From: an uncultured Clostridia bacterium | Lineage (GTDB): Bacteria; Bacillota; Clostridia; Oscillospirales; Acutalibacteraceae | Direction: 5' to 3' | Assembly (NCBI GenBank): GCA_937876205.1 | Contig: CALEII010000052.1 | Location: 381 to 64,380 of the forward strand | Length of the DNA: 64,000 bases | In this document: piece by piece, positions 1 to 64,000 of the stretch | Numbering within the stretch: position 1 is the stretch's first letter | How the letters are laid out: each line of letters begins with the position of its first letter | Position numbers and translations under genes: made by a program | Notes under the pieces: model-generated | Told to the model about the DNA's origin: nothing | The model's input: only the letters and a program-made list of their open reading frames with translations | The model's database searches: none

Positions 1-1
1 T

Positions 2-1858
2 TTCGGTTACTTCGGCAAATACAAGTTTCACCTTATATTTGTTATGCTTTTTATCATTCTGAGTGCCATTGCAAGTGTGGCTTCTTCACTCTTTCTTGAA
101 ACTCTGATTGATGATTACATAAAACCGATGCTTCTTCCCGGCTCATCAGTCGGCTTCACAGACCTTTTTGTTGCTCTTTGCAAAATCGGCTGTCTGTATG
201 TCTGCGGTGCTCTTGCAGGTCTGCTTTATAACAGAATTATGGCAAATGTTTCGCAGGGTATTCTCAAGAAAATCCGTGACAGAATGTTTGCCCATATGCA
301 GACTCTTCCCGTAAAATATTTTGACTCACACAACTTCGGTGACACAATGAGCTTCTACACAAATGATACGGATGCTCTCAGACAGATGATTTCACAGTCT
401 GTTCCGCAGGCTATGTCATCCATTGTAACTATTGTTTCAATCTTTTTTTCAATGCTGCGTCAGAGTGTTTATCTTACACTTTTTGTTATTGTATTCCTTT
501 TTGTGATAACAAGAATTATCGGCTTTATCGGCAAGAAAAGCGGTACATATTTCGGCAGACAGCAGCATTCTGTCGCTTCTGTCAACAGTTATATTGAAGA
601 AATGATAAACGGTCAGAAGGTTGTCAAGGTTTTCTGCCACGAGGATGAAAACAAGAAAGAATTCGACAAACGCAACGAAGAGCTGTGCTACAATATGACA
701 ACTGCGAATACCTACGGTAATATAGTCGGTCCCATAATGAACAATATGGGTTACATTCTTTATGTTGCACTTGCAATTCTCGGCGGTATACTTGCAATTA
801 AGGGTGTCACAAATCTTACTCTGTTTGGTTTTGAGGATGAGCCGATAACACTCGGTGCAATAGCATCATTCCTTACAATGTCAAGAAATTTTGTAATGCC
901 CATATCGCACATTTCTCAGCAGATAAATGCAATAGCAATGGCTATGGCAGGTGCAGAAAGAATTTTCAGCCTGCTTGATGAGGAATCCGAAGCAGATAAC
1001 GGATATGTCACACTTGTCAATGCAAAGACTGACAACAACGGGAATATAACCGAAAGTGAAGACCGGACAGGTGAGTGGGCGTGGAAGCATCCTCACAGTG
1101 ACGGCTCAGTTACCTACACACCGCTTAAGGGAGATATCGTGCTTGACGATGTTGATTTTTCCTATGTCGAGGGTAAAACAGTTCTTCACAATGTTTCACT
1201 TTATGCCCAGCCCGGTCAGAAGGTTGCATTTGTCGGTGCGACAGGTGCAGGTAAAACCACAATCACAAACCTTATTAACAGATTTTATGACATTGCTGAC
1301 GGCAAAATCCGTTATGACGGCATAAATATCAATAAAATCAGAAAAGCTGACCTCCGACGCTCAATGGGTATCGTTCTTCAGGATGTAAACCTGTTTACGG
1401 GTACGGTTATGGATAATATCCGTTACGGTAAGCTTGATGCAACCGATGAAGAATGCATTGCAGCTGCAAAGCTCGCAAATGCAGACGGCTTTATAAGAAT
1501 GCTTCCAGACGGATATAATACTGTACTTGAAGGTGACGGCAGCGGACTTTCTCAGGGACAGAGACAGCTTATTTCCATTGCCCGTGCCGCTGTTGCAGAC
1601 CCTCCCGTAATGATTCTTGATGAAGCAACATCTTCAATTGATACAAGAACTGAAGCAATTGTTCAGCGTGGAATGGATGCTCTTATGCACGGCAGAACGG
1701 TATTTGTTATCGCTCACAGACTTTCAACCGTCAAGAACTCAGATGTTATTATGGTGCTTGAAAACGGCAGAATAATAGAGCGTGGCAGTCACGATAAGCT
1801 TATTGCAGAAAAAGGTAAGTATTATCAGCTTTACACAGGTGCATTTGAACTTGACTGA
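2..1858 (+). CDS. ABC exporter half-transporter (fused TMD-NBD, MsbA/MdlB-like); 5' end outside window
   Basis: The frame is open from nt 2, with no stop before the ORF-track Met at 44. Walker A GATGAGKTT, signature LSQGQRQ, Walker B VMILDEATS, H-loop VIAHRLST. Confidence 0.9.
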   Translation, partial: FGYFGKYKFHLIFVMLFIILSAIASVASSLFLETLIDDYIKPMLLPGSSVGFTDLFVALCKIGCLYVCGALAGLLYNRIMANVSQGILKKIRDRMFAHMQTLPVKYFDSHNFGDTMSFYTNDTDALRQMISQSVPQAMSSIVTIVSIFFSMLRQSVYLTLFVIVFLFVITRIIGFIGKKSGTYFGRQQHSVASVNSYIEEMINGQKVVKVFCHEDENKKEFDKRNEELCYNMTTANTYGNIVGPIMNNMGYILYVALAILGGILAIKGVTNLTLFGFEDEPITLGAIASFLTMSRNFVMPISHISQQINAIAMAMAGAERIFSLLDEESEADNGYVTLVNAKTDNNGNITESEDRTGEWAWKHPHSDGSVTYTPLKGDIVLDDVDFSYVEGKTVLHNVSLYAQPGQKVAFVGATGAGKTTITNLINRFYDIADGKIRYDGININKIRKADLRRSMGIVLQDVNLFTGTVMDNIRYGKLDATDEECIAAAKLANADGFIRMLPDGYNTVLEGDGSGLSQGQRQLISIARAAVADPPVMILDEATSSIDTRTEAIVQRGMDALMHGRTVFVIAHRLSTVKNSDVIMVLENGRIIERGSHDKLIAEKGKYYQLYTGAFELD

Positions 1859-1945
1859 TTAAACACTTGAATAAACAGGAGCAATATGTTATAATATTTA
1901 CATTATGGCATATTGCTTTTAATTTTTTTGTTCGGAAGTGAAAAA

Positions 1946-3808
1946 ATGATAAGAATTTTTAAAATGCTGAAGCCTTATCGTGGCACACTTGTTCTCTCGA
2001 TATTCTTTTCGGCACTTTATGCAATACTTGAAATACTGCTCCCTGTTCTGACTAAGGAAATACTCAGTAAGGGTATTATTGCCAAGGATATGGGCAACAT
2101 CATCTACTACGGTGCAATTATGCTGGTGATGACTGTTGTCTGCGGTACAATGTCCTTGCTCAATACATATTTTTCAACAAAAACCTCTGTAAATTATGCC
2201 AACGGAATCAGAAACACTGTGTTTGAAAAGGTGTCTCATCTTTCACAGAGCGATGTTGACAGAATAGGCGTTTCATCAATGATGACCAGAACAACAAATG
2301 ATGTCCGTCAGGTGCACGATGTTGTCCTCAGTACACTCAAATCAATTCTGCCCATTCCCATTATGCTTGTGGGTGGCTTTTATATGGCATATAAGACAAA
2401 TAAAGAGCTTCTCAGACTCATATTTGTCGTTATTCCTTTTCTGCTTATACTCGTTGCGGTTCTGCTTATCATTATTTTACCTATGTTTTCAAAAGTACAG
2501 AAGCTTCTTGATAAGCTCAATTTTATCCTCAGAGGTAAAATAGGCGGAATAAGAGTAATCAGAGCCTTCAATAAATCAGAGTATGAAGATGAAAGATTTG
2601 ACGAAAGCAATGAAAAGCTCACAAAGCTGAGCCTTCGTGCCAACAGAATTCTTTCAACGCTGTTCCCGATTCTCACCGTGGCGCTGTATTCACTTATCTG
2701 CTACATTATGTATGTCAGCGTAATGAATGTTATGGATGAAAGTCTCACAAAACAGCAGATTCTTGAGACCATTCCCAATATGTATATGTTTATTACATAT
2801 TTCACTCTTATTATCGGTGCTCTCACATCTGTAGTTGCTATAATAGTGTCATTCCCGAGAGCCTCAGTTTCTGCAAAGCGTATAAACGAAATTCTTGATT
2901 CGGTGCCTGAGATAAATGAGCCCGAAAATCCTGTTTCACCGTTGCCTGAGAATAAAGGCATTGTTGAATTCAGAAATGTATCATTCAGATATAAACCTGT
3001 GGAAGAGGAGAGTAAGAAAAAAGGTCTTGCAAAGCTTCTGCAGAAGAAAGCAGATGCGAAAAAGAAAGAAAATGATGACAGCTCTGATGATAAAAAGAAA
3101 ACAGATACCGATGCAATCAGTGATATCAGTTTTATTTCCCGTCCCGGAGAAATGACGGCTATAATCGGTGTCACAGGCTGCGGTAAAAGCACGGTCGCAA
3201 ATCTTATCCCCAGACTTTATGATGTCACTGAGGGGCAGATTCTTGTAAACGGTGTTGATGTGCGTGAGTTGTCATTTGCGGAATTACATTCATCAATTGC
3301 ATATGTTCCCCAGCAGAGCTATCTGTTCAGCGGAACGGTAAGAGATAACATTCTTTTCGGCAATCCCGATGCCACTGACGATGAAATCTGGCGTGCAATT
3401 GAAATTGCTCAGGCAAAGACATTTGTCAGCAATATGACTGAAGGTATTGACAGCTTTGTTTCTCAGGCAGGCAAAAATTATTCAGGCGGTCAGAAACAGA
3501 GACTTGCCATTGCAAGAGCAATTGTAAAAAATGCAGAAATCTATATTTTTGACGACAGTTTTTCTGCTCTTGACCTTGCAACAGATGCAAGACTGCGTGC
3601 ATCGCTGAAGGAAAATCTGCCTGATGCAAATATAATTGTTATTGCTCAGCGTGTGGGCACTGTAATAAATGCAGACAGAATTATTGTAATGGATGAAGGT
3701 AAGGCTGTAGGCATCGGTACCCATGAGGAGCTTATGGAAGGTTGTGAAGTTTACAGAAGTATTGTAGCCTCACAGCTTTCAGAGGATGAACAGGAGGCGA
3801 CAGTATGA
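1946..3808 (+). CDS. ABC exporter half-transporter with degenerate nucleotide-binding site
   Basis: SD ggaagtga lies just upstream of ATG 1946; the ORF-track start at 1913 has none. Walker A GVTGCGKST and signature YSGGQKQR are present. Walker B is IYIFDDS (D replaces the catalytic E) and the H-loop is VIAQRVG (Q replaces H). Overlaps the next gene by ATGA. Confidence 0.88.
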   Translation: MIRIFKMLKPYRGTLVLSIFFSALYAILEILLPVLTKEILSKGIIAKDMGNIIYYGAIMLVMTVVCGTMSLLNTYFSTKTSVNYANGIRNTVFEKVSHLSQSDVDRIGVSSMMTRTTNDVRQVHDVVLSTLKSILPIPIMLVGGFYMAYKTNKELLRLIFVVIPFLLILVAVLLIIILPMFSKVQKLLDKLNFILRGKIGGIRVIRAFNKSEYEDERFDESNEKLTKLSLRANRILSTLFPILTVALYSLICYIMYVSVMNVMDESLTKQQILETIPNMYMFITYFTLIIGALTSVVAIIVSFPRASVSAKRINEILDSVPEINEPENPVSPLPENKGIVEFRNVSFRYKPVEEESKKKGLAKLLQKKADAKKKENDDSSDDKKKTDTDAISDISFISRPGEMTAIIGVTGCGKSTVANLIPRLYDVTEGQILVNGVDVRELSFAELHSSIAYVPQQSYLFSGTVRDNILFGNPDATDDEIWRAIEIAQAKTFVSNMTEGIDSFVSQAGKNYSGGQKQRLAIARAIVKNAEIYIFDDSFSALDLATDARLRASLKENLPDANIIVIAQRVGTVINADRIIVMDEGKAVGIGTHEELMEGCEVYRSIVASQLSEDEQEATV

Positions 3809-5739
3809 GCAGAAAAACAGTGAATACGGTTGTTCCTGAAGATGTAGAGAAGCTTGAAAGAAAGTATTCTTCATATAATCAGCAGAGTGACGACAAGAAG
3901 AATGTAAAAAATGCCAAGGGAACAACAATGAGGTTTTTTAGTCTGCTGAAGCCTTATTGGTTCGGCGTTACAATTGTGTGTATTGCGTCTGTTGTCAGCA
4001 CCATAGCCAATGTTGTGGCACCCGACTATATGGCAGATATTATTGACAATATTCAGTTTGCCATTGAGGATTTTGCAAATAACGGTACACCTATTGCTTT
4101 TGGCGAAATAACCGATACATCATCAATCATTTATCAGATAGTGTCACTGGGATTTGTTTATTTTATAGTCGGGCTTATGACCTTTGTTCAGCAGTTTGTC
4201 GGTGCTGGAGTTACGCAGAAGCTTGTGTTCAATTTAAGACAGCAGGTGAATGTGAAGCTCTCAAACCTTCCCCTGAGTTATTTTGACAAGAATACCAAGG
4301 GTGATATAATCAGTAAGGTTGTAAATGATATTGATAATGTCTCACAGAATCTGCAGAACAGCTTTCTTACAGTTCTCACAGGTGTGATTCAGGTAATAGG
4401 TGCTCTTTATATGATGTTGAAAACGGGAAATCTGCTTATGACTTTTGCGGCAATATTCCTCGTTCCCTTCAGCGGCACCATAGCCTATAAGCTTGCAAAG
4501 ATATCAAAAAAGTGGTTTTCAAGGTACTGGAGCTCAATGGGCGCTATGAACGGTCACGTTGAGGAGATGTATTCAGGTCATACGCTTGTCAGAATTTTTA
4601 ACCACGAAAAACAGTCAATAGATGAATTCAGACTCATCAACGATAATCTTAAGAAAAACAGCTTTGCAGCCAATATGGTTGCAGGTATTCTCAATCCCAT
4701 TCTGACCTTTGTCAAAAATGTGAACTATGTTTCTGTATGTATTATCGGTGGCTGCTATTATATGGGCAGATGGTTCAATACAGGCAGAATTATAACAAAT
4801 ACACTCGGTCTCGGTCAGATTGAAGCGTTTCTTTCTTATTCTTCACTGTTTTCTTCACCCATTACAAACATTTCCAAGATGATAAACGGTATCCAGTCAG
4901 CTCTTGCATCTGCAGAAAGAGTGTTTGACCTTCTTGACGAAGAGGAGCAGCCTGCAGACAATACCGAAAATGAGCCTGACGGGCTTTCAAGGGGCTGTGT
5001 TGAATTCAGGAATGTTTCTTTCAGATATAAAGAAGATACACCTCTTATAGAGGATTTCTCACTGTCTGCCACACCGGGCAATCTTGTTGCAATAGTCGGT
5101 CCGACAGGAGCAGGTAAAACAACAATTGTCAATCTTCTTATGCGTTTTTATGATATTCAGTCAGGTCAGATACTTCTTGACGGTACGGATATTATGACAA
5201 TGTCAAGAAATGCTCTCAGAGAAAACTTCGGTATGGTGCTTCAGGATACATGGCTGTTCAAGGGCACGATAAAAGAGAACATTATGTACGGCGTTGACAG
5301 CGCAACAGACGAGGAAATTGAGTCTGCCGCAAAGTCAGCAAATATTCACGATTACATAATGAGTCTTCCCAAAGGCTACGACACAGAGCTTACGGAAGAC
5401 GGTACAAACATTTCTCAGGGGCAGAGACAGCTCATCACAATTGCAAGAGCCTTGTTAAAAGACCCCAAGGTGCTCATTCTTGATGAAGCCACATCATCTG
5501 TTGACACACGAACAGAGTTGCTTATTCAGGACGCTATGGCAGAGCTTATGAAGGGCAGAACAAGCTTTGTAATTGCTCACAGATTGTCTACGATCAAGAA
5601 TGCAGATAATATAATTGTTATGCGACACGGCAGAATTGTGGAGCAGGGAACCCACAAGCAGCTTCTTGCTGATGACGGTTTCTATGCAAATCTTTATAAC
5701 AGTCAGTTTACAGGTGGTATTCCTGAGGATGTTGAGTGA
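3805..5739 (+). CDS. ABC exporter half-transporter, canonical NBD (partner of the preceding gene)
   Basis: SD aggagg lies 7 nt before ATG 3805. Walker A GPTGAGKTT, signature ISQGQRQ, Walker B LILDEATSS, H-loop VIAHRLST. An alternative internal start exists at 3928 (MRFFSLLKPYW). Confidence 0.88.
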   Translation: MSRKTVNTVVPEDVEKLERKYSSYNQQSDDKKNVKNAKGTTMRFFSLLKPYWFGVTIVCIASVVSTIANVVAPDYMADIIDNIQFAIEDFANNGTPIAFGEITDTSSIIYQIVSLGFVYFIVGLMTFVQQFVGAGVTQKLVFNLRQQVNVKLSNLPLSYFDKNTKGDIISKVVNDIDNVSQNLQNSFLTVLTGVIQVIGALYMMLKTGNLLMTFAAIFLVPFSGTIAYKLAKISKKWFSRYWSSMGAMNGHVEEMYSGHTLVRIFNHEKQSIDEFRLINDNLKKNSFAANMVAGILNPILTFVKNVNYVSVCIIGGCYYMGRWFNTGRIITNTLGLGQIEAFLSYSSLFSSPITNISKMINGIQSALASAERVFDLLDEEEQPADNTENEPDGLSRGCVEFRNVSFRYKEDTPLIEDFSLSATPGNLVAIVGPTGAGKTTIVNLLMRFYDIQSGQILLDGTDIMTMSRNALRENFGMVLQDTWLFKGTIKENIMYGVDSATDEEIESAAKSANIHDYIMSLPKGYDTELTEDGTNISQGQRQLITIARALLKDPKVLILDEATSSVDTRTELLIQDAMAELMKGRTSFVIAHRLSTIKNADNIIVMRHGRIVEQGTHKQLLADDGFYANLYNSQFTGGIPEDVE

Positions 5740-5741
5740 GT

Positions 5742-6584
5742 ATGAAACTGATATTTAAAGGCAGCTTTGACGGAAATGAAAGCTCACTTCCCGTAAAAGA
5801 ACATGAAAAAGGTGCGGTTAGGGTGACGGAAATAATCCGAACCAGCCTAAAAACGGCTATTTTTAAGTCTTTTCGGCATTTCGGATTTGAAAGGCGATAG
5901 CCTTCCTTCATCCTCAATACCAAAAATCCAATAAAAATCTCTCGTTTTAAGGTCGAAGATTTTTTACAGTGCGGATTTTTGGCAAGACAAGGCAAAAACG
6001 CAGCAAATCCTTGACGGATTTGCGAGTATTTTAACGAAGTATTGACGGAAATCAGCCTGTAAAAAACGGATTCGTTTTATTCCCGTCACCCTAAATTCAA
6101 AGAATTTGATTCAATGAAAAAGCTTGCAGTATTTGCAAATATTCTTGCTCTTGTGATTTCGGTTATCTGTTTTGCGGTGCTGATTATAAGAGGCAGTATT
6201 TTTGCGCTGAACTTTTTCGGCTTTATTGCGGCAATGGTGACATTATTCCCGCACGAATTACTTCATGCAGTCTGCTTCAGAGAGACTGTTTATATGTACA
6301 CGAATCTTAAACAGGGAATGATGTTTGTCACAGGTCTCGAAAATATGAGTAAAGCAAGATTTGTTTTTATGTCACTGCTTCCGAATCTTGTTTTTGGCTT
6401 TATTCCGTTTGCTATTTTTCTCATTTTTCCGTCAATGACATTTCTGGGCACACTCGGTGCTTTTTCAATTGGTGCGGGAGCAGGGGATTATTACAATGTT
6501 TTCAATTGTCTGACACAGGTTCCCAAAGGCGGAAAGGTATATATGCACGGGATGAATACATATTGGTTTATGCCCGAAGAATAG
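5742..6584 (+). pseudogene. DUF3267-like putative membrane zincin peptidase (HELLH motif), reading frame interrupted by a 271-bp insertion
   Basis: ATG 5742 opens MKLIFKGSFDGNESSLPVKEHEKGAV, which runs into the insertion at 5821. Removing 5821-6093 joins it in frame to KFKEFDS and then to the 156-aa ORF at 6114-6584 (multi-TM, HELLHAVCF). The 3' ORF may still be expressed from Met 6114, but it has no clear SD. Confidence 0.7.
5821..6091. mobile_element. MITE-like non-autonomous element with terminal inverted repeats and a TA target-site duplication
   Basis: The left end is GGGTGACGGAAATAA. The reverse complement of the right end is GGGTGACGGGAATAA (14/15 match; 19/24 over a longer span). It is flanked by TA at 5819-5820 and 6092-6093. 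No transposase-sized ORF lies inside. Confidence 0.7.
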
Positions 6585-6594
6585 GAGAATATGA

Positions 6595-7068
6595 ATGTCT
6601 ATTGAAAGAGTAAGAGACTATTTCAGAGGTCTCGGAATTGACGACAAAATACTTGAGTTTGATGTATCAAGTGCAACAGTTGAGCTTGCTGCTCAGGCTC
6701 TCGGCTGTGAGGGTAAGAGAATTGCAAAAACTCTGTCTTTTCACGTTGACGGAAAGGTCGTTCTTGTCGTTGCTGCAGGTGATGCTAAAATCGACAATCC
6801 GAAGTATAAGGGTGAATTTCACGCAAAGGCAAAAATGCTGTCATACGATGAGGCAGAGACTCTTATAGGGCACGCTGTCGGTGGTGTATGTCCCTTTGCT
6901 GTCAACGAAAATGTTGAAGTTTATCTTGATGATTCACTCAGAAGATTTGAGACGGTTTTTCCGGCTTGCGGCAGCTCAAACAGTGCAATTGAACTGACAA
7001 TCCCCGAGCTTGAAAAGTATTCAACCAACTTTGTTAAATGGGTTGATGTTTGTAAACTTCCTGAATAA
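6595..7068 (+). CDS. YbaK/EbsC-family aminoacyl-tRNA deacylase (prolyl-tRNA editing domain protein)
   Basis: 157 aa. The HAVGGVCPF motif and overall size are typical of the YbaK/ProX editing domain. SD aggaga lies upstream. Confidence 0.75.
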   Translation: MSIERVRDYFRGLGIDDKILEFDVSSATVELAAQALGCEGKRIAKTLSFHVDGKVVLVVAAGDAKIDNPKYKGEFHAKAKMLSYDEAETLIGHAVGGVCPFAVNENVEVYLDDSLRRFETVFPACGSSNSAIELTIPELEKYSTNFVKWVDVCKLPE

Positions 7069-7105
7069 CAGAACAAGCAGCCATCATCTGATGACTGCTT
7101 GATTT

Positions 7106-8527
7106 TTATTTATAGAGCCGTATACTTTTTATTATCGGGTTTGAACGGGATTGAGTGATTACAATATCGACTTCATCAGCATCTATACCTTTGTGAAAAT
7201 TGAGAATTCTGCAAGCGCCGATACAGGTGCCGTCCTTGATATGCTTCCCGTCTGCAAAAACGGAAAATGACTCAACTCTCTGAGAATATTTTATATCTTC
7301 TTCAATCACAAGAGTTCTGAATTTTCCGTTCGGTCTGAGCCTGATTCCGGCTTCATTTGCCTGCATCATAAAGCTGTCTGTACCGGGCACACATTCCTCG
7401 CCGTCTGTATAAACAAGTGACAAATCATAGGGCATATTCTCTTTAAATACTTCATCAATGATTTTTGTGAATTCCTTGAGCGTTTTTATCTCACGTGGAT
7501 TTATAAGCCCGTTTTTATCGGGTGGAACATTAAGAAGAAGAGAGGCGTTACCGCCGACTGTTTTTAGATATATGTCAGCAAGCTCTTTTGCAGTTCTGCT
7601 TACGGACTGTTTTCTTTCTGCATAGAATTCTTCACTTTGCCAGAACCAGCCGTAATTGATTGAAACATCTGCCTCAGCAGGACACCACACAAGGTCTGCC
7701 ATATTGCTGAGCTTTTCACGGCTGCCCAGGTCCTCATCCATTCTGTCAAAATTCGTTATTGCCGCACCGTCTGTCTGCTGTGAGTTCTTTGCAACATCGT
7801 CAAGTGTTTCCTGAGTCCAGGGGATGACACTCCATTCAGCCTTGCGTGTTTTTCCGGCTTCATTGCCTATCCATCTCACATCAGGCCCACAGTTGGCGAT
7901 AATCGCCTGAGGCTGAAGATCTCTGATTGCTTTGTAATATCTGTTCCAGTCGTAGCATTGCTTTTTGCCGTTAGGGCCTTCACCGCAGGCACCGTCAAAC
8001 CAGAAACAGAATATTTCCCCGTAATTTGTGCAAAGCTCTGTGAGCTGATTGACAAAATAGTCATTATATTCATCTGAACCGTAGGTTTTTTCGTGTCTGT
8101 CCCAGGGCGAAAGATAAAGTCCGAGCTTCATACCGTGTTTTTTGCAGCTTTTGGCAAGCTCTTTCACGATATCCTTGCCGTAAGGACTGTTCATTACACT
8201 GTGGTCTGTATGTGCCGTGTCAAAAAGGCAGAAACCGTCGTGATGCTTTGCAGTGAATATGATACCTTTAGAGCCGGTATTTTTTAGAATTCTGCACCAT
8301 TGGTCGGTGTCTAGCTGACGGGGATTGAAGACTTTCGGGTTTTCTGTTCCGTCTCCCCATTCTCTGCCTGTGAATGTGTTAATACCGAAATGAATGAAAT
8401 TGTAGTATTTCATTTCGTTGAATGCAAGCTGTCTTTCTGAGGGACGCACAGCAATATATCTTTTTATTTCATCGTTTATGAGCGGTACACCGCCGTTGTC
8501 GGTACACCATGCGTGACGGATTTTCAT
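7106..8527 (-). CDS. alpha-L-fucosidase, GH29
   Basis: FIHFGINTF and FTAKHHDGFCLFDT motifs are characteristic of GH29. SD agagg precedes the ATG at 8527. Confidence 0.88.
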   Translation of the reverse strand: MKIRHAWCTDNGGVPLINDEIKRYIAVRPSERQLAFNEMKYYNFIHFGINTFTGREWGDGTENPKVFNPRQLDTDQWCRILKNTGSKGIIFTAKHHDGFCLFDTAHTDHSVMNSPYGKDIVKELAKSCKKHGMKLGLYLSPWDRHEKTYGSDEYNDYFVNQLTELCTNYGEIFCFWFDGACGEGPNGKKQCYDWNRYYKAIRDLQPQAIIANCGPDVRWIGNEAGKTRKAEWSVIPWTQETLDDVAKNSQQTDGAAITNFDRMDEDLGSREKLSNMADLVWCPAEADVSINYGWFWQSEEFYAERKQSVSRTAKELADIYLKTVGGNASLLLNVPPDKNGLINPREIKTLKEFTKIIDEVFKENMPYDLSLVYTDGEECVPGTDSFMMQANEAGIRLRPNGKFRTLVIEEDIKYSQRVESFSVFADGKHIKDGTCIGACRILNFHKGIDADEVDIVITQSRSNPIIKSIRLYK

Positions 8528-8631
8528 ATTTCAACCTCTTGTGTTTTTCTTACATTATACAATCCAGAAAATAATATTTCAATAGTAAAAATAAATCGGA
8601 GCTGCCTCAGAGAAAGAGACAACTCCTTGTT

Positions 8632-9144
8632 TTATTTTGCAAATTTTTCAGCTTTGCTCAGAATTGTAATGAACGGACAAATCAGAAGCCCGCATATGAA
8701 ATTGCTGATTCCGTGCGTGATGTCAAAGGGGATTCCTGCAATAATCCACGAGATCATTCCTTTGAAATCAAGTCCGAAAAGCAGAGCCTGAGCAGGAGCA
8801 TAAAGAGTGCCGTATAAAAATCCGTGCAGTGCACAAACCGTCATATATATAACGGGTTTTGTTTTGTCGGGAAGTTTTTTCGGTATGAGCATTGTCATTC
8901 CCCACAGAACAGCCCATATGTATAGATAGGGAATCCACCATGTTGCGAATCCGTTCATAAGTCCCGTGAGAAAAACAAAAATATATAACGGATAAAGAGC
9001 TTTTTTTCTGTATACGACAGTCATTGAAACAATAAATGTATCGATAAGATGAATATTTGGCAGTACATCCATCAGAACCTTTGACGCATACATCAGCGCT
9101 CCGAGCATACCGAAAACGGCAATGTCTTTTACCTTAAGCTTCAT
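8632..9144 (-). CDS. ECF transporter S-component (substrate-capture subunit), probably cobalamin-related
   Basis: 170-aa polytopic membrane protein of S-component size and pattern. Its start overlaps the stop of the upstream DUF4430 gene (TAATG). The pair is led by a cobalamin riboswitch. Confidence 0.65.
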   Translation of the reverse strand: MKLKVKDIAVFGMLGALMYASKVLMDVLPNIHLIDTFIVSMTVVYRKKALYPLYIFVFLTGLMNGFATWWIPYLYIWAVLWGMTMLIPKKLPDKTKPVIYMTVCALHGFLYGTLYAPAQALLFGLDFKGMISWIIAGIPFDITHGISNFICGLLICPFITILSKAEKFAK

Positions 9145-9632
9145 TATTCAGCTCTGAATTCGTATGAGCTGCCTGCTGCGATTTCAGTCTGATCAACACC
9201 TGTTGAGCCGTAAGCACCGTCAACATAGAATGCCCAGTACTTGCCGTCTGTGGCATAGTCAAGTGTTTCACCGTCAACAGTCTTTACATAAAGACCGTAA
9301 GGCCCCTCATCACCTGTAATGATGTTGTTGTCAAGCAGAGCTTCGCCGACAGTTGTTTTGTCTGTGCTGACATTGTAGACCTTCTGTGTGCCGTCAAGAT
9401 GTGTTACGGTAAATGTGAAGCTTGTTTTTCCTTCACCCACATTCAGGGCGTCTGCTTGTGAATCTGCTTCATCCTTTACAGCTGCATCCTGTGTCTGTGA
9501 TGAAATCTCAGAGGGATTTTCATCGGGTGTTTCCTTGTTGTCGCTGCAACCTGTTGTAAACAGTGCCATAACCGCAATAAGCACAATACAAAGGAAGAAC
9601 GACAAACTTTTTTTAATGTTTGTCATTTTCAT
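9144..9632 (-). CDS. DUF4430 (transcobalamin-like) lipoprotein
   Basis: The start was moved to ATG 9632 (SD aaaggaga). The signal peptide carries a lipobox LFTTGC. The C-terminal GPYGLYVKTVDG...YWAFYVDG pattern is typical of DUF4430. The ORF-track N-terminal extension instead covers the riboswitch. Confidence 0.75.
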   Translation of the reverse strand: MKMTNIKKSLSFFLCIVLIAVMALFTTGCSDNKETPDENPSEISSQTQDAAVKDEADSQADALNVGEGKTSFTFTVTHLDGTQKVYNVSTDKTTVGEALLDNNIITGDEGPYGLYVKTVDGETLDYATDGKYWAFYVDGAYGSTGVDQTEIAAGSSYEFRAE

Positions 9633-9724
9633 TGTCTTTTTCTCCTTTGAAAAAATATAATGTGTCTTCTTTTTTACTGGCACTCGCAGTACTGTAAGAA
9701 GCAATTGCCTGAAAAATATTTCGA

Positions 9725-9870
9725 CTCGGTACTCTTTTTCCGCCTTCTCAGATTTCTCCAATGGCTTGTCTCTCTTTTGCGGTAAAGAGATAGAAAAAAG
9801 AACAAAATGTACCTCACGGCGACGGGCTCGTACAGGATTTTCACCTGTTTCCTTTTCAAGCAAGGTTATT
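9725..9870 (-). promoter_or_regulatory. cobalamin (B12) riboswitch
   Basis: The minus strand reads GAAAAGGAAACAGGTGAAAATCCTGTACGAGCCCGTCGCCGTGAGG, which matches the conserved AAGGGAA / GGTGAAAATCC / CCCGC-ACTGTGAGG core. A B12-box-like AGCCATTGGAGAAATCTGAGAAGGCGG follows. Boundaries are approximate. Confidence 0.8.
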
Positions 9871-9937
9871 TTATCACAGAAGCAGATTTATTGCAACAAA
9901 AATGTAAATATTTGGCTCTAAAAAAATAATATTATTG

Positions 9938-9966
9938 TTGCAAAATCTTATATTTTAGTTTATAAT
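9938..9966 (+). promoter_or_regulatory. sigma-A type promoter for the acyl-CoA ligase operon
   Basis: TTGCAA, 17-nt spacer, TATAAT. Confidence 0.55.
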
Positions 9967-10031
9967 TAAAAAGATAAAAATAAAATGAGTTACTATGTTT
10001 TATTATAGATATATAGAGGAGGAAATCTGTA

Positions 10032-11729
10032 ATGAAATTACCCCCCATTGAAATGATAAAGGTCTGCCATCCTTATCCCGAAACAACAATGTTCGGTGCA
10101 GTCAGGGATGCGGCAGAGCGTTTTCCAAAAGCACCTGCTCTTGAGTTTATGGGCAGTTATACATCATACAGTCAGCTGATACGAAAAATTGAGCAGGCTG
10201 CAATGGCATTTTATGCTGCGGGTCTGCGTAAAGATGATGTTGTCACAATCTGTACTCCAAACATTCCTCAGGCAATCGTTGCAATTTATGCGCTTAACAG
10301 AATCGGTGCTATAGCAAGTGTTGTTCATCCTCTGTCATCGCAGAAGAATATCACATATTATCTCGACTATACAGACAGCAAGATGATTATCACTCTTGAC
10401 AATTTCTATGAAAAAGTTTACTCTGCTGTCAGAGAGGCAAAGAGAGAAGTCAGAATTATCGTTGCAAGAATTCAGGAAGAGCTCAATCCCATTCTTGCGG
10501 CAGGCTACACTCTCAAAGCCGGTAAAAAGTATCTTAAATTCCCCGAAAAAGGAAAGGGGGTTGTATGGGGCGATTTTGTCAAGTATTCACGAAGGGTTCA
10601 ATTACCTCCTGTTGAGTACGACAAGAACAAGACCTCCATTATTCTTTACAGCGGCGGCACAAGCGGAACGCCAAAAGGCATCCGTCTTTCTGACTTCGGC
10701 TTCAATGCTCTTGGTATGCAGCTTGTTGAGGCCTGCGGAATAAATATAACCTATGGCTGTAAGTTCCTTTCGGTTATGCCTATATTCCACGGCTTCGGTC
10801 TCGGAATCGGTATTCATACAATGCTCGAAAACGGTGCAATGTGTATTCTTATTCCTCAGTTTACAAAGGAAACATATGCACAGACAGTCCTCAAGAAAAA
10901 GCCGAATTTCATCGCAGGCGTTCCCACACTTTATGAAGCTCTTCTTAATGTTGATGCTTTCAAGGGGGCTGATCTTTCGTTCCTGAAGGGTGTTTTCAGC
11001 GGCGGTGATGCAATGTCTGTTGATCTTAAAAAGAGATGTGATAAATTTTTCAGAAAGCATAATGCAGATATACAGATAAGAGAGGGCTACGGTCTTACAG
11101 AGAGTGTAAACGCAACCTGTCTTACACCTTTAGACAGATATAAAGAGGGAAGCATAGGACTGCCTTTGCGTGATATGCAGTTCAGAATTGTTGAGCCCGG
11201 CACATTCAATGAGGTGCCCGTTGGTGACCTTGGTGAAATCATCATTTCAGGACCTACCATTATGCTCGGTTATCTGAAAAATGAAGAAGAAAACGAGAAG
11301 ACTCTTCGTTATGATGAAAACGGCACAAAATGGCTCTTTACGGGAGACCTCGGCTGTGTTGATGACGAAGGCTTCATATACTTCAAGCAGAGAATCAAGA
11401 GAATGATTGTCTCAAGCGGCTATAATGTATATCCGTCACAGATTGAAAAGGTTCTTGATAAACATCCTGATATTGATTATTCCTGTGCAATCGGCGTGAA
11501 GGACGCCTACAAGATGCACAAGGTTAGAGCATATATTGTACTTAAAGACGGTGTACCCGATACACCTGAAGAAAAAATAAAAATTCTTGAATATTGTAAA
11601 CAGTATCTTGATGTTATCGAGCGTCCAAGAGAAATTGTTTTCAGAAAAGAGCTTCCCAGAACACTTGTCGGCAAGGTCGCATACCGTGTTCTTGAGGAAG
11701 AAGCAGCAGCAGAGGAGGCTAATAAATAA
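10032..11729 (+). CDS. AMP-forming acyl-CoA ligase (long-chain fatty acid-CoA ligase family)
   Basis: AMP-binding motifs YSGGTSGTPKG, GYGLTE and TGDLG. SD ggagga precedes ATG 10032. Confidence 0.85.
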   Translation: MKLPPIEMIKVCHPYPETTMFGAVRDAAERFPKAPALEFMGSYTSYSQLIRKIEQAAMAFYAAGLRKDDVVTICTPNIPQAIVAIYALNRIGAIASVVHPLSSQKNITYYLDYTDSKMIITLDNFYEKVYSAVREAKREVRIIVARIQEELNPILAAGYTLKAGKKYLKFPEKGKGVVWGDFVKYSRRVQLPPVEYDKNKTSIILYSGGTSGTPKGIRLSDFGFNALGMQLVEACGINITYGCKFLSVMPIFHGFGLGIGIHTMLENGAMCILIPQFTKETYAQTVLKKKPNFIAGVPTLYEALLNVDAFKGADLSFLKGVFSGGDAMSVDLKKRCDKFFRKHNADIQIREGYGLTESVNATCLTPLDRYKEGSIGLPLRDMQFRIVEPGTFNEVPVGDLGEIIISGPTIMLGYLKNEEENEKTLRYDENGTKWLFTGDLGCVDDEGFIYFKQRIKRMIVSSGYNVYPSQIEKVLDKHPDIDYSCAIGVKDAYKMHKVRAYIVLKDGVPDTPEEKIKILEYCKQYLDVIERPREIVFRKELPRTLVGKVAYRVLEEEAAAEEANK

Positions 11730-12937
11730 TGAGTCGAAGCAGAAAAGAAATGAGAAAAGGTTACAACCGTAACCGTTTTATGGTAATGACAGTTTTTAAG
11801 ATACTCAGACCTTTTGCTTTTCCCGTACTTCACGCAGAAATGAAAGCGTACAGACCAAAAAACAAGACATTCCTTGTGATTTCAAACCATACAGATGCTC
11901 TTGATCCCGGTTTCATTATGCTTGAATTCAACAAGTATATCCGTTTTGTTGCAAGTGACCATGTAACAAGAGGCGGTCTTCTTGGTTTTGTAATCAAGTA
12001 CCTCGGCGGTGTTATTGTTAAAAGAAGAAGCAATCCCCCCGAAGTGCTCTGGAATGACATTCTTGACACACTCAAGGCAGACATTCCTGTTGGTCTTTTT
12101 GCTGAGGGCAGCACAAGTCTTAACGGTGAAACAGGCTTCATTTCAGCCAATACAGGTAAGCTTGTCAAGGATTCAGGCAAAGCTCTCATAACTCACAGAT
12201 TCATCGGCGGCTATCTCAGAAGCCCCAGATGGGCAAATACAAACAAGGTCGGTCCCGTTATCGGTCAGGTTGTCGGTGAGTATTCACCTGAGGAGCTTGC
12301 AACAATGACTGTTGATGAAATCAATGAAATAATCAGACGTGACACATATGTAAATGCCTTTGAAGAGCAGAGAAAGAATCCCCGTGTTTATACAGGTGAT
12401 AATATGGCTGAGTACCTTGAGAGAATTCTCTATGTCTGCCCGAAATGTATGCAGATAGGCACACTTCACAGTAAAGGTGATTTCCTCAGTTGTGATGAAT
12501 GCGGATACAAGGTTGAATACGGCACAGATGCTTTCTTCCACAGCGAAACAAATGAAGTTGTTTTTGACAATGTTCTTGCGTGGGATAAGTGGCAGAGACA
12601 AATCTGGAAGGAAAAGGTTCTTTCAGCAGCAGATGGCGAACTGATTTTTGAAGACAAGGACCAGCAAATCCGTACAATAAAGGAAGATGCTAAAATCCCC
12701 GTTGCAGACCACGCAACTCTCCGGCTTTACAAAGATAAATTTGTTGTTATCAAAGACGACGGTGAAGAAATTGAGATGCCTGTTCTGTCAATGAACAGAG
12801 TCTGGATTGCCGCAAAGGATTCACTCATTCTCGTTAATGACGAGCATTACTTTGATGTGAGCTGTCATGATGTAAAGAGATCTGCAATCAAATATGTAGC
12901 AGCCTGGATGTATCTCAGAGGTAAAGATTTTGTCTGA
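11729..12937 (+). CDS. PlsC-type lysophospholipid acyltransferase with C-terminal 4-Cys zinc-ribbon domain
   Basis: HX4D motif NHTDALDP and FAEGSTS block. Zinc ribbon CPKC...CDEC. Its start overlaps the ligase stop (TAATG). Confidence 0.75.
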   Translation: MSRSRKEMRKGYNRNRFMVMTVFKILRPFAFPVLHAEMKAYRPKNKTFLVISNHTDALDPGFIMLEFNKYIRFVASDHVTRGGLLGFVIKYLGGVIVKRRSNPPEVLWNDILDTLKADIPVGLFAEGSTSLNGETGFISANTGKLVKDSGKALITHRFIGGYLRSPRWANTNKVGPVIGQVVGEYSPEELATMTVDEINEIIRRDTYVNAFEEQRKNPRVYTGDNMAEYLERILYVCPKCMQIGTLHSKGDFLSCDECGYKVEYGTDAFFHSETNEVVFDNVLAWDKWQRQIWKEKVLSAADGELIFEDKDQQIRTIKEDAKIPVADHATLRLYKDKFVVIKDDGEEIEMPVLSMNRVWIAAKDSLILVNDEHYFDVSCHDVKRSAIKYVAAWMYLRGKDFV

Positions 12938-12965
12938 TTCCTTCTATATGAAAGGAGAATAGATT

Positions 12966-13829
12966 TTGACCGGACTAATTGATGTCGGCGGCGGTATGAA
13001 ATGTGCATACTCTGCAGGGCTTTATGATTATTTTATGGATAACGGCATAGAGTTTGATTACTACCTGGGTGTTTCGGCAGGCAGTATGAATCTTCTCTCA
13101 TACATAGCCGGCGAACGTGGCAGAAATATCCGTATGTACCGTCTTGCAGCAGAGGGTAATGAATATCTCAGCCTTTCAAGCCTTGTTCATAACGGAACAT
13201 ATATGAATTATGAAAAGGTTGCAGAGGATTTTTACTCTGAAACGGGTTTTGATCCGTTTGATTTCAAAACCTTCTTTTCATCTGAAAAGCCATTTTATGT
13301 GGCAGCAACAAGAGCTCACGACGGTACAACTATTTATTTTGACAGAAACGATATGTATGACAGAGACAGCCTTATTGATATAATAAGCGCATCGTGCTGT
13401 ATCCCCGTTGCAAGTAAACCCATAATTATAGATGATGTTGAATACTTCGACGGCGGACTCGCTGAGCCCATACCCTTCAGAAAAGCGTTTGATGACGGCT
13501 GTGACAATATCGTTGTTGTTCTCTCTGCCCCTGCAGATGAAAGAAGAGAGAAAATTCCCGGTGCAAATCTTCTGGGACCTGCAATTCTTAAAGAGCATCC
13601 CGCAATCAATGAAATAGTTGAAGACAGACCTTCTGTTTATAACTATATGATAAGATGTATCAGAGAATATGAGCTCAGAGGAAAGGCGCTTCTGCTTTCA
13701 CCCGAAGATATACCCGGTGCATTCACGCTTGTCAAAGATGCCGATGTTACAAATAAGCTTTATGACAACGGCTATCGTGACGGAATGGAGTGCAGAAGGG
13801 AAATTCTCAGGTTGCTTAATAAACAATAA
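12966..13829 (+). CDS. patatin-like phospholipase
   Basis: Oxyanion GGGMKCAYSAG, nucleophile elbow GVSAGS, catalytic Asp in FDGG. TTG start with SD aaaggaga. Confidence 0.82.
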   Translation: MTGLIDVGGGMKCAYSAGLYDYFMDNGIEFDYYLGVSAGSMNLLSYIAGERGRNIRMYRLAAEGNEYLSLSSLVHNGTYMNYEKVAEDFYSETGFDPFDFKTFFSSEKPFYVAATRAHDGTTIYFDRNDMYDRDSLIDIISASCCIPVASKPIIIDDVEYFDGGLAEPIPFRKAFDDGCDNIVVVLSAPADERREKIPGANLLGPAILKEHPAINEIVEDRPSVYNYMIRCIREYELRGKALLLSPEDIPGAFTLVKDADVTNKLYDNGYRDGMECRREILRLLNKQ

Positions 13830-13937
13830 TCTGTCGGGCAGATTTGCTGATATCGTGTAGGGACCGATGTGGGTATCGGTTCCTAAGATTGATTTATTCA
13901 ACCAGCCCGACAAATCATTTTTTAATATGGTGTTAAT

Positions 13938-14549
13938 ATGACTGATAAAGAAAAAATGCACTCAGGTGATATATATTATCCCTCGGGTGATGAGATAATG
14001 AAAGAACAGCTGATGTGTCTTGACAAGCTTTATGATTTTAATGCAACAAGACCGACACAGCTTGATATAAGAGAAAAGCTACTGAAGGAAATGTTTGCTG
14101 AAATCGGCGAAAACTGCTATATTGAACCGCCTCTTCATTCAAACTGGGGCGGTAAACATTGCCATTTCGGTGACAATGTTTATGCTAACTTTAATCTGAC
14201 ACTTGTTGACGATACACATATCTATGTCGGCGATTGTACGATGATAGCCCCCAATGTTGTTATAGCAACTGCAGGTCATCCGATACTGCCTGAACTGCGT
14301 GAAAAGGCGTATCAGTATAATATGCCCGTACATATCGGCAGAAATTGCTGGATAGGTGCAGGAGCTCTCATTATGCCGGGTGTGACAATCGGTGATAATA
14401 CTGTTATCGGCGCAGGAAGCGTTGTTACAAAGGATATTCCCGCAAATGTTGTGGCTGTCGGTAATCCCTGCAGAGTTATGAGGGAAATCAGTGACCATGA
14501 TAAGGAATATTATTTCAGAGACAGAAAAATAAATTATAGTACATTATAA
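13938..14549 (+). CDS. maa: maltose/galactoside O-acetyltransferase (hexapeptide-repeat family)
   Basis: Mac N-terminal pattern (MHSGDIYYP..., LYDFN) followed by left-handed beta-helix hexapeptide repeats (IGRNCWIGAGALIMPGVTIGDNTVIGAGSVV). Confidence 0.85.
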   Translation: MTDKEKMHSGDIYYPSGDEIMKEQLMCLDKLYDFNATRPTQLDIREKLLKEMFAEIGENCYIEPPLHSNWGGKHCHFGDNVYANFNLTLVDDTHIYVGDCTMIAPNVVIATAGHPILPELREKAYQYNMPVHIGRNCWIGAGALIMPGVTIGDNTVIGAGSVVTKDIPANVVAVGNPCRVMREISDHDKEYYFRDRKINYSTL

Positions 14550-14583
14550 AAAAATGAGCAGATTGATTCTGCTCATTTTTTTT
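14550..14583 (+). terminator. rho-independent terminator
   Basis: Stem ATGAGCAG / CTGCTCAT with a 7-nt loop, followed by a T-run. Confidence 0.8.
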
Positions 14584-14728
14584 GAAAGAAGAATATTCAC
14601 GGTAAACAGTATTGCTCAGCATGAAACAAGCTATATATAACACACATTACACTAAATGTCACGCATTTATCATAGAAATAAATGTCAACAATTTGTTGCA
14701 TCACGCAGCAGAGCCGATTTACGGCATC

Positions 14729-14757
14729 TTGACATTTTATCAATTATGTTTTATTAT
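14729..14757 (+). promoter_or_regulatory. sigma-A type promoter
   Basis: TTGACA, 17-nt spacer, TATTAT, about 30 nt upstream of the ATG at 14787. Confidence 0.5.
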
Positions 14758-14786
14758 CTCTCTATATTGATTTTCAGGGTGATAAA

Positions 14787-15683
14787 ATGGCAGAAAAAAT
14801 AGTAGAATGTGTACCTAATATAAGTGAGGGCAGACGCCCTGAGGTTGTAGCAGAGTGTGTGAATGCCGTAGCATCGGTTGACGGTGTTAAGATTCTTCAC
14901 TTTACATCAGACTATGACCATAACAGAAGTGTTATAACCTTTGCAGGCAGTCCCGAGGGTGTGTCTGAGGCGGCAGTAAGGCTCAGTAAAAAGGCAGGGG
15001 AACTTATTGACCTTACAAAGCATACGGGAGAGCATCCGAGAATGGGTGCTGTGGATGTCTGTCCCTTTATTCCCGTGAAAAATGTTACAGTCGAAGAGGT
15101 TGTTGAAATTGCAAAATCCACGGCAAAGCGTATTTATGAAGAAAACGGCATTCCCGTTTATCTTTATGAAAAGGCAGCTTCTGCGTCTCACAGAGTAAAT
15201 CTTGCAGATGTAAGAAAAGGGCAGTTTGAGGGGCTTTCAGAGAAAACAAAGCTTCCCGAATGGCAGCCTGATTTCGGTACGGGATATCATCCCACTGCAG
15301 GTGTCACAATCGTCGGTGCAAGAGAGTTTCTTATTGCGTTTAATGTTGAGCTTGACACTGATGATATTGAAATTGCAAAACAAATTGCAAAGACAATCCG
15401 TTTTTCAAGTGGCGGATATCCTTGCGTAAAAGCTCTCGGTCTTATGCTTCACGAAACGAACACGGCACAGGTCTCAATAAATTTCACCGATTATAAAACA
15501 ACATCGCTTTATACTGTTGTCGATAAGGTGCGGGAGGAAGCAAAAAAATACGGCACAGAAGTAAAATGCACTGAACTCATAGGTTTGTCACCTATGAAAG
15601 CACTTATCGACTGCGCCGAACATTATTTAAAAATTAAAGATTTTGATTATAATAATCAGGTCTTTGAAAACCACTTTTTATAA
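14787..15683 (+). CDS. glutamate formimidoyltransferase
   Basis: The N-terminus MAEKIVECVPNISEGR and the 298-aa length match the formiminotransferase domain family. Confidence 0.85.
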   Translation: MAEKIVECVPNISEGRRPEVVAECVNAVASVDGVKILHFTSDYDHNRSVITFAGSPEGVSEAAVRLSKKAGELIDLTKHTGEHPRMGAVDVCPFIPVKNVTVEEVVEIAKSTAKRIYEENGIPVYLYEKAASASHRVNLADVRKGQFEGLSEKTKLPEWQPDFGTGYHPTAGVTIVGAREFLIAFNVELDTDDIEIAKQIAKTIRFSSGGYPCVKALGLMLHETNTAQVSINFTDYKTTSLYTVVDKVREEAKKYGTEVKCTELIGLSPMKALIDCAEHYLKIKDFDYNNQVFENHFL

Positions 15684-15707
15684 TCTTATGGGCGGCTATT
15701 AGTCGCC

Positions 15708-16496
15708 TTATTCTTTTGATTTTATTATTTCAAGCAACTGTTCCGTATCAGGAATCAGGCTTTTGTCTGCAACGATAGTGATTCTGTAAACGGTGCTGTC
15801 AATTACTGTAATTATGTCTTCATCGGAAATATATACTTTACCGAATCCCTCTGACGGATGTTCCTTATAATTATTATACTTGTCAGAAGATAAAAGTTCA
15901 GCTGCTTTCAGGGCTGTTTTCTCATTTCTGTATTCGAGTATATCCTGAAAAATGATAACGCACTTATCACCGATATCATAGTGCTCATGTGTAAGAGTAA
16001 GCTGTGCAGAAACAGTTTTCTTCACGGTAATTTTATTCGGAATTTCTTTATCTGAGTGATTAAATCCCTTTGCTGTTATTCTATTTGCAATTCCGAAATC
16101 GTGAACATCAAGATATTTCCCGTCCGACACCTCAGGAATGACACCGGTTTTTGTTGTTATCAGAGTAATGGATGAAAGAATAACACAGATAACCGACAGG
16201 CTGATTACAATAATATTCGATATAAATATTACCTTTTTTGCAGTTGTATTATCACATTTCTCTTTCTTTTTTGATGCAATGTCATCATAAAGATACATGA
16301 TGATTGTATATGCAAGCAGAATTATCATTGCAATAAATAATTCGGGCATTGTTATAATCTTATACTGAGCGTTTGCAAAAAAGGGAAGTGACTCAAAGGC
16401 ATTATAAGTAATATCGTCCGTAATAATACTGTTGATAAAACCTAAAATGATTGTTGCAGACGGTAATATTCTGATAATTTTATTATTTTTAATCAT
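15708..16496 (-). CDS. hypothetical membrane protein (3 predicted TM segments plus an extracytoplasmic domain)
   Basis: The start was moved to ATG 16496, which is preceded by SD aaggaggg. No recognisable motif. AT-rich coding sequence. Confidence 0.5.
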   Translation of the reverse strand: MIKNNKIIRILPSATIILGFINSIITDDITYNAFESLPFFANAQYKIITMPELFIAMIILLAYTIIMYLYDDIASKKKEKCDNTTAKKVIFISNIIVISLSVICVILSSITLITTKTGVIPEVSDGKYLDVHDFGIANRITAKGFNHSDKEIPNKITVKKTVSAQLTLTHEHYDIGDKCVIIFQDILEYRNEKTALKAAELLSSDKYNNYKEHPSEGFGKVYISDEDIITVIDSTVYRITIVADKSLIPDTEQLLEIIKSKE

Positions 16497-16569
16497 TATA
16501 AATCCCTCCTTTTTTATTATAATACAAAAGCGGCTTGTTTTCAAGCCGCTTTAAATTTTATCAATTATA

Positions 16570-18375
16570 TTAAACCTTCAGAAGAATGTCTTTTTCGCCG
16601 TCTTCTGTGTACATCTGAAGTTCGTTTATGCCGAATCTGTTCATAACCCTTGTCCAACGGATAACCATATCTGTGTCGTGATTTACGGGCACCCAGCCTG
16701 CCTTGAGATAGCTCTTGCAAGCAGGGATTCTGTGGTCGTCTGTTGTAAGAGTTGCCATTTCAACACCGTTATCATAGAAGTGCTTTTCAGCAATTGCACA
16801 CAGTATGTTGCCGAGACCTTTTCCTCTTTCACTGTCTGCAACAGAGACCATATGAACAAGACCTAAGCCTGTGTCAGGATATTTGCGTACTGCAGTTATT
16901 GTTGCAACAGGAAGATTTTCTTCGTTTACAATAAAGAAGCAGTCTTTGTAAACGTCGATTTTTTCCATACAGTTTGTGAATGCTGAATTGTCAGCACCGT
17001 AGTTCACAAGACCGTTGTTGCATATTCTTATCCAGTGGGGAATATCTTCTTCACCCTGATAATTTCTGATTGTGTAGCCCTCGGGAAGTGCAGGGATTTC
17101 CTTGTCCTTGGGGAAAACAAGAAGCTTCAGCTGCTTGTTCTGAGCAGATGCTCTGGGCTTCCATGTCTTCTGATGGCCTTCATAAACCTCCTGAGGGATT
17201 TCGGGGTTGCCCTTTGAGTATGAGGGGATAAGCATATCGCCTGCGACCTTGGGGTCTGTACATGCAGTATCGTTTCTGAACTGCTCTCTTTCTTCCTTGT
17301 TTCTGAAATCGGGGATTGCAACGGGAACACCGCCCTGAAGAATTGAACGGTAACCGAGAAGACCGGGAAGGAACATATCAAGTGCTTCATAAACATCAAT
17401 ATAATCAGCGTCTTTGTTGCCCTTGATAGCTTCAACTGCGTGATACATTGTGTAGAAGTCTGAGTTGCCGTGACCGAATTCCTGAGCAATGTCATCGTAT
17501 TCGCCCTGAGGCTCATATGATTTAACTGCAAAATTGTCGGGATTGTTGAGATAAACTCTGCCGAAATCGCCGTTTTTTGCATCTTCTCTTGCGCTTTCCA
17601 TTCTGCCGTCTGCGCCGTAAACTGAGTACCAGATTGAGTTCTTTGAACAGCCTACACCGTGAAGGCTCTTGATGATTGCACCATTTTCAAGAGTAATCAT
17701 CTCAACAGCAGCATTACCTGCCTTTGCACCCATTCTTGCCATTCTTGCATTGAAGGGCATTTCAAAACCTGTAACAGAAACAGGACGAAGACCTGTGATG
17801 TGGATAAGGGGACCAATGGAATGTGTGCAGTAGAAAGTTGCATACATATTGTTTCTCCAGTGATCAGGATCGCCGAAGGTGATTGTGTCCCAGATGCTCT
17901 CGCAGTTGTGCATATATTCGCCTTCACCGTATTCGAATTCGCCTACGGCACCTGCCTGATAAAGCTTTTTCATTTCATATGTAGCGGGCATATAGCAGTA
18001 GTTTTCAGCATATGCGTAAATCTTGCCTGACTTCTCAACTGCTTCACACAGCTCAACAGCCTCTTTGAGAGTCTGACAGGGAAGCACTTCACTGATGACG
18101 TTAAGACCTTTGTTAAGGCACTTTATTGCAAAGGGAGCGTGCTCATTTGCAAAGTTTGCAAGCACAACAGCATCCATATCGTGATTAAGAAATTCATCAA
18201 ATGATGTGTAGTATGTGATAGAGTCATCATTAAGCTTGTTTTTTATTCTTTCAATATGGAACTCGGAGTAGTCACAGATTGCAACAAGCTTTGCATTAGC
18301 AGCCTTGTTTGCATACTGAATCATTGACTGACCTCTGCCGGCACCGAGTACACCGATTTTAATAATATCGCTCAT
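16570..18375 (-). CDS. Gfo/Idh/MocA-family oxidoreductase fused to a C-terminal GNAT acetyltransferase domain
   Basis: The start was moved to ATG 18375 (MSDIIKIGVLGAGRG Rossmann motif). The last ~186 aa (16573-17130) carry the GNAT motif A, SERGKGLG. Confidence 0.75.
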   Translation of the reverse strand: MSDIIKIGVLGAGRGQSMIQYANKAANAKLVAICDYSEFHIERIKNKLNDDSITYYTSFDEFLNHDMDAVVLANFANEHAPFAIKCLNKGLNVISEVLPCQTLKEAVELCEAVEKSGKIYAYAENYCYMPATYEMKKLYQAGAVGEFEYGEGEYMHNCESIWDTITFGDPDHWRNNMYATFYCTHSIGPLIHITGLRPVSVTGFEMPFNARMARMGAKAGNAAVEMITLENGAIIKSLHGVGCSKNSIWYSVYGADGRMESAREDAKNGDFGRVYLNNPDNFAVKSYEPQGEYDDIAQEFGHGNSDFYTMYHAVEAIKGNKDADYIDVYEALDMFLPGLLGYRSILQGGVPVAIPDFRNKEEREQFRNDTACTDPKVAGDMLIPSYSKGNPEIPQEVYEGHQKTWKPRASAQNKQLKLLVFPKDKEIPALPEGYTIRNYQGEEDIPHWIRICNNGLVNYGADNSAFTNCMEKIDVYKDCFFIVNEENLPVATITAVRKYPDTGLGLVHMVSVADSERGKGLGNILCAIAEKHFYDNGVEMATLTTDDHRIPACKSYLKAGWVPVNHDTDMVIRWTRVMNRFGINELQMYTEDGEKDILLKV

Positions 18376-18551
18376 AATAAAAAGTTCCTTTCTTTTTGCT
18401 GATAACATTATAACACTCATAAAAAAAAGTTCAATATCATTTTGGAAGAAAAGTAGTTTTTAGTTGAAAAATTTTGAAAAAGATTCAAATAACAGATTAT
18501 TGTTTTTTGTATACAGTCTTAAGTATAATGTTATCAGAAAGGGTGAAAAAA

Positions 18552-19076
18552 ATGGATATAGCAAAAGTCGGCAATCAGATTGCAATGCTGAGAAAATGCA
18601 AAGGCATCACTCAGAATGACTTGGGTGAAAGACTTGGAGTATCGTTTCAGGCTGTCAGCAAGTGGGAGAGAGGTGATACGCTTCCTGATACTGCACTTCT
18701 GCCTGACCTTGCACAGGTGCTTGAGACAACGGTTGATTATATCCTTACAGGCGGTGAAAAGGCTGTTTTTAAGGGTAAATCATCTGTCTCTGATATGATA
18801 AACGGCTTAAAACACATACCGCAAGCAGGTGAGTGCCTCGGTAAGGATAATCTGATTTACAGATGTGCAATTGACGGCATTAACAATGCAATGAATACTG
18901 ATATTGAGGAAAGCTTCAGTAATGATTACACTTTTGAAGCCTTTGTCGCAGAAACAGTGATTCAGAATCTGAAAAATGGTGCTTATGTGGATGTTACAGA
19001 TGTTAAAATCAGCTTTAAATATGAGCATTTCAGAAATATCGTGCTTGATTTCTGTGAGAAATACGGAATAAAATAA
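18552..19076 (+). CDS. XRE-family HTH transcriptional regulator with C-terminal domain
   Basis: The start was moved to ATG 18552 (SD gaaagggtga). HTH region ITQNDLGERLGVSFQAVSKWERG. Confidence 0.8.
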   Translation: MDIAKVGNQIAMLRKCKGITQNDLGERLGVSFQAVSKWERGDTLPDTALLPDLAQVLETTVDYILTGGEKAVFKGKSSVSDMINGLKHIPQAGECLGKDNLIYRCAIDGINNAMNTDIEESFSNDYTFEAFVAETVIQNLKNGAYVDVTDVKISFKYEHFRNIVLDFCEKYGIK

Positions 19077-19107
19077 GGAGCCATCGTGGCTCCTTGTAAT
19101 TTTTTTG
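19075..19107. terminator. bidirectional rho-independent terminator between convergent genes
   Basis: Stem AGGAGCCA / TGGCTCCT with a T-run on the plus strand and an A-run upstream. Confidence 0.75.
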
Positions 19108-19109
19108 CT

Positions 19110-20423
19110 TTATTTTACAAATTCGTTATAAATAGCTTCAATTGTCTTGTGATAGTCTTTTTCTTCAACAGCAACAATGATGTTGATTTCACTTGAGCCC
19201 TGATCAATCATTCTTACATTGACCTTTGCGTTTGCAAGGGCTGTGAAAACTCTTGCTGCAGTACCTTCTGTGTTGACCATACCTCTGCCGACGATTGCGA
19301 TAAGGCAAAGACCTTCAACAAGTGTGATTGAATCGGGATTTACCTTCTTAACGATATCAGCAGTTATTGAACCCTTGTGTGAGCCGAGAGCATCAGCAGA
19401 AACAAGAACGCTCATTGTGTCAATACCTGAGGGGAGATGCTCGAATGAAACCTTGTGATTTTCAAGAACTTCAAGAACTTTTCTGCCGAAACCGAGCTCA
19501 GCATTCATCATATCTTTTTCAACGTGAATTGCTGTGATACCCTTTTTGCCTGCAATACCTGTGATGACTGTGGGAACATTGTTGCTTGAAGCCTTGTGAA
19601 CAATCATTGTTCCGGGTGCTTCGGGCTCGTTTGTGTTTCTGATATTGATGGGTATTCTGGCTTTTCTTACGGGGAAAATTGCTTCGTCGTGAAGAACTGT
19701 AGCACCCATATATGAAAGCTCACGAAGCTCTCTGTAAGTGATTTCGGGAATAGGCTGAGGATTGTCAATGCAACGGGGGTCAGCCATAAGCATACCTGAA
19801 ACATCAGTCCAGTTTTCATAGATATCTGCGCTTGCTGCACGGGCAACAATAGAGCCTGTAACGTCTGAGCCGCCTCTTGAGAATGTCTTTATCATACCGT
19901 TGGGAGATGCACCGTAGAAGCCGGGAATAACTGCATATTCGTGGTAGGAGAGAAGACGGCTGAGCTCTTTATCTGTCTTTTCAACATCAAGAAGACCGTT
20001 TTCATCAAAGAAAATACCTTCTTCTGCATCAATGAACTGGAAGCCGAGGAAATTTGCAAGAATTTTTGAGTTGAGGAACTCGCCACGGCTTGCAATGTAG
20101 TCCTGACTTGCGTGATGAAGAATAGCAACCTTGATACCCTGAAGGTCTTCTTCAAGAGAGAAGTCAATACCAAGGTCACGGATAATTCCGTTATATCTTT
20201 CTGTGATTTTATCAAATGTTTCGTCAATGCTCTTCTTGTCTCTTACAAGACGGAAGCACTGAAGAAGCATATCAGTAACCTTAACATCGTGTGTGTCTCT
20301 TTTTCCGGGTGCAGAAGCGATAACATATCTTCTGCTGGGGTCACTTTTGATAATGTCGGCAACCTTGCGGAACTGGTTTGCGTCAGCAAGTGAAGAACCG
20401 CCGAATTTTACTACTTTAAGCAT
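19110..20423 (-). CDS. lysC: aspartate kinase
   Basis: MLKVVKFGGSSLAD N-terminus, amino-acid-kinase fold motifs and C-terminal ACT repeats. Confidence 0.9.
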   Translation of the reverse strand: MLKVVKFGGSSLADANQFRKVADIIKSDPSRRYVIASAPGKRDTHDVKVTDMLLQCFRLVRDKKSIDETFDKITERYNGIIRDLGIDFSLEEDLQGIKVAILHHASQDYIASRGEFLNSKILANFLGFQFIDAEEGIFFDENGLLDVEKTDKELSRLLSYHEYAVIPGFYGASPNGMIKTFSRGGSDVTGSIVARAASADIYENWTDVSGMLMADPRCIDNPQPIPEITYRELRELSYMGATVLHDEAIFPVRKARIPINIRNTNEPEAPGTMIVHKASSNNVPTVITGIAGKKGITAIHVEKDMMNAELGFGRKVLEVLENHKVSFEHLPSGIDTMSVLVSADALGSHKGSITADIVKKVNPDSITLVEGLCLIAIVGRGMVNTEGTAARVFTALANAKVNVRMIDQGSSEINIIVAVEEKDYHKTIEAIYNEFVK

Positions 20424-20589
20424 ATTCGCACCTCAAATTATATTGATATCCGCATAATATTATATTAAAATCATTATACTTTTGCAATAGTAAAAATACA
20501 GAATATAAGGGGCTGAACATAAAGCATTTTGTGAAATTGGACATTAAAAGAATAAAGGGAACGGTTTTGAGCCGTTACCTGAAATAATG

Positions 20590-21135
20590 TTAACTTAATA
20601 ACTCTTTTTTCTTTGTATCAAATTCTTCTTGAGTAATAGCGCCTAGATCAAGAAGCTCTTTGAATTTTTTAAGTTCATCTGCATTACTATTTAATGCGGA
20701 TGATGATTTTCCTTGTCTGTTGACGATTATTTCGCTTAATATCTTATGTATTTCTTCTGCATTTTTTATATAGAGGAATTTAATTGCTCCTGATGATGTA
20801 GCAACAGAAATTCCATTCCATAATGTAAGAATACCTACAGCAGAAATAGAATCAATGGGTAAATCGACTCTGGAACCAAAACTTGCTTTTCCGTAAACTC
20901 TTTTATTTGTTACACAGATTGTGCAATTATTGCAATACACAAATAATGTAATTGCAGATACTAACAAAAGACCTCCAAGAATACATAAAGGAATAAGCAT
21001 ATAGTCCTCAGCCATTTCAACTGCTACAAAACCTGCGATGAATGATATTATTGAAAGAAATACAACAATGATAGGTATTATTTTGGCACCTTTTGCATTT
21101 CCCTTAATTAAGATTTTTTCTTCCACTAAAAACAC
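20590..21135 (-). CDS. membrane protein with PH-like (bPH/GRAM-type) domain and C-terminal SHOCT domain
   Basis: Two TM helices, then the VTNKRVYGK...IDSISAV pattern, then a SHOCT tail ELKKFKELLDLGAITQEEFDTKKKELL. The start codon is uncertain (GTG at 21135 or an in-frame GTG 9 nt downstream). Confidence 0.6.
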   Translation of the reverse strand: MFLVEEKILIKGNAKGAKIIPIIVVFLSIISFIAGFVAVEMAEDYMLIPLCILGGLLLVSAITLFVYCNNCTICVTNKRVYGKASFGSRVDLPIDSISAVGILTLWNGISVATSSGAIKFLYIKNAEEIHKILSEIIVNRQGKSSSALNSNADELKKFKELLDLGAITQEEFDTKKKELLS

Positions 21136-21158
21136 GCCCTTTCATATTGAAGATATGT

Positions 21159-21776
21159 TTAATTAAAGATATTAGCTGATGCACTTACTTTATAATTATC
21201 AGTGTCTTCATCATATATGACGGATGCATTTAATTCAAAATCGTGAACTTCAATGTTTCCGTATTTAGTTGATATGCTTACTTTTCCATACTTTGTGTAT
21301 GTATAATTATCAGTTTTTTCTTCAGAACTAAATTTAAAGTCTTCAGCTTGTAACCAATCTGCACCATATGCTGTTCCGTATTTTTTTGCAGTTATATCCA
21401 AATTAAGTTTTGAAATAGTCGTCAATCCGTATGAATCAGTATCAAAGTAAGATTTTATTTTTGCAATCATTTCATCGTTAAGAGTATAACCACCTGATTC
21501 TAAACTTATGTATTTTGCAAGTTCATCACTGTTTTCAACTTTTTCTTTTTCATCATATTCTAATGCATTATAAAGTGCATACGCATCGTTGATTTCTTTA
21601 TATGATGAAGAAGCAGACAGCGTTGAAATTTGAGCTTCTGCTTTTTTTACTGATTCGCTTTTTCCACAAGAGCAGAAAGACAGAATAGTTGTGAAAATAG
21701 CAATTAAGGCAAAAACTTTTTTTACAACATTTTTTCTGATACGGGCATTGAGATAATTTGATTGTTTGGTTTTCAT
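21159..21776 (-). CDS. hypothetical lipoprotein
   Basis: The start was moved to ATG 21776 (SD ggaggt). Signal peptide ends in ILSFCSCG (lipobox-like). No other motif recognised. Confidence 0.55.
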   Translation of the reverse strand: MKTKQSNYLNARIRKNVVKKVFALIAIFTTILSFCSCGKSESVKKAEAQISTLSASSSYKEINDAYALYNALEYDEKEKVENSDELAKYISLESGGYTLNDEMIAKIKSYFDTDSYGLTTISKLNLDITAKKYGTAYGADWLQAEDFKFSSEEKTDNYTYTKYGKVSISTKYGNIEVHDFELNASVIYDEDTDNYKVSASANIFN

Positions 21777-21874
21777 TGTTATACCTCCAAATATAAAATG
21801 TTTAAAATGAAATATCCCATATCGGGATATTTTTATTATACCAATATGGGATAATAAAGTCAAGAGGTGATTTT

Positions 21875-22081
21875 GTGAGATTGAAAGAAATCAGAAAAGC
21901 CAAGGGAATATCACAATTAAAGCTTGCTCTTGAAATGAATACTAACCAGAATACAATCAGCAGATATGAAACAGGCGAGAGAGAACCAGGTCTCGCAGAA
22001 TTGATTAAAATAGCAGATTACTTTGATGTTTCGGTTGATTATCTTCTAGAAAGAACCGATAATCCAAAAATGCAGAAATAG
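21875..22081 (+). CDS. small XRE-family HTH regulator
   Basis: 68 aa, GTG start with SD agaggtga. HTH ISQLKLALEMNTNQNTISRYETG. Divergent from the lipoprotein gene. Confidence 0.8.
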   Translation: MRLKEIRKAKGISQLKLALEMNTNQNTISRYETGEREPGLAELIKIADYFDVSVDYLLERTDNPKMQK

Positions 22082-22106
22082 AAAATAAGATACAACGAAT
22101 AAGAAA

Positions 22107-22140
22107 AGGGACTGTAAAAAAAGATTTTTTTACAGTCCCT
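22107..22140. terminator. bidirectional rho-independent terminator
   Basis: Long perfect stem AGGGACTGTAAAAA / TTTTTACAGTCCCT. Confidence 0.8.
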
Positions 22141-22155
22141 TATACTGTTTATTTG

Positions 22156-23040
22156 TTACTTAAGAAATCTGTCAATGTAGCCGAAAAGAAGCTCATCTGC
22201 TTTTTTCTTTGCTTCATCATCCTTACCAAGGTCGTGGTCTGCGCCGTCGTAAACATTAAGCACATGCTCAACGCCGTACTGTGTAAGAAGTGCATCAAGT
22301 GTGACAGCATTTGAGAAAGGTACAATTGTATCTGCATTGCCGTGATTGATTACAGTGGGTACACAGTCTGCGCTTACATAAGCAATGGGAGAAACGCTGT
22401 AAAGTGCTGTCATTGCGCTTTCCTTGGTGTCATAGGTGAAACGCTGACCGCAAGCCTTTGAAAGAAGATCGCAGATTACGGTTTCATCACCAAGGGCGTT
22501 GTTGTGATAAAAGTTGTCGTCATAGAGGTCTGTGGGACCTGAGTTGCTTATAACTGCAACAGGTGTAACGGGAGCTGTGCTCTTTCTTGCGTATGCATAA
22601 AGCAGTGAAAGATGTCCGCCTGCACTGTCACCTGTAAGAAGAACCTTGTTGATGTTTACACCAACCTCATTACCCTTAGTCTTTATAACTGCAAGAGCAT
22701 CATCAATATCATCAAGCACATCAAGAAGGTCAACATCATCTGAAATATAACGGTAATTCACAGATGCTGTTGCAATACCGAGCTCTGTTGCGCCGTATTC
22801 CATACCGCTGACATAGCTTTCCTTATCACCGGCAATCCAGGCACCACCGTGAATGAAGAGAACAAGACCTAAATCACCCGACGCATCTTCGGGAATGAAG
22901 AGGTCAACAACCTGTCTCTCGTGTGTGCCGTAGGACATATCAAAATACTTCTGACAGTCAGGCTCTGTTCCGCCTAAGCCGAAAAGTCCGAGAAAGAAAT
23001 TGATGATTGACATAAAGAATGCAATAATTTTTTCAAACAT
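22156..23040 (-). CDS. alpha/beta-hydrolase fold-3 esterase/lipase, membrane anchored
   Basis: HGGAW (HGGG-type oxyanion) and GDSAGG nucleophile motifs. N-terminal hydrophobic anchor. Confidence 0.8.
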   Translation of the reverse strand: MFEKIIAFFMSIINFFLGLFGLGGTEPDCQKYFDMSYGTHERQVVDLFIPEDASGDLGLVLFIHGGAWIAGDKESYVSGMEYGATELGIATASVNYRYISDDVDLLDVLDDIDDALAVIKTKGNEVGVNINKVLLTGDSAGGHLSLLYAYARKSTAPVTPVAVISNSGPTDLYDDNFYHNNALGDETVICDLLSKACGQRFTYDTKESAMTALYSVSPIAYVSADCVPTVINHGNADTIVPFSNAVTLDALLTQYGVEHVLNVYDGADHDLGKDDEAKKKADELLFGYIDRFLK

Positions 23041-23310
23041 ATTTTTTCCTCCTTAAAGTAAATGGTATTTAATGGCACTTGCCACTGATTTAATGTTAAC
23101 ACAGAATTATAATAATTTCAAGAAGAAAGTAGGTTGTTATACTATAAAAAAGTCGGCAAAATAAATGCAAGATTTTCATTTTATCAAGCCGACAGAAATA
23201 CACAAGTTAATATGAAGTAAAGCGTGCCTTTAGCAAAATATGCACCGAAGGTGCGCTTCATAGGGCAAAGCCCTGCTTTATTTTTTATGTGCGAAGCACG
23301 TTTCATTTAC

Positions 23311-23341
23311 AAAAAGAATAAGCACTTCCGAAGAAGTGCTT
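23311..23341 (-). terminator. rho-independent terminator downstream of tRNA-Thr
   Basis: Stem AAGCACTTC / GAAGTGCTT with a tetraloop, followed by a T-run on the minus strand. Confidence 0.75.
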
Positions 23342-23347
23342 TTCTTT

Positions 23348-23423
23348 TGGAGCTGCTAACCGGATTTGAACCGGTGACCTCATCCTTACCAAGGATGCAC
23401 TCTACCGACTGAGCTATAGCAGC
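23348..23423 (-). tRNA. tRNA-Thr (anticodon GGT), CCA encoded
   Basis: The reverse complement folds as a cloverleaf: acceptor GCTGCTA/TAGCAGC, anticodon stem CATCC/GGATG with loop TTGGTAA, T-arm ACCGG TTCAAAT CCGGT. Confidence 0.92.
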
Positions 23424-23447
23424 AGATATTCTGTTTGCAACGCTAAT

Positions 23448-23476
23448 ATTATACACACAGGTGATAATTTTGTCAA
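23448..23476 (-). promoter_or_regulatory. consensus sigma-A promoter for tRNA-Thr
   Basis: On the minus strand: TTGACA, 17-nt spacer, TATAAT, about 25 nt upstream of the mature tRNA 5' end. Confidence 0.7.
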
Positions 23477-23567
23477 GTGAATTTTTTTATTTGCTTGAAA
23501 AGCTTATTATACTATGTATTTTGTGTTAATTAAAAAAATGTCTGTACATAATATTACGGGTGATTAA

Positions 23568-24938
23568 ATGGAACGTGAAAAATTCGGTTCTAGAATAGGT
23601 TTTATTCTTATTTCTGCAGGCTGTGCAATCGGACTTGGCAATGTCTGGCGTTTTCCGTCAATGGTCGGGCAGTACGGCGGTGCGGCTTTTATTCTTATTT
23701 ATTTAATATTTCTTGTCATTTTCGGTCTTCCCATAATGACAATGGAATTTGCCGTCGGCAGAGCAAGTCAGAAGACAATTGCATCTGCTTTCAGAGCTCT
23801 TGAAAAGCCACACACAAAATGGCATTTGTTCAGCGGAATCGGCGTAGCAGGTAATTATCTTCTGATGATGTTTTACACTACCGTCACGGGCTGGATGGTT
23901 GCTTATTTTGTGAAGATGATAAAAGGTGATTTTGTCGGTCAGACGGCTGCGCAGGTTTCAGACCAATTCGGGCGACTGACTGACGAGCCGATTCTCCTTG
24001 TGGGATATATGTGTCTTTCTGTTGTTCTCGGCTTTCTTATCTGTTCACTGGGGCTTGAAAAGGGTGTTGAAAAAATCACAAAAGTGATGATGGTTGCTCT
24101 TCTTGCAATTATTTCAATTCTTGCTGTCAGGGTTGTTATTCTTCCCGGTGCCTCAGAGGGGCTCAGATATTATCTTGTTCCCGATTTTTCAAGAATGGCA
24201 GAGCAGGGAATAGGTAATGTTGTTTTTGCCGCAATGGGGCAGGCATTTTTTACTCTTTCGATAGGTATGGGATCAATGACCGTTTTCGGCAGTTATATCA
24301 GCCGTGATAGACGGCTTTTCGGTGAATCTGTCATTATCTCCGTGCTTGATACATTTGTGGCTTTTGTTGCGGGGCTTGTTGTTATTCCGTCCTGCTTTGC
24401 TTTTGAAGTTGACCCGGGAGCCGGTCCCGGACTTGTGTTTCAGACGCTCCCCAATATCTTCAATCAGATGGCAGGCGGCAGAATCTGGGGTGCACTTTTC
24501 TTTTTGTTTATGACTTTTGCCGCAATGTCAACGGTTATAGGTGTTTTTGAAAATATCGTTGCCTTCGGTATGGAAAAGGGATGGAGCAGAAAGAAGTCAA
24601 GCATTATAAATCTTTTTCTCATTCTTATTCTTTCACTGCCGTGTGCACTCGGTTTTAATGTGCTTTCAGATTTTCAGCCCTTCGGTGCAGGCAGTAATAT
24701 AATGGACCTTGAAGATTTTATTATTTCAAACAATATTCTTCCTTTTGGCTCTCTTGTGTTTGTTCTTTTCTGCACCGAAAAAAAGTACGGCTGGGGCTGG
24801 AAAAGCTTTTTTGCAGAAGCTAATGCAGGTGAGGGGCTCAGATTGTCTGAAAAAATGCGTATATATTGCTCTTATATCCTTCCTGTTGTCCTCGTGATTT
24901 TCTGGATTCAGGGATACATTTCAAAATTCTTTGCATAA
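23568..24938 (+). CDS. sodium-dependent transporter, SNF (neurotransmitter:sodium symporter) family
   Basis: GLGNVWRFP motif near the N-terminus. About 11-12 TM segments. Confidence 0.88.
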   Translation: MEREKFGSRIGFILISAGCAIGLGNVWRFPSMVGQYGGAAFILIYLIFLVIFGLPIMTMEFAVGRASQKTIASAFRALEKPHTKWHLFSGIGVAGNYLLMMFYTTVTGWMVAYFVKMIKGDFVGQTAAQVSDQFGRLTDEPILLVGYMCLSVVLGFLICSLGLEKGVEKITKVMMVALLAIISILAVRVVILPGASEGLRYYLVPDFSRMAEQGIGNVVFAAMGQAFFTLSIGMGSMTVFGSYISRDRRLFGESVIISVLDTFVAFVAGLVVIPSCFAFEVDPGAGPGLVFQTLPNIFNQMAGGRIWGALFFLFMTFAAMSTVIGVFENIVAFGMEKGWSRKKSSIINLFLILILSLPCALGFNVLSDFQPFGAGSNIMDLEDFIISNNILPFGSLVFVLFCTEKKYGWGWKSFFAEANAGEGLRLSEKMRIYCSYILPVVLVIFWIQGYISKFFA

Positions 24939-24960
24939 TATTTTTCGGATATTGTATCAT

Positions 24961-25010
24961 TGCAGTATCTGTTTTATTTTAATTTTGCAGTATCTGTTTT
25001 ATTTTAATTT
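24961..25010. repeat. perfect 25-bp tandem duplication (2 copies)
   Basis: TGCAGTATCTGTTTTATTTTAATTT occurs at 24961-24985 and again at 24986-25010. Confidence 0.95.
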
Positions 25011-25075
25011 TCTATTGCAAAAGACAAATAAAAGTGCTAAACTCTAGGTACTATAATTCATTTTCGGAGATTGTT

Positions 25076-26434
25076 ATGAAAATTGTTGTTGCAGGTTGCG
25101 GAAAAATAGGTCAGACTGTCATCGGCAGTCTTGTTGCTGAGGGGCATGACCTTGTTGCAATTGATTCTGATAATGGAATTCTCAATGAACTGACCAATAT
25201 TTATGATATTATGGTCATCTGCGGAAATTGTGCAGACAGTGACGTGCTTGAAGAGTGTTCGGTTAAGGATGCTGAGCTTTTTGTCGCTCTGACAGGCTCA
25301 GATGAACTTAATATGCTCAGCTGCTTCATTGCAAAGAGAATGGGCGCATCAAATACAATTGCCCGTATCAGAAATCCTGAGTATAATGATGACAGTCTTG
25401 TTTTCCTGCGTAAGGAACTTGGTTTATCAATGTCAATAAATCCTGACAGACTGACTGCTGCGGAGCTTTTTAATATTCTGAAATTACCATCTGCTGTTAA
25501 AACAGAGCATTTTTCACGTCGTAATTTTGAATTGATAGAGATTATAATAAAGAGCGGCTCTGAACTTGACGGTGTTAAACTCAGTGACCTGAAGGGCAGA
25601 TTCGGCTCAAAAGTTCTGATTTGTGCTGTTGAAAGAGGCGATGAGGTTTATATTCCTGACGGTAGCTTTGTGCTGCAGGCAGGCGATAAAATCGGCGTTT
25701 CTGCTGACCATTCAGATATAAGCAAGCTGCTGAAATCTCTTTCCATTCATAAAAAGAAATCAAAGAATGTTATGATTCTCGGCGGAAGCAAATCTGCATT
25801 TTATCTTGCTAATATGCTCATCAATTCAGGCGCATCAGTTAAAATTATTGAGCAGAACGCAGAACGCTGCAGCGAGCTGTGTGAGGAATTGCCTCACGCA
25901 ATGATAATTCACGGTGACGGTGCACAGCAGGAGCTTCTTCTTGAGGAAGGACTTCGTTCTATGGATGCTTTTGTATCTCTCACAGGTATGGATGAACAGA
26001 ATATTCTTATTTCAATCTATGCTGCTGCCAATAATGTGCCTACGGTCATTTCGAAGGTAAACAGGGGAGAGCTTGCAACAATGGGTGCAAGACTCGGTCT
26101 TGACTGTATAGTATCACCTAAAAATGTTACTGCTGATATTTTTGTCCGTTATGCCCGTGCACTTGAAAATTCAATGGGCAGTAATGTTGAAACTCTTTAT
26201 AAGATTATGGACGGAAAGGCTGAGGCTCTTGAATTCAGAGTTCAGCCTGATTCGGGAATCACCGGAATTCAGCTCAAGGACCTTACAATCAAGAAGAATA
26301 TTCTTATTGCAGGTATTATAAGAGGAAAAAAGATTATTATCCCCGGCGGTGATGATATGATTCTCGGCGATGATAAGGTTATTGTTGTCTCCCGTGACCA
26401 CAAGCTTAATGATATTGAGGATATATTATTATGA
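25076..26434 (+). CDS. trkA: Trk potassium uptake system NAD-binding subunit TrkA
   Basis: The start was moved to ATG 25076 (SD ggaga; MKIVVAGCGKIGQ). Two tandem RCK N/C modules (second one VMILGGSKSAF). Confidence 0.9.
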   Translation: MKIVVAGCGKIGQTVIGSLVAEGHDLVAIDSDNGILNELTNIYDIMVICGNCADSDVLEECSVKDAELFVALTGSDELNMLSCFIAKRMGASNTIARIRNPEYNDDSLVFLRKELGLSMSINPDRLTAAELFNILKLPSAVKTEHFSRRNFELIEIIIKSGSELDGVKLSDLKGRFGSKVLICAVERGDEVYIPDGSFVLQAGDKIGVSADHSDISKLLKSLSIHKKKSKNVMILGGSKSAFYLANMLINSGASVKIIEQNAERCSELCEELPHAMIIHGDGAQQELLLEEGLRSMDAFVSLTGMDEQNILISIYAAANNVPTVISKVNRGELATMGARLGLDCIVSPKNVTADIFVRYARALENSMGSNVETLYKIMDGKAEALEFRVQPDSGITGIQLKDLTIKKNILIAGIIRGKKIIIPGGDDMILGDDKVIVVSRDHKLNDIEDILL

Positions 26435-27873
26435 ATCGAAGATTTGTCTTTCGGCTTTTAGGTAAGCTGCTTATGGTGACATCGGCGCTTATGGTGTTGC
26501 CGCTTATAGTGTCAATTATCTATAAAGAGGATTGTTACACTGCTTTTCTTATAAGTATGGCAATAAGTCTTGCAATCGGTTTCCCTCTTACTGTTTTCTG
26601 CAAAACAGAGGACAAGGTTATCTATGCAAAAGAAGGCTTTGTTATTGTTGCTCTTTCGTGGATATGTATGTCTGCAGTTGGGGCTCTACCGTTTGTTTTA
26701 AGCAGTGAAATCCCGTCTTATGTTGATGCTTTCTTTGAAACTGTCAGTGGTTTTACCACAACAGGTGCCTCAATTCTTACAAATGTCGAATCGCTCAGCC
26801 ACGGTATGCTTTTCTGGCGAAGCTTTACTCATTGGGTCGGCGGTATGGGCGTTCTTGTTTTTATAATGGCTATAATCCCCGCTTCAACAGACCGTTCAAT
26901 TCATATCCTGAGGGCAGAAGTGCCCGGTCCCATTGTCGGCAAGCTTGTGCCGAAAATGCGTGAAACTGCAAAAATTCTGTATCTGATTTATATTGTTCTT
27001 ACTTTTGTTGAAATTGTTCTGCTTTTTCTTGGCGGTATGCCATTGTTTGACAGCCTTATTCACGCCTTCGGTACTGCAGGTACCGGTGGTTTCGGCATTA
27101 AAGCCGACAGTATATCTTCATACAGTCCGTTTCTGCAGTGGGTTATAACTGTATTTATGATGATATTCGGCGTTAATTTTAACCTTTATTATTTATTACT
27201 TAACAGAAAACCGAAAAGTGTATTTAAAAGCGAAGAGCTTTGGACCTATGTCGTTATCGGCGTTGCTTCAACAGCAATAATTGCAATGAACATAAGAAGT
27301 ATGTATCCCACGCTTTCTGACACAATAAGAGCTGCATCATTTCAGGTTTCGTCAGTTGTTACAACAACCGGATATGCAACAGCAGACTTTAATCTGTGGC
27401 CTGAACTTTCAAAAACCATACTTCTTGTGCTTATGTTTATAGGCTCGTGTGCAGGTTCAACTGCAGGCGGTTTTAAGATTTCACGTGTAATTCTGCTTCT
27501 TAAAATGATAAAAAGAGAGATTAAAAATCTTATTCATCCCAGAGCTGTAGGTGTTGTTCGTTTTGAAGGCAAAAAAGTAGATGAAACGGTTCTTAAGAGT
27601 CTCTCAGCATATATCGCAATATATGTTGTTTGTTTTATGTCTGTTTTTATTCTGCTTTCATTTGACGGCTTCGATATTGTCACCAATTTCAGTGCGGCGG
27701 CAGCTTGCTTCAATAATATCGGTCCGGGATTAGGTGCAGTCGGCCCTGCGGCAAATTATGCAGACTATTCAGTATTTTCAAAGCTTGTGCTGTCTGTTGC
27801 AATGCTTCTGGGCAGACTTGAGATTTATCCCATTCTGTTTGTGCTGTCCCGCTCAGCCTGGTCAAAAAAATAA
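26431..27873 (+). CDS. trkH: Trk potassium uptake system membrane subunit TrkH
   Basis: ATGA overlap with trkA. Polytopic, with TrkH-type selectivity-filter-like TTTG/GTGG segments. Confidence 0.9.
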   Translation: MNRRFVFRLLGKLLMVTSALMVLPLIVSIIYKEDCYTAFLISMAISLAIGFPLTVFCKTEDKVIYAKEGFVIVALSWICMSAVGALPFVLSSEIPSYVDAFFETVSGFTTTGASILTNVESLSHGMLFWRSFTHWVGGMGVLVFIMAIIPASTDRSIHILRAEVPGPIVGKLVPKMRETAKILYLIYIVLTFVEIVLLFLGGMPLFDSLIHAFGTAGTGGFGIKADSISSYSPFLQWVITVFMMIFGVNFNLYYLLLNRKPKSVFKSEELWTYVVIGVASTAIIAMNIRSMYPTLSDTIRAASFQVSSVVTTTGYATADFNLWPELSKTILLVLMFIGSCAGSTAGGFKISRVILLLKMIKREIKNLIHPRAVGVVRFEGKKVDETVLKSLSAYIAIYVVCFMSVFILLSFDGFDIVTNFSAAAACFNNIGPGLGAVGPAANYADYSVFSKLVLSVAMLLGRLEIYPILFVLSRSAWSKK

Positions 27874-27920
27874 TGCCGACAGAATCGGCATCTGATATTG
27901 CTCATAACGATAAAAATATA

Positions 27921-27962
27921 ATCTCTCAGAAGGTTTACTATGTGCCCTCTGAGAGATTTTTT
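27921..27962 (+). terminator. rho-independent terminator after trkH
   Basis: 13-bp stem ATCTCTCAGAAGG / CCCTCTGAGAGAT (1 mismatch) followed by TTTTTT. Confidence 0.75.
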
Positions 27963-28634
27963 CTATAATTCATATATACCTGAGTCAAGAACAACGATTT
28001 CTTTATCCTTGAATCTGAAGTATTTGTTTACCGGCTCATTGAACTCTATATAATCTGACACGTCAAGAGTATCAATGTTTATGCGTCTGATTTCATAGGA
28101 AGCCTTGTTGCAGACATACAGCTCATTATCGTAGCAGGAGACTGAAATAGGCATATTGAACGCCGTATTATCATCACCGCCTATACGCATAACGATTTTC
28201 TGTGCTGTGATTGAATATCTGATAACTGCATTTCTCTGAGGAATTACACACCAGATGCTGTTGCCGTCAAAGGCTGCATCTCTTGCCGGTGCGTTGTTGT
28301 AGAAAAGGTCACCTGTTTTCAGTACCTTGCCTTTTTCATCAAAATGACCTACTTCACCTGTGGGGTAGATGATCACTGTATGATGATTGGGCAGCTTCAC
28401 TGTTTCACATGATATAAAATCACCGAGCCGTGAAGAAATTTTTTCATATGCCATACCGAATTTATTCAGCAGATATACACTTTTTGTAACTGTTGTTATT
28501 TCACCGGAAAAGGCATCGTAGCTGAAAAATGAAACTTTATTTACACCGTCATCTTTTTTTTCACTTTTTACAAATATGAGACCTGCTGAAAAGGGGACAA
28601 TATCAATAACATTTACGTTAAGTATCCTTTTCAT
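27963..28634 (-). CDS. hypothetical protein, translationally coupled to rex
   Basis: The start was moved to ATG 28634, which overlaps the rex stop (ATGA) and is preceded by SD ggagga. No recognisable motif. Repetitive beta-strand-like sequence. Confidence 0.6.
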   Translation of the reverse strand: MKRILNVNVIDIVPFSAGLIFVKSEKKDDGVNKVSFFSYDAFSGEITTVTKSVYLLNKFGMAYEKISSRLGDFISCETVKLPNHHTVIIYPTGEVGHFDEKGKVLKTGDLFYNNAPARDAAFDGNSIWCVIPQRNAVIRYSITAQKIVMRIGGDDNTAFNMPISVSCYDNELYVCNKASYEIRRINIDTLDVSDYIEFNEPVNKYFRFKDKEIVVLDSGIYEL

Positions 28635-29275
28635 TGAAGTTCCTCCGAATTTGTAATGTTGTAGCAAAGTGTCATCAGACTGTCGTTGAGGTGGACATTT
28701 TCAACCAGCACATCGGGGTGGTCATCGTGAATGTTATAATGGCTGAAATTCCAGAAAGCTTTTATTCCGCTGTCAACAAGCTTTTGAGTTACTTCCTTGC
28801 CTGCATTTGAGGGGATACAGAGAATAGCAGCTGTGGGGCTGTATTTTTTGCAGAAATCTTCAACAGTGTCAAAGCTTCTTACTTTTATGTTGTTGATTTC
28901 AAGTCCTTCAAGATTTTTATCTGAATCAAAAATTGCAGACAGCTCAAAGCCTTTTGTCTGAAAATTAAGATGCTGTGCAATTGCTCTGCCGAGATTGCCT
29001 GCACCCACCAGAATAACACTGTAGCTGTTTTCTATGCCGATTATATTACCTATGCTTTTTCTGAGCTCTTCAATTTTATAACCGTAGCCCTGCTGACCGA
29101 AGCCGCCGAAGTGATTAAGGTCCTGTCTTATCTGTGAAGCTGTAAGCCCCATTCTCTCAGCCAGGTTTTTTGAAGATATTTTTTCAATTCCTTCTTTCTG
29201 AAGAATACCCAGAAAACGGTGATATCTCGGCAATCTTGATATGACTGACTTTGGAATTGTGTTATTATTTTTCAT
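28631..29275 (-). CDS. rex: redox-sensing transcriptional repressor Rex
   Basis: IPKSVISRLPRYHRFL winged-helix N-terminus and Rossmann motif ILVGAGNLG. Start taken as ATG 29275; the ORF-track TTG at 29308 would overlap icd. Confidence 0.88.
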   Translation of the reverse strand: MKNNNTIPKSVISRLPRYHRFLGILQKEGIEKISSKNLAERMGLTASQIRQDLNHFGGFGQQGYGYKIEELRKSIGNIIGIENSYSVILVGAGNLGRAIAQHLNFQTKGFELSAIFDSDKNLEGLEINNIKVRSFDTVEDFCKKYSPTAAILCIPSNAGKEVTQKLVDSGIKAFWNFSHYNIHDDHPDVLVENVHLNDSLMTLCYNITNSEELQ

Positions 29276-29294
29276 AAATCTGACCTTTTCCGAA

Positions 29295-30458
29295 TCAGAG
29301 CTTTTCAACAGTATCCATTACATACTGACCGAATTCACGGCAGGTGCATCCGTTGTCTCTGCCTGTTATTGTCATTTTCTTCTCTGTAAGCATACAGATG
29401 TCAAGAGCCTTTTCAAGCTTGTCAGCCTCTGCCTGCTTGCCGATGTGTGAAAGAAGCATTACAGCAGCTCTGAGCATTGAGCAGGGGTCAGCATACTGAG
29501 CTCTGCCTTCTTTTACCATTCTGGGAGCTGAGCCGTGAATTGCTTCAAACATAGCATACTTCTTACCCAGGTTAGCAGAACCTGCAGTGCCTACGCCGCC
29601 CTGGAATTCAGCAGCTTCGTCTGTGATGATGTCACCGTAGAGGTTGGGGAGGATGAATACCTTGAAATCTGTTCTTCTCTTGGGGTCGATAAGTTTAGCT
29701 GTTGTGATATCAATATACCATTCATCTGTTGTGATTTCGGGGTAGTCTTTACCGACTTCTTTACAGAGATTGAGGAACTTACCGTCTGTTGTTTTGATAA
29801 CATTGGCCTTCTGGATGATAGAAACTCTGTCCTTCTTGTTGTTTCTTGCGTAGTCGTAAGCAAGCTTTGCAATTCTCTGACAGCCTTCTGTTGTTGTTAC
29901 AACGAAGTCAAATGCGAGCTCATCGTCAACATTTACACCCTTTGAACCGACTGCATAAGCACCTTCTGTGTTCTCACGGAAGAATGTCCAGTCAATGCCC
30001 TGTTCGGGAACCTTTACGGGACGCACATTTGCGAACAGGTCAAGAGCCTTACGCATAGCAACGTTTGCGCTTTCGATGTTGGGAAGACCGTCACCTGCCT
30101 GAGGTGTTGTTGTAGGGCCCTTGAGGATAACATCACAAGCCTTGAGCTCTTCAAGAACGTCATCAGGAATAGCTTTCATATGGGCAACACGGTTTTCAAT
30201 GGTGAGGCCGTCAATGTCTTTGAAAACGATTTTGCCAGAATCAACATCATCTTTAAGAAGATATTTGAGCACAGTTGCAGCCTCGTGTGTGATTGTGGGG
30301 CCGATGCCGTCACCGCCGCATACGCCGATGATGATCTGTTCTTTATTTGCGAAATCTGTAAATTCTTTTACTGACTTGATTTTTTCATTTCTTTCTGCCT
30401 GTTCTCTTACGAGAGCTTCAAATTTTTCAACGGCAGCCTTGATATTTGCTTCTGTCAT
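29295..30458 (-). CDS. icd: isocitrate dehydrogenase (isocitrate/isopropylmalate dehydrogenase family)
   Basis: Family motifs NLYGDIITDEAA and GSAP. Sits immediately downstream of aconitase. Start taken as ATG 30458 (SD aagggtga). Confidence 0.8.
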   Translation of the reverse strand: MTEANIKAAVEKFEALVREQAERNEKIKSVKEFTDFANKEQIIIGVCGGDGIGPTITHEAATVLKYLLKDDVDSGKIVFKDIDGLTIENRVAHMKAIPDDVLEELKACDVILKGPTTTPQAGDGLPNIESANVAMRKALDLFANVRPVKVPEQGIDWTFFRENTEGAYAVGSKGVNVDDELAFDFVVTTTEGCQRIAKLAYDYARNNKKDRVSIIQKANVIKTTDGKFLNLCKEVGKDYPEITTDEWYIDITTAKLIDPKRRTDFKVFILPNLYGDIITDEAAEFQGGVGTAGSANLGKKYAMFEAIHGSAPRMVKEGRAQYADPCSMLRAAVMLLSHIGKQAEADKLEKALDICMLTEKKMTITGRDNGCTCREFGQYVMDTVEKL

Positions 30459-30514
30459 TTTTTTCACCCTTACAATTTTTTAATTGCGAATTTTGTCGGT
30501 TTTACCCCGACAAA

Positions 30515-32449
30515 TTACTTGTTTGCGCCTGTGTAATTGAGAAGTCCGCCGAAAGTGAGCATATTCTTCTGTCTTGCGGTGAAACCACCGGCAAGAACAT
30601 ATTCTTCACCCTTTGTTTCGTTAACAAGAACAACATCTGTGTCATTAAGAATTGCAGACTTGATGTCCTTGAGTGTAACTACATCGAACTTGTCAATTTT
30701 ATCGTAATCCTCAGCATTTTTGAATGTGAGAGGAATGATACCTGAGTTGATAAGGTTATTTACGTGAATTCTTGCAAATGATTTTGCAACAACAGCTCTG
30801 ATGCCAAGGTAAAGAGGAACAAGAGCTGCGTGTTCTCTTGATGAGCCCTGACCGTAGTTTGCACCGCCTACAATGATACCGCCGCCCATCTTTTTGCAGT
30901 TTTCTGCAAAGTCTTCGTCACACTGTCTGAAACAGAACTGTGAAAGGTGAGGTACGTTTGAACGGTAGGGGAGAATCTTTGCACCTGCAGGCATAATATG
31001 GTCTGTTGTGATATTGTCTCCTACCTTGAGCATAACCTTTGTTGAAACGGAGTCTGTAAGAGCTGTGCCAAGGGGAACGCTCTTGATGTTGGGACCGTAG
31101 ATAACATCTACACCGGGAGCTTCTTCACTTGTTGCGGGAAGTTCAACCATATTGTCATTGATAAGGAACTTCTCGGGCATAGGGAATACGGGCATTTCGC
31201 CGAGAGCCTTTGCGGGGTTTGTGAGAACGCCTGTTACAGCTGATGCAGCTGCAACCTCGGGGCTTACAAGGTAGATGCCGGCATCTGCTGTACCGCTTCT
31301 GCCTTCAAAGTTTCTGTTGAATGTACGAAGTGAAACGCCCTTTGAGTTGGGTGACTGACCCATACCGATACAGGGACCGCAGGCACTTTCAAGAATTCTC
31401 GCACCTGCAGCAATCATATCTGCAAGAGCACCGTTTTCTGCGAGCATTGTGAGAACCTGTTTTGAGCCGGGAGCGATTGAAAGGCTTACATTCGGATGTA
31501 CCTTTTTGCCCTTGAGGATGTGAGCAACCTTCATCATATCCATAAGAGATGAGTTTGTACAGGAACCGATACAAACCTGATCAATTGTGATTTCACCGAT
31601 TTCATCAACTGATTTTACATTGTCGGGCATATGGGGCATTGCAGCCATGGGAACAAGCTCTGAAAGATTGATTTCAACAACCTTGTCATAAACTGCATCT
31701 TCGTCAGCAATAAGCTCAACCCAGTCTTCTTCTCTGTCCTGAGCCTTGAGGAATGCCTTTGTGACATCGTCTGAGGGGAACACCGATGTTGTTGCACCAA
31801 GCTCAGCACCCATATTTGTGATAGTTGCTCTTTCGGGAACTGAAAGTGTAGCAACGCCTTCACCTGTGTATTCAATGATTCTGCCTACACCGCCCTTGAC
31901 GGAGAGGATTTCAAGAACCTTGAGAATAACGTCTTTTGCAGCAACCCAGGAGGGGAGCTTGCCTGTAAGATTTACCTTTACGATTTCGGGCATTGTGATG
32001 TAATATGTGCCGCCGCCCATAGCAACTGCAACATCAAGACCGCCTGCACCCATAGCGAGCATACCGATACCGCCGCCTGTGGGAGTATGGCTGTCTGAGC
32101 CTAAGAGTGTCTTGCCGGGCTTGCCGAATCTTTCAAGATGAACCTGATGACAGATGCCGTTGCCTGGTCTTGAGAAACGGATGCCTCTCTTTTTTGCAAC
32201 AGTCTGTATAAATCTGTGGTCATCAGCGTTTTCAAAGCCGTTCTGAAGTGTGTTATGGTCAATATAAGCAACTGAGAGTTCTGTCTTTACTCTTTCGATG
32301 CCCATAGCTTCAAACTGAAGATATGCCATTGTGCCTGTAGCATCCTGAGTGAGAGTCTGATCGATACGAAGGCCGATTTCTTTGCCCTTTATCATTTCAC
32401 CCTCAACAAGATGGCTTTTTATAAGTTTTTCTGCAATAGTGTAACCCAT
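30515..32449 (-). CDS. aconitate hydratase
   Basis: Fe-S cluster ligand motifs GSCTNS and CGPCIG, plus a swivel domain. The start was moved to ATG 32449 (SD ggagga). Confidence 0.9.
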   Translation of the reverse strand: MGYTIAEKLIKSHLVEGEMIKGKEIGLRIDQTLTQDATGTMAYLQFEAMGIERVKTELSVAYIDHNTLQNGFENADDHRFIQTVAKKRGIRFSRPGNGICHQVHLERFGKPGKTLLGSDSHTPTGGGIGMLAMGAGGLDVAVAMGGGTYYITMPEIVKVNLTGKLPSWVAAKDVILKVLEILSVKGGVGRIIEYTGEGVATLSVPERATITNMGAELGATTSVFPSDDVTKAFLKAQDREEDWVELIADEDAVYDKVVEINLSELVPMAAMPHMPDNVKSVDEIGEITIDQVCIGSCTNSSLMDMMKVAHILKGKKVHPNVSLSIAPGSKQVLTMLAENGALADMIAAGARILESACGPCIGMGQSPNSKGVSLRTFNRNFEGRSGTADAGIYLVSPEVAAASAVTGVLTNPAKALGEMPVFPMPEKFLINDNMVELPATSEEAPGVDVIYGPNIKSVPLGTALTDSVSTKVMLKVGDNITTDHIMPAGAKILPYRSNVPHLSQFCFRQCDEDFAENCKKMGGGIIVGGANYGQGSSREHAALVPLYLGIRAVVAKSFARIHVNNLINSGIIPLTFKNAEDYDKIDKFDVVTLKDIKSAILNDTDVVLVNETKGEEYVLAGGFTARQKNMLTFGGLLNYTGANK

Positions 32450-32484
32450 ATTGTCCTCCGTTTTTACATTAAAATACATTATAT

Positions 32485-32513
32485 ATAATATAACTTTGTT
32501 GATTTGATGTCAA
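32485..32513 (-). promoter_or_regulatory. sigma-A type promoter for the aconitase-icd-rex operon
   Basis: On the minus strand: TTGACA, 17-nt spacer, TATTAT. Confidence 0.55.
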
Positions 32514-32642
32514 GTGTAAAGCATAATTTCTAAGAGGTTGACAATTATTTTAAAAATATACAACATAATTTATTGATTTTTTTGTTCTGTAGTGGTATCA
32601 TTATAGTATTAAATTTCAGACAATGTAAGGAGTTCTGATGAT

Positions 32643-34118
32643 ATGGACAAAAAGTTAAAGGCAGGTATTGCTGTGGCAGCTGTAGGCTCTGCAGTCGCCG
32701 CAAATCTTATAAAGGCAAAAAGATTTGTTCCCGAAGCAAAGGTCAGTGAGCCTCTGCCCGAGGAGCGAGTTGATGTTGAAAGATACACTCAGAATCTTTC
32801 AGATGCAATTAAAATAAAGACAATTTCAAATGTAGATGAAGACAAGGTTGACTGGAGTCAGTTTGATGCTCTTCATAAGCTTTTTGAGGAGAGATATCCT
32901 CTCATTCACAAAACTCTTAAAAAAGAAATTGTCGGCAAAGCAAGTCTTCTCTACACCTGGGAGGGCAAGAATCCCGACCTGGAGCCCATTGCACTTTTAG
33001 GTCATCAAGATGTAGTACCTGTTTCTGCGGGCACTGAGCAGGACTGGGAACACGATCCCTTCGGCGGTGAAATTGCAGACGGTTATGTATGGGGCAGAGG
33101 CGCAGTTGATATGAAAAATCACGTTGTAGCCGTGCTTGAATCAGTTGAGACTCTTCTTGAAGACGGCTTTGTTCCTGAAAGAACAGTTTATCTGTGCTTC
33201 GGTCATAATGAAGAAGTTGTTGCTTCACCAAACAACGGTGCAAAGAAGATTTCAGCTCTTCTTGAAAGCCGTGGCGTGAGACTTGACAGCGTTCTTGACG
33301 AAGGCGGCGCAATTCTTCCCATCAAGGTTCCCGGAATTATCAACAAGAACCTCGCAGGTATCGGAATTGCCGAAAAAGGCTACTGTGACTATAAAATCAG
33401 CCTTACAGCAAAGGGCGGTCATTCATCAACACCTCCCAATCATACAGCACTCGGTAAAATGGCAGATGTAATCAAGGATATTGAAAATAATCAGTTCAAG
33501 TCAGAGATTACTCCCGTTGTTGACGGTATTCTTGACAAGGTCGGCAGAAACACATCCTTCCTTGCAAGAAATATTCTTTGCAATGCAAAGTACCTCAAGC
33601 CTGCACTCAAGGTTGTTATGTCAAACATCCCTGCTGCAGCTTCATTTGTCAGAACGACAACAGCCGTCACAATGGCAGAGGGAAGCCCTCAGGCAAATGT
33701 TCTGCCTCAGAAGGCATCTGTCAGCGTCAATTTCAGAATTATGCCCGGTATGACTATTGCCGATGTCAAGACACATCTTCAGAAGGTCATTAAGAATAAG
33801 AATGTTGAAATTGAACTTCTCGGCGGTCAGGAGCCTTCAAATGTTTCTCCCACAGATTCAAGAGCATTCAAGGCTATTGAAGACATCTGCTACAGAATGA
33901 ACAATAATAACGTTGCCGCACCTTATCTTGTTATGGGCGGTACAGATGCAAGAAACTATCAGAACATCTGTGATAATGTTTACAGATATTCTCCGTTCCT
34001 TCTTCCCACAAGCCTTCTTACAACAACTCACGGCACAAATGAAAGAATTGAAGTTGCTTCATTCCCCGATGCACTTGCATTCTTCAAGAGATATATAAAG
34101 ACTCTCGCATCCTGCTGA
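32643..34118 (+). CDS. M20-family metallopeptidase (carboxypeptidase-like), N-terminal membrane anchor
   Basis: LLGHQDVVP, WGRGAVDMK and GHNEE motifs are typical of the M20 family. Confidence 0.82.
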   Translation: MDKKLKAGIAVAAVGSAVAANLIKAKRFVPEAKVSEPLPEERVDVERYTQNLSDAIKIKTISNVDEDKVDWSQFDALHKLFEERYPLIHKTLKKEIVGKASLLYTWEGKNPDLEPIALLGHQDVVPVSAGTEQDWEHDPFGGEIADGYVWGRGAVDMKNHVVAVLESVETLLEDGFVPERTVYLCFGHNEEVVASPNNGAKKISALLESRGVRLDSVLDEGGAILPIKVPGIINKNLAGIGIAEKGYCDYKISLTAKGGHSSTPPNHTALGKMADVIKDIENNQFKSEITPVVDGILDKVGRNTSFLARNILCNAKYLKPALKVVMSNIPAAASFVRTTTAVTMAEGSPQANVLPQKASVSVNFRIMPGMTIADVKTHLQKVIKNKNVEIELLGGQEPSNVSPTDSRAFKAIEDICYRMNNNNVAAPYLVMGGTDARNYQNICDNVYRYSPFLLPTSLLTTTHGTNERIEVASFPDALAFFKRYIKTLASC

Positions 34119-34137
34119 TAAAATTTTAATTATTTAC

Positions 34138-34166
34138 TTGCAAATTATGTTATTGTGTGATATTAT
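34138..34166 (+). promoter_or_regulatory. sigma-A promoter with extended -10 for the small gene at 34206
   Basis: TTGCAA, 17-nt spacer ending in TGA, TATTAT (TGnTATTAT). Confidence 0.55.
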
Positions 34167-34205
34167 TTTATTGAACACAAGTATTTTTGAAAGAGAGGTG
34201 TAATT

Positions 34206-34373
34206 ATGGATATCAGCTCAATCATCGTTACTCTTGACTATCTTCTCAGAATGGCTATGAATATGCTTGATAAGATTATGAAAACTCTTGGTATTAAGAC
34301 TACAGTAGCAGAAACTACTACAGAAGGTGCAACAGAGGCTGAGACAACCACAGTTGCAGAAGAAATCATCTGA
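34206..34373 (+). CDS. small hypothetical protein, 55 aa (not in the ORF track)
   Basis: SD agagaggtg lies 6 nt before the ATG. Translation: MDISSIIVTLDYLLRMAMNMLDKIMKTLGIKTTVAETTTEGATEAETTTVAEEII. It has its own promoter and is followed by a strong terminator. Confidence 0.6.
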   Translation: MDISSIIVTLDYLLRMAMNMLDKIMKTLGIKTTVAETTTEGATEAETTTVAEEII

Positions 34374-34392
34374 TTATTATTCTGAAATAAAG

Positions 34393-34426
34393 AACAAGCA
34401 GTGCCAACAGGCACTGCTTGTTTTTG
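34393..34426. terminator. rho-independent terminator (serves convergent genes)
   Basis: 13-bp perfect stem AACAAGCAGTGCC / GGCACTGCTTGTT, loop AACA, then a T-run. Confidence 0.85.
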
Positions 34427-34444
34427 CTTTTATTTCATTTTCTA

Positions 34445-35743
34445 TCAGATTATTGCAAGTGTAAAAAGTGATGCTGCAAGTGTGGGGAGCGCAACGGCTG
34501 TACCGTATTTTGTGAATCTTGCAAAATTCATTCTGACATTACTGCCTTTGAGCATATTTGTCCACATTATTCCTGCAAGGGCACCCAGAGGGGTGAAGAA
34601 GGCACCCAGATTTGAACCGATGACAGAGGCATAAAGTGCCTGACTATAGCTTGCAGTGTCAGCAAAATTCGTGATTGATGAATACAGAACGCTCATAGGA
34701 ATGTTGTTGATAAGATTTGCTGCCAGAAATGAGGTTGCCCCGAAGGTCAGAACTGTGTTACCCTTTGAAAGGGTTGCTGCAATCATTTCTGTTATACCTG
34801 AATTCTGAAGTGCAAGAACAATGACAAACATTGAAAGCACAAAGGGAATTGTTTCAACAGGTGTTCTTTTTATTGTTTCACCAAGAGCTGAAAAGCCCTT
34901 CTTTCTGGTTGTGTAGTAAACGGTTGCTGTTATGAAAAGACTTATACAGAATCCAAGTGAAATTATCCACATAGGAAGATTGATGTATGATGAAATAACC
35001 ATAAAAATCAATGAGCCTGCAAGGTGAATGAGACCGATTGCAACGGCAGGCTTGTCTTTGATTTTTTCTTTTATGCCTGATGCTTTTATCGGTTTTGAAA
35101 GTCTTGTTCTGAATATGAGATAAAGGACAATAAGCGATACAACACCGGCTGCCGCTGTGGGTAAAGCCATTTTAAGAGTATATGATGCAAACGAAGCGCC
35201 TGCATTTGTTGCAAGATAAATATTCGTGGGGTTTCCGATAATAAGAATCATACTCCACGTGTTAGCAGCGATAAATTCCGTTATAAGATAGGGAATAGGG
35301 TCAATTTCCGCATTCTTTGCAAAGTAGCAGATAAACGGAGTGAATGTGAGCACGATTATATCGTTTGATGTGAAAATTGTGAGTACTGAAACTGTTACAT
35401 ACAGATAAAAGAAAAGCGTTAACTGACTTTTACCTGCTTTTTCAAGAACAGCCGACGCAAGAAATCTGAAAAAACCCACACAGTCAAGATAAACTGAAAT
35501 AAGTGTCATTGAAATAAAGAGGATAAGTATTTTCAGGGGATTGACAGCACTGTCAGACGTGAATGATGCTATGATGTCATTTACAGAAACATTGCCTGTC
35601 AGAAGCATTGCAACAGCACCTGTAAAAGGAACAACCCAGAAAATCGGAACAGTTGCATTTTTAATTGTGACAGAGGGTTTGAGAAATGCCACAACCATAA
35701 GCAGAACACATGTCAATGCGGCAATAATAAGTACAGTAGTCAT
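34445..35743 (-). CDS. ArsB/NhaD-superfamily (citrate-transporter-like) permease
   Basis: 432-aa polytopic protein whose size and pattern match ArsB/NhaD permeases. The substrate cannot be inferred. Confidence 0.65.
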   Translation of the reverse strand: MTTVLIIAALTCVLLMVVAFLKPSVTIKNATVPIFWVVPFTGAVAMLLTGNVSVNDIIASFTSDSAVNPLKILILFISMTLISVYLDCVGFFRFLASAVLEKAGKSQLTLFFYLYVTVSVLTIFTSNDIIVLTFTPFICYFAKNAEIDPIPYLITEFIAANTWSMILIIGNPTNIYLATNAGASFASYTLKMALPTAAAGVVSLIVLYLIFRTRLSKPIKASGIKEKIKDKPAVAIGLIHLAGSLIFMVISSYINLPMWIISLGFCISLFITATVYYTTRKKGFSALGETIKRTPVETIPFVLSMFVIVLALQNSGITEMIAATLSKGNTVLTFGATSFLAANLINNIPMSVLYSSITNFADTASYSQALYASVIGSNLGAFFTPLGALAGIMWTNMLKGSNVRMNFARFTKYGTAVALPTLAASLFTLAII

Positions 35744-35821
35744 ATTTTTTCTCCGTTAAAAGTTTTTCACAAACGCAGAAATTATATCACTGCGGCAATT
35801 ACAATTCAATATAAAAATCCA

Positions 35822-35857
35822 ACAAAAAAACAGCGGTTTTTACCGCTGTAATTTATT
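35822..35857. terminator. bidirectional rho-independent terminator
   Basis: Stem ACAGCGGT / ACCGCTGT flanked by an A-run and a T-rich tract. Confidence 0.7.
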
Positions 35858-35863
35858 GTATAT

Positions 35864-36964
35864 TTACTTATTCATAAAGTGTTTTAAAGCTAAAGCTGAG
35901 GCTGTTGCAATTCCTGCTGTCAGGAGAATTTTTTTACCGAGCTTTATTCCTTCGGAAACGGATGAAGGGGAGTGTGTGTATACAAATTCTTTCGCAGGCC
36001 ATTCAAGACGGAAATTATCAATATCCTTTGCAGTAACGGTGAATGTTTCGTATCTGTCAGGACTGTTTTCATAAATATCAAACACTCTGCCGCCTCTGTT
36101 TTTGCCGGGGCCGTAGATGTTGAAGCCCATTCCTTGAGTATAGCCCAGGTCAAGACTGCCGTGCTTCACAATAAAGCTGTTGTTGTGGTCGTGACCAAAG
36201 AAAAGACCGAGAACATCACCTTTTTCTTTGAGTGCTTCAACCTGTCTGCCTTTTTCGTCGGGTGATGCTGCATTTTCACCCATAAAAGAGCGCTCAGAAA
36301 CTGCGTATGGGGGAAGTCTGTAATAGCTGTCTGCAAATTTTCCCGCACCCTGCAGTGCTTTGTATGTTCCTTTCTTGACTTTCACAAAACAATCATAAAT
36401 ATCAGCGGGCGGAATATGCTGAAAAGCAAGAGCAGGTATAAAACTGCCGTTTTTTTCGGCAAGCTCATCTCTTTTTACGATATATTTATCAATAAGCTCA
36501 TTTTTTACGGGTAAATATTTCCCATTGACTTTTAAGCCGGAATCAAAACAATAAACACAGAATTTCGCAGTGGCATTATTGTCATAAACTGGGATGCAGT
36601 CAAAGTCATAGTTTTCGCCGATAAAATTATCATATAACTTATATATATTCCATTGAAATTCAGCATCAGCTTCTCCGAAAACATCGTGGTTGCCGAAAAC
36701 AGCTGTGAAAGGAATTCCTGATTCCTTTATCGGTGCGAGAATATTATTAAGTGTAATTGCCGCATTTGTCTTGCTGTCACCATGAGCCATTGTGATTCCG
36801 TAACCTTTTATCTGGTCACCTGTAAGAACAATAAGGTCAGGCTGTGTTTTTGCAATAATTTCTCTTGTAAGATTGACTGTGTCAGGGTTTGTTCTTGTAA
36901 TTTCCTGAATATCTGATAACTGAAGTATTCTGAATCTGCCGTTATTGAATCTGAGTTTTGTCAT
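35864..36964 (-). CDS. calcineurin-like metallophosphoesterase with C-terminal membrane anchor
   Basis: The start was moved to ATG 36964 (SD ggggtga), because the ORF-track extension runs through tRNA-Glu. Motifs LSDIQ, LTGDQ, GNHD and GHDHNN. Confidence 0.82.
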   Translation of the reverse strand: MTKLRFNNGRFRILQLSDIQEITRTNPDTVNLTREIIAKTQPDLIVLTGDQIKGYGITMAHGDSKTNAAITLNNILAPIKESGIPFTAVFGNHDVFGEADAEFQWNIYKLYDNFIGENYDFDCIPVYDNNATAKFCVYCFDSGLKVNGKYLPVKNELIDKYIVKRDELAEKNGSFIPALAFQHIPPADIYDCFVKVKKGTYKALQGAGKFADSYYRLPPYAVSERSFMGENAASPDEKGRQVEALKEKGDVLGLFFGHDHNNSFIVKHGSLDLGYTQGMGFNIYGPGKNRGGRVFDIYENSPDRYETFTVTAKDIDNFRLEWPAKEFVYTHSPSSVSEGIKLGKKILLTAGIATASALALKHFMNK

Positions 36965-36982
36965 ATAATCACCCCGTAAAAT

Positions 36983-37014
36983 AAAAAAGCACTTCAGAAC
37001 CGAAGTGCTTTTTT
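36983..37014 (-). terminator. rho-independent terminator downstream of tRNA-Glu
   Basis: Stem AAAAGCACTTC / GAAGTGCTTTT. A T-run follows on the minus strand. Confidence 0.7.
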
Positions 37015-37015
37015 G

Positions 37016-37090
37016 TGGTGACCCGGACGAGAATCGAACTCGTGTTACCGCCGTGAAAGGGCGGTGTCTTGACCGCTTGACCACCGGGCC
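37016..37090 (-). tRNA. tRNA-Glu (anticodon TTC), CCA encoded
   Basis: The reverse complement is GGCCCGGTGGTCAAGCGG...CCGCC CTTTCAC GGCGG...ACGAG TTCGATT CTCGT CCGGGTC ACCA. Confidence 0.92.
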
Positions 37091-37117
37091 ATATTACCGA
37101 CAGCTTAAGCTATCGGT

Positions 37118-37194
37118 TGGTAGCGGCAATCGGATTTGAACCAATGACCTGTCGGGTATGAACCGAATGCTCTAGCCAGCTGAGCTATGCCGCC
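37118..37194 (-). tRNA. tRNA-Met (anticodon CAT; elongator-like), CCA encoded
   Basis: The reverse complement is GGCGGCATAGCTCAGCTGGCTAGAGC, with anticodon loop TTCATAC and T-arm ATTGG TTCAAAT CCGAT. It resembles Bacillus elongator tRNA-Met, but a lysidine-modified Ile2 identity cannot be excluded. Confidence 0.85.
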
Positions 37195-37285
37195 GTCTTG
37201 GTTGCTTTTGTTCAGCAACGTGTGTTATTATAAAGCATCAGGTCCGATTTGTCAATACCTTTTTTTAAATTTTTTTCAATTTTTT

Positions 37286-37960
37286 TTAAAGCTTTTCTAT
37301 AATCTGTTTTATGACCTCTGTGAGCTCCACAGGTTGACTGGCATTAAGCACTCTGTAGCTGTCTGCAGCAGTGTCATCTGCCGTGTCGCTTATCTGCCTG
37401 ATTGCAAGGAAGGGAACGCCTGCATCATAGCAGACTGAAGCCTCTGCACCCGTTTCCATATCAAACTCAGTTATATTAAAAGTCTTTTTATAAAGCTCTT
37501 TTCTTTCTTTGTCTGCAAGGAAAAGGTCACCGCAGCCACAGACTGCAGTTTTCATTCCTTCAATTTTCATTGCTGCTTCAAGAAGAGCTTTATCTGCTTC
37601 GTATACATATTTTTTCTGGGGCTTTACACCAAGCTCATAGCCGATAGCAGTCAGGTCAAAGTCACATTCAGTGTATGATGTGCCTGCAACTATATCGTTC
37701 TTGGCGAGACCTGAGATTGCGCCTGAAAGACCGAAGCTTATTATCGCATCAACCTTGTCATCTGCTATAAGGAATGCTGTAACTGTTGCGGCGTTGACTT
37801 TGCCTATGCCTGCTTTGACAGCAACAATTTCTTTGCCTGCGTAGCTGAATTCTATGCTTTCTTTACCTCTTCTTACAGATTCCTTTGCTCCCTGTTCCTT
37901 GGCGAATGCAAGAAACGGAATGTATTCGTTGTCATCTGCTATAACAAAACCGATTTTCAT
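37286..37960 (-). CDS. mtnN: MTA/SAH nucleosidase-family protein (PNP_UDP_1 fold)
   Basis: IGKVNAA, the FDMETGAEA catalytic-region pattern and LAIRQISD match Pfs/MtnN-type nucleosidases. Confidence 0.72.
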   Translation of the reverse strand: MKIGFVIADDNEYIPFLAFAKEQGAKESVRRGKESIEFSYAGKEIVAVKAGIGKVNAATVTAFLIADDKVDAIISFGLSGAISGLAKNDIVAGTSYTECDFDLTAIGYELGVKPQKKYVYEADKALLEAAMKIEGMKTAVCGCGDLFLADKERKELYKKTFNITEFDMETGAEASVCYDAGVPFLAIRQISDTADDTAADSYRVLNASQPVELTEVIKQIIEKL

Positions 37961-37963
37961 TAT

Positions 37964-38221
37964 TTAACCTTCTTTCATTGCCTGCTCAAGTGCAGCTGCA
38001 AGCTGATCGGGGCAGGATGTGTTTTTGAATCCGCATTTTGTGCCCTTTATTTTTGCAATTACATCCTCAGCCTTCATTCCGTCAACGAGGGATGCAATAC
38101 CCTTGAGGTTGCCGTTACAGCCACCCATAAATCTTACATCGGAGACAATACCGTCAGTAAGGTCAAAAGTGATTTTTGCACTGCATACGCCTCTTGTTCT
38201 GTATTCGTATGTCATTTTCAT
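37964..38221 (-). CDS. TSCPD-domain small protein with four conserved Cys (TIGR03905-like)
   Basis: The start was moved to ATG 38221. The protein carries GVCS, GGCNGN and TKCGFKNTSCPDQ. Confidence 0.7.
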   Translation of the reverse strand: MKMTYEYRTRGVCSAKITFDLTDGIVSDVRFMGGCNGNLKGIASLVDGMKAEDVIAKIKGTKCGFKNTSCPDQLAAALEQAMKEG

Positions 38222-38324
38222 CAGATCCTTATCTTGATTATCAGAAATATAATAGCAAAAAACAAAGATTAAAACAAGTATTATCAAAAATTTTAAAATA
38301 AATATAAAAAAAGTAAAAAACTAT

Positions 38325-38353
38325 TTGACAATAGAGGAAAATTATTATACAAT
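38325..38353 (+). promoter_or_regulatory. sigma-A type promoter for the aminotransferase-aldolase pair
   Basis: TTGACA, 17-nt spacer, TACAAT. Confidence 0.55.
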
Positions 38354-38390
38354 CTAACTGTATAATTTTATATACTTGGAGGTATAAACA

Positions 38391-39878
38391 ATGGATACAA
38401 GATTCGCTATTGAGAATTACCATGACGTGGCTGCTGTCACAAAGCAGCTTGACGACCTTATTTCTCAACCCATTTACACAATCAAGCCCGAAGTACTTAA
38501 AGCTTACGAAGAGGAGTATTACGGCAAAAAGTGTGTTAAGTCTAAAGAAATGATTGAAGAAGCAAAGCAGGTTATCCCCGGCGGCGTTCAGCACAACCTT
38601 GCTTTCAACTATCCGTTCCCCCTTGTTTTCACAAAGGCAGACGGTATGATGCTTTATGATATCGACGGCAACGAATATTTCGACTTCCTTCAGGCAGGCG
38701 GCCCCACAGTTCTCGGCTCAAATCCTCCCGAAGTCCGTGAACAGGTTATCGACCTTCTTAACACATGCGGTCCTTCAACAGGCCTTTTCCACGAGTTTGA
38801 ATATAAACTTGCAAAGAAGATCGCAGACAGCGTTCCTTCAGTAGATATGTTCCGTATGCTCGGTTCAGGTACAGAAGCTTGTATGGCTGCTATCCGTGTT
38901 GCAAGACTTGCTACAAAGAATAAGAATGTTGTCAAGATGGGCGGCGCATACCACGGTTGGTCAGATCAGCTCGGTTACGGTATCCGTGTTCCCGGCTCAA
39001 AGTTCACACAGTCACACGGTGTACCTCTTTACCTTTATAAGCATACACAGGAATTCTTCCCCGGTGACCTTGATTCACTTGAAAGAGTTCTCAGAAGAAA
39101 TCAGTTCACAGGCGGTACAGCTGCTGTATTTATCGAGCCTATCGGTCCCGAAAGCGGAACAAGACCCATCGATTACGATTTCAACAAGGGCGTTGAAAGA
39201 CTTTGCCGTAAGTACGGTGCTCTTCTTGTATTTGATGAGGTTGTTACAGGCTTCCGTATCGGTATGGCTGGTGCTCAGGGCTACTTCGGTGTTTCTCCTG
39301 ACCTTACAATCTTCGGTAAGGTTATCGCAGGCGGATATCCCGGTGCAGGCGGTATCGGCGGTAAGAGAGAATATATGAAGTATCTCGGCTCAGGTCTTGA
39401 TTCATCAGGTGAAAAGGTCAAGAAGGCATTTATGGGCGGTACAATGGCTGCTACTCCCATTTCTTGTGTTGCAGGTTACTATACTCTTGAAGCTATTGAC
39501 AGAACAAATGCTTGTCAGGTTGCAGGTCAGATGGGTGACAGACTCACAAAGGGTCTTCAGGAGCTCATCAAGAAGTACAATCTTCCCTTCGTAGCATTCA
39601 ATCAGGGTTCAGTTTGTCATCTTGAAACTGTCGGTACAATGCACTTCTGTGTTGACTGGTCAAAGCCCTGGACAATCCCCAATGTTCTTTCACAGACAAG
39701 CGAAAGAAAGAAGGAAATGCAGTATATGGGTGCAGCATATATGGCAGAAGGTCTCGTTACTCTTGCAGGTTCAAGACTTTACACATCAGCTGCATACACA
39801 CCCGAACTCATTGACGAAGCTCTCAGAAGATTCGACAAGGTTTTCGCAAATGTTGCTCTCAAGCAGTACGATAAATAA
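38391..39878 (+). CDS. class III PLP aminotransferase / glutamate-1-semialdehyde aminomutase-like enzyme
   Basis: DIDGNEYFDF, LGSGTEA, VFDEVVTGFR and the PLP-lysine region FGKVIAGGYP. SD ggaggt. Confidence 0.8.
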   Translation: MDTRFAIENYHDVAAVTKQLDDLISQPIYTIKPEVLKAYEEEYYGKKCVKSKEMIEEAKQVIPGGVQHNLAFNYPFPLVFTKADGMMLYDIDGNEYFDFLQAGGPTVLGSNPPEVREQVIDLLNTCGPSTGLFHEFEYKLAKKIADSVPSVDMFRMLGSGTEACMAAIRVARLATKNKNVVKMGGAYHGWSDQLGYGIRVPGSKFTQSHGVPLYLYKHTQEFFPGDLDSLERVLRRNQFTGGTAAVFIEPIGPESGTRPIDYDFNKGVERLCRKYGALLVFDEVVTGFRIGMAGAQGYFGVSPDLTIFGKVIAGGYPGAGGIGGKREYMKYLGSGLDSSGEKVKKAFMGGTMAATPISCVAGYYTLEAIDRTNACQVAGQMGDRLTKGLQELIKKYNLPFVAFNQGSVCHLETVGTMHFCVDWSKPWTIPNVLSQTSERKKEMQYMGAAYMAEGLVTLAGSRLYTSAAYTPELIDEALRRFDKVFANVALKQYDK

Positions 39879-39892
39879 TAAGAGGTGCCCAG

Positions 39893-41119
39893 ATGGACAT
39901 TTTAGAAGCTAAATCAGAAGTTGTCAAAGCGGGTCTTAAGGTCGTTGAAGCAGGTCTGATTGCCCGTACATGGGGTAATATCAGCTGCAGAGTGGATGAT
40001 GAATATTTCGTCATCACTCCCAGCGGCAGAAGCTATGAATCACTTACTCCCGATGACATCGTTCTTGTTAAGATTGAGGACTGTTCTTACGAATCAGAAA
40101 TCAAGCCCTCATCAGAAAAGGGAATTCACGCTGCAGCTTACAGAATGCGTCCCGATGTTAATTTTGTTATTCATACACATCAGAAGAACGCATCAGCAGT
40201 CAGCTTCCTCGGTTACGATATAAATATGGTACCTGAGGATTGCAGAGCAGTTATCGGTGCAGATATTCCCGTTGCAGCTTACGGTCTTCCCGGCACAGGT
40301 AAGCTCCGTAAGGGGGTAATTGCAGCACTTGAACGTTCAGCATCAAAGGCTGTCATTATGTCTCACCACGGTGCACTCTGTATGGGTGCTGACTATGATG
40401 ATGCTTTTGCTGTCGCTGACACACTTGAAAAGGTTTGTGAAAAGTTCCTTCTTGACAGGCTTGAGGCTGTTTCAGGCAAGGTAAGCACAAATATCGCTGC
40501 TGTGGCAGAGCATATTGCTGAAATCAGTGACGGTGCAAAGAAGCAGGCTCAGATTTTTGATGCCTATACTTCTGAAAGAGAAGGCTCAACACTTGTTATG
40601 ACACCCGTTGACGGCGGTGACAGTGTTAGAATTGACCTTGCTACAGGTGATGAGGTTGCTGCTTGTGAAAATTATCCCGCAAGTGCAGAGCTTCACAGGG
40701 CTGTTTATAATGCAAGAGAAGATGTCAATTGCATTATTCACTCAAAGAAGCCTGAGATTCTTGCAGCTTCAGTCAGAGGCGGCAAGTTCAAGCCTCTTCT
40801 TGATGACTTTGCTCAGCTTGTAGGCGTTACACTCAAGACAGGTGAATACAACCCCTCAAACACAGTTAAAACAGCTAAAAAGGTTGTCAGAAAGCTCAAG
40901 GGCAGAAATGCTGTTCTTGTTAAGGACAACGGCGGCATCTGTGTTGCAGGTAATATGTATGATGCTGAAGCTGTTGAAATGGTTCTTGAAAAGGAAATGA
41001 GAACAGATGCAGCTGCAAAGCTTATCGGCGATGCAAAATACATCAATCCCGTTGAAGCCTTACTTATGAGAGTTATCTATAAGACAAAGTATTCAAAGAA
41101 AACTGAGACAAATAAATAA
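39893..41119 (+). CDS. tandem class II aldolase/adducin-domain protein (second copy degenerate)
   Basis: The first half has WGNISCR...ITPSG...SSEKGIHAAAY...VIHTHQ. The second half has ASAELHRAVY...IIHSKKP, so the HTH metal motif is lost there. Confidence 0.75.
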   Translation: MDILEAKSEVVKAGLKVVEAGLIARTWGNISCRVDDEYFVITPSGRSYESLTPDDIVLVKIEDCSYESEIKPSSEKGIHAAAYRMRPDVNFVIHTHQKNASAVSFLGYDINMVPEDCRAVIGADIPVAAYGLPGTGKLRKGVIAALERSASKAVIMSHHGALCMGADYDDAFAVADTLEKVCEKFLLDRLEAVSGKVSTNIAAVAEHIAEISDGAKKQAQIFDAYTSEREGSTLVMTPVDGGDSVRIDLATGDEVAACENYPASAELHRAVYNAREDVNCIIHSKKPEILAASVRGGKFKPLLDDFAQLVGVTLKTGEYNPSNTVKTAKKVVRKLKGRNAVLVKDNGGICVAGNMYDAEAVEMVLEKEMRTDAAAKLIGDAKYINPVEALLMRVIYKTKYSKKTETNK

Positions 41120-41131
41120 TTTTCAGAATTT

Positions 41132-41170
41132 CAGCTCCTCTTTTCAGAGGGGCTGTTGTTTTTCTGTTTT
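41132..41170 (+). terminator. rho-independent terminator
   Basis: Stem CAGCTCCTC / GAGGGGCTG followed by a T-rich tract. Confidence 0.7.
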
Positions 41171-41204
41171 TAATATGCTATAATCATACCTGAGGTGGTT
41201 TATA

Positions 41205-42857
41205 ATGTTTAAATATTTTATTTATATATTTATAATACTTATAATAGTGATGTGTATTGCATTTGTTGCGTGGGCGCTGATAAAGAAAAAACAGGGTATA
41301 TGCCCGATATGTGTTCTCAGACAATTTGCTTTAAGATCTGATATTACAATAAAGGTTCCCGAAAATGAGTTCTATTCAGCTGGGAATGCAAAAACACCTC
41401 CTATGGGTTGGTCAAGCTGGAACACATTCCGTAATAATATAGATGAAAAACTAATTCTTGATACTGCAGATGCACTTGTGAAAACAGGTCTTGCCGATGC
41501 AGGGTATAAATATGTCAATCTTGACGATTGCTGGCATTCGTCTTTAAGGGATGCAAACGGAAGACTGCAGGGCGACCTTGTCCGTTTTGGCTCAGGCATT
41601 GATGTTCTCAGTCAGAAACTACGTGAAAAAGGGCTTAAAATCGGCCTTTACTCTTCAAACGGTGATTACACCTGTGAGGATCTGCCTGCAAGTCTCGGTC
41701 ATGAAAAAACAGATGCTGAAACCTTTGCACAGTGGGGTGTGGAGTATTTTAAATATGATTTCTGTCATAATATAAAAATTCCGTCTGTTGCGCCCCTGAT
41801 AGAGGCAATTGAGCTTTGTCAGCACGGCAATGTTGTCCGTTACAACGCATCAGAAGCCACTCTTGAGGGCTTGGCAAGGGTTGAGTGTGACAAGAAGCTT
41901 CCGACAGGGAAATATATAAGTTTTCTCGGTCACGGCAAGGGAAAGGCTTCATTCAATGTCAGGTGTGAAGAAGACGGCAGTTGTGTGCTCACACTTTGTA
42001 TCAAGAAAACCGGCAGATATGAAAAGTATATCGTTGTTCAGGTCAATGACTGTTATTATGAGCTGTTTATACCTTATACAAAAATCTGGACCACTACGGG
42101 CAGATATCAGCTGAAAATTGATGTTGTGAAAGGTGACAACACCATTAAGCTTTTTAATCCTGTTTGCACAAGGGCTGACAGCTCATATATCCAGTATAAA
42201 CGGATGGGTGATGAACTCAGAAAAGCATCAGACGGCAGAATAACATATTCTATCTGTGAATGGGGAAGAAACAGGCCTGAAAAATGGGCATGGAATACCG
42301 GCAATCTGTGGCGTATGTCAAATGATATTATCCCGAACTGGCGTTGGATCAATCATATATACAATAAGAATTTAAAATTAAGTGCGTTTGCCGGTCCGGG
42401 ACATTGGAATGACCCTGATATGCTTGAGGTGGGCAACGGTAAGCTTACATATGAAGAGAATAAGACACACTTTTCTCTGTGGTGTATGATGGCATCTCCT
42501 CTCATTCTCGGCAATGATATCAGAAAACTTCCTGATGAAAAAAGAACGCTTGAAATTTTATCAAACAGCAGAATGATTGCCATAAATCAGGATAAGCTCG
42601 GTCATCAGTGTGAAAGATACAGAAATACCGTATTTTTTGATTATCTTTATAAGAGGCTTGATAACGGTAAGTTTGCTGTTTGTATATATAACAAGAGTGG
42701 CAGACAGCGTAGTGTCAGATTTGATTTGTCAGGGCTTCCCGATGAACTGTCTCAGGGCAGATGCACATTCAGTGAGGTGTGGAGTAATACTTCAGTCGAG
42801 GTCGGCGACAGCCTGACTCTGAAGCCTCACGGCTGTGCTGTAATTATAACAGAGTAA
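41205..42857 (+). CDS. GH27 alpha-galactosidase with N-terminal TM anchor and an inserted beta-sandwich-like module
   Basis: GH27 motifs PPMGWSSWN, YKYVNLDDCW, YFKYDFC and YSICEWG. About 130 extra residues lie between the last two motifs. Confidence 0.82.
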   Translation: MFKYFIYIFIILIIVMCIAFVAWALIKKKQGICPICVLRQFALRSDITIKVPENEFYSAGNAKTPPMGWSSWNTFRNNIDEKLILDTADALVKTGLADAGYKYVNLDDCWHSSLRDANGRLQGDLVRFGSGIDVLSQKLREKGLKIGLYSSNGDYTCEDLPASLGHEKTDAETFAQWGVEYFKYDFCHNIKIPSVAPLIEAIELCQHGNVVRYNASEATLEGLARVECDKKLPTGKYISFLGHGKGKASFNVRCEEDGSCVLTLCIKKTGRYEKYIVVQVNDCYYELFIPYTKIWTTTGRYQLKIDVVKGDNTIKLFNPVCTRADSSYIQYKRMGDELRKASDGRITYSICEWGRNRPEKWAWNTGNLWRMSNDIIPNWRWINHIYNKNLKLSAFAGPGHWNDPDMLEVGNGKLTYEENKTHFSLWCMMASPLILGNDIRKLPDEKRTLEILSNSRMIAINQDKLGHQCERYRNTVFFDYLYKRLDNGKFAVCIYNKSGRQRSVRFDLSGLPDELSQGRCTFSEVWSNTSVEVGDSLTLKPHGCAVIITE

Positions 42858-42862
42858 CATAT

Positions 42863-42897
42863 AAAACCTCAGAAGATGCCTGTTTTCTGAGGTTTTT
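42863..42897 (+). terminator. rho-independent terminator
   Basis: Stem AAAACCTCAGAA / TTCTGAGGTTTT followed by a T-run. Confidence 0.8.
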
Positions 42898-43077
42898 AAT
42901 TGTTTATGAGCTGTCTTTTATGTCCTTTTTCAGTGAAAAAGGCATATTTTTTTGCAAATAACAGGAAAATGTATTTAGTGCTTATATTTTTTATAAATCA
43001 GGATTTATACAACATATAGGTGTGCATTTCTATATATCGTAAAATAATGAAAAATGTGTGCTATTAAGTAAATTTTG

Positions 43078-43109
43078 ATTCATTTTTGTGAGTCTCTACA
43101 AAAATGAAT
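43078..43109. repeat. perfect 12-bp inverted repeat with 8-nt spacer
   Basis: ATTCATTTTTGT gagtctct ACAAAAATGAAT. Confidence 0.9.
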
Positions 43110-43227
43110 ATTAAAAATGGCATAAATTGACAATGAAAGTTTAAAAAATACCAATTATATGGTAGAAAAAGAAATTATATGGAAAACCGTTTCAGCAATT
43201 TAAACAAAAAATCATCATCGAATTTTC

Positions 43228-43256
43228 TTGACATTATCATAGAAGTTGCCTATAAT
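43228..43256 (+). promoter_or_regulatory. perfect consensus sigma-A promoter
   Basis: TTGACA, 17-nt spacer, TATAAT. It lies about 90 nt upstream of the ATG at 43349. Confidence 0.7.
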
Positions 43257-43348
43257 GACGGAGTCTTGTTACAGCAATGTATATTACCCGTGAGTATACA
43301 CTGATTTTATTCATTACTCAACGGCAAAAACATCAAAGGAGACACTAT

Positions 43349-44221
43349 ATGAAGAAAGTAGAAAACATCCTTTCTTCTGCACGCAAACAGTTAATGGGTA
43401 AAAGATGCGCAGCAGTTTTTTCAGCGGCTGCAGTTCTTTTCACTTCATTAACATTTACCGTTCATTATTCAGCTGAGGCTAAGGCAGCAAATGAAACATT
43501 AAAGGATGGTATCAGCAGTCAGAAGATACTCGAACTTTCGGAATCATTTTTATCACTCAAAGCAGAAAACAATATTTCTGTTCTTGAGGTATCGGGATTC
43601 AGAACTCCCGAGAGCGAATCAGTAGTATTTATCGAAGAGTTATCAACAGGTTCCGAAGGCGACAGGGAAGTAACAACAGAAAAATCTACGGAAAAGGTTA
43701 CTGAAGCAGTAACTGAAAAAACAACAGAAAAAGAAACAACGACAAAAGCTCCCGTCACAACACAGAAAGCTGAAGTGACACAAGCTCCCGCAACAACTCA
43801 GAAGCCCGTTCAGGCTACGCCGGTTGTAAAGGAGTCGGGACAATATACTTTTGAAGAACTCGGATTAAGTCAGATTTCTGATATTGAGGTTCCCGATGAC
43901 ATTCTTTTTGATGAGAACGGCGTTCCTCTTAATTATTCAAGAAAACTCAGTGGTGTAGCATCTGCTTACCATATGGGCCACACAACATCAACAGGCACAA
44001 GCGTTCACCCCGGTGTTGTTGCTGTCAATCCGAATATCATCCCTTACGGTTCAAAGATGTACATCGTAACAGATGACGGCTGGGTTTACGGTTACAGCTC
44101 AGCAGAAGACACAGGCGGATTTATTTATTGGGATAATGCTCCCATTGCCGACCTTTATGTAAGCTCAGTTGATTTTGCTTACCAGTGGGGCAGACGCTCA
44201 GTTACAATCTATATTTTTTAA
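43349..44221 (+). CDS. secreted 3D-domain (RlpA/MltA-like double-psi barrel) cell-wall protein with T/E/K-rich linker
   Basis: The start was moved to ATG 43349 (SD aaggaga). Signal anchor, low-complexity linker TEKSTEKVTEAVTEKTTEKETTTK, and a C-terminal 3D pattern (VAVNPNIIPYGSKMYI...AEDTGG...DLY). Confidence 0.78.
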   Translation: MKKVENILSSARKQLMGKRCAAVFSAAAVLFTSLTFTVHYSAEAKAANETLKDGISSQKILELSESFLSLKAENNISVLEVSGFRTPESESVVFIEELSTGSEGDREVTTEKSTEKVTEAVTEKTTEKETTTKAPVTTQKAEVTQAPATTQKPVQATPVVKESGQYTFEELGLSQISDIEVPDDILFDENGVPLNYSRKLSGVASAYHMGHTTSTGTSVHPGVVAVNPNIIPYGSKMYIVTDDGWVYGYSSAEDTGGFIYWDNAPIADLYVSSVDFAYQWGRRSVTIYIF

Positions 44222-44228
44222 CAAGACA

Positions 44229-44265
44229 GCAGAGTCAGTTCAGTTCTGACTCTGCATTTTTTTTT
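44229..44265 (+). terminator. rho-independent terminator
   Basis: Stem GCAGAGTCAG / CTGACTCTGC followed by a 9-T run. Confidence 0.85.
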
Positions 44266-44280
44266 GCATTAAAGGAATAC

Positions 44281-44309
44281 TTGCATTATTTTTCCATTTG
44301 TGCTATAAT
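44281..44309 (+). promoter_or_regulatory. sigma-A promoter with extended -10
   Basis: TTGCAT, 17-nt spacer ending in TGC, TATAAT. Confidence 0.6.
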
Positions 44310-44336
44310 GTATACGTTTTGAAAGGGGAGACCTTT

Positions 44337-45788
44337 ATGAAGAGATTTTTAAGTGTTATTTTGTCAATTCTTCTTGTTTGCGGTACTTCTGTGGTTGCTT
44401 TTGCAACTGAGAATGATGCTGACGTTGTTGACGCTGAATACCCGTTTGTTGTCTGCCGCGGAATGGATTTTGACGGTCTTACAACGGATCTGGGACTTGA
44501 AACAGAGAGAAACGCGCTGAATCCCATTGAAGTCAGTGGTGTTGTTTCAACACTCGCAAAGTGTGTCGGCAACGCTGTCAAAGAGGGGAATATAGACGGT
44601 ATTATGCCTTCTCTTATGGAATACCTCGATTATGTTATGGGTGGTCTTGCCTGCGATAATAACGGTAATTCCGTTCATAACACAACAATGAAGAGCTATC
44701 CTCTTGCAATCGGCAATTATCCGGATTATCTTGAAGAGCATAAGGATATTGCCCCTATGGAGCACGGTATTGTTATGGGCGGCGTTGACAGATATGGCTC
44801 TGACAAGGTTTATTATTACGCTTATGACTGGCGTTTTTCACCCCGTAACACCTGTGACGGTCTCAATGATATGATTGAGCTTGCTAAGGCTGAGCATAAC
44901 ACAGATAAGGTAAATCTCGTCTGTGCAAGTATGGGTGGCGCAGTTGTTGATGCTTATATTTATGAATACGGAACAGACAGCCTTAATAAGTGCATTTTTG
45001 ACGGTACAGTTTTCTGCGGTACTTATGTTGTAACAGACCTTTTCCAGAAAAAGGTGCTTATCACAGGCACAGGTCTTGAATACTTCCTTTACGACAAGAT
45101 GGGTGACAACAATTTCTTTGTAAAGACACTTGCGACAACAGGTATGCTTGATACTGTTGCAGACCTTGCAATGAAATTTGTTGACAGATACATTGATTAC
45201 GTTTATGAAAACTTCCTTATTGATACATTTGTTACAATGCCTGCGCTCTGGGCGATTGTTCTTCCCGATGAATTTGATGCTTGTGTTGAAACAATGTTCC
45301 CCACAGATGAAGACAAGGCTCACTATTCGGCAATTATCGAAGAAGCATATGCTCTTCACGAAATGATGACAGGTATGGATGACCTTCTTCTTTCACTTCC
45401 CGAAAAAGGAGTTGAAGTGGCTGTATTTGCAGGTTATCATATGTCTCCCGTGCCTGTATATGAACGCTCTGCATCACACGGTGACAATGTTCTTGAGTCT
45501 GCACTTATGCTCGGCAGAGCAAGAGTTGCCAACTTTGGTGAAGAACTCGAAGGTGACAGCGTAATGATGTCACCCGATAAGCAGGTTGACCTTTCAACTT
45601 GTCTTTTCCCTGAATATACATGGGCAATCAAGGATATGCCTCATGTTTCCTGCGGATACGGCAGTGAAGTTGCTGACTTCCTCTTCTGGCTCGTTGAATT
45701 TGACGGTCAGCCTACCGTTACATCAAATTCGCAGTATCCTCAGTTTATGATTTCATCAGCTGATGAAAGACTGATTCCCTTTGAATAA
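44337..45788 (+). CDS. secreted LCAT/PGAP1-like alpha/beta-hydrolase lipase
   Basis: The start was moved to ATG 44337 (SD aggggaga). Signal peptide ending VAFA. The YDWR motif and nucleophile elbow CASMGG are as in LCAT-type lipases. Confidence 0.7.
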   Translation: MKRFLSVILSILLVCGTSVVAFATENDADVVDAEYPFVVCRGMDFDGLTTDLGLETERNALNPIEVSGVVSTLAKCVGNAVKEGNIDGIMPSLMEYLDYVMGGLACDNNGNSVHNTTMKSYPLAIGNYPDYLEEHKDIAPMEHGIVMGGVDRYGSDKVYYYAYDWRFSPRNTCDGLNDMIELAKAEHNTDKVNLVCASMGGAVVDAYIYEYGTDSLNKCIFDGTVFCGTYVVTDLFQKKVLITGTGLEYFLYDKMGDNNFFVKTLATTGMLDTVADLAMKFVDRYIDYVYENFLIDTFVTMPALWAIVLPDEFDACVETMFPTDEDKAHYSAIIEEAYALHEMMTGMDDLLLSLPEKGVEVAVFAGYHMSPVPVYERSASHGDNVLESALMLGRARVANFGEELEGDSVMMSPDKQVDLSTCLFPEYTWAIKDMPHVSCGYGSEVADFLFWLVEFDGQPTVTSNSQYPQFMISSADERLIPFE

Positions 45789-45793
45789 ATTTT

Positions 45794-45825
45794 AAGACAG
45801 GTAGCATTGCTATCTGTCTTTTTTA
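45794..45825 (+). terminator. rho-independent terminator
   Basis: Stem AAGACAGGTAGC / GCTATCTGTCTT (1 mismatch) followed by a T-run. Confidence 0.75.
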
Positions 45826-45925
45826 ATGAGAAATATATGATTAACAGTCATTGAGTTTACAGAACGGTTACAAAAATTCTATTTACTGAGAATGAATGCA
45901 GAAAATATATATACAACTCCGGCGG

Positions 45926-47302
45926 TTATTCCGTCGGAGTTGCTTTTTGTTTTTCCTTTTTCAGAATTTTAAAGAACCATATTGCAAACGGCACACTTAC
46001 TGCAAATGTTAATGCATCTGAAATTGCCTGAGAATATTCTATTCCGGCGAGTCCGAGTAATTTGGTGAGAATCAATATCAGAGGAATAAAAAACAGTCCC
46101 TGACGGCAGCAGGAGAGTATAGTTGCCATAATCGATTTGCCCACGGATTGCAGAAGTGAGTTTGTGACGATGGTTGTTGCCATTAAGGGCAATGCTATAC
46201 ACTGTGCTCTCATTGCAACAGTACCGATTTCTATGACTTTTGCATCCTCTGCTCTGAAAACTTTCATTATAATCGGTGCAAATGCAAAAATAATTATTGC
46301 AAGAGCAGTCATAATTATTGTATCAGTTGTTATTGTGAATTTGAATGCTTTTTTTACTCTGTCAAACCGTTTGGCACCGTAGTTATAGCCTGCAACGGGC
46401 ATAAAGCCTTGTCCGATACCGATGCAGACGCACATAACAAGCATTGCCACTTTTGTGGCGATTGACATTGCCGCAATTGCCGCATCACCGTAAGGATTTG
46501 CAGCAGTGTTCAGAAGTACTGTTGCTACACTTGCAAGTCCCTGACGGCTCATTGACGGCATTCCTGTGAGAATTATTTCACCATAGGTTTTCAGCTTGAA
46601 TGATACATTTCTGATGCTCAGGTTGATATTGCTTTTCTTAAAAATAAACATCACAAGCAAAAGAACAAAACTGACACATTGGCTGATAAGTGTTGCGAGT
46701 GCCGCACCTGCTGTTTCCATTTTTAGGGTGAATATAAATATCGGGTCAAGTATAATATTGAGTACACCGCCAATGCAAAGACCTATCATAGAAAGTGCTG
46801 CTTTGCCCTCTGAACGTAAGATATTGTTCAGCACAAATGATGCACACATTACAGGAACGCCCCATAGGATATATTTACCGTAGGCAACAGTATAACTCAG
46901 GTTTGTTTCCGTTGCGCCCAGAAGCGTCATAATCTGTGAGGTGAAAAGGAGACCTACAATCATAATTATCAGACCAATTGTAAGGGCTGTGAAGAAGGCT
47001 GTTGATGCATATGTGTCAGCAGCTTTTTTGTTTTTTTCACCGAGACGGCGTGCAAGAAGACTTCCTGAGCCCATACCGAGTGTAAAGCCCACAGCCTGAA
47101 CAATTGTCTGCAGAGAAAACACTATTCCTACAGCACTGCTTGCACTTGTTGAGAGCTGAGACACAAAAAATGTGTCAGCAAGGTTATAAATTGATGTGAC
47201 AAGCATACTTATCGTAGTAGGAACTGCAAGCTTAGACACAAGACGGGGAATTGGCGTCTGCGTCATTTTTATATATTGTTTTTCATTGCGGTTGTTGTCC
47301 AT
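45926..47302 (-). CDS. MATE-family efflux transporter
   Basis: 12-TM protein with a MATE-type N-terminus (PIPRLVSKLAVPTTISMLV). Start taken as ATG 47302 (SD gagg, 7 nt upstream). GTG 47314, which overlaps the NUDIX stop, is an alternative. Confidence 0.85.
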   Translation of the reverse strand: MDNNRNEKQYIKMTQTPIPRLVSKLAVPTTISMLVTSIYNLADTFFVSQLSTSASSAVGIVFSLQTIVQAVGFTLGMGSGSLLARRLGEKNKKAADTYASTAFFTALTIGLIIMIVGLLFTSQIMTLLGATETNLSYTVAYGKYILWGVPVMCASFVLNNILRSEGKAALSMIGLCIGGVLNIILDPIFIFTLKMETAGAALATLISQCVSFVLLLVMFIFKKSNINLSIRNVSFKLKTYGEIILTGMPSMSRQGLASVATVLLNTAANPYGDAAIAAMSIATKVAMLVMCVCIGIGQGFMPVAGYNYGAKRFDRVKKAFKFTITTDTIIMTALAIIIFAFAPIIMKVFRAEDAKVIEIGTVAMRAQCIALPLMATTIVTNSLLQSVGKSIMATILSCCRQGLFFIPLILILTKLLGLAGIEYSQAISDALTFAVSVPFAIWFFKILKKEKQKATPTE

Positions 47303-47310
47303 AGTCTGCC

Positions 47311-47760
47311 TCACAGAATAATCATTTCGTCATCGCCGTCTTTGTTATAAAGACCGAATGCCTCATTATCATCACTTAAAAACACTTTAAGATATGTATT
47401 GAAATTAGGAGAGAGCTGATAATTGCTGAAATCCTCTTTGTTAATCCAGAAAACTTCACCCTCATCAGTTTTGTCAACAAGCTCACCGCTGAATTCTGTT
47501 ACTTTATAAAGCAGAACGATGTACCTTTCGTCAGTATCCTTGTGACACCAGTGAACCGTGCCGCATAGTTTCGGATTTTTTATATCAAGTCCTGTTTCTT
47601 CTTTTACTTCTCTTACAGCACTGTCTGTAAAGCTTTCACCTTTTTCTATGTGACCGCCCGGAAAAGTTACTCCTGTCCAGTATTTTACCCGTTTTTGAAC
47701 CAAAACCATACCGTTTTCGGGATTTTCTATCATTACCATATTGGTAAGTTCGCAATTCAT
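47311..47760 (-). CDS. NUDIX hydrolase
   Basis: Nudix box GGHIEKGESFTDSAVREVKEETGL. Confidence 0.88.
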   Translation of the reverse strand: MNCELTNMVMIENPENGMVLVQKRVKYWTGVTFPGGHIEKGESFTDSAVREVKEETGLDIKNPKLCGTVHWCHKDTDERYIVLLYKVTEFSGELVDKTDEGEVFWINKEDFSNYQLSPNFNTYLKVFLSDDNEAFGLYNKDGDDEMIIL

Positions 47761-47774
47761 AAAAATTACCTTCT

Positions 47775-47804
47775 AAAAATCAAAGCTGTACGGTATGTAC
47801 AGCC
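47775..47804 (-). terminator. rho-independent terminator of the arg-car operon
   Basis: Stem GCTGTAC / GTACAGC. A T-run follows on the minus strand. Confidence 0.7.
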
Positions 47805-47817
47805 TTGAAAATATATT

Positions 47818-50800
47818 TTAGTATTCTATAACGCCCGTGAAGATAAGGTCTGTTGTGCCTTCAAGAGTAATCTGATCATCCGTATAGTTGACAATCAGGT
47901 CGCCGCCCTTGAGCTTAACAACGATATCTTTGCCTTTTTCAATGTAGCCGAGTTCACAAGCTGCTGCAACTGCTGCACAAGCGCCTGTACCGCAGGCGTA
48001 TGTTTCACCGTTGCCTCTTTCCCATACTCTCATTCGAAGAGTTCTTGAATCAACAACTCTTACGAATTCTGTGTTGATTTTTTCGGGGAAGTATTTTGCA
48101 TTTTCAAATCCGGGTCCGATTTCCTTAAGGTTGTAAGCATCGATATGAGTACCGAATACTACACAGTGAGGATTACCTACATTTACACAAGTAACGTTGT
48201 ATTCCTTGCCGTCAACAACTATGGGCTGATTAACAACTTTACCCTTTGAAATGATGTTTGTGGGAATCTTTTCAGCTTCGAATTCTGCCTTACCCATATA
48301 AACCTTAACAGATTTTACTCGGCCGTTTTCTGTGTAAAGGTGAATTCTCTTTAAGCCTACAGGTGTTTCGATTGTCAGATGTGTCTTGTCAACGATGCCG
48401 TTGTCATAGAGGTATTTACCTGCGCATCTCAGACCGTTACCTGCAATGTAGCCCTTTGAGCCGTCCTTATTGTACATAAGCATCTTTGCATCAGCGATAT
48501 CTGACTTTTCTATAAGAACAATACCGTCTGAACCGATACCGTAATGTCTGTTGCAGAAGTTTATAGCAAGAACCTCGGGAGAAGTGATTTCACCGTTAAG
48601 ATTATCAAAGAAGATGAAGTCATTGCCTGAGCCCTGCATCTTAGCGAATTTAAGCTTTGTGGGCTCTGTACGCATTTCATTGATGTTTACAAGCTCTGTA
48701 TTAGCCTGAGTAAAGCCGCTTGCAAGAATGTCAGCAAGAACGTTTGCTGTGTCAATTGATGTAAGTGTTGCAACTGAGAGCTGAAGAGCACGTCTGTGAA
48801 GCTTGATGAAGTCATCAACAACATCAAGGGGAGTGCCTGTGTAAACGATATACTTGATCTTGCCGCTTTCAAGAAGGTCCATACTTGTGTTTGATTCATC
48901 ATAAAGCTTGTTGACAACAGTAACATCAATGTCAACTGAGCCGATAACCTTTGCTGTGCCTTCTGTAGCGTAAATCTTGAGACCAAGGTCGTGGAACTTT
49001 CTTGCAAGGTCAACAACTTCGGGCTTGTCAGCATCCTTGACAGTGATGTAAACACCCATTTCCTTGCCGAGTTCCTTGGGAGCAATTTCAAAGCCTGCTG
49101 AAACGAGACCCTTGAAGAGTGCTTCGTCGATTGTTTTGCCCACACCGAGAACTTCACCTGTTGATTTCATTTCGGGACCAAGGCTTGAGTTTGCATCGAG
49201 AAGCTTCTCAAATGAGAATACGGGAACCTTGACTGCAAAGTAAGGGGGAGTCTTGTAAAGACCTGTGCCGAAGCCGAGGTCAACGAGGGGAGTACCGGTC
49301 ATAACCTTTGTTGCGATATCAACCATAGGTACGCCTGTAACCTTACTGATATAAGGAATGGTTCTTGAAGCTCTGGGGTTAACCTCGATAACATAAAGCT
49401 CATTCTCATAAATGAGGTACTGAATGTTAACAAGACCCTTTGTACCGAGAGCAAGAGCAAGATTTGTTGAGCAGTCAATGATTGTCTGCTTCATTGTGTC
49501 ACGCAGATTATAAGGGGGATAAACTGCAATTGAGTCACCTGAGTGAACACCTGCACGTTCAACGTGCTGCATAATACCGGGGATAAGAACATCCTTGCCG
49601 TCTGAAATAACGTCAACTTCAAGCTCAGAGCCCATCATATATTTGTCAACAAGAACGGGATTCTCAATTTTACCTGAAAGAATGATGTTCATATACTTTC
49701 TTACGTCTTCGTCATTATAGGCAATAGTCATATTCTGACCGCCGATAACGTACGAGGGACGAAGAAGTACGGGATATGTGAGGGTGTGGGCTGCATCAAG
49801 AGCTTCTTCAAGTGTGAGAACACCCATACCCTTAGGTCTTCTGATGCCGAATTTTTCAAGAAGAGCATCAAACTTTTCTCTGTCTTCGGCAATGTCAATA
49901 CCTTCTGCAGATGTACCGAAAATTCTGAAACCGTTGTCATCGAGGAATTTTGTCAGCTTGATAGCTGTCTGGCCGCCGAAAGCAACAACGACACCTTCTG
50001 GCTGTTCTGTCTTGATGACATTAAGAACATCTTCGGGAGTGAGAGGCTCAAAGTAGAGTCTGTCTGCTGTGTCAAAGTCAGTTGAAACAGTTTCGGGGTT
50101 GTTGTTGATGATAACAACCTCATAACCGAGGTTCTTGAGAGTCCATACACAGTGAACGGACGAGTAGTCGAATTCAATACCCTGACCGATTCTGATAGGA
50201 CCTGAACCGAGAACGATAATCTTTTTCTTCGTGTTGCCCTTGAGATATTCTCTTGCTTCACAGTCTTTGTCATATGTGGAGTAGAAATAAGGTGTCTGAG
50301 CCTTATATTCAGCTGCACAGGTGTCAACCATCTTGTAAACAGCATCACGGGGATTTTCTATCTTTGAACCGCTGATTCTTTCAATGGCGGCATCAGTATA
50401 GCCGTATTTCTTACCTTTGAGGTAAAGCTCATCTGTAAGACCGTTTGCAATTTCAGCTTCATAGTTTGCAAGATTTCTGAGCTTTTCAATGAACCATTCA
50501 TCAATCTTTGTGATGTCGTGAATAGTTTCTGTTGAAACGCCTCTCTTGATAGCTTCAAAAACTGTGAAAAGACGGATATCATCAACATCGTGAAGCTTTG
50601 CTACGATGTCAATTTCGGGATCCTGAACCTTCTTGAAATTGAGTGTATCAAGTGAAATTTCAGCACCTCTTACAGCCTTCATAATAGCAGCTTCAAAGCA
50701 GGGAGCGATTGACATAACCTCGCCTGTTGCCTTCATCTGAGTGCCGAGCTTTCTCTTTTCGTTGATGAACTTGTCAAAGGGCCATTTAGGAAGCTTAATT

Positions 50801-51861
50801 ACGCAATAGTCAACTGTGGGCTCGAAGCAAGCAAATGTCTCACCTGTGACGTCGTTTCTGATTTCATCGAGAGTGTAGCCGAGAGCAACTTTTGTTGCAA
50901 CCTTAGCAATGGGATAGCCTGTTGCCTTTGATGCGAGTGCAGATGACCGTGAAACACGGGGGTTAACCTCAATAACAGCATATTCAAATGATTCGGGATT
51001 AAGCGCAAACTGACAGTTACAGCCACCCTCGATGCCGAGAGCTTCAATAATCTTGAGTGAAGCGTTACGAAGCATCATAAACTCTTTATTTGAAAGAGTA
51101 ACAGCGGGAGCGATAACAATACTGTCACCTGTATGAACACCGACGGGATCGAAGTTTTCCATTGAGCAGACAGCAATTGCATTACCTGCGCTGTCACGCA
51201 TTGCTTCAAATTCAATTTCTTTCCAGCCGTAGATATATTTTTCAACAAGAATCTGATTGATAGGTGAGAGAAGAAGACCGTTGTTTACAATAGGCATAAG
51301 CTCTTCTTCATTGTAAGCAACACCGCCACCTGCACCGCCAAGGGTGAAAGCGGGACGGATGATAACGGGGAAGCCGATTCTCTTTGCAATCTCACGTGCC
51401 TGTTCAGCTTCTGTTGCGATATCAGAAGGAATGCAGGGCTGACCGATTGATTCCATTGTTTCTTTGAAAAGCTCTCTGTCTTCAGAACGGTCAATAGCTT
51501 CGGCATTGGTACCGATGAGCTTTACGCCGTGCTTTGCAAGGAAGCCGCTCTTTGCAAGCTGCATACCGATGGTAAGACCTGTCTGACCGCCGAGGCCGGC
51601 AAGAACTGAGTCGGGTTTTTCTTTTTCGATGATTCTCATAACAGTTTCTTCTGTCAGAGGTTCAAGATAGATTTCATCCGCATTTGCATTATCTGTCATA
51701 ATGGTAGCAGGGTTTGAGTTGACAAGTATTACGTCAAGACCTTCATCTTTAAGGATTTTACAAGCCTGAGTACCTGCGTAGTCAAATTCGGCAGCCTGTC
51801 CGATAACGATAGGACCTGAACCGATAACGAGAACCTTCTTTATATCTTTATTAAGCGGCAT
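47818..51861 (-). CDS. carB: carbamoyl-phosphate synthase large subunit fused to a C-terminal diaminopimelate-epimerase-like domain
   Basis: 1347 aa in one uninterrupted frame. Residues 1 to ~1067 are a full CarB (two ATP-grasp halves plus an MGS-like allosteric domain). The last 280 aa (47821-48660) carry DapF motifs: KMQGSGNDF, NKDGS....AGNGLRC, GNPH, ERGNGETYACGTGA. SD gggaggtga; the start overlaps the carA stop (TAATG). Confidence 0.9.
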   Translation of the reverse strand: MPLNKDIKKVLVIGSGPIVIGQAAEFDYAGTQACKILKDEGLDVILVNSNPATIMTDNANADEIYLEPLTEETVMRIIEKEKPDSVLAGLGGQTGLTIGMQLAKSGFLAKHGVKLIGTNAEAIDRSEDRELFKETMESIGQPCIPSDIATEAEQAREIAKRIGFPVIIRPAFTLGGAGGGVAYNEEELMPIVNNGLLLSPINQILVEKYIYGWKEIEFEAMRDSAGNAIAVCSMENFDPVGVHTGDSIVIAPAVTLSNKEFMMLRNASLKIIEALGIEGGCNCQFALNPESFEYAVIEVNPRVSRSSALASKATGYPIAKVATKVALGYTLDEIRNDVTGETFACFEPTVDYCVIKLPKWPFDKFINEKRKLGTQMKATGEVMSIAPCFEAAIMKAVRGAEISLDTLNFKKVQDPEIDIVAKLHDVDDIRLFTVFEAIKRGVSTETIHDITKIDEWFIEKLRNLANYEAEIANGLTDELYLKGKKYGYTDAAIERISGSKIENPRDAVYKMVDTCAAEYKAQTPYFYSTYDKDCEAREYLKGNTKKKIIVLGSGPIRIGQGIEFDYSSVHCVWTLKNLGYEVVIINNNPETVSTDFDTADRLYFEPLTPEDVLNVIKTEQPEGVVVAFGGQTAIKLTKFLDDNGFRIFGTSAEGIDIAEDREKFDALLEKFGIRRPKGMGVLTLEEALDAAHTLTYPVLLRPSYVIGGQNMTIAYNDEDVRKYMNIILSGKIENPVLVDKYMMGSELEVDVISDGKDVLIPGIMQHVERAGVHSGDSIAVYPPYNLRDTMKQTIIDCSTNLALALGTKGLVNIQYLIYENELYVIEVNPRASRTIPYISKVTGVPMVDIATKVMTGTPLVDLGFGTGLYKTPPYFAVKVPVFSFEKLLDANSSLGPEMKSTGEVLGVGKTIDEALFKGLVSAGFEIAPKELGKEMGVYITVKDADKPEVVDLARKFHDLGLKIYATEGTAKVIGSVDIDVTVVNKLYDESNTSMDLLESGKIKYIVYTGTPLDVVDDFIKLHRRALQLSVATLTSIDTANVLADILASGFTQANTELVNINEMRTEPTKLKFAKMQGSGNDFIFFDNLNGEITSPEVLAINFCNRHYGIGSDGIVLIEKSDIADAKMLMYNKDGSKGYIAGNGLRCAGKYLYDNGIVDKTHLTIETPVGLKRIHLYTENGRVKSVKVYMGKAEFEAEKIPTNIISKGKVVNQPIVVDGKEYNVTCVNVGNPHCVVFGTHIDAYNLKEIGPGFENAKYFPEKINTEFVRVVDSRTLRMRVWERGNGETYACGTGACAAVAAACELGYIEKGKDIVVKLKGGDLIVNYTDDQITLEGTTDLIFTGVIEY

Positions 51862-52916
51862 TACTTGTCACCTCCCATAAGTGAAATAAATTTATCGTAA
51901 ATTTTGTCTGTGTCAACTGTAGCTGAGAAACAATCGGGTGTGAACTGAATTGAAAATGCCTTTGCATATTCAAGCCCTTCAATTGTGTTATCACTGACAT
52001 TTGTGAAAAGAACTTTTGCATTTGCAGCAGCTTCGCTTACAACATATCCGTGGTTCTGATGTGTTGCGAAAACCTTGCCGTCGTCCATATTTCTAACGGG
52101 AACACTGCCGCCTCTGTGACCGAACTTCATTTTTGAAGTTTTACCACCCTGAGCCAGAGCCATAACCTGATGACCGAGACCGAAGCCGAACATAGGCTTA
52201 TCAGCCATAATAGATTTAACTTCTGCAATAAGTTCAGTGTTTTCTTCAGGGTTTCCCGGGCCGTTTGTAACAACAACACCGTCGAATGTGCCCTCAAGAA
52301 TTTCAGAAGCCTTTGTGTTATAAGGGAATACAGTCACATTGCAGCCCTTTTCTGTAAGCTTTTCGATTGCATTTGCCGCAGCACCGCAGTCAAGCATTGC
52401 AACTGAATATTTTCCGTCTTCTGCTTCAAAATAAGCTTTTTTGTTTGATGCAACTGATGAGAGTGCATCTTTGATTTCATATGCTTTGAGTGCATCAAGG
52501 TCAACATTTGCAGGATTTTCTGTGATACAGGCATTCATAGCACCGTTTTCACGGACAAGCTTTGTAAGCTCTCTTGTGTCAACGTCGCATATTGCAATAA
52601 TGCCGTTTTCCTTGAGATAATCCTCAAGCCCGCCTTCGCATCTGAAGTTTGAAGGCATATCACAGATTTCTCTTGCAACATAGCCCTTAATGACAGGCTT
52701 GGCACCGTTTGTGTCTTCATTGATGATGCCGTAATTGCCGATAAGAGGGAATGTCTGAAGAACAATCTGACCGTAATAAGCGGCATCTGTAAGAGTTTCG
52801 ATGTAACCGACAACACCTGTTGTGAAAACAAGCTCGCCGACTGTTTCACCTGTTGCACCGTAACCCTTGCCCTCAAAAACGTGACCGTCTTCAAGTACAA
52901 TGTACATCTTTTTCAT
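51861..52916 (-). CDS. carA: carbamoyl-phosphate synthase small subunit homologue with degenerate glutaminase active site
   Basis: CarA N-domain and a GATase fold (SNGPGNP-type TNGPGNP). The nucleophile motif reads FGFGLGHQ instead of FGICLGHQ, and the His/Glu motif reads IQFTPD instead of (V/F)Q(Y/G)HPE. Confidence 0.85.
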   Translation of the reverse strand: MKKMYIVLEDGHVFEGKGYGATGETVGELVFTTGVVGYIETLTDAAYYGQIVLQTFPLIGNYGIINEDTNGAKPVIKGYVAREICDMPSNFRCEGGLEDYLKENGIIAICDVDTRELTKLVRENGAMNACITENPANVDLDALKAYEIKDALSSVASNKKAYFEAEDGKYSVAMLDCGAAANAIEKLTEKGCNVTVFPYNTKASEILEGTFDGVVVTNGPGNPEENTELIAEVKSIMADKPMFGFGLGHQVMALAQGGKTSKMKFGHRGGSVPVRNMDDGKVFATHQNHGYVVSEAAANAKVLFTNVSDNTIEGLEYAKAFSIQFTPDCFSATVDTDKIYDKFISLMGGDK

Positions 52917-52962
52917 AAAATCACCCTTTATATTAGATTGAAAACTCAGGGGCTTTCATTAT

Positions 52963-53886
52963 TTACTGTTTTTCCTGATACTGTTCCTTCATAAGCTTAA
53001 CAAGAACAGCTTTCTGTGCATGAAGTCTGTTTTCAGCCTCTTCAAAGATTTCCTTTGCGTGTGCTTCAAATACTTCAGCAGTAATTTCTTCTTCTCTGTG
53101 AGCAGGTAAGCAGTGAAGAACCATTGCGTCAGGCTTTGCAACTGCCATAAGTGAGGAATTTATCTGATAGCCTGCGAATACTTTCTTTCTTTCTTCAGCT
53201 TCAGCTTCTTCACCCATTGAAGCCCATACGTCTGTGTAAAGCACGTCAGCATCCTTTGCAGCTTCATAAATGTCTGTTGTGAGTGTGAATTTACCTGTTT
53301 CGTTTGCCCATTTTACAATATCTGCATCAGGCTCATAGCCCTTGGGGCAAGCGACAGCAACATCCATACCTACCTTTATACAACCGACGATTAGTGAATT
53401 GCACATATTGTTGCCGTCACCGATGAATGTAAGCTTCATTCCCTTGAAGGTGTTCTTGAATTCACGGATTGTCATAAGGTCTGCAAGAACCTGACAGGGA
53501 TGAGCGTAGTCTGTAAGACCGTTGATGATGGGGATTGAACCGTAGTTTGCGAGCGTTTCAACCTCTTCCTGGTCGAATGTTCTTATCATAATACCGTCAA
53601 GGTAACGTGAGAGAACTCTTGCTGTGTCTTCAACAGGTTCGCCTCTGCCGAGCTGTGTGTTGGCGTTTGAAAGGAAAAGAGCTGAACCGCCGAGATCATA
53701 CATACCCACTTCAAAGGAAACTCTTGTTCTTGTTGATGACTTTGCAAAAATCATACCGAGAGTTTTGCCTTTGAGATAGTGATGCTCAATATTGTGCTTT
53801 TTTTCATATTTGAGCTGGTCTGCAAGGTTGAGTATTGAGAGAATTTCTTTCTCTGAATAGTCACCTAATTTAAGTAAATGTTTCAT
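52963..53886 (-). CDS. argF: ornithine carbamoyltransferase
   Basis: STRTR, HPCQ and HCLP motifs. Confidence 0.92.
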   Translation of the reverse strand: MKHLLKLGDYSEKEILSILNLADQLKYEKKHNIEHHYLKGKTLGMIFAKSSTRTRVSFEVGMYDLGGSALFLSNANTQLGRGEPVEDTARVLSRYLDGIMIRTFDQEEVETLANYGSIPIINGLTDYAHPCQVLADLMTIREFKNTFKGMKLTFIGDGNNMCNSLIVGCIKVGMDVAVACPKGYEPDADIVKWANETGKFTLTTDIYEAAKDADVLYTDVWASMGEEAEAEERKKVFAGYQINSSLMAVAKPDAMVLHCLPAHREEEITAEVFEAHAKEIFEEAENRLHAQKAVLVKLMKEQYQEKQ

Positions 53887-55046
53887 TCTTCAATTACCTC
53901 CGTGATTATATTCATAGCCTTCTCAAGCTCTTCGTCAGAGATGTTGAGAGGGGGAAGAAGTCTGATTTTTGTTTTTGCGGTAAGGGGAAGGACGCCTTTT
54001 TCGATGCATTTCATAACAACTTCTTTTGCGTCTTTTGTAGTTTCTATGCCGAGCATAAGTCCCATACCCGTTACACTTTTAACATTTTTGCATTCTTCAA
54101 GGCGTTTTCTGATGTATTCACCTTTTGCTCTGACACAAGCAAGGAATTTATCGTCAAGTCTTTTGACTATGTTTAAAGCACCTGCGGCAACAACGGGATT
54201 CATTCCGAACGTTGAGCCGTGTGAAGAGGGAGTCATTGTGTCTTTAGTCTTTTCGCCGAAGAGACATACACCCATCGGAAGACCGCCTGCAACACCTTTT
54301 GCTGTTGATACAAGGTCAGGCTCAATATCAAACTGCTGATATGCGTACATACTGCCTGTTCTGCCGTTGCCTGTCTGAACTTCGTCTATTATTACAAGTA
54401 TATCATATTTCTGACAGAATTCATATACTTTTTTTATAAAAATTTTATTTAAAGGAATAACTCCGCCTTCACCCTGTACCATTTCCATAATGACGGCACA
54501 GACATTCTCATTGTATACGCTCATAAATGAGTCGAAATTGTTAGCCTCTGCATATACAAAACCCTCCGGAAAGGGTCCGAAGGTTGTGTGGAAGACATCC
54601 TGACCTGTAGCCTTGAGAGTGGCAAGAGTTCTGCCGTGGAAGCTCTGGGTGAGTGAGATTATTACATTTCTGTCGGGATTCTCATATTTGTCAAGAGAAT
54701 ATTTTCTTGCAGCTTTTATAGCACATTCGTTGGCTTCTGCACCTGAGTTGCCGAAGAAACACTTCTTCATTCCTGATTTTTTACAAAGAAGCTCAGCAAG
54801 CTCCACACCGGGCTGTGTATAAAAGAGATTTGATGTGTGCTGAAGAGTGTTCAGCTGCTTTGTAACAGCTTCAACCCATTCCTTGTCACAGTAACCGAAA
54901 GCATTTACTCCGATGCCTGTGCCCATATCAATGTATTCCTTGCCGTTTTCATCAACGGCAACAGCCCCGTGACCGCTGACAAGGGTTACGGGGAATCTGC
55001 CGTATGTATTGGCAATATACTGTTTATCTTTTTCGATTGTTGTCAT
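53883..55046 (-). CDS. argD: acetylornithine aminotransferase
   Basis: Class III aminotransferase motifs (GSGAEANE-type NSGAEANE, DEVQTG, STAKG). ATGA overlap with argF. Confidence 0.9.
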   Translation of the reverse strand: MTTIEKDKQYIANTYGRFPVTLVSGHGAVAVDENGKEYIDMGTGIGVNAFGYCDKEWVEAVTKQLNTLQHTSNLFYTQPGVELAELLCKKSGMKKCFFGNSGAEANECAIKAARKYSLDKYENPDRNVIISLTQSFHGRTLATLKATGQDVFHTTFGPFPEGFVYAEANNFDSFMSVYNENVCAVIMEMVQGEGGVIPLNKIFIKKVYEFCQKYDILVIIDEVQTGNGRTGSMYAYQQFDIEPDLVSTAKGVAGGLPMGVCLFGEKTKDTMTPSSHGSTFGMNPVVAAGALNIVKRLDDKFLACVRAKGEYIRKRLEECKNVKSVTGMGLMLGIETTKDAKEVVMKCIEKGVLPLTAKTKIRLLPPLNISDEELEKAMNIITEVIEE

Positions 55047-55055
55047 AATTACACC

Positions 55056-55910
55056 TTACTCTACAAACATCGTGCCGATACCTTCATCGGTAAGAGTTTC
55101 AATGAGGATTGCGTGGGGGATTCTGCCGTCAATGATGAAGACCTTCTTCACACCCATTCTGATAGCCTCTGTACAGCACTGTACCTTGGGAATCATACCG
55201 CCTGATATAACACCGTCGTGCATAAGCTCTCTCGCATCGCTGACATAGAGCTTCTTGATAAGTGTTGAAACATCATCCTTGTCACGCAGAAGTCCCGGAA
55301 TGTCAGTCATATTGATAAGACTTTCTGCCTTTAATGCACCTGCAATGTATGCTGCAGCAGTGTCTGCATTTATGTTATATGAATTGTTCTCTTCATCAAA
55401 AGCAACAGTTGAAATAACGGGGATATAATTCTTGTCAAGAATATCTGTGATGATTTCTGTGTTGACTTCTGTTATATCACCGACAAAACCGTGAACATCG
55501 TCAAGCTGTTTAGCCTTTATCATCTGACCGTCAATACCGCAGATGCCGACAGCCTTGCCGCCCATATTGCCTATTTTATTAACAAGATTCTTGTTGATTT
55601 TGCCTGCAAGAACCATCTGAACAGCCTCAATTGTTTCTTCGTCTGTTACACGAAGACCGTCAATGAATTCACTCTTTTTGCCTGTTTTTGTGAGAAGCTC
55701 ATTGATTTCGGGGCCGCCGCCGTGCACAAGCACAACCTTTATACCGATAAGCGAAAGCAGTACAAGGTCACCGATAACTGCTTCCTTGAGCTCTTCGCTT
55801 ATCATTGCATTTCCGCCGTATTTTACGACGATTATTTTATTTCTGTATTCCTGTATATAAGGGAGAGCCTGAGTGAGTATTTCGGCTCTCTGTGCATTTG
55901 TAATATCCAT
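55056..55910 (-). CDS. argB: acetylglutamate kinase
   Basis: VVKYGGNAM and VLVHGGGP motifs. Confidence 0.92.
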   Translation of the reverse strand: MDITNAQRAEILTQALPYIQEYRNKIIVVKYGGNAMISEELKEAVIGDLVLLSLIGIKVVLVHGGGPEINELLTKTGKKSEFIDGLRVTDEETIEAVQMVLAGKINKNLVNKIGNMGGKAVGICGIDGQMIKAKQLDDVHGFVGDITEVNTEIITDILDKNYIPVISTVAFDEENNSYNINADTAAAYIAGALKAESLINMTDIPGLLRDKDDVSTLIKKLYVSDARELMHDGVISGGMIPKVQCCTEAIRMGVKKVFIIDGRIPHAILIETLTDEGIGTMFVE

Positions 55911-57124
55911 TATGTTCTGTAATCTCCGTTTATTTTAACATAGTCGTAAGTCAGGTCGCAGCCTCTGGCAACAGCTGTTGAGTCACCGTCATTGAGGTCA
56001 ACATTTACCTTGATTTCATCACAGAGAAGAATTTCTTTTGCCTTATCTTCACTGAAAGGAACGCCAGCACCGTTCTTGCATACTTCAATTGTGCCTTTTT
56101 CACTTGTGAATGAAACATCAATCTTTGTAACATCAACATCTGCACCACTGTAGCCTATAGCACACAGTACACGTCCCCAGTTTGCATCGGCACCGAACAT
56201 TGCAGCCTTGAAAAGTGATGAGCAGATAACTGATTTTGCAACTGTTTTTGCAGTGTGCCAGTCTTTACCGCCTGATACAAAGCATTCAACAAGCTTTGTT
56301 GCGCCTTCACCGTCTTTTGCAATAGCTCTGCAGAGCTTTTCTGTAATCATTGCAAGAGCCTTTGTGAAAACTTCAAAGTCTTCGTTTTCTTCGGTGATAA
56401 GTTCGTTTCCTGCCATACCGTTTGCCATAACGGAAACCATATCGTTTGTTGATGTATCACCGTCAATGCTTATCATATTGAAGCTCTTCTGAGCATCTGA
56501 ATAAAGAGCCTTGTGAAGCATCTCGGGAGAAATAGCTGCATCTGTTGTTATGAAAACGAGCATTGTTGCCATATTCGGGTGAATCATACCTGAGCCCTTT
56601 GCAATACCGCCCATTTTACATTCTTTTCCTCCGAGAGTGAAGCTTACGGCAAATTCCTTTTTGACTGTATCCGTTGTCATAATTGCTTCTGCAGCGTTTG
56701 TGCTGTTGTCATAGCCGAGCTCAGAAACAAGCTGAGACATACCGTCTTCAATTGGAGTGATTTCAAGAGGCTGACCGATAACACCTGTTGATGCAACAAT
56801 GACATCCTTTGCATCAACTCCTGTGGCTTCTGCTGTGATTTCACACATCCTTGTTGCAATTTCAACACCGTCAGCGTTGCAGGTGTTTGCATTTCCGCTG
56901 TTGCATATCATAGCCTGAGCTGTGCCGTCTGAGATGTTGTCTTTTGTAACGTAAATCGGAGCACCCTTTACGAGATTGAGAGTATATATGGCTGCAGCAG
57001 ATGCCTTGCAGTCACTTACGATAAGCGCAAGGTCACGCTTTGTCTTGTTTTTTCTGATTCCGCAGTGAATACCACTTGCCTTGAACCCTTTTGGAGCACA
57101 GACTCCGCCGTTTATGTATTCCAT
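55910..57124 (-). CDS. argJ: bifunctional ornithine acetyltransferase / N-acetylglutamate synthase
   Basis: Autoprocessing site ATMLVFITTDA. Start taken as ATG 57124, because the ORF-track TTG at 57130 sits too close to the SD aaagga. Confidence 0.9.
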   Translation of the reverse strand: MEYINGGVCAPKGFKASGIHCGIRKNKTKRDLALIVSDCKASAAAIYTLNLVKGAPIYVTKDNISDGTAQAMICNSGNANTCNADGVEIATRMCEITAEATGVDAKDVIVASTGVIGQPLEITPIEDGMSQLVSELGYDNSTNAAEAIMTTDTVKKEFAVSFTLGGKECKMGGIAKGSGMIHPNMATMLVFITTDAAISPEMLHKALYSDAQKSFNMISIDGDTSTNDMVSVMANGMAGNELITEENEDFEVFTKALAMITEKLCRAIAKDGEGATKLVECFVSGGKDWHTAKTVAKSVICSSLFKAAMFGADANWGRVLCAIGYSGADVDVTKIDVSFTSEKGTIEVCKNGAGVPFSEDKAKEILLCDEIKVNVDLNDGDSTAVARGCDLTYDYVKINGDYRT

Positions 57125-57138
57125 AGTCAAAATTCCTT

Positions 57139-58077
57139 TCAGATGTCAAGTGATGTTGTTTCGTCAATTCCCATTGAAATGTTCATACACTGAACTGCGG
57201 CACCCGAAGCACCTTTTCCGAGATTGTCAAAAACACTTGTTATAAATATTCTTTCTTCATTGCCTGAAATGAGTATCTTCATTGAATCTTTACCGCTTTT
57301 TTCGTTGGCAGAAACCATTGATACGGGAGTTTCACCGCCATATAACGGAAGAACTTCAATAAACTTTGAGTCTTTGTAGTGATTTGCAAATACAGAATGA
57401 ATTTCAGCAATGCTTGTCTTATTCAGAAGCTTTGTGAAAAGGGGAATAGTCGTAGCCATTCCGCTGTAATAGTCATCAACAATGGGAGTGAAAATGGGGA
57501 AGTCGTCGAGCCCTGTGATAACTTTCATTTCCTTGAGATGCTTGTGATTCTGTGTCAGACCGTACTGTCTGGGAGCAAACAGATCGGAAGTTTTTTCATT
57601 CTCATAGTCATTTATCATTTTTTTGCCGCCGCCGCTGTAGCCGGTGAGTGAATGACACACAACGGGGTAGTCGGAAGGCATAATTCCCTTTGCAATAAGG
57701 GGATAAACTATTGAAATGAATCCGCTTGCGTGACAGCCGGGGACTGCAATGCGCTTTGATGATGAAATCTTGGCTCTGTGTTCATCTGAAAGCTCTGCAA
57801 AACCGTATGCCCAGTCGGGATTTGTTCTGTGTGCTGTTGATGTGTCAATGATAACAGTACTGTCATTTGCACACAGAGAAACAGATTCTCTTGAGGCTTC
57901 ATCGGGCAGACAAAGAAATGTGATGTCACTCATATTTATCAGGCGTCTTCGTTCTTCTCTGTCTTTTCTCAGATTTTCGTTTATTGAGAGCAGCTCAATG
58001 TCTTCTCTTTTGCTCAGATGGTCAAAAAGCCTGAGTCCTGTTGTGCCCTGATTGCCGTCAATGAATACCTTATACAT
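57139..58077 (-). CDS. argC: N-acetyl-gamma-glutamyl-phosphate reductase
   Basis: The start was moved to ATG 58077 (SD aggag). GNQGTTG NAD-binding motif and active-site PGCHASG. Confidence 0.9.
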   Translation of the reverse strand: MYKVFIDGNQGTTGLRLFDHLSKREDIELLSINENLRKDREERRRLINMSDITFLCLPDEASRESVSLCANDSTVIIDTSTAHRTNPDWAYGFAELSDEHRAKISSSKRIAVPGCHASGFISIVYPLIAKGIMPSDYPVVCHSLTGYSGGGKKMINDYENEKTSDLFAPRQYGLTQNHKHLKEMKVITGLDDFPIFTPIVDDYYSGMATTIPLFTKLLNKTSIAEIHSVFANHYKDSKFIEVLPLYGGETPVSMVSANEKSGKDSMKILISGNEERIFITSVFDNLGKGASGAAVQCMNISMGIDETTSLDI

Positions 58078-58109
58078 AAAAAATACTCCTATTAAAAATC
58101 TATTATAAT

Positions 58110-58137
58110 ATTTTACTCTTTTTCGTGTGAATGTCAA
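58110..58137 (-). promoter_or_regulatory. sigma-A type promoter of the arg operon
   Basis: On the minus strand: TTGACA, 16-nt spacer, TAAAAT, about 30 nt upstream of the argC ATG. Confidence 0.55.
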
Positions 58138-58145
58138 TAAAATTC

Positions 58146-58159
58146 TGAATATTTATGCA
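58146..58159. promoter_or_regulatory. candidate ARG box (ArgR/AhrC operator half)
   Basis: TGAATATTTATGCA versus the core consensus TGAATwwwwATTCA (1 mismatch). It lies immediately upstream of the -35 element. No convincing second box was seen. Confidence 0.3.
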
Positions 58160-58347
58160 ACTTTGTTATCTTGTATCATATTGGGGATATTTTTTTAAGA
58201 ATATTGTTGAAATGGTCAATAGTCAGGTGATTAAAATATTATATATAAATATATCCCTGCCGCATAGTCTGCAACAGGGACGGATGTATAAGTTTTGTAT
58301 TGTACGGACGAATATTGTTTTAATAAATATGCAAATTGAATGTATAT

Positions 58348-60231
58348 TTATGAATTTAATTCATCCCATTCGGTGTATAGCTCCTCCTGTCTTACTGACA
58401 TTTCATCAAGCTTTTTTGTCAGTTCCATAAGCAGTTCATAATCAGCTGCTGTTTCAGGCAGTCCGAGCTGTTGTTCAATTCCAAGCTTCTCGTTTTCGAG
58501 CTCTTCGATTTCAGCTTCAATACGCTTGATTCGGGTTTGTTTCTTTCTTTCCTGAGAATCTCTTTCTTTGCGCAGCCGGTATTCATTAGGCTTCTTTTCT
58601 TTTTTCTCTTTCGGCTGCTGACCGGTCACAAGAGAAGCTGCGTAGTCATCGTAATTACCGTCGAAAGAAATAAGGCTGCCGTTATCAAGAATAAGTATTC
58701 TTGTTGCAAGTTTATTCACAAGAAATCTGTCGTGAGAAACACAGAACAAAGTTCCGTCATAACCCGAAAGTGCATCTTCAAGTACTTCTCTTGAAGCTAT
58801 GTCAAGATGGTTTGTCGGCTCGTCGAGAATAAGAAGGTTCGGCTTTCTGAGCATCAACTCAAGAAGGGCTGTTCTTGCTCTTTCACCGCCTGAGAGATCG
58901 CACATTTTCTTTTCAATTTCATCACCACGGAATCTGAATGCACCTAGGAATCCTCTCAGCTGTGAAATTGTGAAAGCAGGGAATTTATCATATACTTCCT
59001 GCAGAACAGTCTTGTCTGAATCAAGACCTGACTGAATCTGGTCAAAATATCCCGGCTGAACATTTGCGCCGAATCTTGCAAAACCCGTGTCAGGCAGAAG
59101 CTTGCCTAGAACAGCCTTTAAAAATGTTGATTTGCCGCAACCGTTGGCGCCGAGTATGAATACCTTTTCACCTTTCATTACTTTAAGATTAACATTTCTG
59201 AAAAGTGTTTTTTCACCGTAGGATTTAGATAAATCTGTTACTATGATAACCTCATTGCCGCTGACGGAGCCCGATTCAAACTGCAGCTTCATTGATTTTT
59301 CGTCAGCTTCTGGGGCTACCATATCTTCTTTAATACGGTCAATCTGCTTTTGCTTGCTGGCAATTGTTATATAGTTGCGTTCACGGTTGAACTGCTTCTG
59401 CTGCTTTATAATACCCTCAATACGTTCAACTTCTTTAGCCTGCTGCTCGTATTTTCGTCTGTCAGCTTCTTTCTGTTCTTCCTTGAGTTTTGCATAAACG
59501 GAGTAATTACCTTTTCTGACTGTAATCTTTTTGTGCTCGATTTCCATTGTCTTGTTTGTTACCTTGTCAAGAAAATATCTGTCGTGGGAAACAATCAGAG
59601 CAGTGCCGTTATATTTTGAAAGAAAATCTTCAAGCCATTCAACACTTTTGATGTCGAGATGATTTGTCGGCTCGTCAAGAAGTATTAGATCGGAATCGGA
59701 CAGCAACAGCTTGCCGAGTGCAATTTTTGTGCGCTGACCGCCGCTGAGGTCACCGACGGGAAGATTTTGTTCCTCCTGAGTAAAGCCGAGACCTGAAAGC
59801 ATTGAGTTTGCTCTTGAACGGAATGTAAGACCGCCGAGAGACTGAAATTTTTCTGTCAGTACGGATTGCTTTTCAATAAGCTCAGCCATTTCAGAGGGCT
59901 GTGTATCTATAACGTTGTGCAGATTTTCAAGCTCCCTTTCCATATCCTCCAGATATGAAAAAACAGACAGCATTTCTTCCTTTGCCGTCTTGCTGAAATC
60001 GGAGCAGGCGTGCTGCTCAACATATCCTGTTTTTGCGTTTGATGATATAAAAAGACCGCCGCTTGCGGGCTCATAGATGCCTGCAATCAGCTTGAATAGA
60101 GTTGTTTTTCCTGTTCCGTTGCTGCCGATGAGACCGACCTTATCGTGCTCTTCAATATCAAAGCTTGCTTTATCGAAGAGCACGTTGTCAAGAAATTCCA
60201 TCGTCAGCTCGTGTGCGCTTATAACTGACAT
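58348..60231 (-). CDS. ABC-F family ATPase (two NBDs, no TMD, C-terminal coiled coil)
   Basis: The start was moved to ATG 60231, which lies 1 nt after the manA stop. Walker A GSNGTGKTT and GANGCGKST, signatures LSGGQ and LSGGER, charged interdomain linker and Uup-like tail. Confidence 0.88.
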   Translation of the reverse strand: MSVISAHELTMEFLDNVLFDKASFDIEEHDKVGLIGSNGTGKTTLFKLIAGIYEPASGGLFISSNAKTGYVEQHACSDFSKTAKEEMLSVFSYLEDMERELENLHNVIDTQPSEMAELIEKQSVLTEKFQSLGGLTFRSRANSMLSGLGFTQEEQNLPVGDLSGGQRTKIALGKLLLSDSDLILLDEPTNHLDIKSVEWLEDFLSKYNGTALIVSHDRYFLDKVTNKTMEIEHKKITVRKGNYSVYAKLKEEQKEADRRKYEQQAKEVERIEGIIKQQKQFNRERNYITIASKQKQIDRIKEDMVAPEADEKSMKLQFESGSVSGNEVIIVTDLSKSYGEKTLFRNVNLKVMKGEKVFILGANGCGKSTFLKAVLGKLLPDTGFARFGANVQPGYFDQIQSGLDSDKTVLQEVYDKFPAFTISQLRGFLGAFRFRGDEIEKKMCDLSGGERARTALLELMLRKPNLLILDEPTNHLDIASREVLEDALSGYDGTLFCVSHDRFLVNKLATRILILDNGSLISFDGNYDDYAASLVTGQQPKEKKEKKPNEYRLRKERDSQERKKQTRIKRIEAEIEELENEKLGIEQQLGLPETAADYELLMELTKKLDEMSVRQEELYTEWDELNS

Positions 60232-60232
60232 T

Positions 60233-61216
60233 TTATACCTTTGTATGAAGTAATTTTGCTTTTCCGCTGACATAGAAAGAGCCGCTGTCGGCAGGGATGA
60301 ATATGCTGTCACCCTTGACGAATTCTCTTTCTTCAGCACCGCATTTTATAGTTCCTTCGCCGTCAAGAACAACGAGTGAAACGAAGGATGTTTCATCTGC
60401 ATCGTCTGCATAGAGTGTGTCAACTTCAATTGATGTCATTGTGAAATAAGGACATTCAGAAAGAAGCACACTTGTGTATCCGTCGTGCTTTACGGGCATT
60501 CCTTCAGGGGCAAGATTGCCTTCGGGAATAGTGCATTTTGTCACATCAACAGCCTTGTCTACGTGCAGTTCTCTGGGCTTACCGTCAAGACCTGTTCTGT
60601 TATAGTCAAAAACCCTGTATGTTGTGTTGCAGCTCTGCTGAACTTCAGCAAGGAGAATTCCTTTGCCGATAGCGTGGAGTGTGCCTGCAGAAATGAACGC
60701 AACGTCATCGGGCTTTACTTTCACTTTGTTGACTTTTTCAAGCAGTGTTCCGTTTTCTATAGCAGAACGGAATTCATCCTTTGATAAATCATCCCTGAAG
60801 CCGTAGATAAGCTCAGCGTCATCATCGCAGTCAATTATGTACCAAGCTTCTGTTTTGCCTCTTATATCCTTTTCGTTTGCTGCAGCATATTCATCATCGG
60901 GATGTACCTGCACGGAAAGCTTGTCATCTGCATCAATAAGCTTTATAAGAATAGGGAAGTCCTCAATCTTGTCATAGCCCTCACAGTCTGTACCCAGAGC
61001 AGACATACCAAGCTCCTTTTCAAGCACGTGGCTGAGTGTTTTTCCGTCAAATTCACCGCCGACAACAACACTTTCACCGTCTTCGTGGCAGGAGAGCACC
61101 CAGGCCTCCGCGATATTTTTAAGGTTTGTTTCCATTTTGAAGTCATTTCTTAATCTGTTGCCGCCCCAGATTGTCTCCTTTAATGCGGGCTTTAAGAAAA
61201 ATAAACTCAAAGTCAT
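60233..61216 (-). CDS. manA: class I mannose-6-phosphate isomerase
   Basis: LKPALKETIWGG, QVHPDD and the cupin HA(I/Y)GKG region. SD ggagtg. Confidence 0.85.
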   Translation of the reverse strand: MTLSLFFLKPALKETIWGGNRLRNDFKMETNLKNIAEAWVLSCHEDGESVVVGGEFDGKTLSHVLEKELGMSALGTDCEGYDKIEDFPILIKLIDADDKLSVQVHPDDEYAAANEKDIRGKTEAWYIIDCDDDAELIYGFRDDLSKDEFRSAIENGTLLEKVNKVKVKPDDVAFISAGTLHAIGKGILLAEVQQSCNTTYRVFDYNRTGLDGKPRELHVDKAVDVTKCTIPEGNLAPEGMPVKHDGYTSVLLSECPYFTMTSIEVDTLYADDADETSFVSLVVLDGEGTIKCGAEEREFVKGDSIFIPADSGSFYVSGKAKLLHTKV

Positions 61217-61245
61217 TCACTCCGTTATATTTTAATTCATTAAAT

Positions 61246-61273
61246 ATTATACATCATTTTTTATTTATGTCAA
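61246..61273 (-). promoter_or_regulatory. sigma-A type promoter for manA and the ABC-F gene
   Basis: On the minus strand: TTGACA, 16-nt spacer, TATAAT. Confidence 0.55.
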
Positions 61274-61280
61274 TTGTGAA

Positions 61281-61448
61281 TTATTTTTCTATTCTTTTTT
61301 TTATGATTGAGTTTCTGCAGTATTTGCACTGCGGGAACATAACACATTCACATTTTTTGCTACCGTCATAATATGCCGTTTCTTCAATGATAATATTTTT
61401 TTGCAACACACTGCAGAACTGTTCAATTGCTTTGCAATGACTCATCAT
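61281..61448 (-). CDS. small Cys-rich hypothetical protein, 55 aa (not in the ORF track)
   Basis: Strong SD gaggtga lies 4 nt before the ATG. Translation: MMSHCKAIEQFCSVLQKNIIIEETAYYDGSKKCECVMFPQCKYCRNSIIKKRIEK (six Cys). Confidence 0.55.
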   Translation of the reverse strand: MMSHCKAIEQFCSVLQKNIIIEETAYYDGSKKCECVMFPQCKYCRNSIIKKRIEK

Positions 61449-61548
61449 AAAACTCACCTCATAAATTTATATTCTTTCTGCGCTTGTCTTCATACTTGGT
61501 TATTTATATAAATATACATTATATATAAATGTGCGAAAGGATGTTTTT

Positions 61549-61797
61549 ATGTATATTTTTATTATGTCAGTCTGTTGCGCCGTTATTCTTTTTGCTATGT
61601 ATAAAACACACAGATTTTTCCGTTCTCTGTTTTTGTCTGCTTTGCAGGGGACGGTATCGCTGTTCGCCGTAAATTTTATCGGTGAGTTTATTGGTGTACA
61701 TATTGCATTCAATTGGTTTTCACTGCTTGCCGGTGCTGTCGGCGGTCTTCCGGGGATAATATTTCTTCTTATCAGCGATATTATGTGTGCAATATGA
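61549..61797 (+). CDS. bofA: pro-sigma-K processing inhibitor BofA-like membrane protein
   Basis: The start was moved to ATG 61549 (SD aaagga). AVNFIGEFIGVHIAFNWFSLLAGAVGGLPGIIFLLI parallels B. subtilis BofA (VNMFGGSLGIHVPINLVTTAISGILGIPGIAALVV). Confidence 0.7.
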   Translation: MYIFIMSVCCAVILFAMYKTHRFFRSLFLSALQGTVSLFAVNFIGEFIGVHIAFNWFSLLAGAVGGLPGIIFLLISDIMCAI

Positions 61798-61843
61798 CTA
61801 TTGACAACATATTATGTGTAATGTACAATATATGAGATAATAT

Positions 61844-62623
61844 ATGGAAAGAAACGGTTTAATCCCGTATTTTGTATGTATGAATGAACTTGCATTGCTG
61901 AAAAACAGATTTTCAGAGCTGTCAGAAAGGTCATTTGACAGAGGTATTTACACATATTCAGAGTTTCTTACACAGGCAGAGCAGAGAGTATTATTAAAAA
62001 TGAAATTACCTGCAGAGTTATCACTTTACGGTGGCTATGACAATGCTGAGAGGTGTATTGCCGTGTTCGGTGATGAGAACGAGCTCGGCTATGAATGTGT
62101 ATATCCCGTCAGATTTATAAAAATTGAGCCTTTGCAGATGAAATTTGCAGACAAACTCTCTCACCGTGATTTTCTGGGCTCCCTTATGGGCCTCGGTCTT
62201 CGCCGTGAGATGCTCGGTGATATTATTATAAATGAAAATGTCGCATATCTTGTCTGTGTTGAGTCTGTTGCGGATTTTATTATAAATCAGCTTGATAAGG
62301 TGAAGCATACATCTGTGAAATGCTCTGAATCTGATTATATCCCCACAGATGTTCTTCCCGAACTGAAATACGAAGAATATATTGTTTCGTCAGAAAGACT
62401 TGATGTTCTTGTTTCTGCTGTATATAACCTTTCAAGAAATGAGAGTCAGAGAAGAATTGACGGTGAAACAGTTTTTTGCGACAGTGTTCTTACCGCTAAT
62501 GCTTCATTTGTGCCGGCAACAGGCTCAATTATAAGTGTAAGAGGACTCGGCAGATTTATTTATGACGGAGTGTTAAGACAGACAAAAAAAGGCAGAAGTG
62601 TAATTGCTGTCAGAATTTATTGA
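61844..62623 (+). CDS. ylmH: YlmH-like RNA-binding protein with C-terminal S4 domain
   Basis: YTYSEFLTQAEQ and the DFLGSLMGLG pattern, with an S4-like C-terminus (ERLDVLVSAVYNLSRNESQRRI). The start codon is uncertain because there is no good SD at 61844 or 61880. Confidence 0.65.
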   Translation: MERNGLIPYFVCMNELALLKNRFSELSERSFDRGIYTYSEFLTQAEQRVLLKMKLPAELSLYGGYDNAERCIAVFGDENELGYECVYPVRFIKIEPLQMKFADKLSHRDFLGSLMGLGLRREMLGDIIINENVAYLVCVESVADFIINQLDKVKHTSVKCSESDYIPTDVLPELKYEEYIVSSERLDVLVSAVYNLSRNESQRRIDGETVFCDSVLTANASFVPATGSIISVRGLGRFIYDGVLRQTKKGRSVIAVRIY

Positions 62624-62636
62624 TAGGAGTATTAAA

Positions 62637-63329
62637 ATGATTTTTCACGGTTTTCAGAAAATGACTATGCTTGATTTTCCGGGGTATGTTGCCTGTACGG
62701 TATTCACTCCCGGTTGTAATTTCCGTTGTCCGTTCTGTCATAATTCGTTGCTTGTCACAAGAATGAATGACAGTGAAATATATTCAGAAGATGATATTCT
62801 GTCATATCTTAAGAAGAGACAGGGTGTTATTGACGGGATCTGTATAAGCGGCGGTGAGCCTCTTATGCACGATGGCATCTTTGATTTTGTAAAAAAGGTC
62901 AAAGAGTTCGGTTTCCTTGTCAAAATTGATACAAACGGCAGCTTTCCCGAAAAACTGGAAAAGCTGATTGATTCGGGTAATATTGATTATGTTGCGATGG
63001 ATATCAAAAACTGCCCCGAAAAGTACGGTGAAACGGTTGCGATACCTGATTTTGATTTTTCATCTGTCAGAAAAAGTGTTGAATTGCTTCTTCAGGGTAA
63101 GGTCGGTTACGAATTCAGGACAACCGTTGTCAAGGAATTTCACACACCACAAGATATGGTGGGAATCGGTGAGCTGATAAACGGTGCAGAGAAGTATTTT
63201 ATTCAACATTTTATAGAGTCAGAGGGTAATATTCAACAAGGTCTCACCCCCCTGAGTAAAGAAGAAATGGAAAATCTGCGTATTTCAGTGTCCCGTTTTG
63301 TGAAAAATGCCGAATTAAGGGGTATTTAA
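62637..63329 (+). CDS. nrdG: anaerobic ribonucleotide reductase activating protein (radical SAM)
   Basis: The start was moved to ATG 62637 (SD aggag). CNFRCPFCHN radical-SAM cluster motif and GICISGGEP. Confidence 0.88.
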   Translation: MIFHGFQKMTMLDFPGYVACTVFTPGCNFRCPFCHNSLLVTRMNDSEIYSEDDILSYLKKRQGVIDGICISGGEPLMHDGIFDFVKKVKEFGFLVKIDTNGSFPEKLEKLIDSGNIDYVAMDIKNCPEKYGETVAIPDFDFSSVRKSVELLLQGKVGYEFRTTVVKEFHTPQDMVGIGELINGAEKYFIQHFIESEGNIQQGLTPLSKEEMENLRISVSRFVKNAELRGI

Positions 63330-63335
63330 AAAAAT

Positions 63336-63383
63336 ACACAATATATTGTGATTTTGCTATTGACAAAACGCAAGATATCCTAT
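63336..63383. promoter_or_regulatory. tandem NrdR boxes
   Basis: Box 1 is ACACAATATATTGTGA (63336-63351), 15/16 to the acaCwAtATaTwGtgt palindrome. Box 2 is ACGCAAGATATCCTAT (63368-63383), weaker at about 11/16. Box starts are 32 bp apart (about three helical turns). Confidence 0.7.
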
Positions 63384-63388
63384 ATAAT
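63360..63388 (+). promoter_or_regulatory. perfect consensus sigma-A promoter for nrdD
   Basis: TTGACA, 17-nt spacer, TATAAT. NrdR box 2 occupies the spacer. Confidence 0.7.
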
Positions 63389-63444
63389 AAATCCTGCACG
63401 ACACTTATGTCAAAAAATAAAGTTATCCAAGGGAGGCTAAAAAT

Positions 63445-64000
63445 ATGTATAAAGTTATTAAACGAGACGGAAAAACCGTAGAATTTGACCTTAGCAAAAT
63501 AGGTCACGCTGTTGCTCTTGCATTTGATGCCTGCAACAAACAGTACAACTCAGACATTATTGATTTTATCGCACTTAAAGTTACTGCAGATTTCGAGCCC
63601 AAGATTGAAAACGGTGAGATTGCCGTTGAAAAGATTCAGGACAGTGTTGAATCAGTTCTTATCAAAGCAGGCTATGATGAAGTAGCAAAGGCTTACATTC
63701 TCTACAGAAAGCAGAGAGAAAAAGTCAGAAACATCAACGCTGCAATGGTTAACTACAAAGATATCGTTAATGATTATCTTCAGATAAATGACTGGCGAGT
63801 CAAAGAGAACTCAACCGTTACATACTCAGTCGGCGGTCTTATTCTCAGCAACTCAGGTGCTATTACAGCTAACTACTGGCTCTCAGAAATCTATGATCAG
63901 GAAATTGCAGATGCACACAGAAATGCAGATATCCACATCCACGACCTTTCAATGCTTACAGGCTACTGTGCAGGTTGGTCACTCAAGCAGCTTATTCAGG
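63445..64000 (+). CDS. nrdD: anaerobic ribonucleoside-triphosphate reductase (5' part; continues beyond the window)
   Basis: SD gggagg. ATP-cone N-terminus MYKVIKRDGKTVEFDLSKI. Later IHIHDLSMLTGYCAGWSL is typical of NrdD. The frame is open to the window end. Confidence 0.88.
   Translation, partial: MYKVIKRDGKTVEFDLSKIGHAVALAFDACNKQYNSDIIDFIALKVTADFEPKIENGEIAVEKIQDSVESVLIKAGYDEVAKAYILYRKQREKVRNINAAMVNYKDIVNDYLQINDWRVKENSTVTYSVGGLILSNSGAITANYWLSEIYDQEIADAHRNADIHIHDLSMLTGYCAGWSLKQLIQ

Follow-up and report, generated by a model that had tools for sequence, protein, structure and literature searches.

A carbamoyl phosphate synthetase small subunit without the Cys-His-Glu triad in the arginine operon of an uncultured Clostridia bacterium

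The arginine operon of an uncultured Acutalibacteraceae bacterium encodes a carbamoyl phosphate synthetase (CPS) small subunit, here called CarA*, that has kept the CarA fold and lost the whole Cys-His-Glu triad of the glutaminase site. We postulate that the carA*/carB::dapF product is probably a CPS that depends on ammonia and in which the small subunit serves as a non-catalytic scaffold (EC 6.3.4.16, not 6.3.5.5). Reviews and functional genomics studies describe all bacterial CPS as glutamine-dependent and the dead glutaminase as confined to animal CPS I (PMC4655335, PMC8121099), and no description of a triad-less bacterial CarA was found in the searchable literature. The window, i.e., the whole stretch of DNA analysed, spans 64 kb; the features discussed are collected in Table 1.

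Results

Profile searches place the carA* product within the CarA family: it matches Pfam CPSase_sm_chain (PF00988, E 2e-47, 160 bits) and GATase (PF00117, E 4e-34, 118 bits), and reaches 369 bits against NCBIfam NF009475 (cut-off 221). It also scores 361.5 bits against TIGR01368, which is glutamine-hydrolysing by name (cut-off 307), so automatic annotation would name CarA* glutamine-hydrolysing. Against the E. coli CarA structures 1a9x_B and 1c30_B, phmmer returned an E-value of about 1e-72 and paired 'pmfgfGlghq' of CarA* with E. coli 'pvfgiClghq', and 'fsiqfTpDc' with 'fsfqgHpEa'; a MAFFT alignment (120 homologues; 122 sequences) put the triad in the same columns. The preliminary description had proposed that Gly246, Thr326 and Asp328 replace E. 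coli C269, H353 and E355. Both independent alignments bear this out without any shift of the motifs, the codons it named for Gly246 and Thr326 are read where it placed them, and the TNGPGNP and KMKFGHRGG motifs are kept, as it had noted. Cys269 and His353 are indispensable for glutamine hydrolysis by E. coli CPS (PMC6245113).

The accompanying claim that the subunit is otherwise intact stands for the fold but not for the glutamine site and tunnel entry. The CarA* clade (defined below) carries at least nine further replacements (M36V, P46A, S47A, K202A/T, N294S, Q295V, A356C, G359A and P360T; E. coli numbering), all at glutamine-site or tunnel-entry positions that are each at least 95% conserved among canonical relatives; neighbouring glutamine-site residues are kept in all 67 triad-bearing homologues of the same alignment. 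We take the glutamine site of the E. coli structures to comprise Ser47, Gln273 and the backbone donors G241, L270, N311 and G313, with Ser47 presumably contacting the glutamine/thioester carbonyl. Ser47 and K202 are both Ala in CarA*, G241, Q273, N311 and G313 are kept, and G241, G243, H272, Q273, N311, H312, G313 and Y314 are at least 95% conserved in the clade. The pocket may hence still bind a ligand, in which case the subunit would not be purely structural. An AlphaFold2 model of CarA* is confident (pLDDT 91.4), with E. coli CarA as the top structural match (TM 0.91) and human CPS1 (5dot/5dou) as the second best (TM 0.86); the 'CFSATV' loop is its sole low-confidence stretch, residues 331-333 being the least confident.

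Table 1. Features of the arginine operon and its CPS genes in the window
Feature	Coordinates	Strand	Remarks
Terminator-like hairpin, operon end	47780..47808	-	Directly after carB::dapF
DapF-like domain, CarB C-terminus, aa ~1071-1347	47818..48651	-	TIGR00652, PDB 2otn
carB proper, coding for a complete large subunit (aa 1-1060)	48682..51861	-	NF003671, 1434 bits
TAATG, carA stop/carB start overlap (AAGTAATGCC)	51859..51863	-	Kept in 17/17 related loci examined
carA*, CPS small subunit, 351 aa	51861..52916	-	CPSase_sm_chain N-terminal domain and class-I GATase-fold domain without Cys-His-Glu triad
'CFSATV' in place of canonical 'ACSGPxD' loop	51915..51932	-	Tunnel entry, following the former His/Glu; A356-H361 in E. 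coli
Asp328 codon GAT	51933..51935	-	E. coli Glu355
Thr326 codon ACA	51939..51941	-	E. coli His353
Gly246 codon GGT	52179..52181	-	Nucleophile position, E. coli Cys269
Ala45-Ala46	52779..52784	-	E. coli Pro46-Ser47; change common to GTD, GSE and SYG lineages
argF, ornithine carbamoyltransferase	52963..53886	-	Carbamoyl phosphate consumer; Pfam families of syntenic orthologues
argD	53883-55046	-	Pfam families of syntenic orthologues
argB	55056-55910	-	
argJ	55910-57130	-	
argC	57139-58077	-	Likely start ATG 58077, RBS aggag 58086-58090
argD-argB-argJ-argC block	53883..58077	-	
Operon promoter-like site	58102..58159	-	TTGACA at 58137 and TAAAAT/TATAAT
ARG-box-like site TGAATATTTATGCA	58146-58159	-	Adjoins -35; only 1-mismatch site in the window

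The clade of CarA* comprises 39 members down to about 59% identity (P0001-P0039 minus the fragment P0035, plus the query), hosted by Acutalibacteraceae MAGs from the hindgut of roe deer, buffalo, yak and sheep. The triad is absent in all 39: position 269 is Gly throughout (100%), position 353 is Thr in 90% and position 355 is Asp in 97%. The codons at these positions differ synonymously between genomes (GGT/GGC, ACA/ACT, GAT/GAC); the loss is therefore not a sequencing error, an objection that the preliminary description had raised itself. The survey of related genomes that it suggested thus found the substitutions conserved and the gene under purifying selection. Within the clade, dN/dS is 0.11-0.19 for the GATase domain versus 0.01-0.03 for carB and lies far below 1 for both CarA domains, and the carA* reading frame is free of frameshifts and stops in 39/39 members at ~40% divergence. 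Taken together with the conserved TAATG and the confident CarA-like model, these data argue that carA* is not a pseudogene.

The nearest relatives of CarA* are clostridial CarA proteins with the same synteny. The CarB tree implies at least four independent triad losses in Oscillospirales CPS, and among the 150 nearest representatives of clusters at 50% identity the triad is lacking in about 100, one cultured species included; several of these carry the annotation "glutamine-hydrolyzing". Partial states (SHE, CYE, GHE, SHA) were found in close relatives of triad-bearing proteins, and sister lineages have G/S at 269, T/S/A/Y at 353 and D/E/G at 355. Across 99 triad-less representatives, position 269 is Gly in 83% and 17 different residues occur at each of positions 353 and 355; G241, G271, H272, G292, Q310, H312, P354 and D114-T115-R116 form a near-invariant scaffold, and Q273, G313 and S47 are kept in 60%, 64% and 17%, respectively. 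Where CarB identity is about 92% in the triad-less clade, the GATase domains are only about 50% identical; a triad-bearing sister pair with 91% CarB identity shows 84%. The domain evolves three- to four-fold faster than in this sister pair. Judged from the sequences, constraint in triad-less CarA is displaced from catalysis to scaffold. A link to the classic ammonia-requiring Ruminococcus flavefaciens was considered and rejected: proteins so labelled bear the triad, which is missing only in scattered relatives.

The large subunit is complete. The translational coupling of carA* to carB through TAATG, already pointed out in the preliminary description, was found both at this locus and in all related loci examined. 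The tunnel-gate residues C232, A251 and A314 of CarB are conserved, as are R265, E217 and E219. No CarB column qualified as jointly changed in triad-less lineages and able to raise NH3 affinity. The NH4+ affinity of E. coli-type CPS is poor, and together with the lack of a shared CarB substitution this counts against ammonia dependence. In the allosteric domain, K954, T974, T977 and K993, residues of the nucleotide phosphate site, are kept and N1015 and T1017 changed, a pattern that fits neither an arginine-specific nor a general CPS decisively. A second, canonical carAB was not found within the 64-kb window, and neighbouring NCBI protein accessions yielded no pair that would link a canonical CarA to the same MAG.

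CarB is extended by a DapF-like domain, which the preliminary description had not mentioned, to a CarB::DapF fusion of 1347 aa. The domain belongs to the DapF family by profile and fold (TIGR00652, 258 bits; PDB 2otn, E 1.5e-63), and N11, N64, N157, N190, E208 and R209, which we take to be the diaminopimelate-binding residues of DapF, are all present. Only one of the two catalytic cysteines remains: Cys217 is kept, and Cys73 (H. influenzae/E. coli numbering) is replaced by Ala1140 (codon 48442-48444). Of the 120 best homologues, 100 show the same combination, whereas standalone DapF proteins of 279 aa retain both cysteines. The domain is strongly conserved, with a dN/dS of 0.02-0.06. A described CarB-DapF fusion was not found in the searchable literature. 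A seeming family of 449-aa MGS+DapF proteins, which would imply a split CarB, was discarded as a probable assembly or gene-calling artefact rather than a real architecture, since in one case a run of N in the scaffold and in another an in-frame TAG lies in the same region.

The operon reads argCJBDF-carA*-carB::dapF. A scan with what we took to be the ARG-box consensus gave one suggestive site, at the promoter, with a total match number at chance level. Neither a leader nor a riboswitch was detected in the operon with Rfam.

Discussion

The preliminary description read this enzyme as an ammonia-dependent CPS with a structural-only small subunit, an interpretation that our analysis supports, as every prediction testable in silico came out in its favour. 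CarA* would then have no glutaminase activity, NH3 would serve as the donor, and the subunit would play a structural role. E. coli CPS variants whose tunnel has been blocked or perforated have normal activity with ammonia (PMC4655335), and E. coli CarB is cited as forming carbamoyl phosphate from NH3 by itself (PMC8121099, PMC3017870). CarA* would owe its retention to the large subunit, for which it would serve for docking and stabilisation and possibly also as the mouth of the ammonia path. We propose that glutamine hydrolysis became dispensable in the ammonia-rich, energy-limited ruminant hindgut, that Ser47 was probably lost first, that the triad and nearby glutamine-site and tunnel-entry residues then decayed, and that Gly came to occupy the strained nucleophile elbow while the scaffold and the CarB interface would have remained under selection. 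Triad-bearing orthologues (L005, L018) also sit in the same syntenic locus, so that habitat by itself may not account for the loss.

Several other explanations have to be weighed. CarA* could be a ligand-sensing pseudo-enzyme whose pocket binds glutamine or another amino acid uncleaved and tunes CarB allosterically as a nitrogen-status sensor, a role that would be compatible with ammonia dependence. The conservation of the G241-Y314 pocket set in a fast-evolving domain and dN/dS values that imply a retained function speak for it, and in E. coli C269S the large subunit still responds when glutamine binds. However, Ser47, K202 and the loop after 355 are lost, the frequencies of Q273, G313 and S47 among the 99 representatives show that pocket conservation is not general in triad-less CarA, and the conserved residues may simply be fold determinants; we thus regard a sensor as rather unlikely. 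It is highly improbable that the domain still splits glutamine or another amide with a relocated or non-canonical nucleophile. The best candidate would be Cys329 in 'TPDCFS', present in 90% of the clade in a domain under purifying selection, yet it is Val in P0026, P0033, P0034 and the GSE lineage, the variation at 269/353/355 in sister lineages leaves no conserved alternative catalytic set, Ser47 is missing, and the 331-333 loop is where the model is least confident.

CarA* might also be a functionless relic that has not yet been lost, or persists by driving carB translation, with CarB::DapF acting alone. The accelerated GATase domain would fit such a relic, as would B. thetaiotaomicron, which apparently uses an orphan CarB2 (PMC8121099), but dN/dS well below 1 in both CarA domains, the absence of frameshifts and stops throughout the clade, a scaffold near-invariant among divergent representatives and the confident CarA-like model make this very unlikely. 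The chance of an artefact is negligible: two alignments concur, dozens of independent assemblies show the same residues and differ synonymously in their codons, the genome of an isolate, Thermosyntropha lipolytica DSM 11003, holds a related case (WP_073092557.1), and we found nothing to support an explanation of this kind (sequencing or assembly error, misalignment). As an elaboration involving the fusion partner, the holoenzyme might combine two repurposed dead-enzyme modules, the pseudo-glutaminase CarA* and a DapF-like sensor of diaminopimelate or an amino acid that gates CPS; alternatively, the latter might be a single-base eliminase supplying NH3. The DapF-like module would then be a new functional part whose presence made the glutaminase dispensable. 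Such an arrangement would explain the recurring triad loss in the CarB::DapF lineage, and we consider it unlikely.

An ammonia-dependent CPS with a scaffold subunit can be set beside several known systems. The gene context is shared with the Bacillus arg operon argCJBD-carAB-argF, which encodes an arginine-specific CPS: carAB lies within the arginine operon beside argF, and the promoter carries an ARG-box-like site. In Bacillus, however, the glutaminase is canonical and CarB is not fused. The E. coli CarA mutants C269S (1c30), H353N (1a9x) and G359F (1m6v), whose structures match CarA* best in both sequence and fold, are altered at the same positions. Mutants of this type can no longer use glutamine, but their complex continues to take ammonia (PMC6245113, PMC4655335); unlike these laboratory variants of a glutamine-dependent enzyme, CarA* occurs in nature in a fixed form whose site has decayed further.

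The analogy to the dead GATase domain of animal CPS I, drawn in the preliminary description, is apt, and the loss is more complete here: in human CPS1, which needs N-acetylglutamate, only Cys is replaced (Ser294), and His and Glu are kept (PMC4655335). As in animal CPS I (EC 6.3.4.16), the GATase fold is kept with a disrupted triad and the product feeds ornithine carbamoyltransferase, with ammonia as the presumed donor in our case. However, CarA*/CarB consists of two separate subunits rather than a single fused polypeptide, has three triad residues and several more replaced, and arose independently inside clostridial CarA, not from the animal CPS III/I lineage. An independent shift of a glutamine-type CPS towards ammonia is reported for Alcolapia fish CPS III (PMC7657897); that enzyme is eukaryotic, fused and NAG-dependent, unlike the bacterial two-subunit CarA*/CarB. 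Among bacteria, the orphan CarB2 of the gut anaerobe B. thetaiotaomicron has been proposed to be an ammonium-dependent CPS that matters when ammonium is plentiful (PMC8121099). Whereas CarB2 has no small subunit and stands beside a canonical CarAB, the CarB described here has a partner, retained in dead form and coupled to carB. The inactive dihydroorotase of Pseudomonas-type ATCase, an obligatory structural partner (mentioned in PMC6022934), is similarly a dead homologue kept in the same metabolic neighbourhood; given the different fold and complex, the analogy is one of principle only.

Our data suggest that bacterial CarA proteins without a glutaminase site form a large, fast-evolving group that has gone unrecognised and arose many times in anaerobic Clostridia, and with it the rule that all bacterial CPS use glutamine would fall. 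The 'glutamine-hydrolyzing' naming would then give a wrong EC number and, in metabolic models of gut and rumen, a wrong nitrogen donor and ATP cost for making arginine and pyrimidines. The family would moreover repeat in nature the passage from CPS III to CPS I, with its intermediates at hand (Ser-only, His-only and full loss), and a clean case of pseudo-enzyme retention.

A CarA orthologue without the glutaminase triad

The product of carA*, the triad-less small-subunit gene of carbamoyl phosphate synthetase (CPS), retains both domains of its family (Pfam domain search: CPSase small chain PF00988, E 2e-47; class-I GATase PF00117, E 4e-34) and scores 369 bits against the NCBIfam CarA equivalog NF009475. 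In the PDB it matched E. coli CarA (phmmer, E about 1e-72), with 'pmfgfGlghq' aligned on 'pvfgiClghq' and 'fsiqfTpDc' on 'fsfqgHpEa'; hence, Gly246, Thr326 and Asp328 occupy the positions of Cys269, His353 and Glu355. In E. coli CPS, glutamine hydrolysis requires both Cys269 and His353 (PMC6245113), and the carA* state matches that of engineered E. coli C269/H353 mutants. A MAFFT alignment that included 120 homologues from the databases gave identical triad columns; the E. coli CarA and DapF sequences that served as rulers were verified through the residues found at the numbered positions and through their match to the PDB alignments. The two alignments thus agree on the triad loss claimed in the preliminary description, whose codons and coordinates for these positions were exact; the TNGPGNP and KMKFGHRGG motifs and the TAATG stop/start overlap of carA* and carB were also found. 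carA* lacks the defining feature of glutamine-hydrolysing CarA, yet passes that family's HMM cut-off (TIGR01368, 361 bits; cut-off 307).

The rest of the subunit had been called intact, which holds for the motifs and the fold, but not for further residues of the glutamine site and tunnel start. Among residues whose conservation across 67 triad-bearing relatives (all three residues kept) is 95% or higher, the carA* clade carries M36V, P46A, S47A, K202A/T, N294S, Q295V, A356C, G359A and P360T (E. coli numbering), which, following E. coli structures, we assign to the glutamine site and to the beginning of the ammonia tunnel. The GATase domain is accelerated: triad-less lineages whose CarB is 92-93% identical are only ~50% identical over the GATase domain, as against 84% (CarB 91%) for the triad-bearing loci L005 and L018. 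The AlphaFold2 model of CarA* (50 homologues; mean pLDDT 91.4, pTM 0.90) has low confidence at residues 331-333 only, and its best structural match is E. coli CarA (TM 0.91), followed by human CPS1.

Triad loss is fixed and recurrent

All 39 closest clusters, reaching down to about 59% identity, lack the triad; residues at 269/353/355 are mostly GTD, with few GAD, GSD or GSE. In GTDB the triad-less form is carried by MAGs of uncultured Acutalibacteraceae or of a 'Clostridia bacterium', recovered from the rectum and colon of roe deer, the colon of water buffalo, the caecum of yak and the rectum of sheep. Codons at the triad positions vary synonymously between these genomes (GGT/GGC, ACA/ACT, GAT/GAC), and the TAATG junction is identical in 17/17 loci. 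Within the carA* clade, dN/dS (Nei-Gojobori) is 0.11-0.19 for the GATase-like domain, 0.03-0.17 for the CarA N-domain, 0.01-0.03 for CarB and 0.02-0.06 for its DapF-like domain, the last indicating strong constraint. Sequencing error, the alternative raised earlier, is ruled against by the 39 triad-less clusters, the synonymous differences and the GATase-like dN/dS; triad loss is a fixed, selected state.

In a neighbour-joining CarB tree, the GTD and GSE lineages group together (89%) and are joined by SYG (74%), with the triad-bearing pair L005/L018 as their sister (83%). Around these, L004 (SHA), L026 (SIE), L029 (GYE) and triad-bearing L030 branch unresolved, and L028 (GAE) and the unfused Ruminococcus L027 (GAV) are successive outgroups (100%). 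Assuming that the triad is never regained, this topology implies at least four losses. At position 269, the Ser (TCT or TCA) of SYG and the Gly (GGT) of GTD are each one step from TGT, so the nucleophile was probably lost separately in two sublineages. S47A, common to GTD, GSE and SYG, may have been the first hit in this clade.

When 1.84 billion cluster representatives were scanned in full with HMMER, Cys-His-Glu was present in only 34 of the 150 nearest clusters (50% identity). Position 269 is Gly in 83% of the 99 full-length representatives without Cys269, a preference that a strained nucleophile elbow may explain; 17 different residues occur at 353 and 17 at 355, and S47, K202, Q273 and P360 drift. 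G241, G271, H272, G292, Q310, H312, P354 and the D114-T115-R116 motif are near-invariant in this set. Drift at the catalytic positions combined with such constancy elsewhere marks a subunit that has given up catalysis and been retained as a scaffold. Several triad-less proteins are publicly named 'glutamine-hydrolyzing', namely P0081 (MBQ8782684.1), MBE6826859.1 (P0421, Ruminococcus sp.), MBQ7013865.1 (P0422, Oscillospiraceae) and, from an isolate, WP_073092557.1 (P0347, Thermosyntropha lipolytica DSM 11003).

Moreover, the triad-less CarA of L027 (rumen Ruminococcus sp., ERZ28653841, 7681-16018; Gly/Ala/Val at the triad positions, CarB of 1064 aa) is encoded within a pyrimidine operon, pyrC-pyrF-carA*-carB-pyrK-pyrD, and in L029 carA*-carB::dapF adjoins pyrF; triad loss therefore reaches beyond arginine-operon CPS to the pyrimidine type. 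Loss is sporadic in the Ruminococcus group, in which 114 of 121 relatives, including proteins labelled R. flavefaciens, bear the triad and the single-residue intermediates SHE and CYE occur.

Operon context and the fused CarB

carA* stands in a single operon, argC-argJ-argB-argD-argF-carA*-carB. An ARG-box-like candidate adjoining the -35, the sole one-mismatch site in the window, is suggestive only. The GSE and SYG lineages, which lack the triad, and the triad-bearing L005 and L018 share this synteny, including the NUDIX and MatE genes downstream; hence, carA* is an orthologue of the normal arg-operon carA and not a stray paralogue.

CarB is complete (1434 bits against NF003671), with tunnel-gate residues C232, A251 and A314 conserved, likewise R265, E217 and E219, and owes its 1347 aa to a DapF domain fused at the C-terminus. 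In its allosteric domain, the nucleotide phosphate site is kept at the positions of E. coli K954, T974, T977 and K993, and N1015, T1017 and Y1040 are replaced by Tyr, Gly and Thr. The full DapF-like domain keeps Cys217 and the DAP-binding residues. Its other catalytic cysteine, Cys73, is replaced by Ala in the window's CarB and in the majority of fused relatives, triad-bearing ones included; L028 keeps it. Relatives also have standalone DapF proteins with both cysteines, and the fused domain appears to be a second dead module. The fusion is widespread in Oscillospirales; our literature searches returned nothing on it.

Many database '449-aa MGS+DapF' proteins begin at the conserved Met of GPEMKSTGE. 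carB of L026 (GCA_054290425.1, 9900-10010) has an in-frame TAG (PPYYAV*VPVF), and L030 (5900-6010) has a run of N at the same spot; a break recurring at one place suggests an assembly-prone region.

Elsewhere in the window, the cobalamin riboswitch covers the start annotated for the DUF4430 ORF, and the true start of that ORF probably lies further downstream. The metallophosphoesterase ORF runs into the tRNA gene at 37019-37090, and its GTG start is therefore probably placed too far upstream.

Features of the window and their coordinates
Feature	Position	Strand	Remark
Promoter-like site	58137-58102	-	operon start
carA*	51861..52916	-	351-aa CPS small subunit, PF00988 + PF00117
CarB allosteric domain	48652-49101	-	
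DapF-like domain	47818-48651	-	aa 1071-1347 of CarB
Ala1140 codon	48442-48444	-	at Cys73
Terminator-like hairpin	47808-47780	-	operon end
tRNA gene	37121-37194	-	
tRNA gene	37019-37090	-	
Metallophosphoesterase ORF	35864-37084		
Rex-like regulator region	28631-32479	-	Put_DNA-bind_N + CoA_binding, directly downstream of isocitrate/isopropylmalate dehydrogenase and aconitase genes
tRNA gene	23351-23423	-	
Cobalamin riboswitch	9694-9891	-	RF00174, 42 bits
DUF4430 ORF	9144-9863		

A predicted ammonia-dependent CPS

The best-supported reading of these sequences is that carA*/carB would form a CPS that depends on ammonia and whose small subunit is non-catalytic. This reading is supported by precedent. 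E. coli CarB alone forms carbamoyl phosphate from NH3, both in vitro and in vivo (cited in PMC8121099 and PMC3017870). Blocking or perforating the ammonia tunnel of the E. coli enzyme leaves its activity with ammonia normal, and CPS1, with its dead GATase domain, takes external ammonia (both PMC4655335). Counting against it, the CarB comparison found no substitution common to triad-less lineages. Several glutamine-pocket residues are still conserved in the carA* clade, which speaks against a purely structural subunit and leaves room for a CarA* that would keep a ligand-sensing role. As for its cellular task, the fused CPS occurs in differing contexts among relatives (within an arg operon, beside pyrF, or by itself), which would fit both a general CPS that is the cell's only one and a specialised enzyme.

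Kim and Raushel are said to have reported in 2004 that E. coli 'perforation' mutants open the ammonia tunnel. carA* is changed at M36, G359, P360 and H361, which we take to be the sites of those mutants, and given these changes we speculate that the former glutamine pocket could be the NH3 entry.

The functional resemblance to animal CPS I is predicted from sequence; with its two subunits and clostridial origin, carA*/carB does not belong to the CPS I lineage. All eubacterial CPS have to date been found glutamine-dependent (PMC8121099), and the literature searches turned up no description of a triad-less bacterial CarA. The only proposed bacterial ammonium-dependent CPS that we found, B. thetaiotaomicron CarB2 (also PMC8121099), differs in having no small subunit. 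Direct use of NH3 by the predicted ammonia-dependent enzyme would save the ATP spent by glutamine synthetase, a saving that is plausible in an ammonia-rich hindgut.
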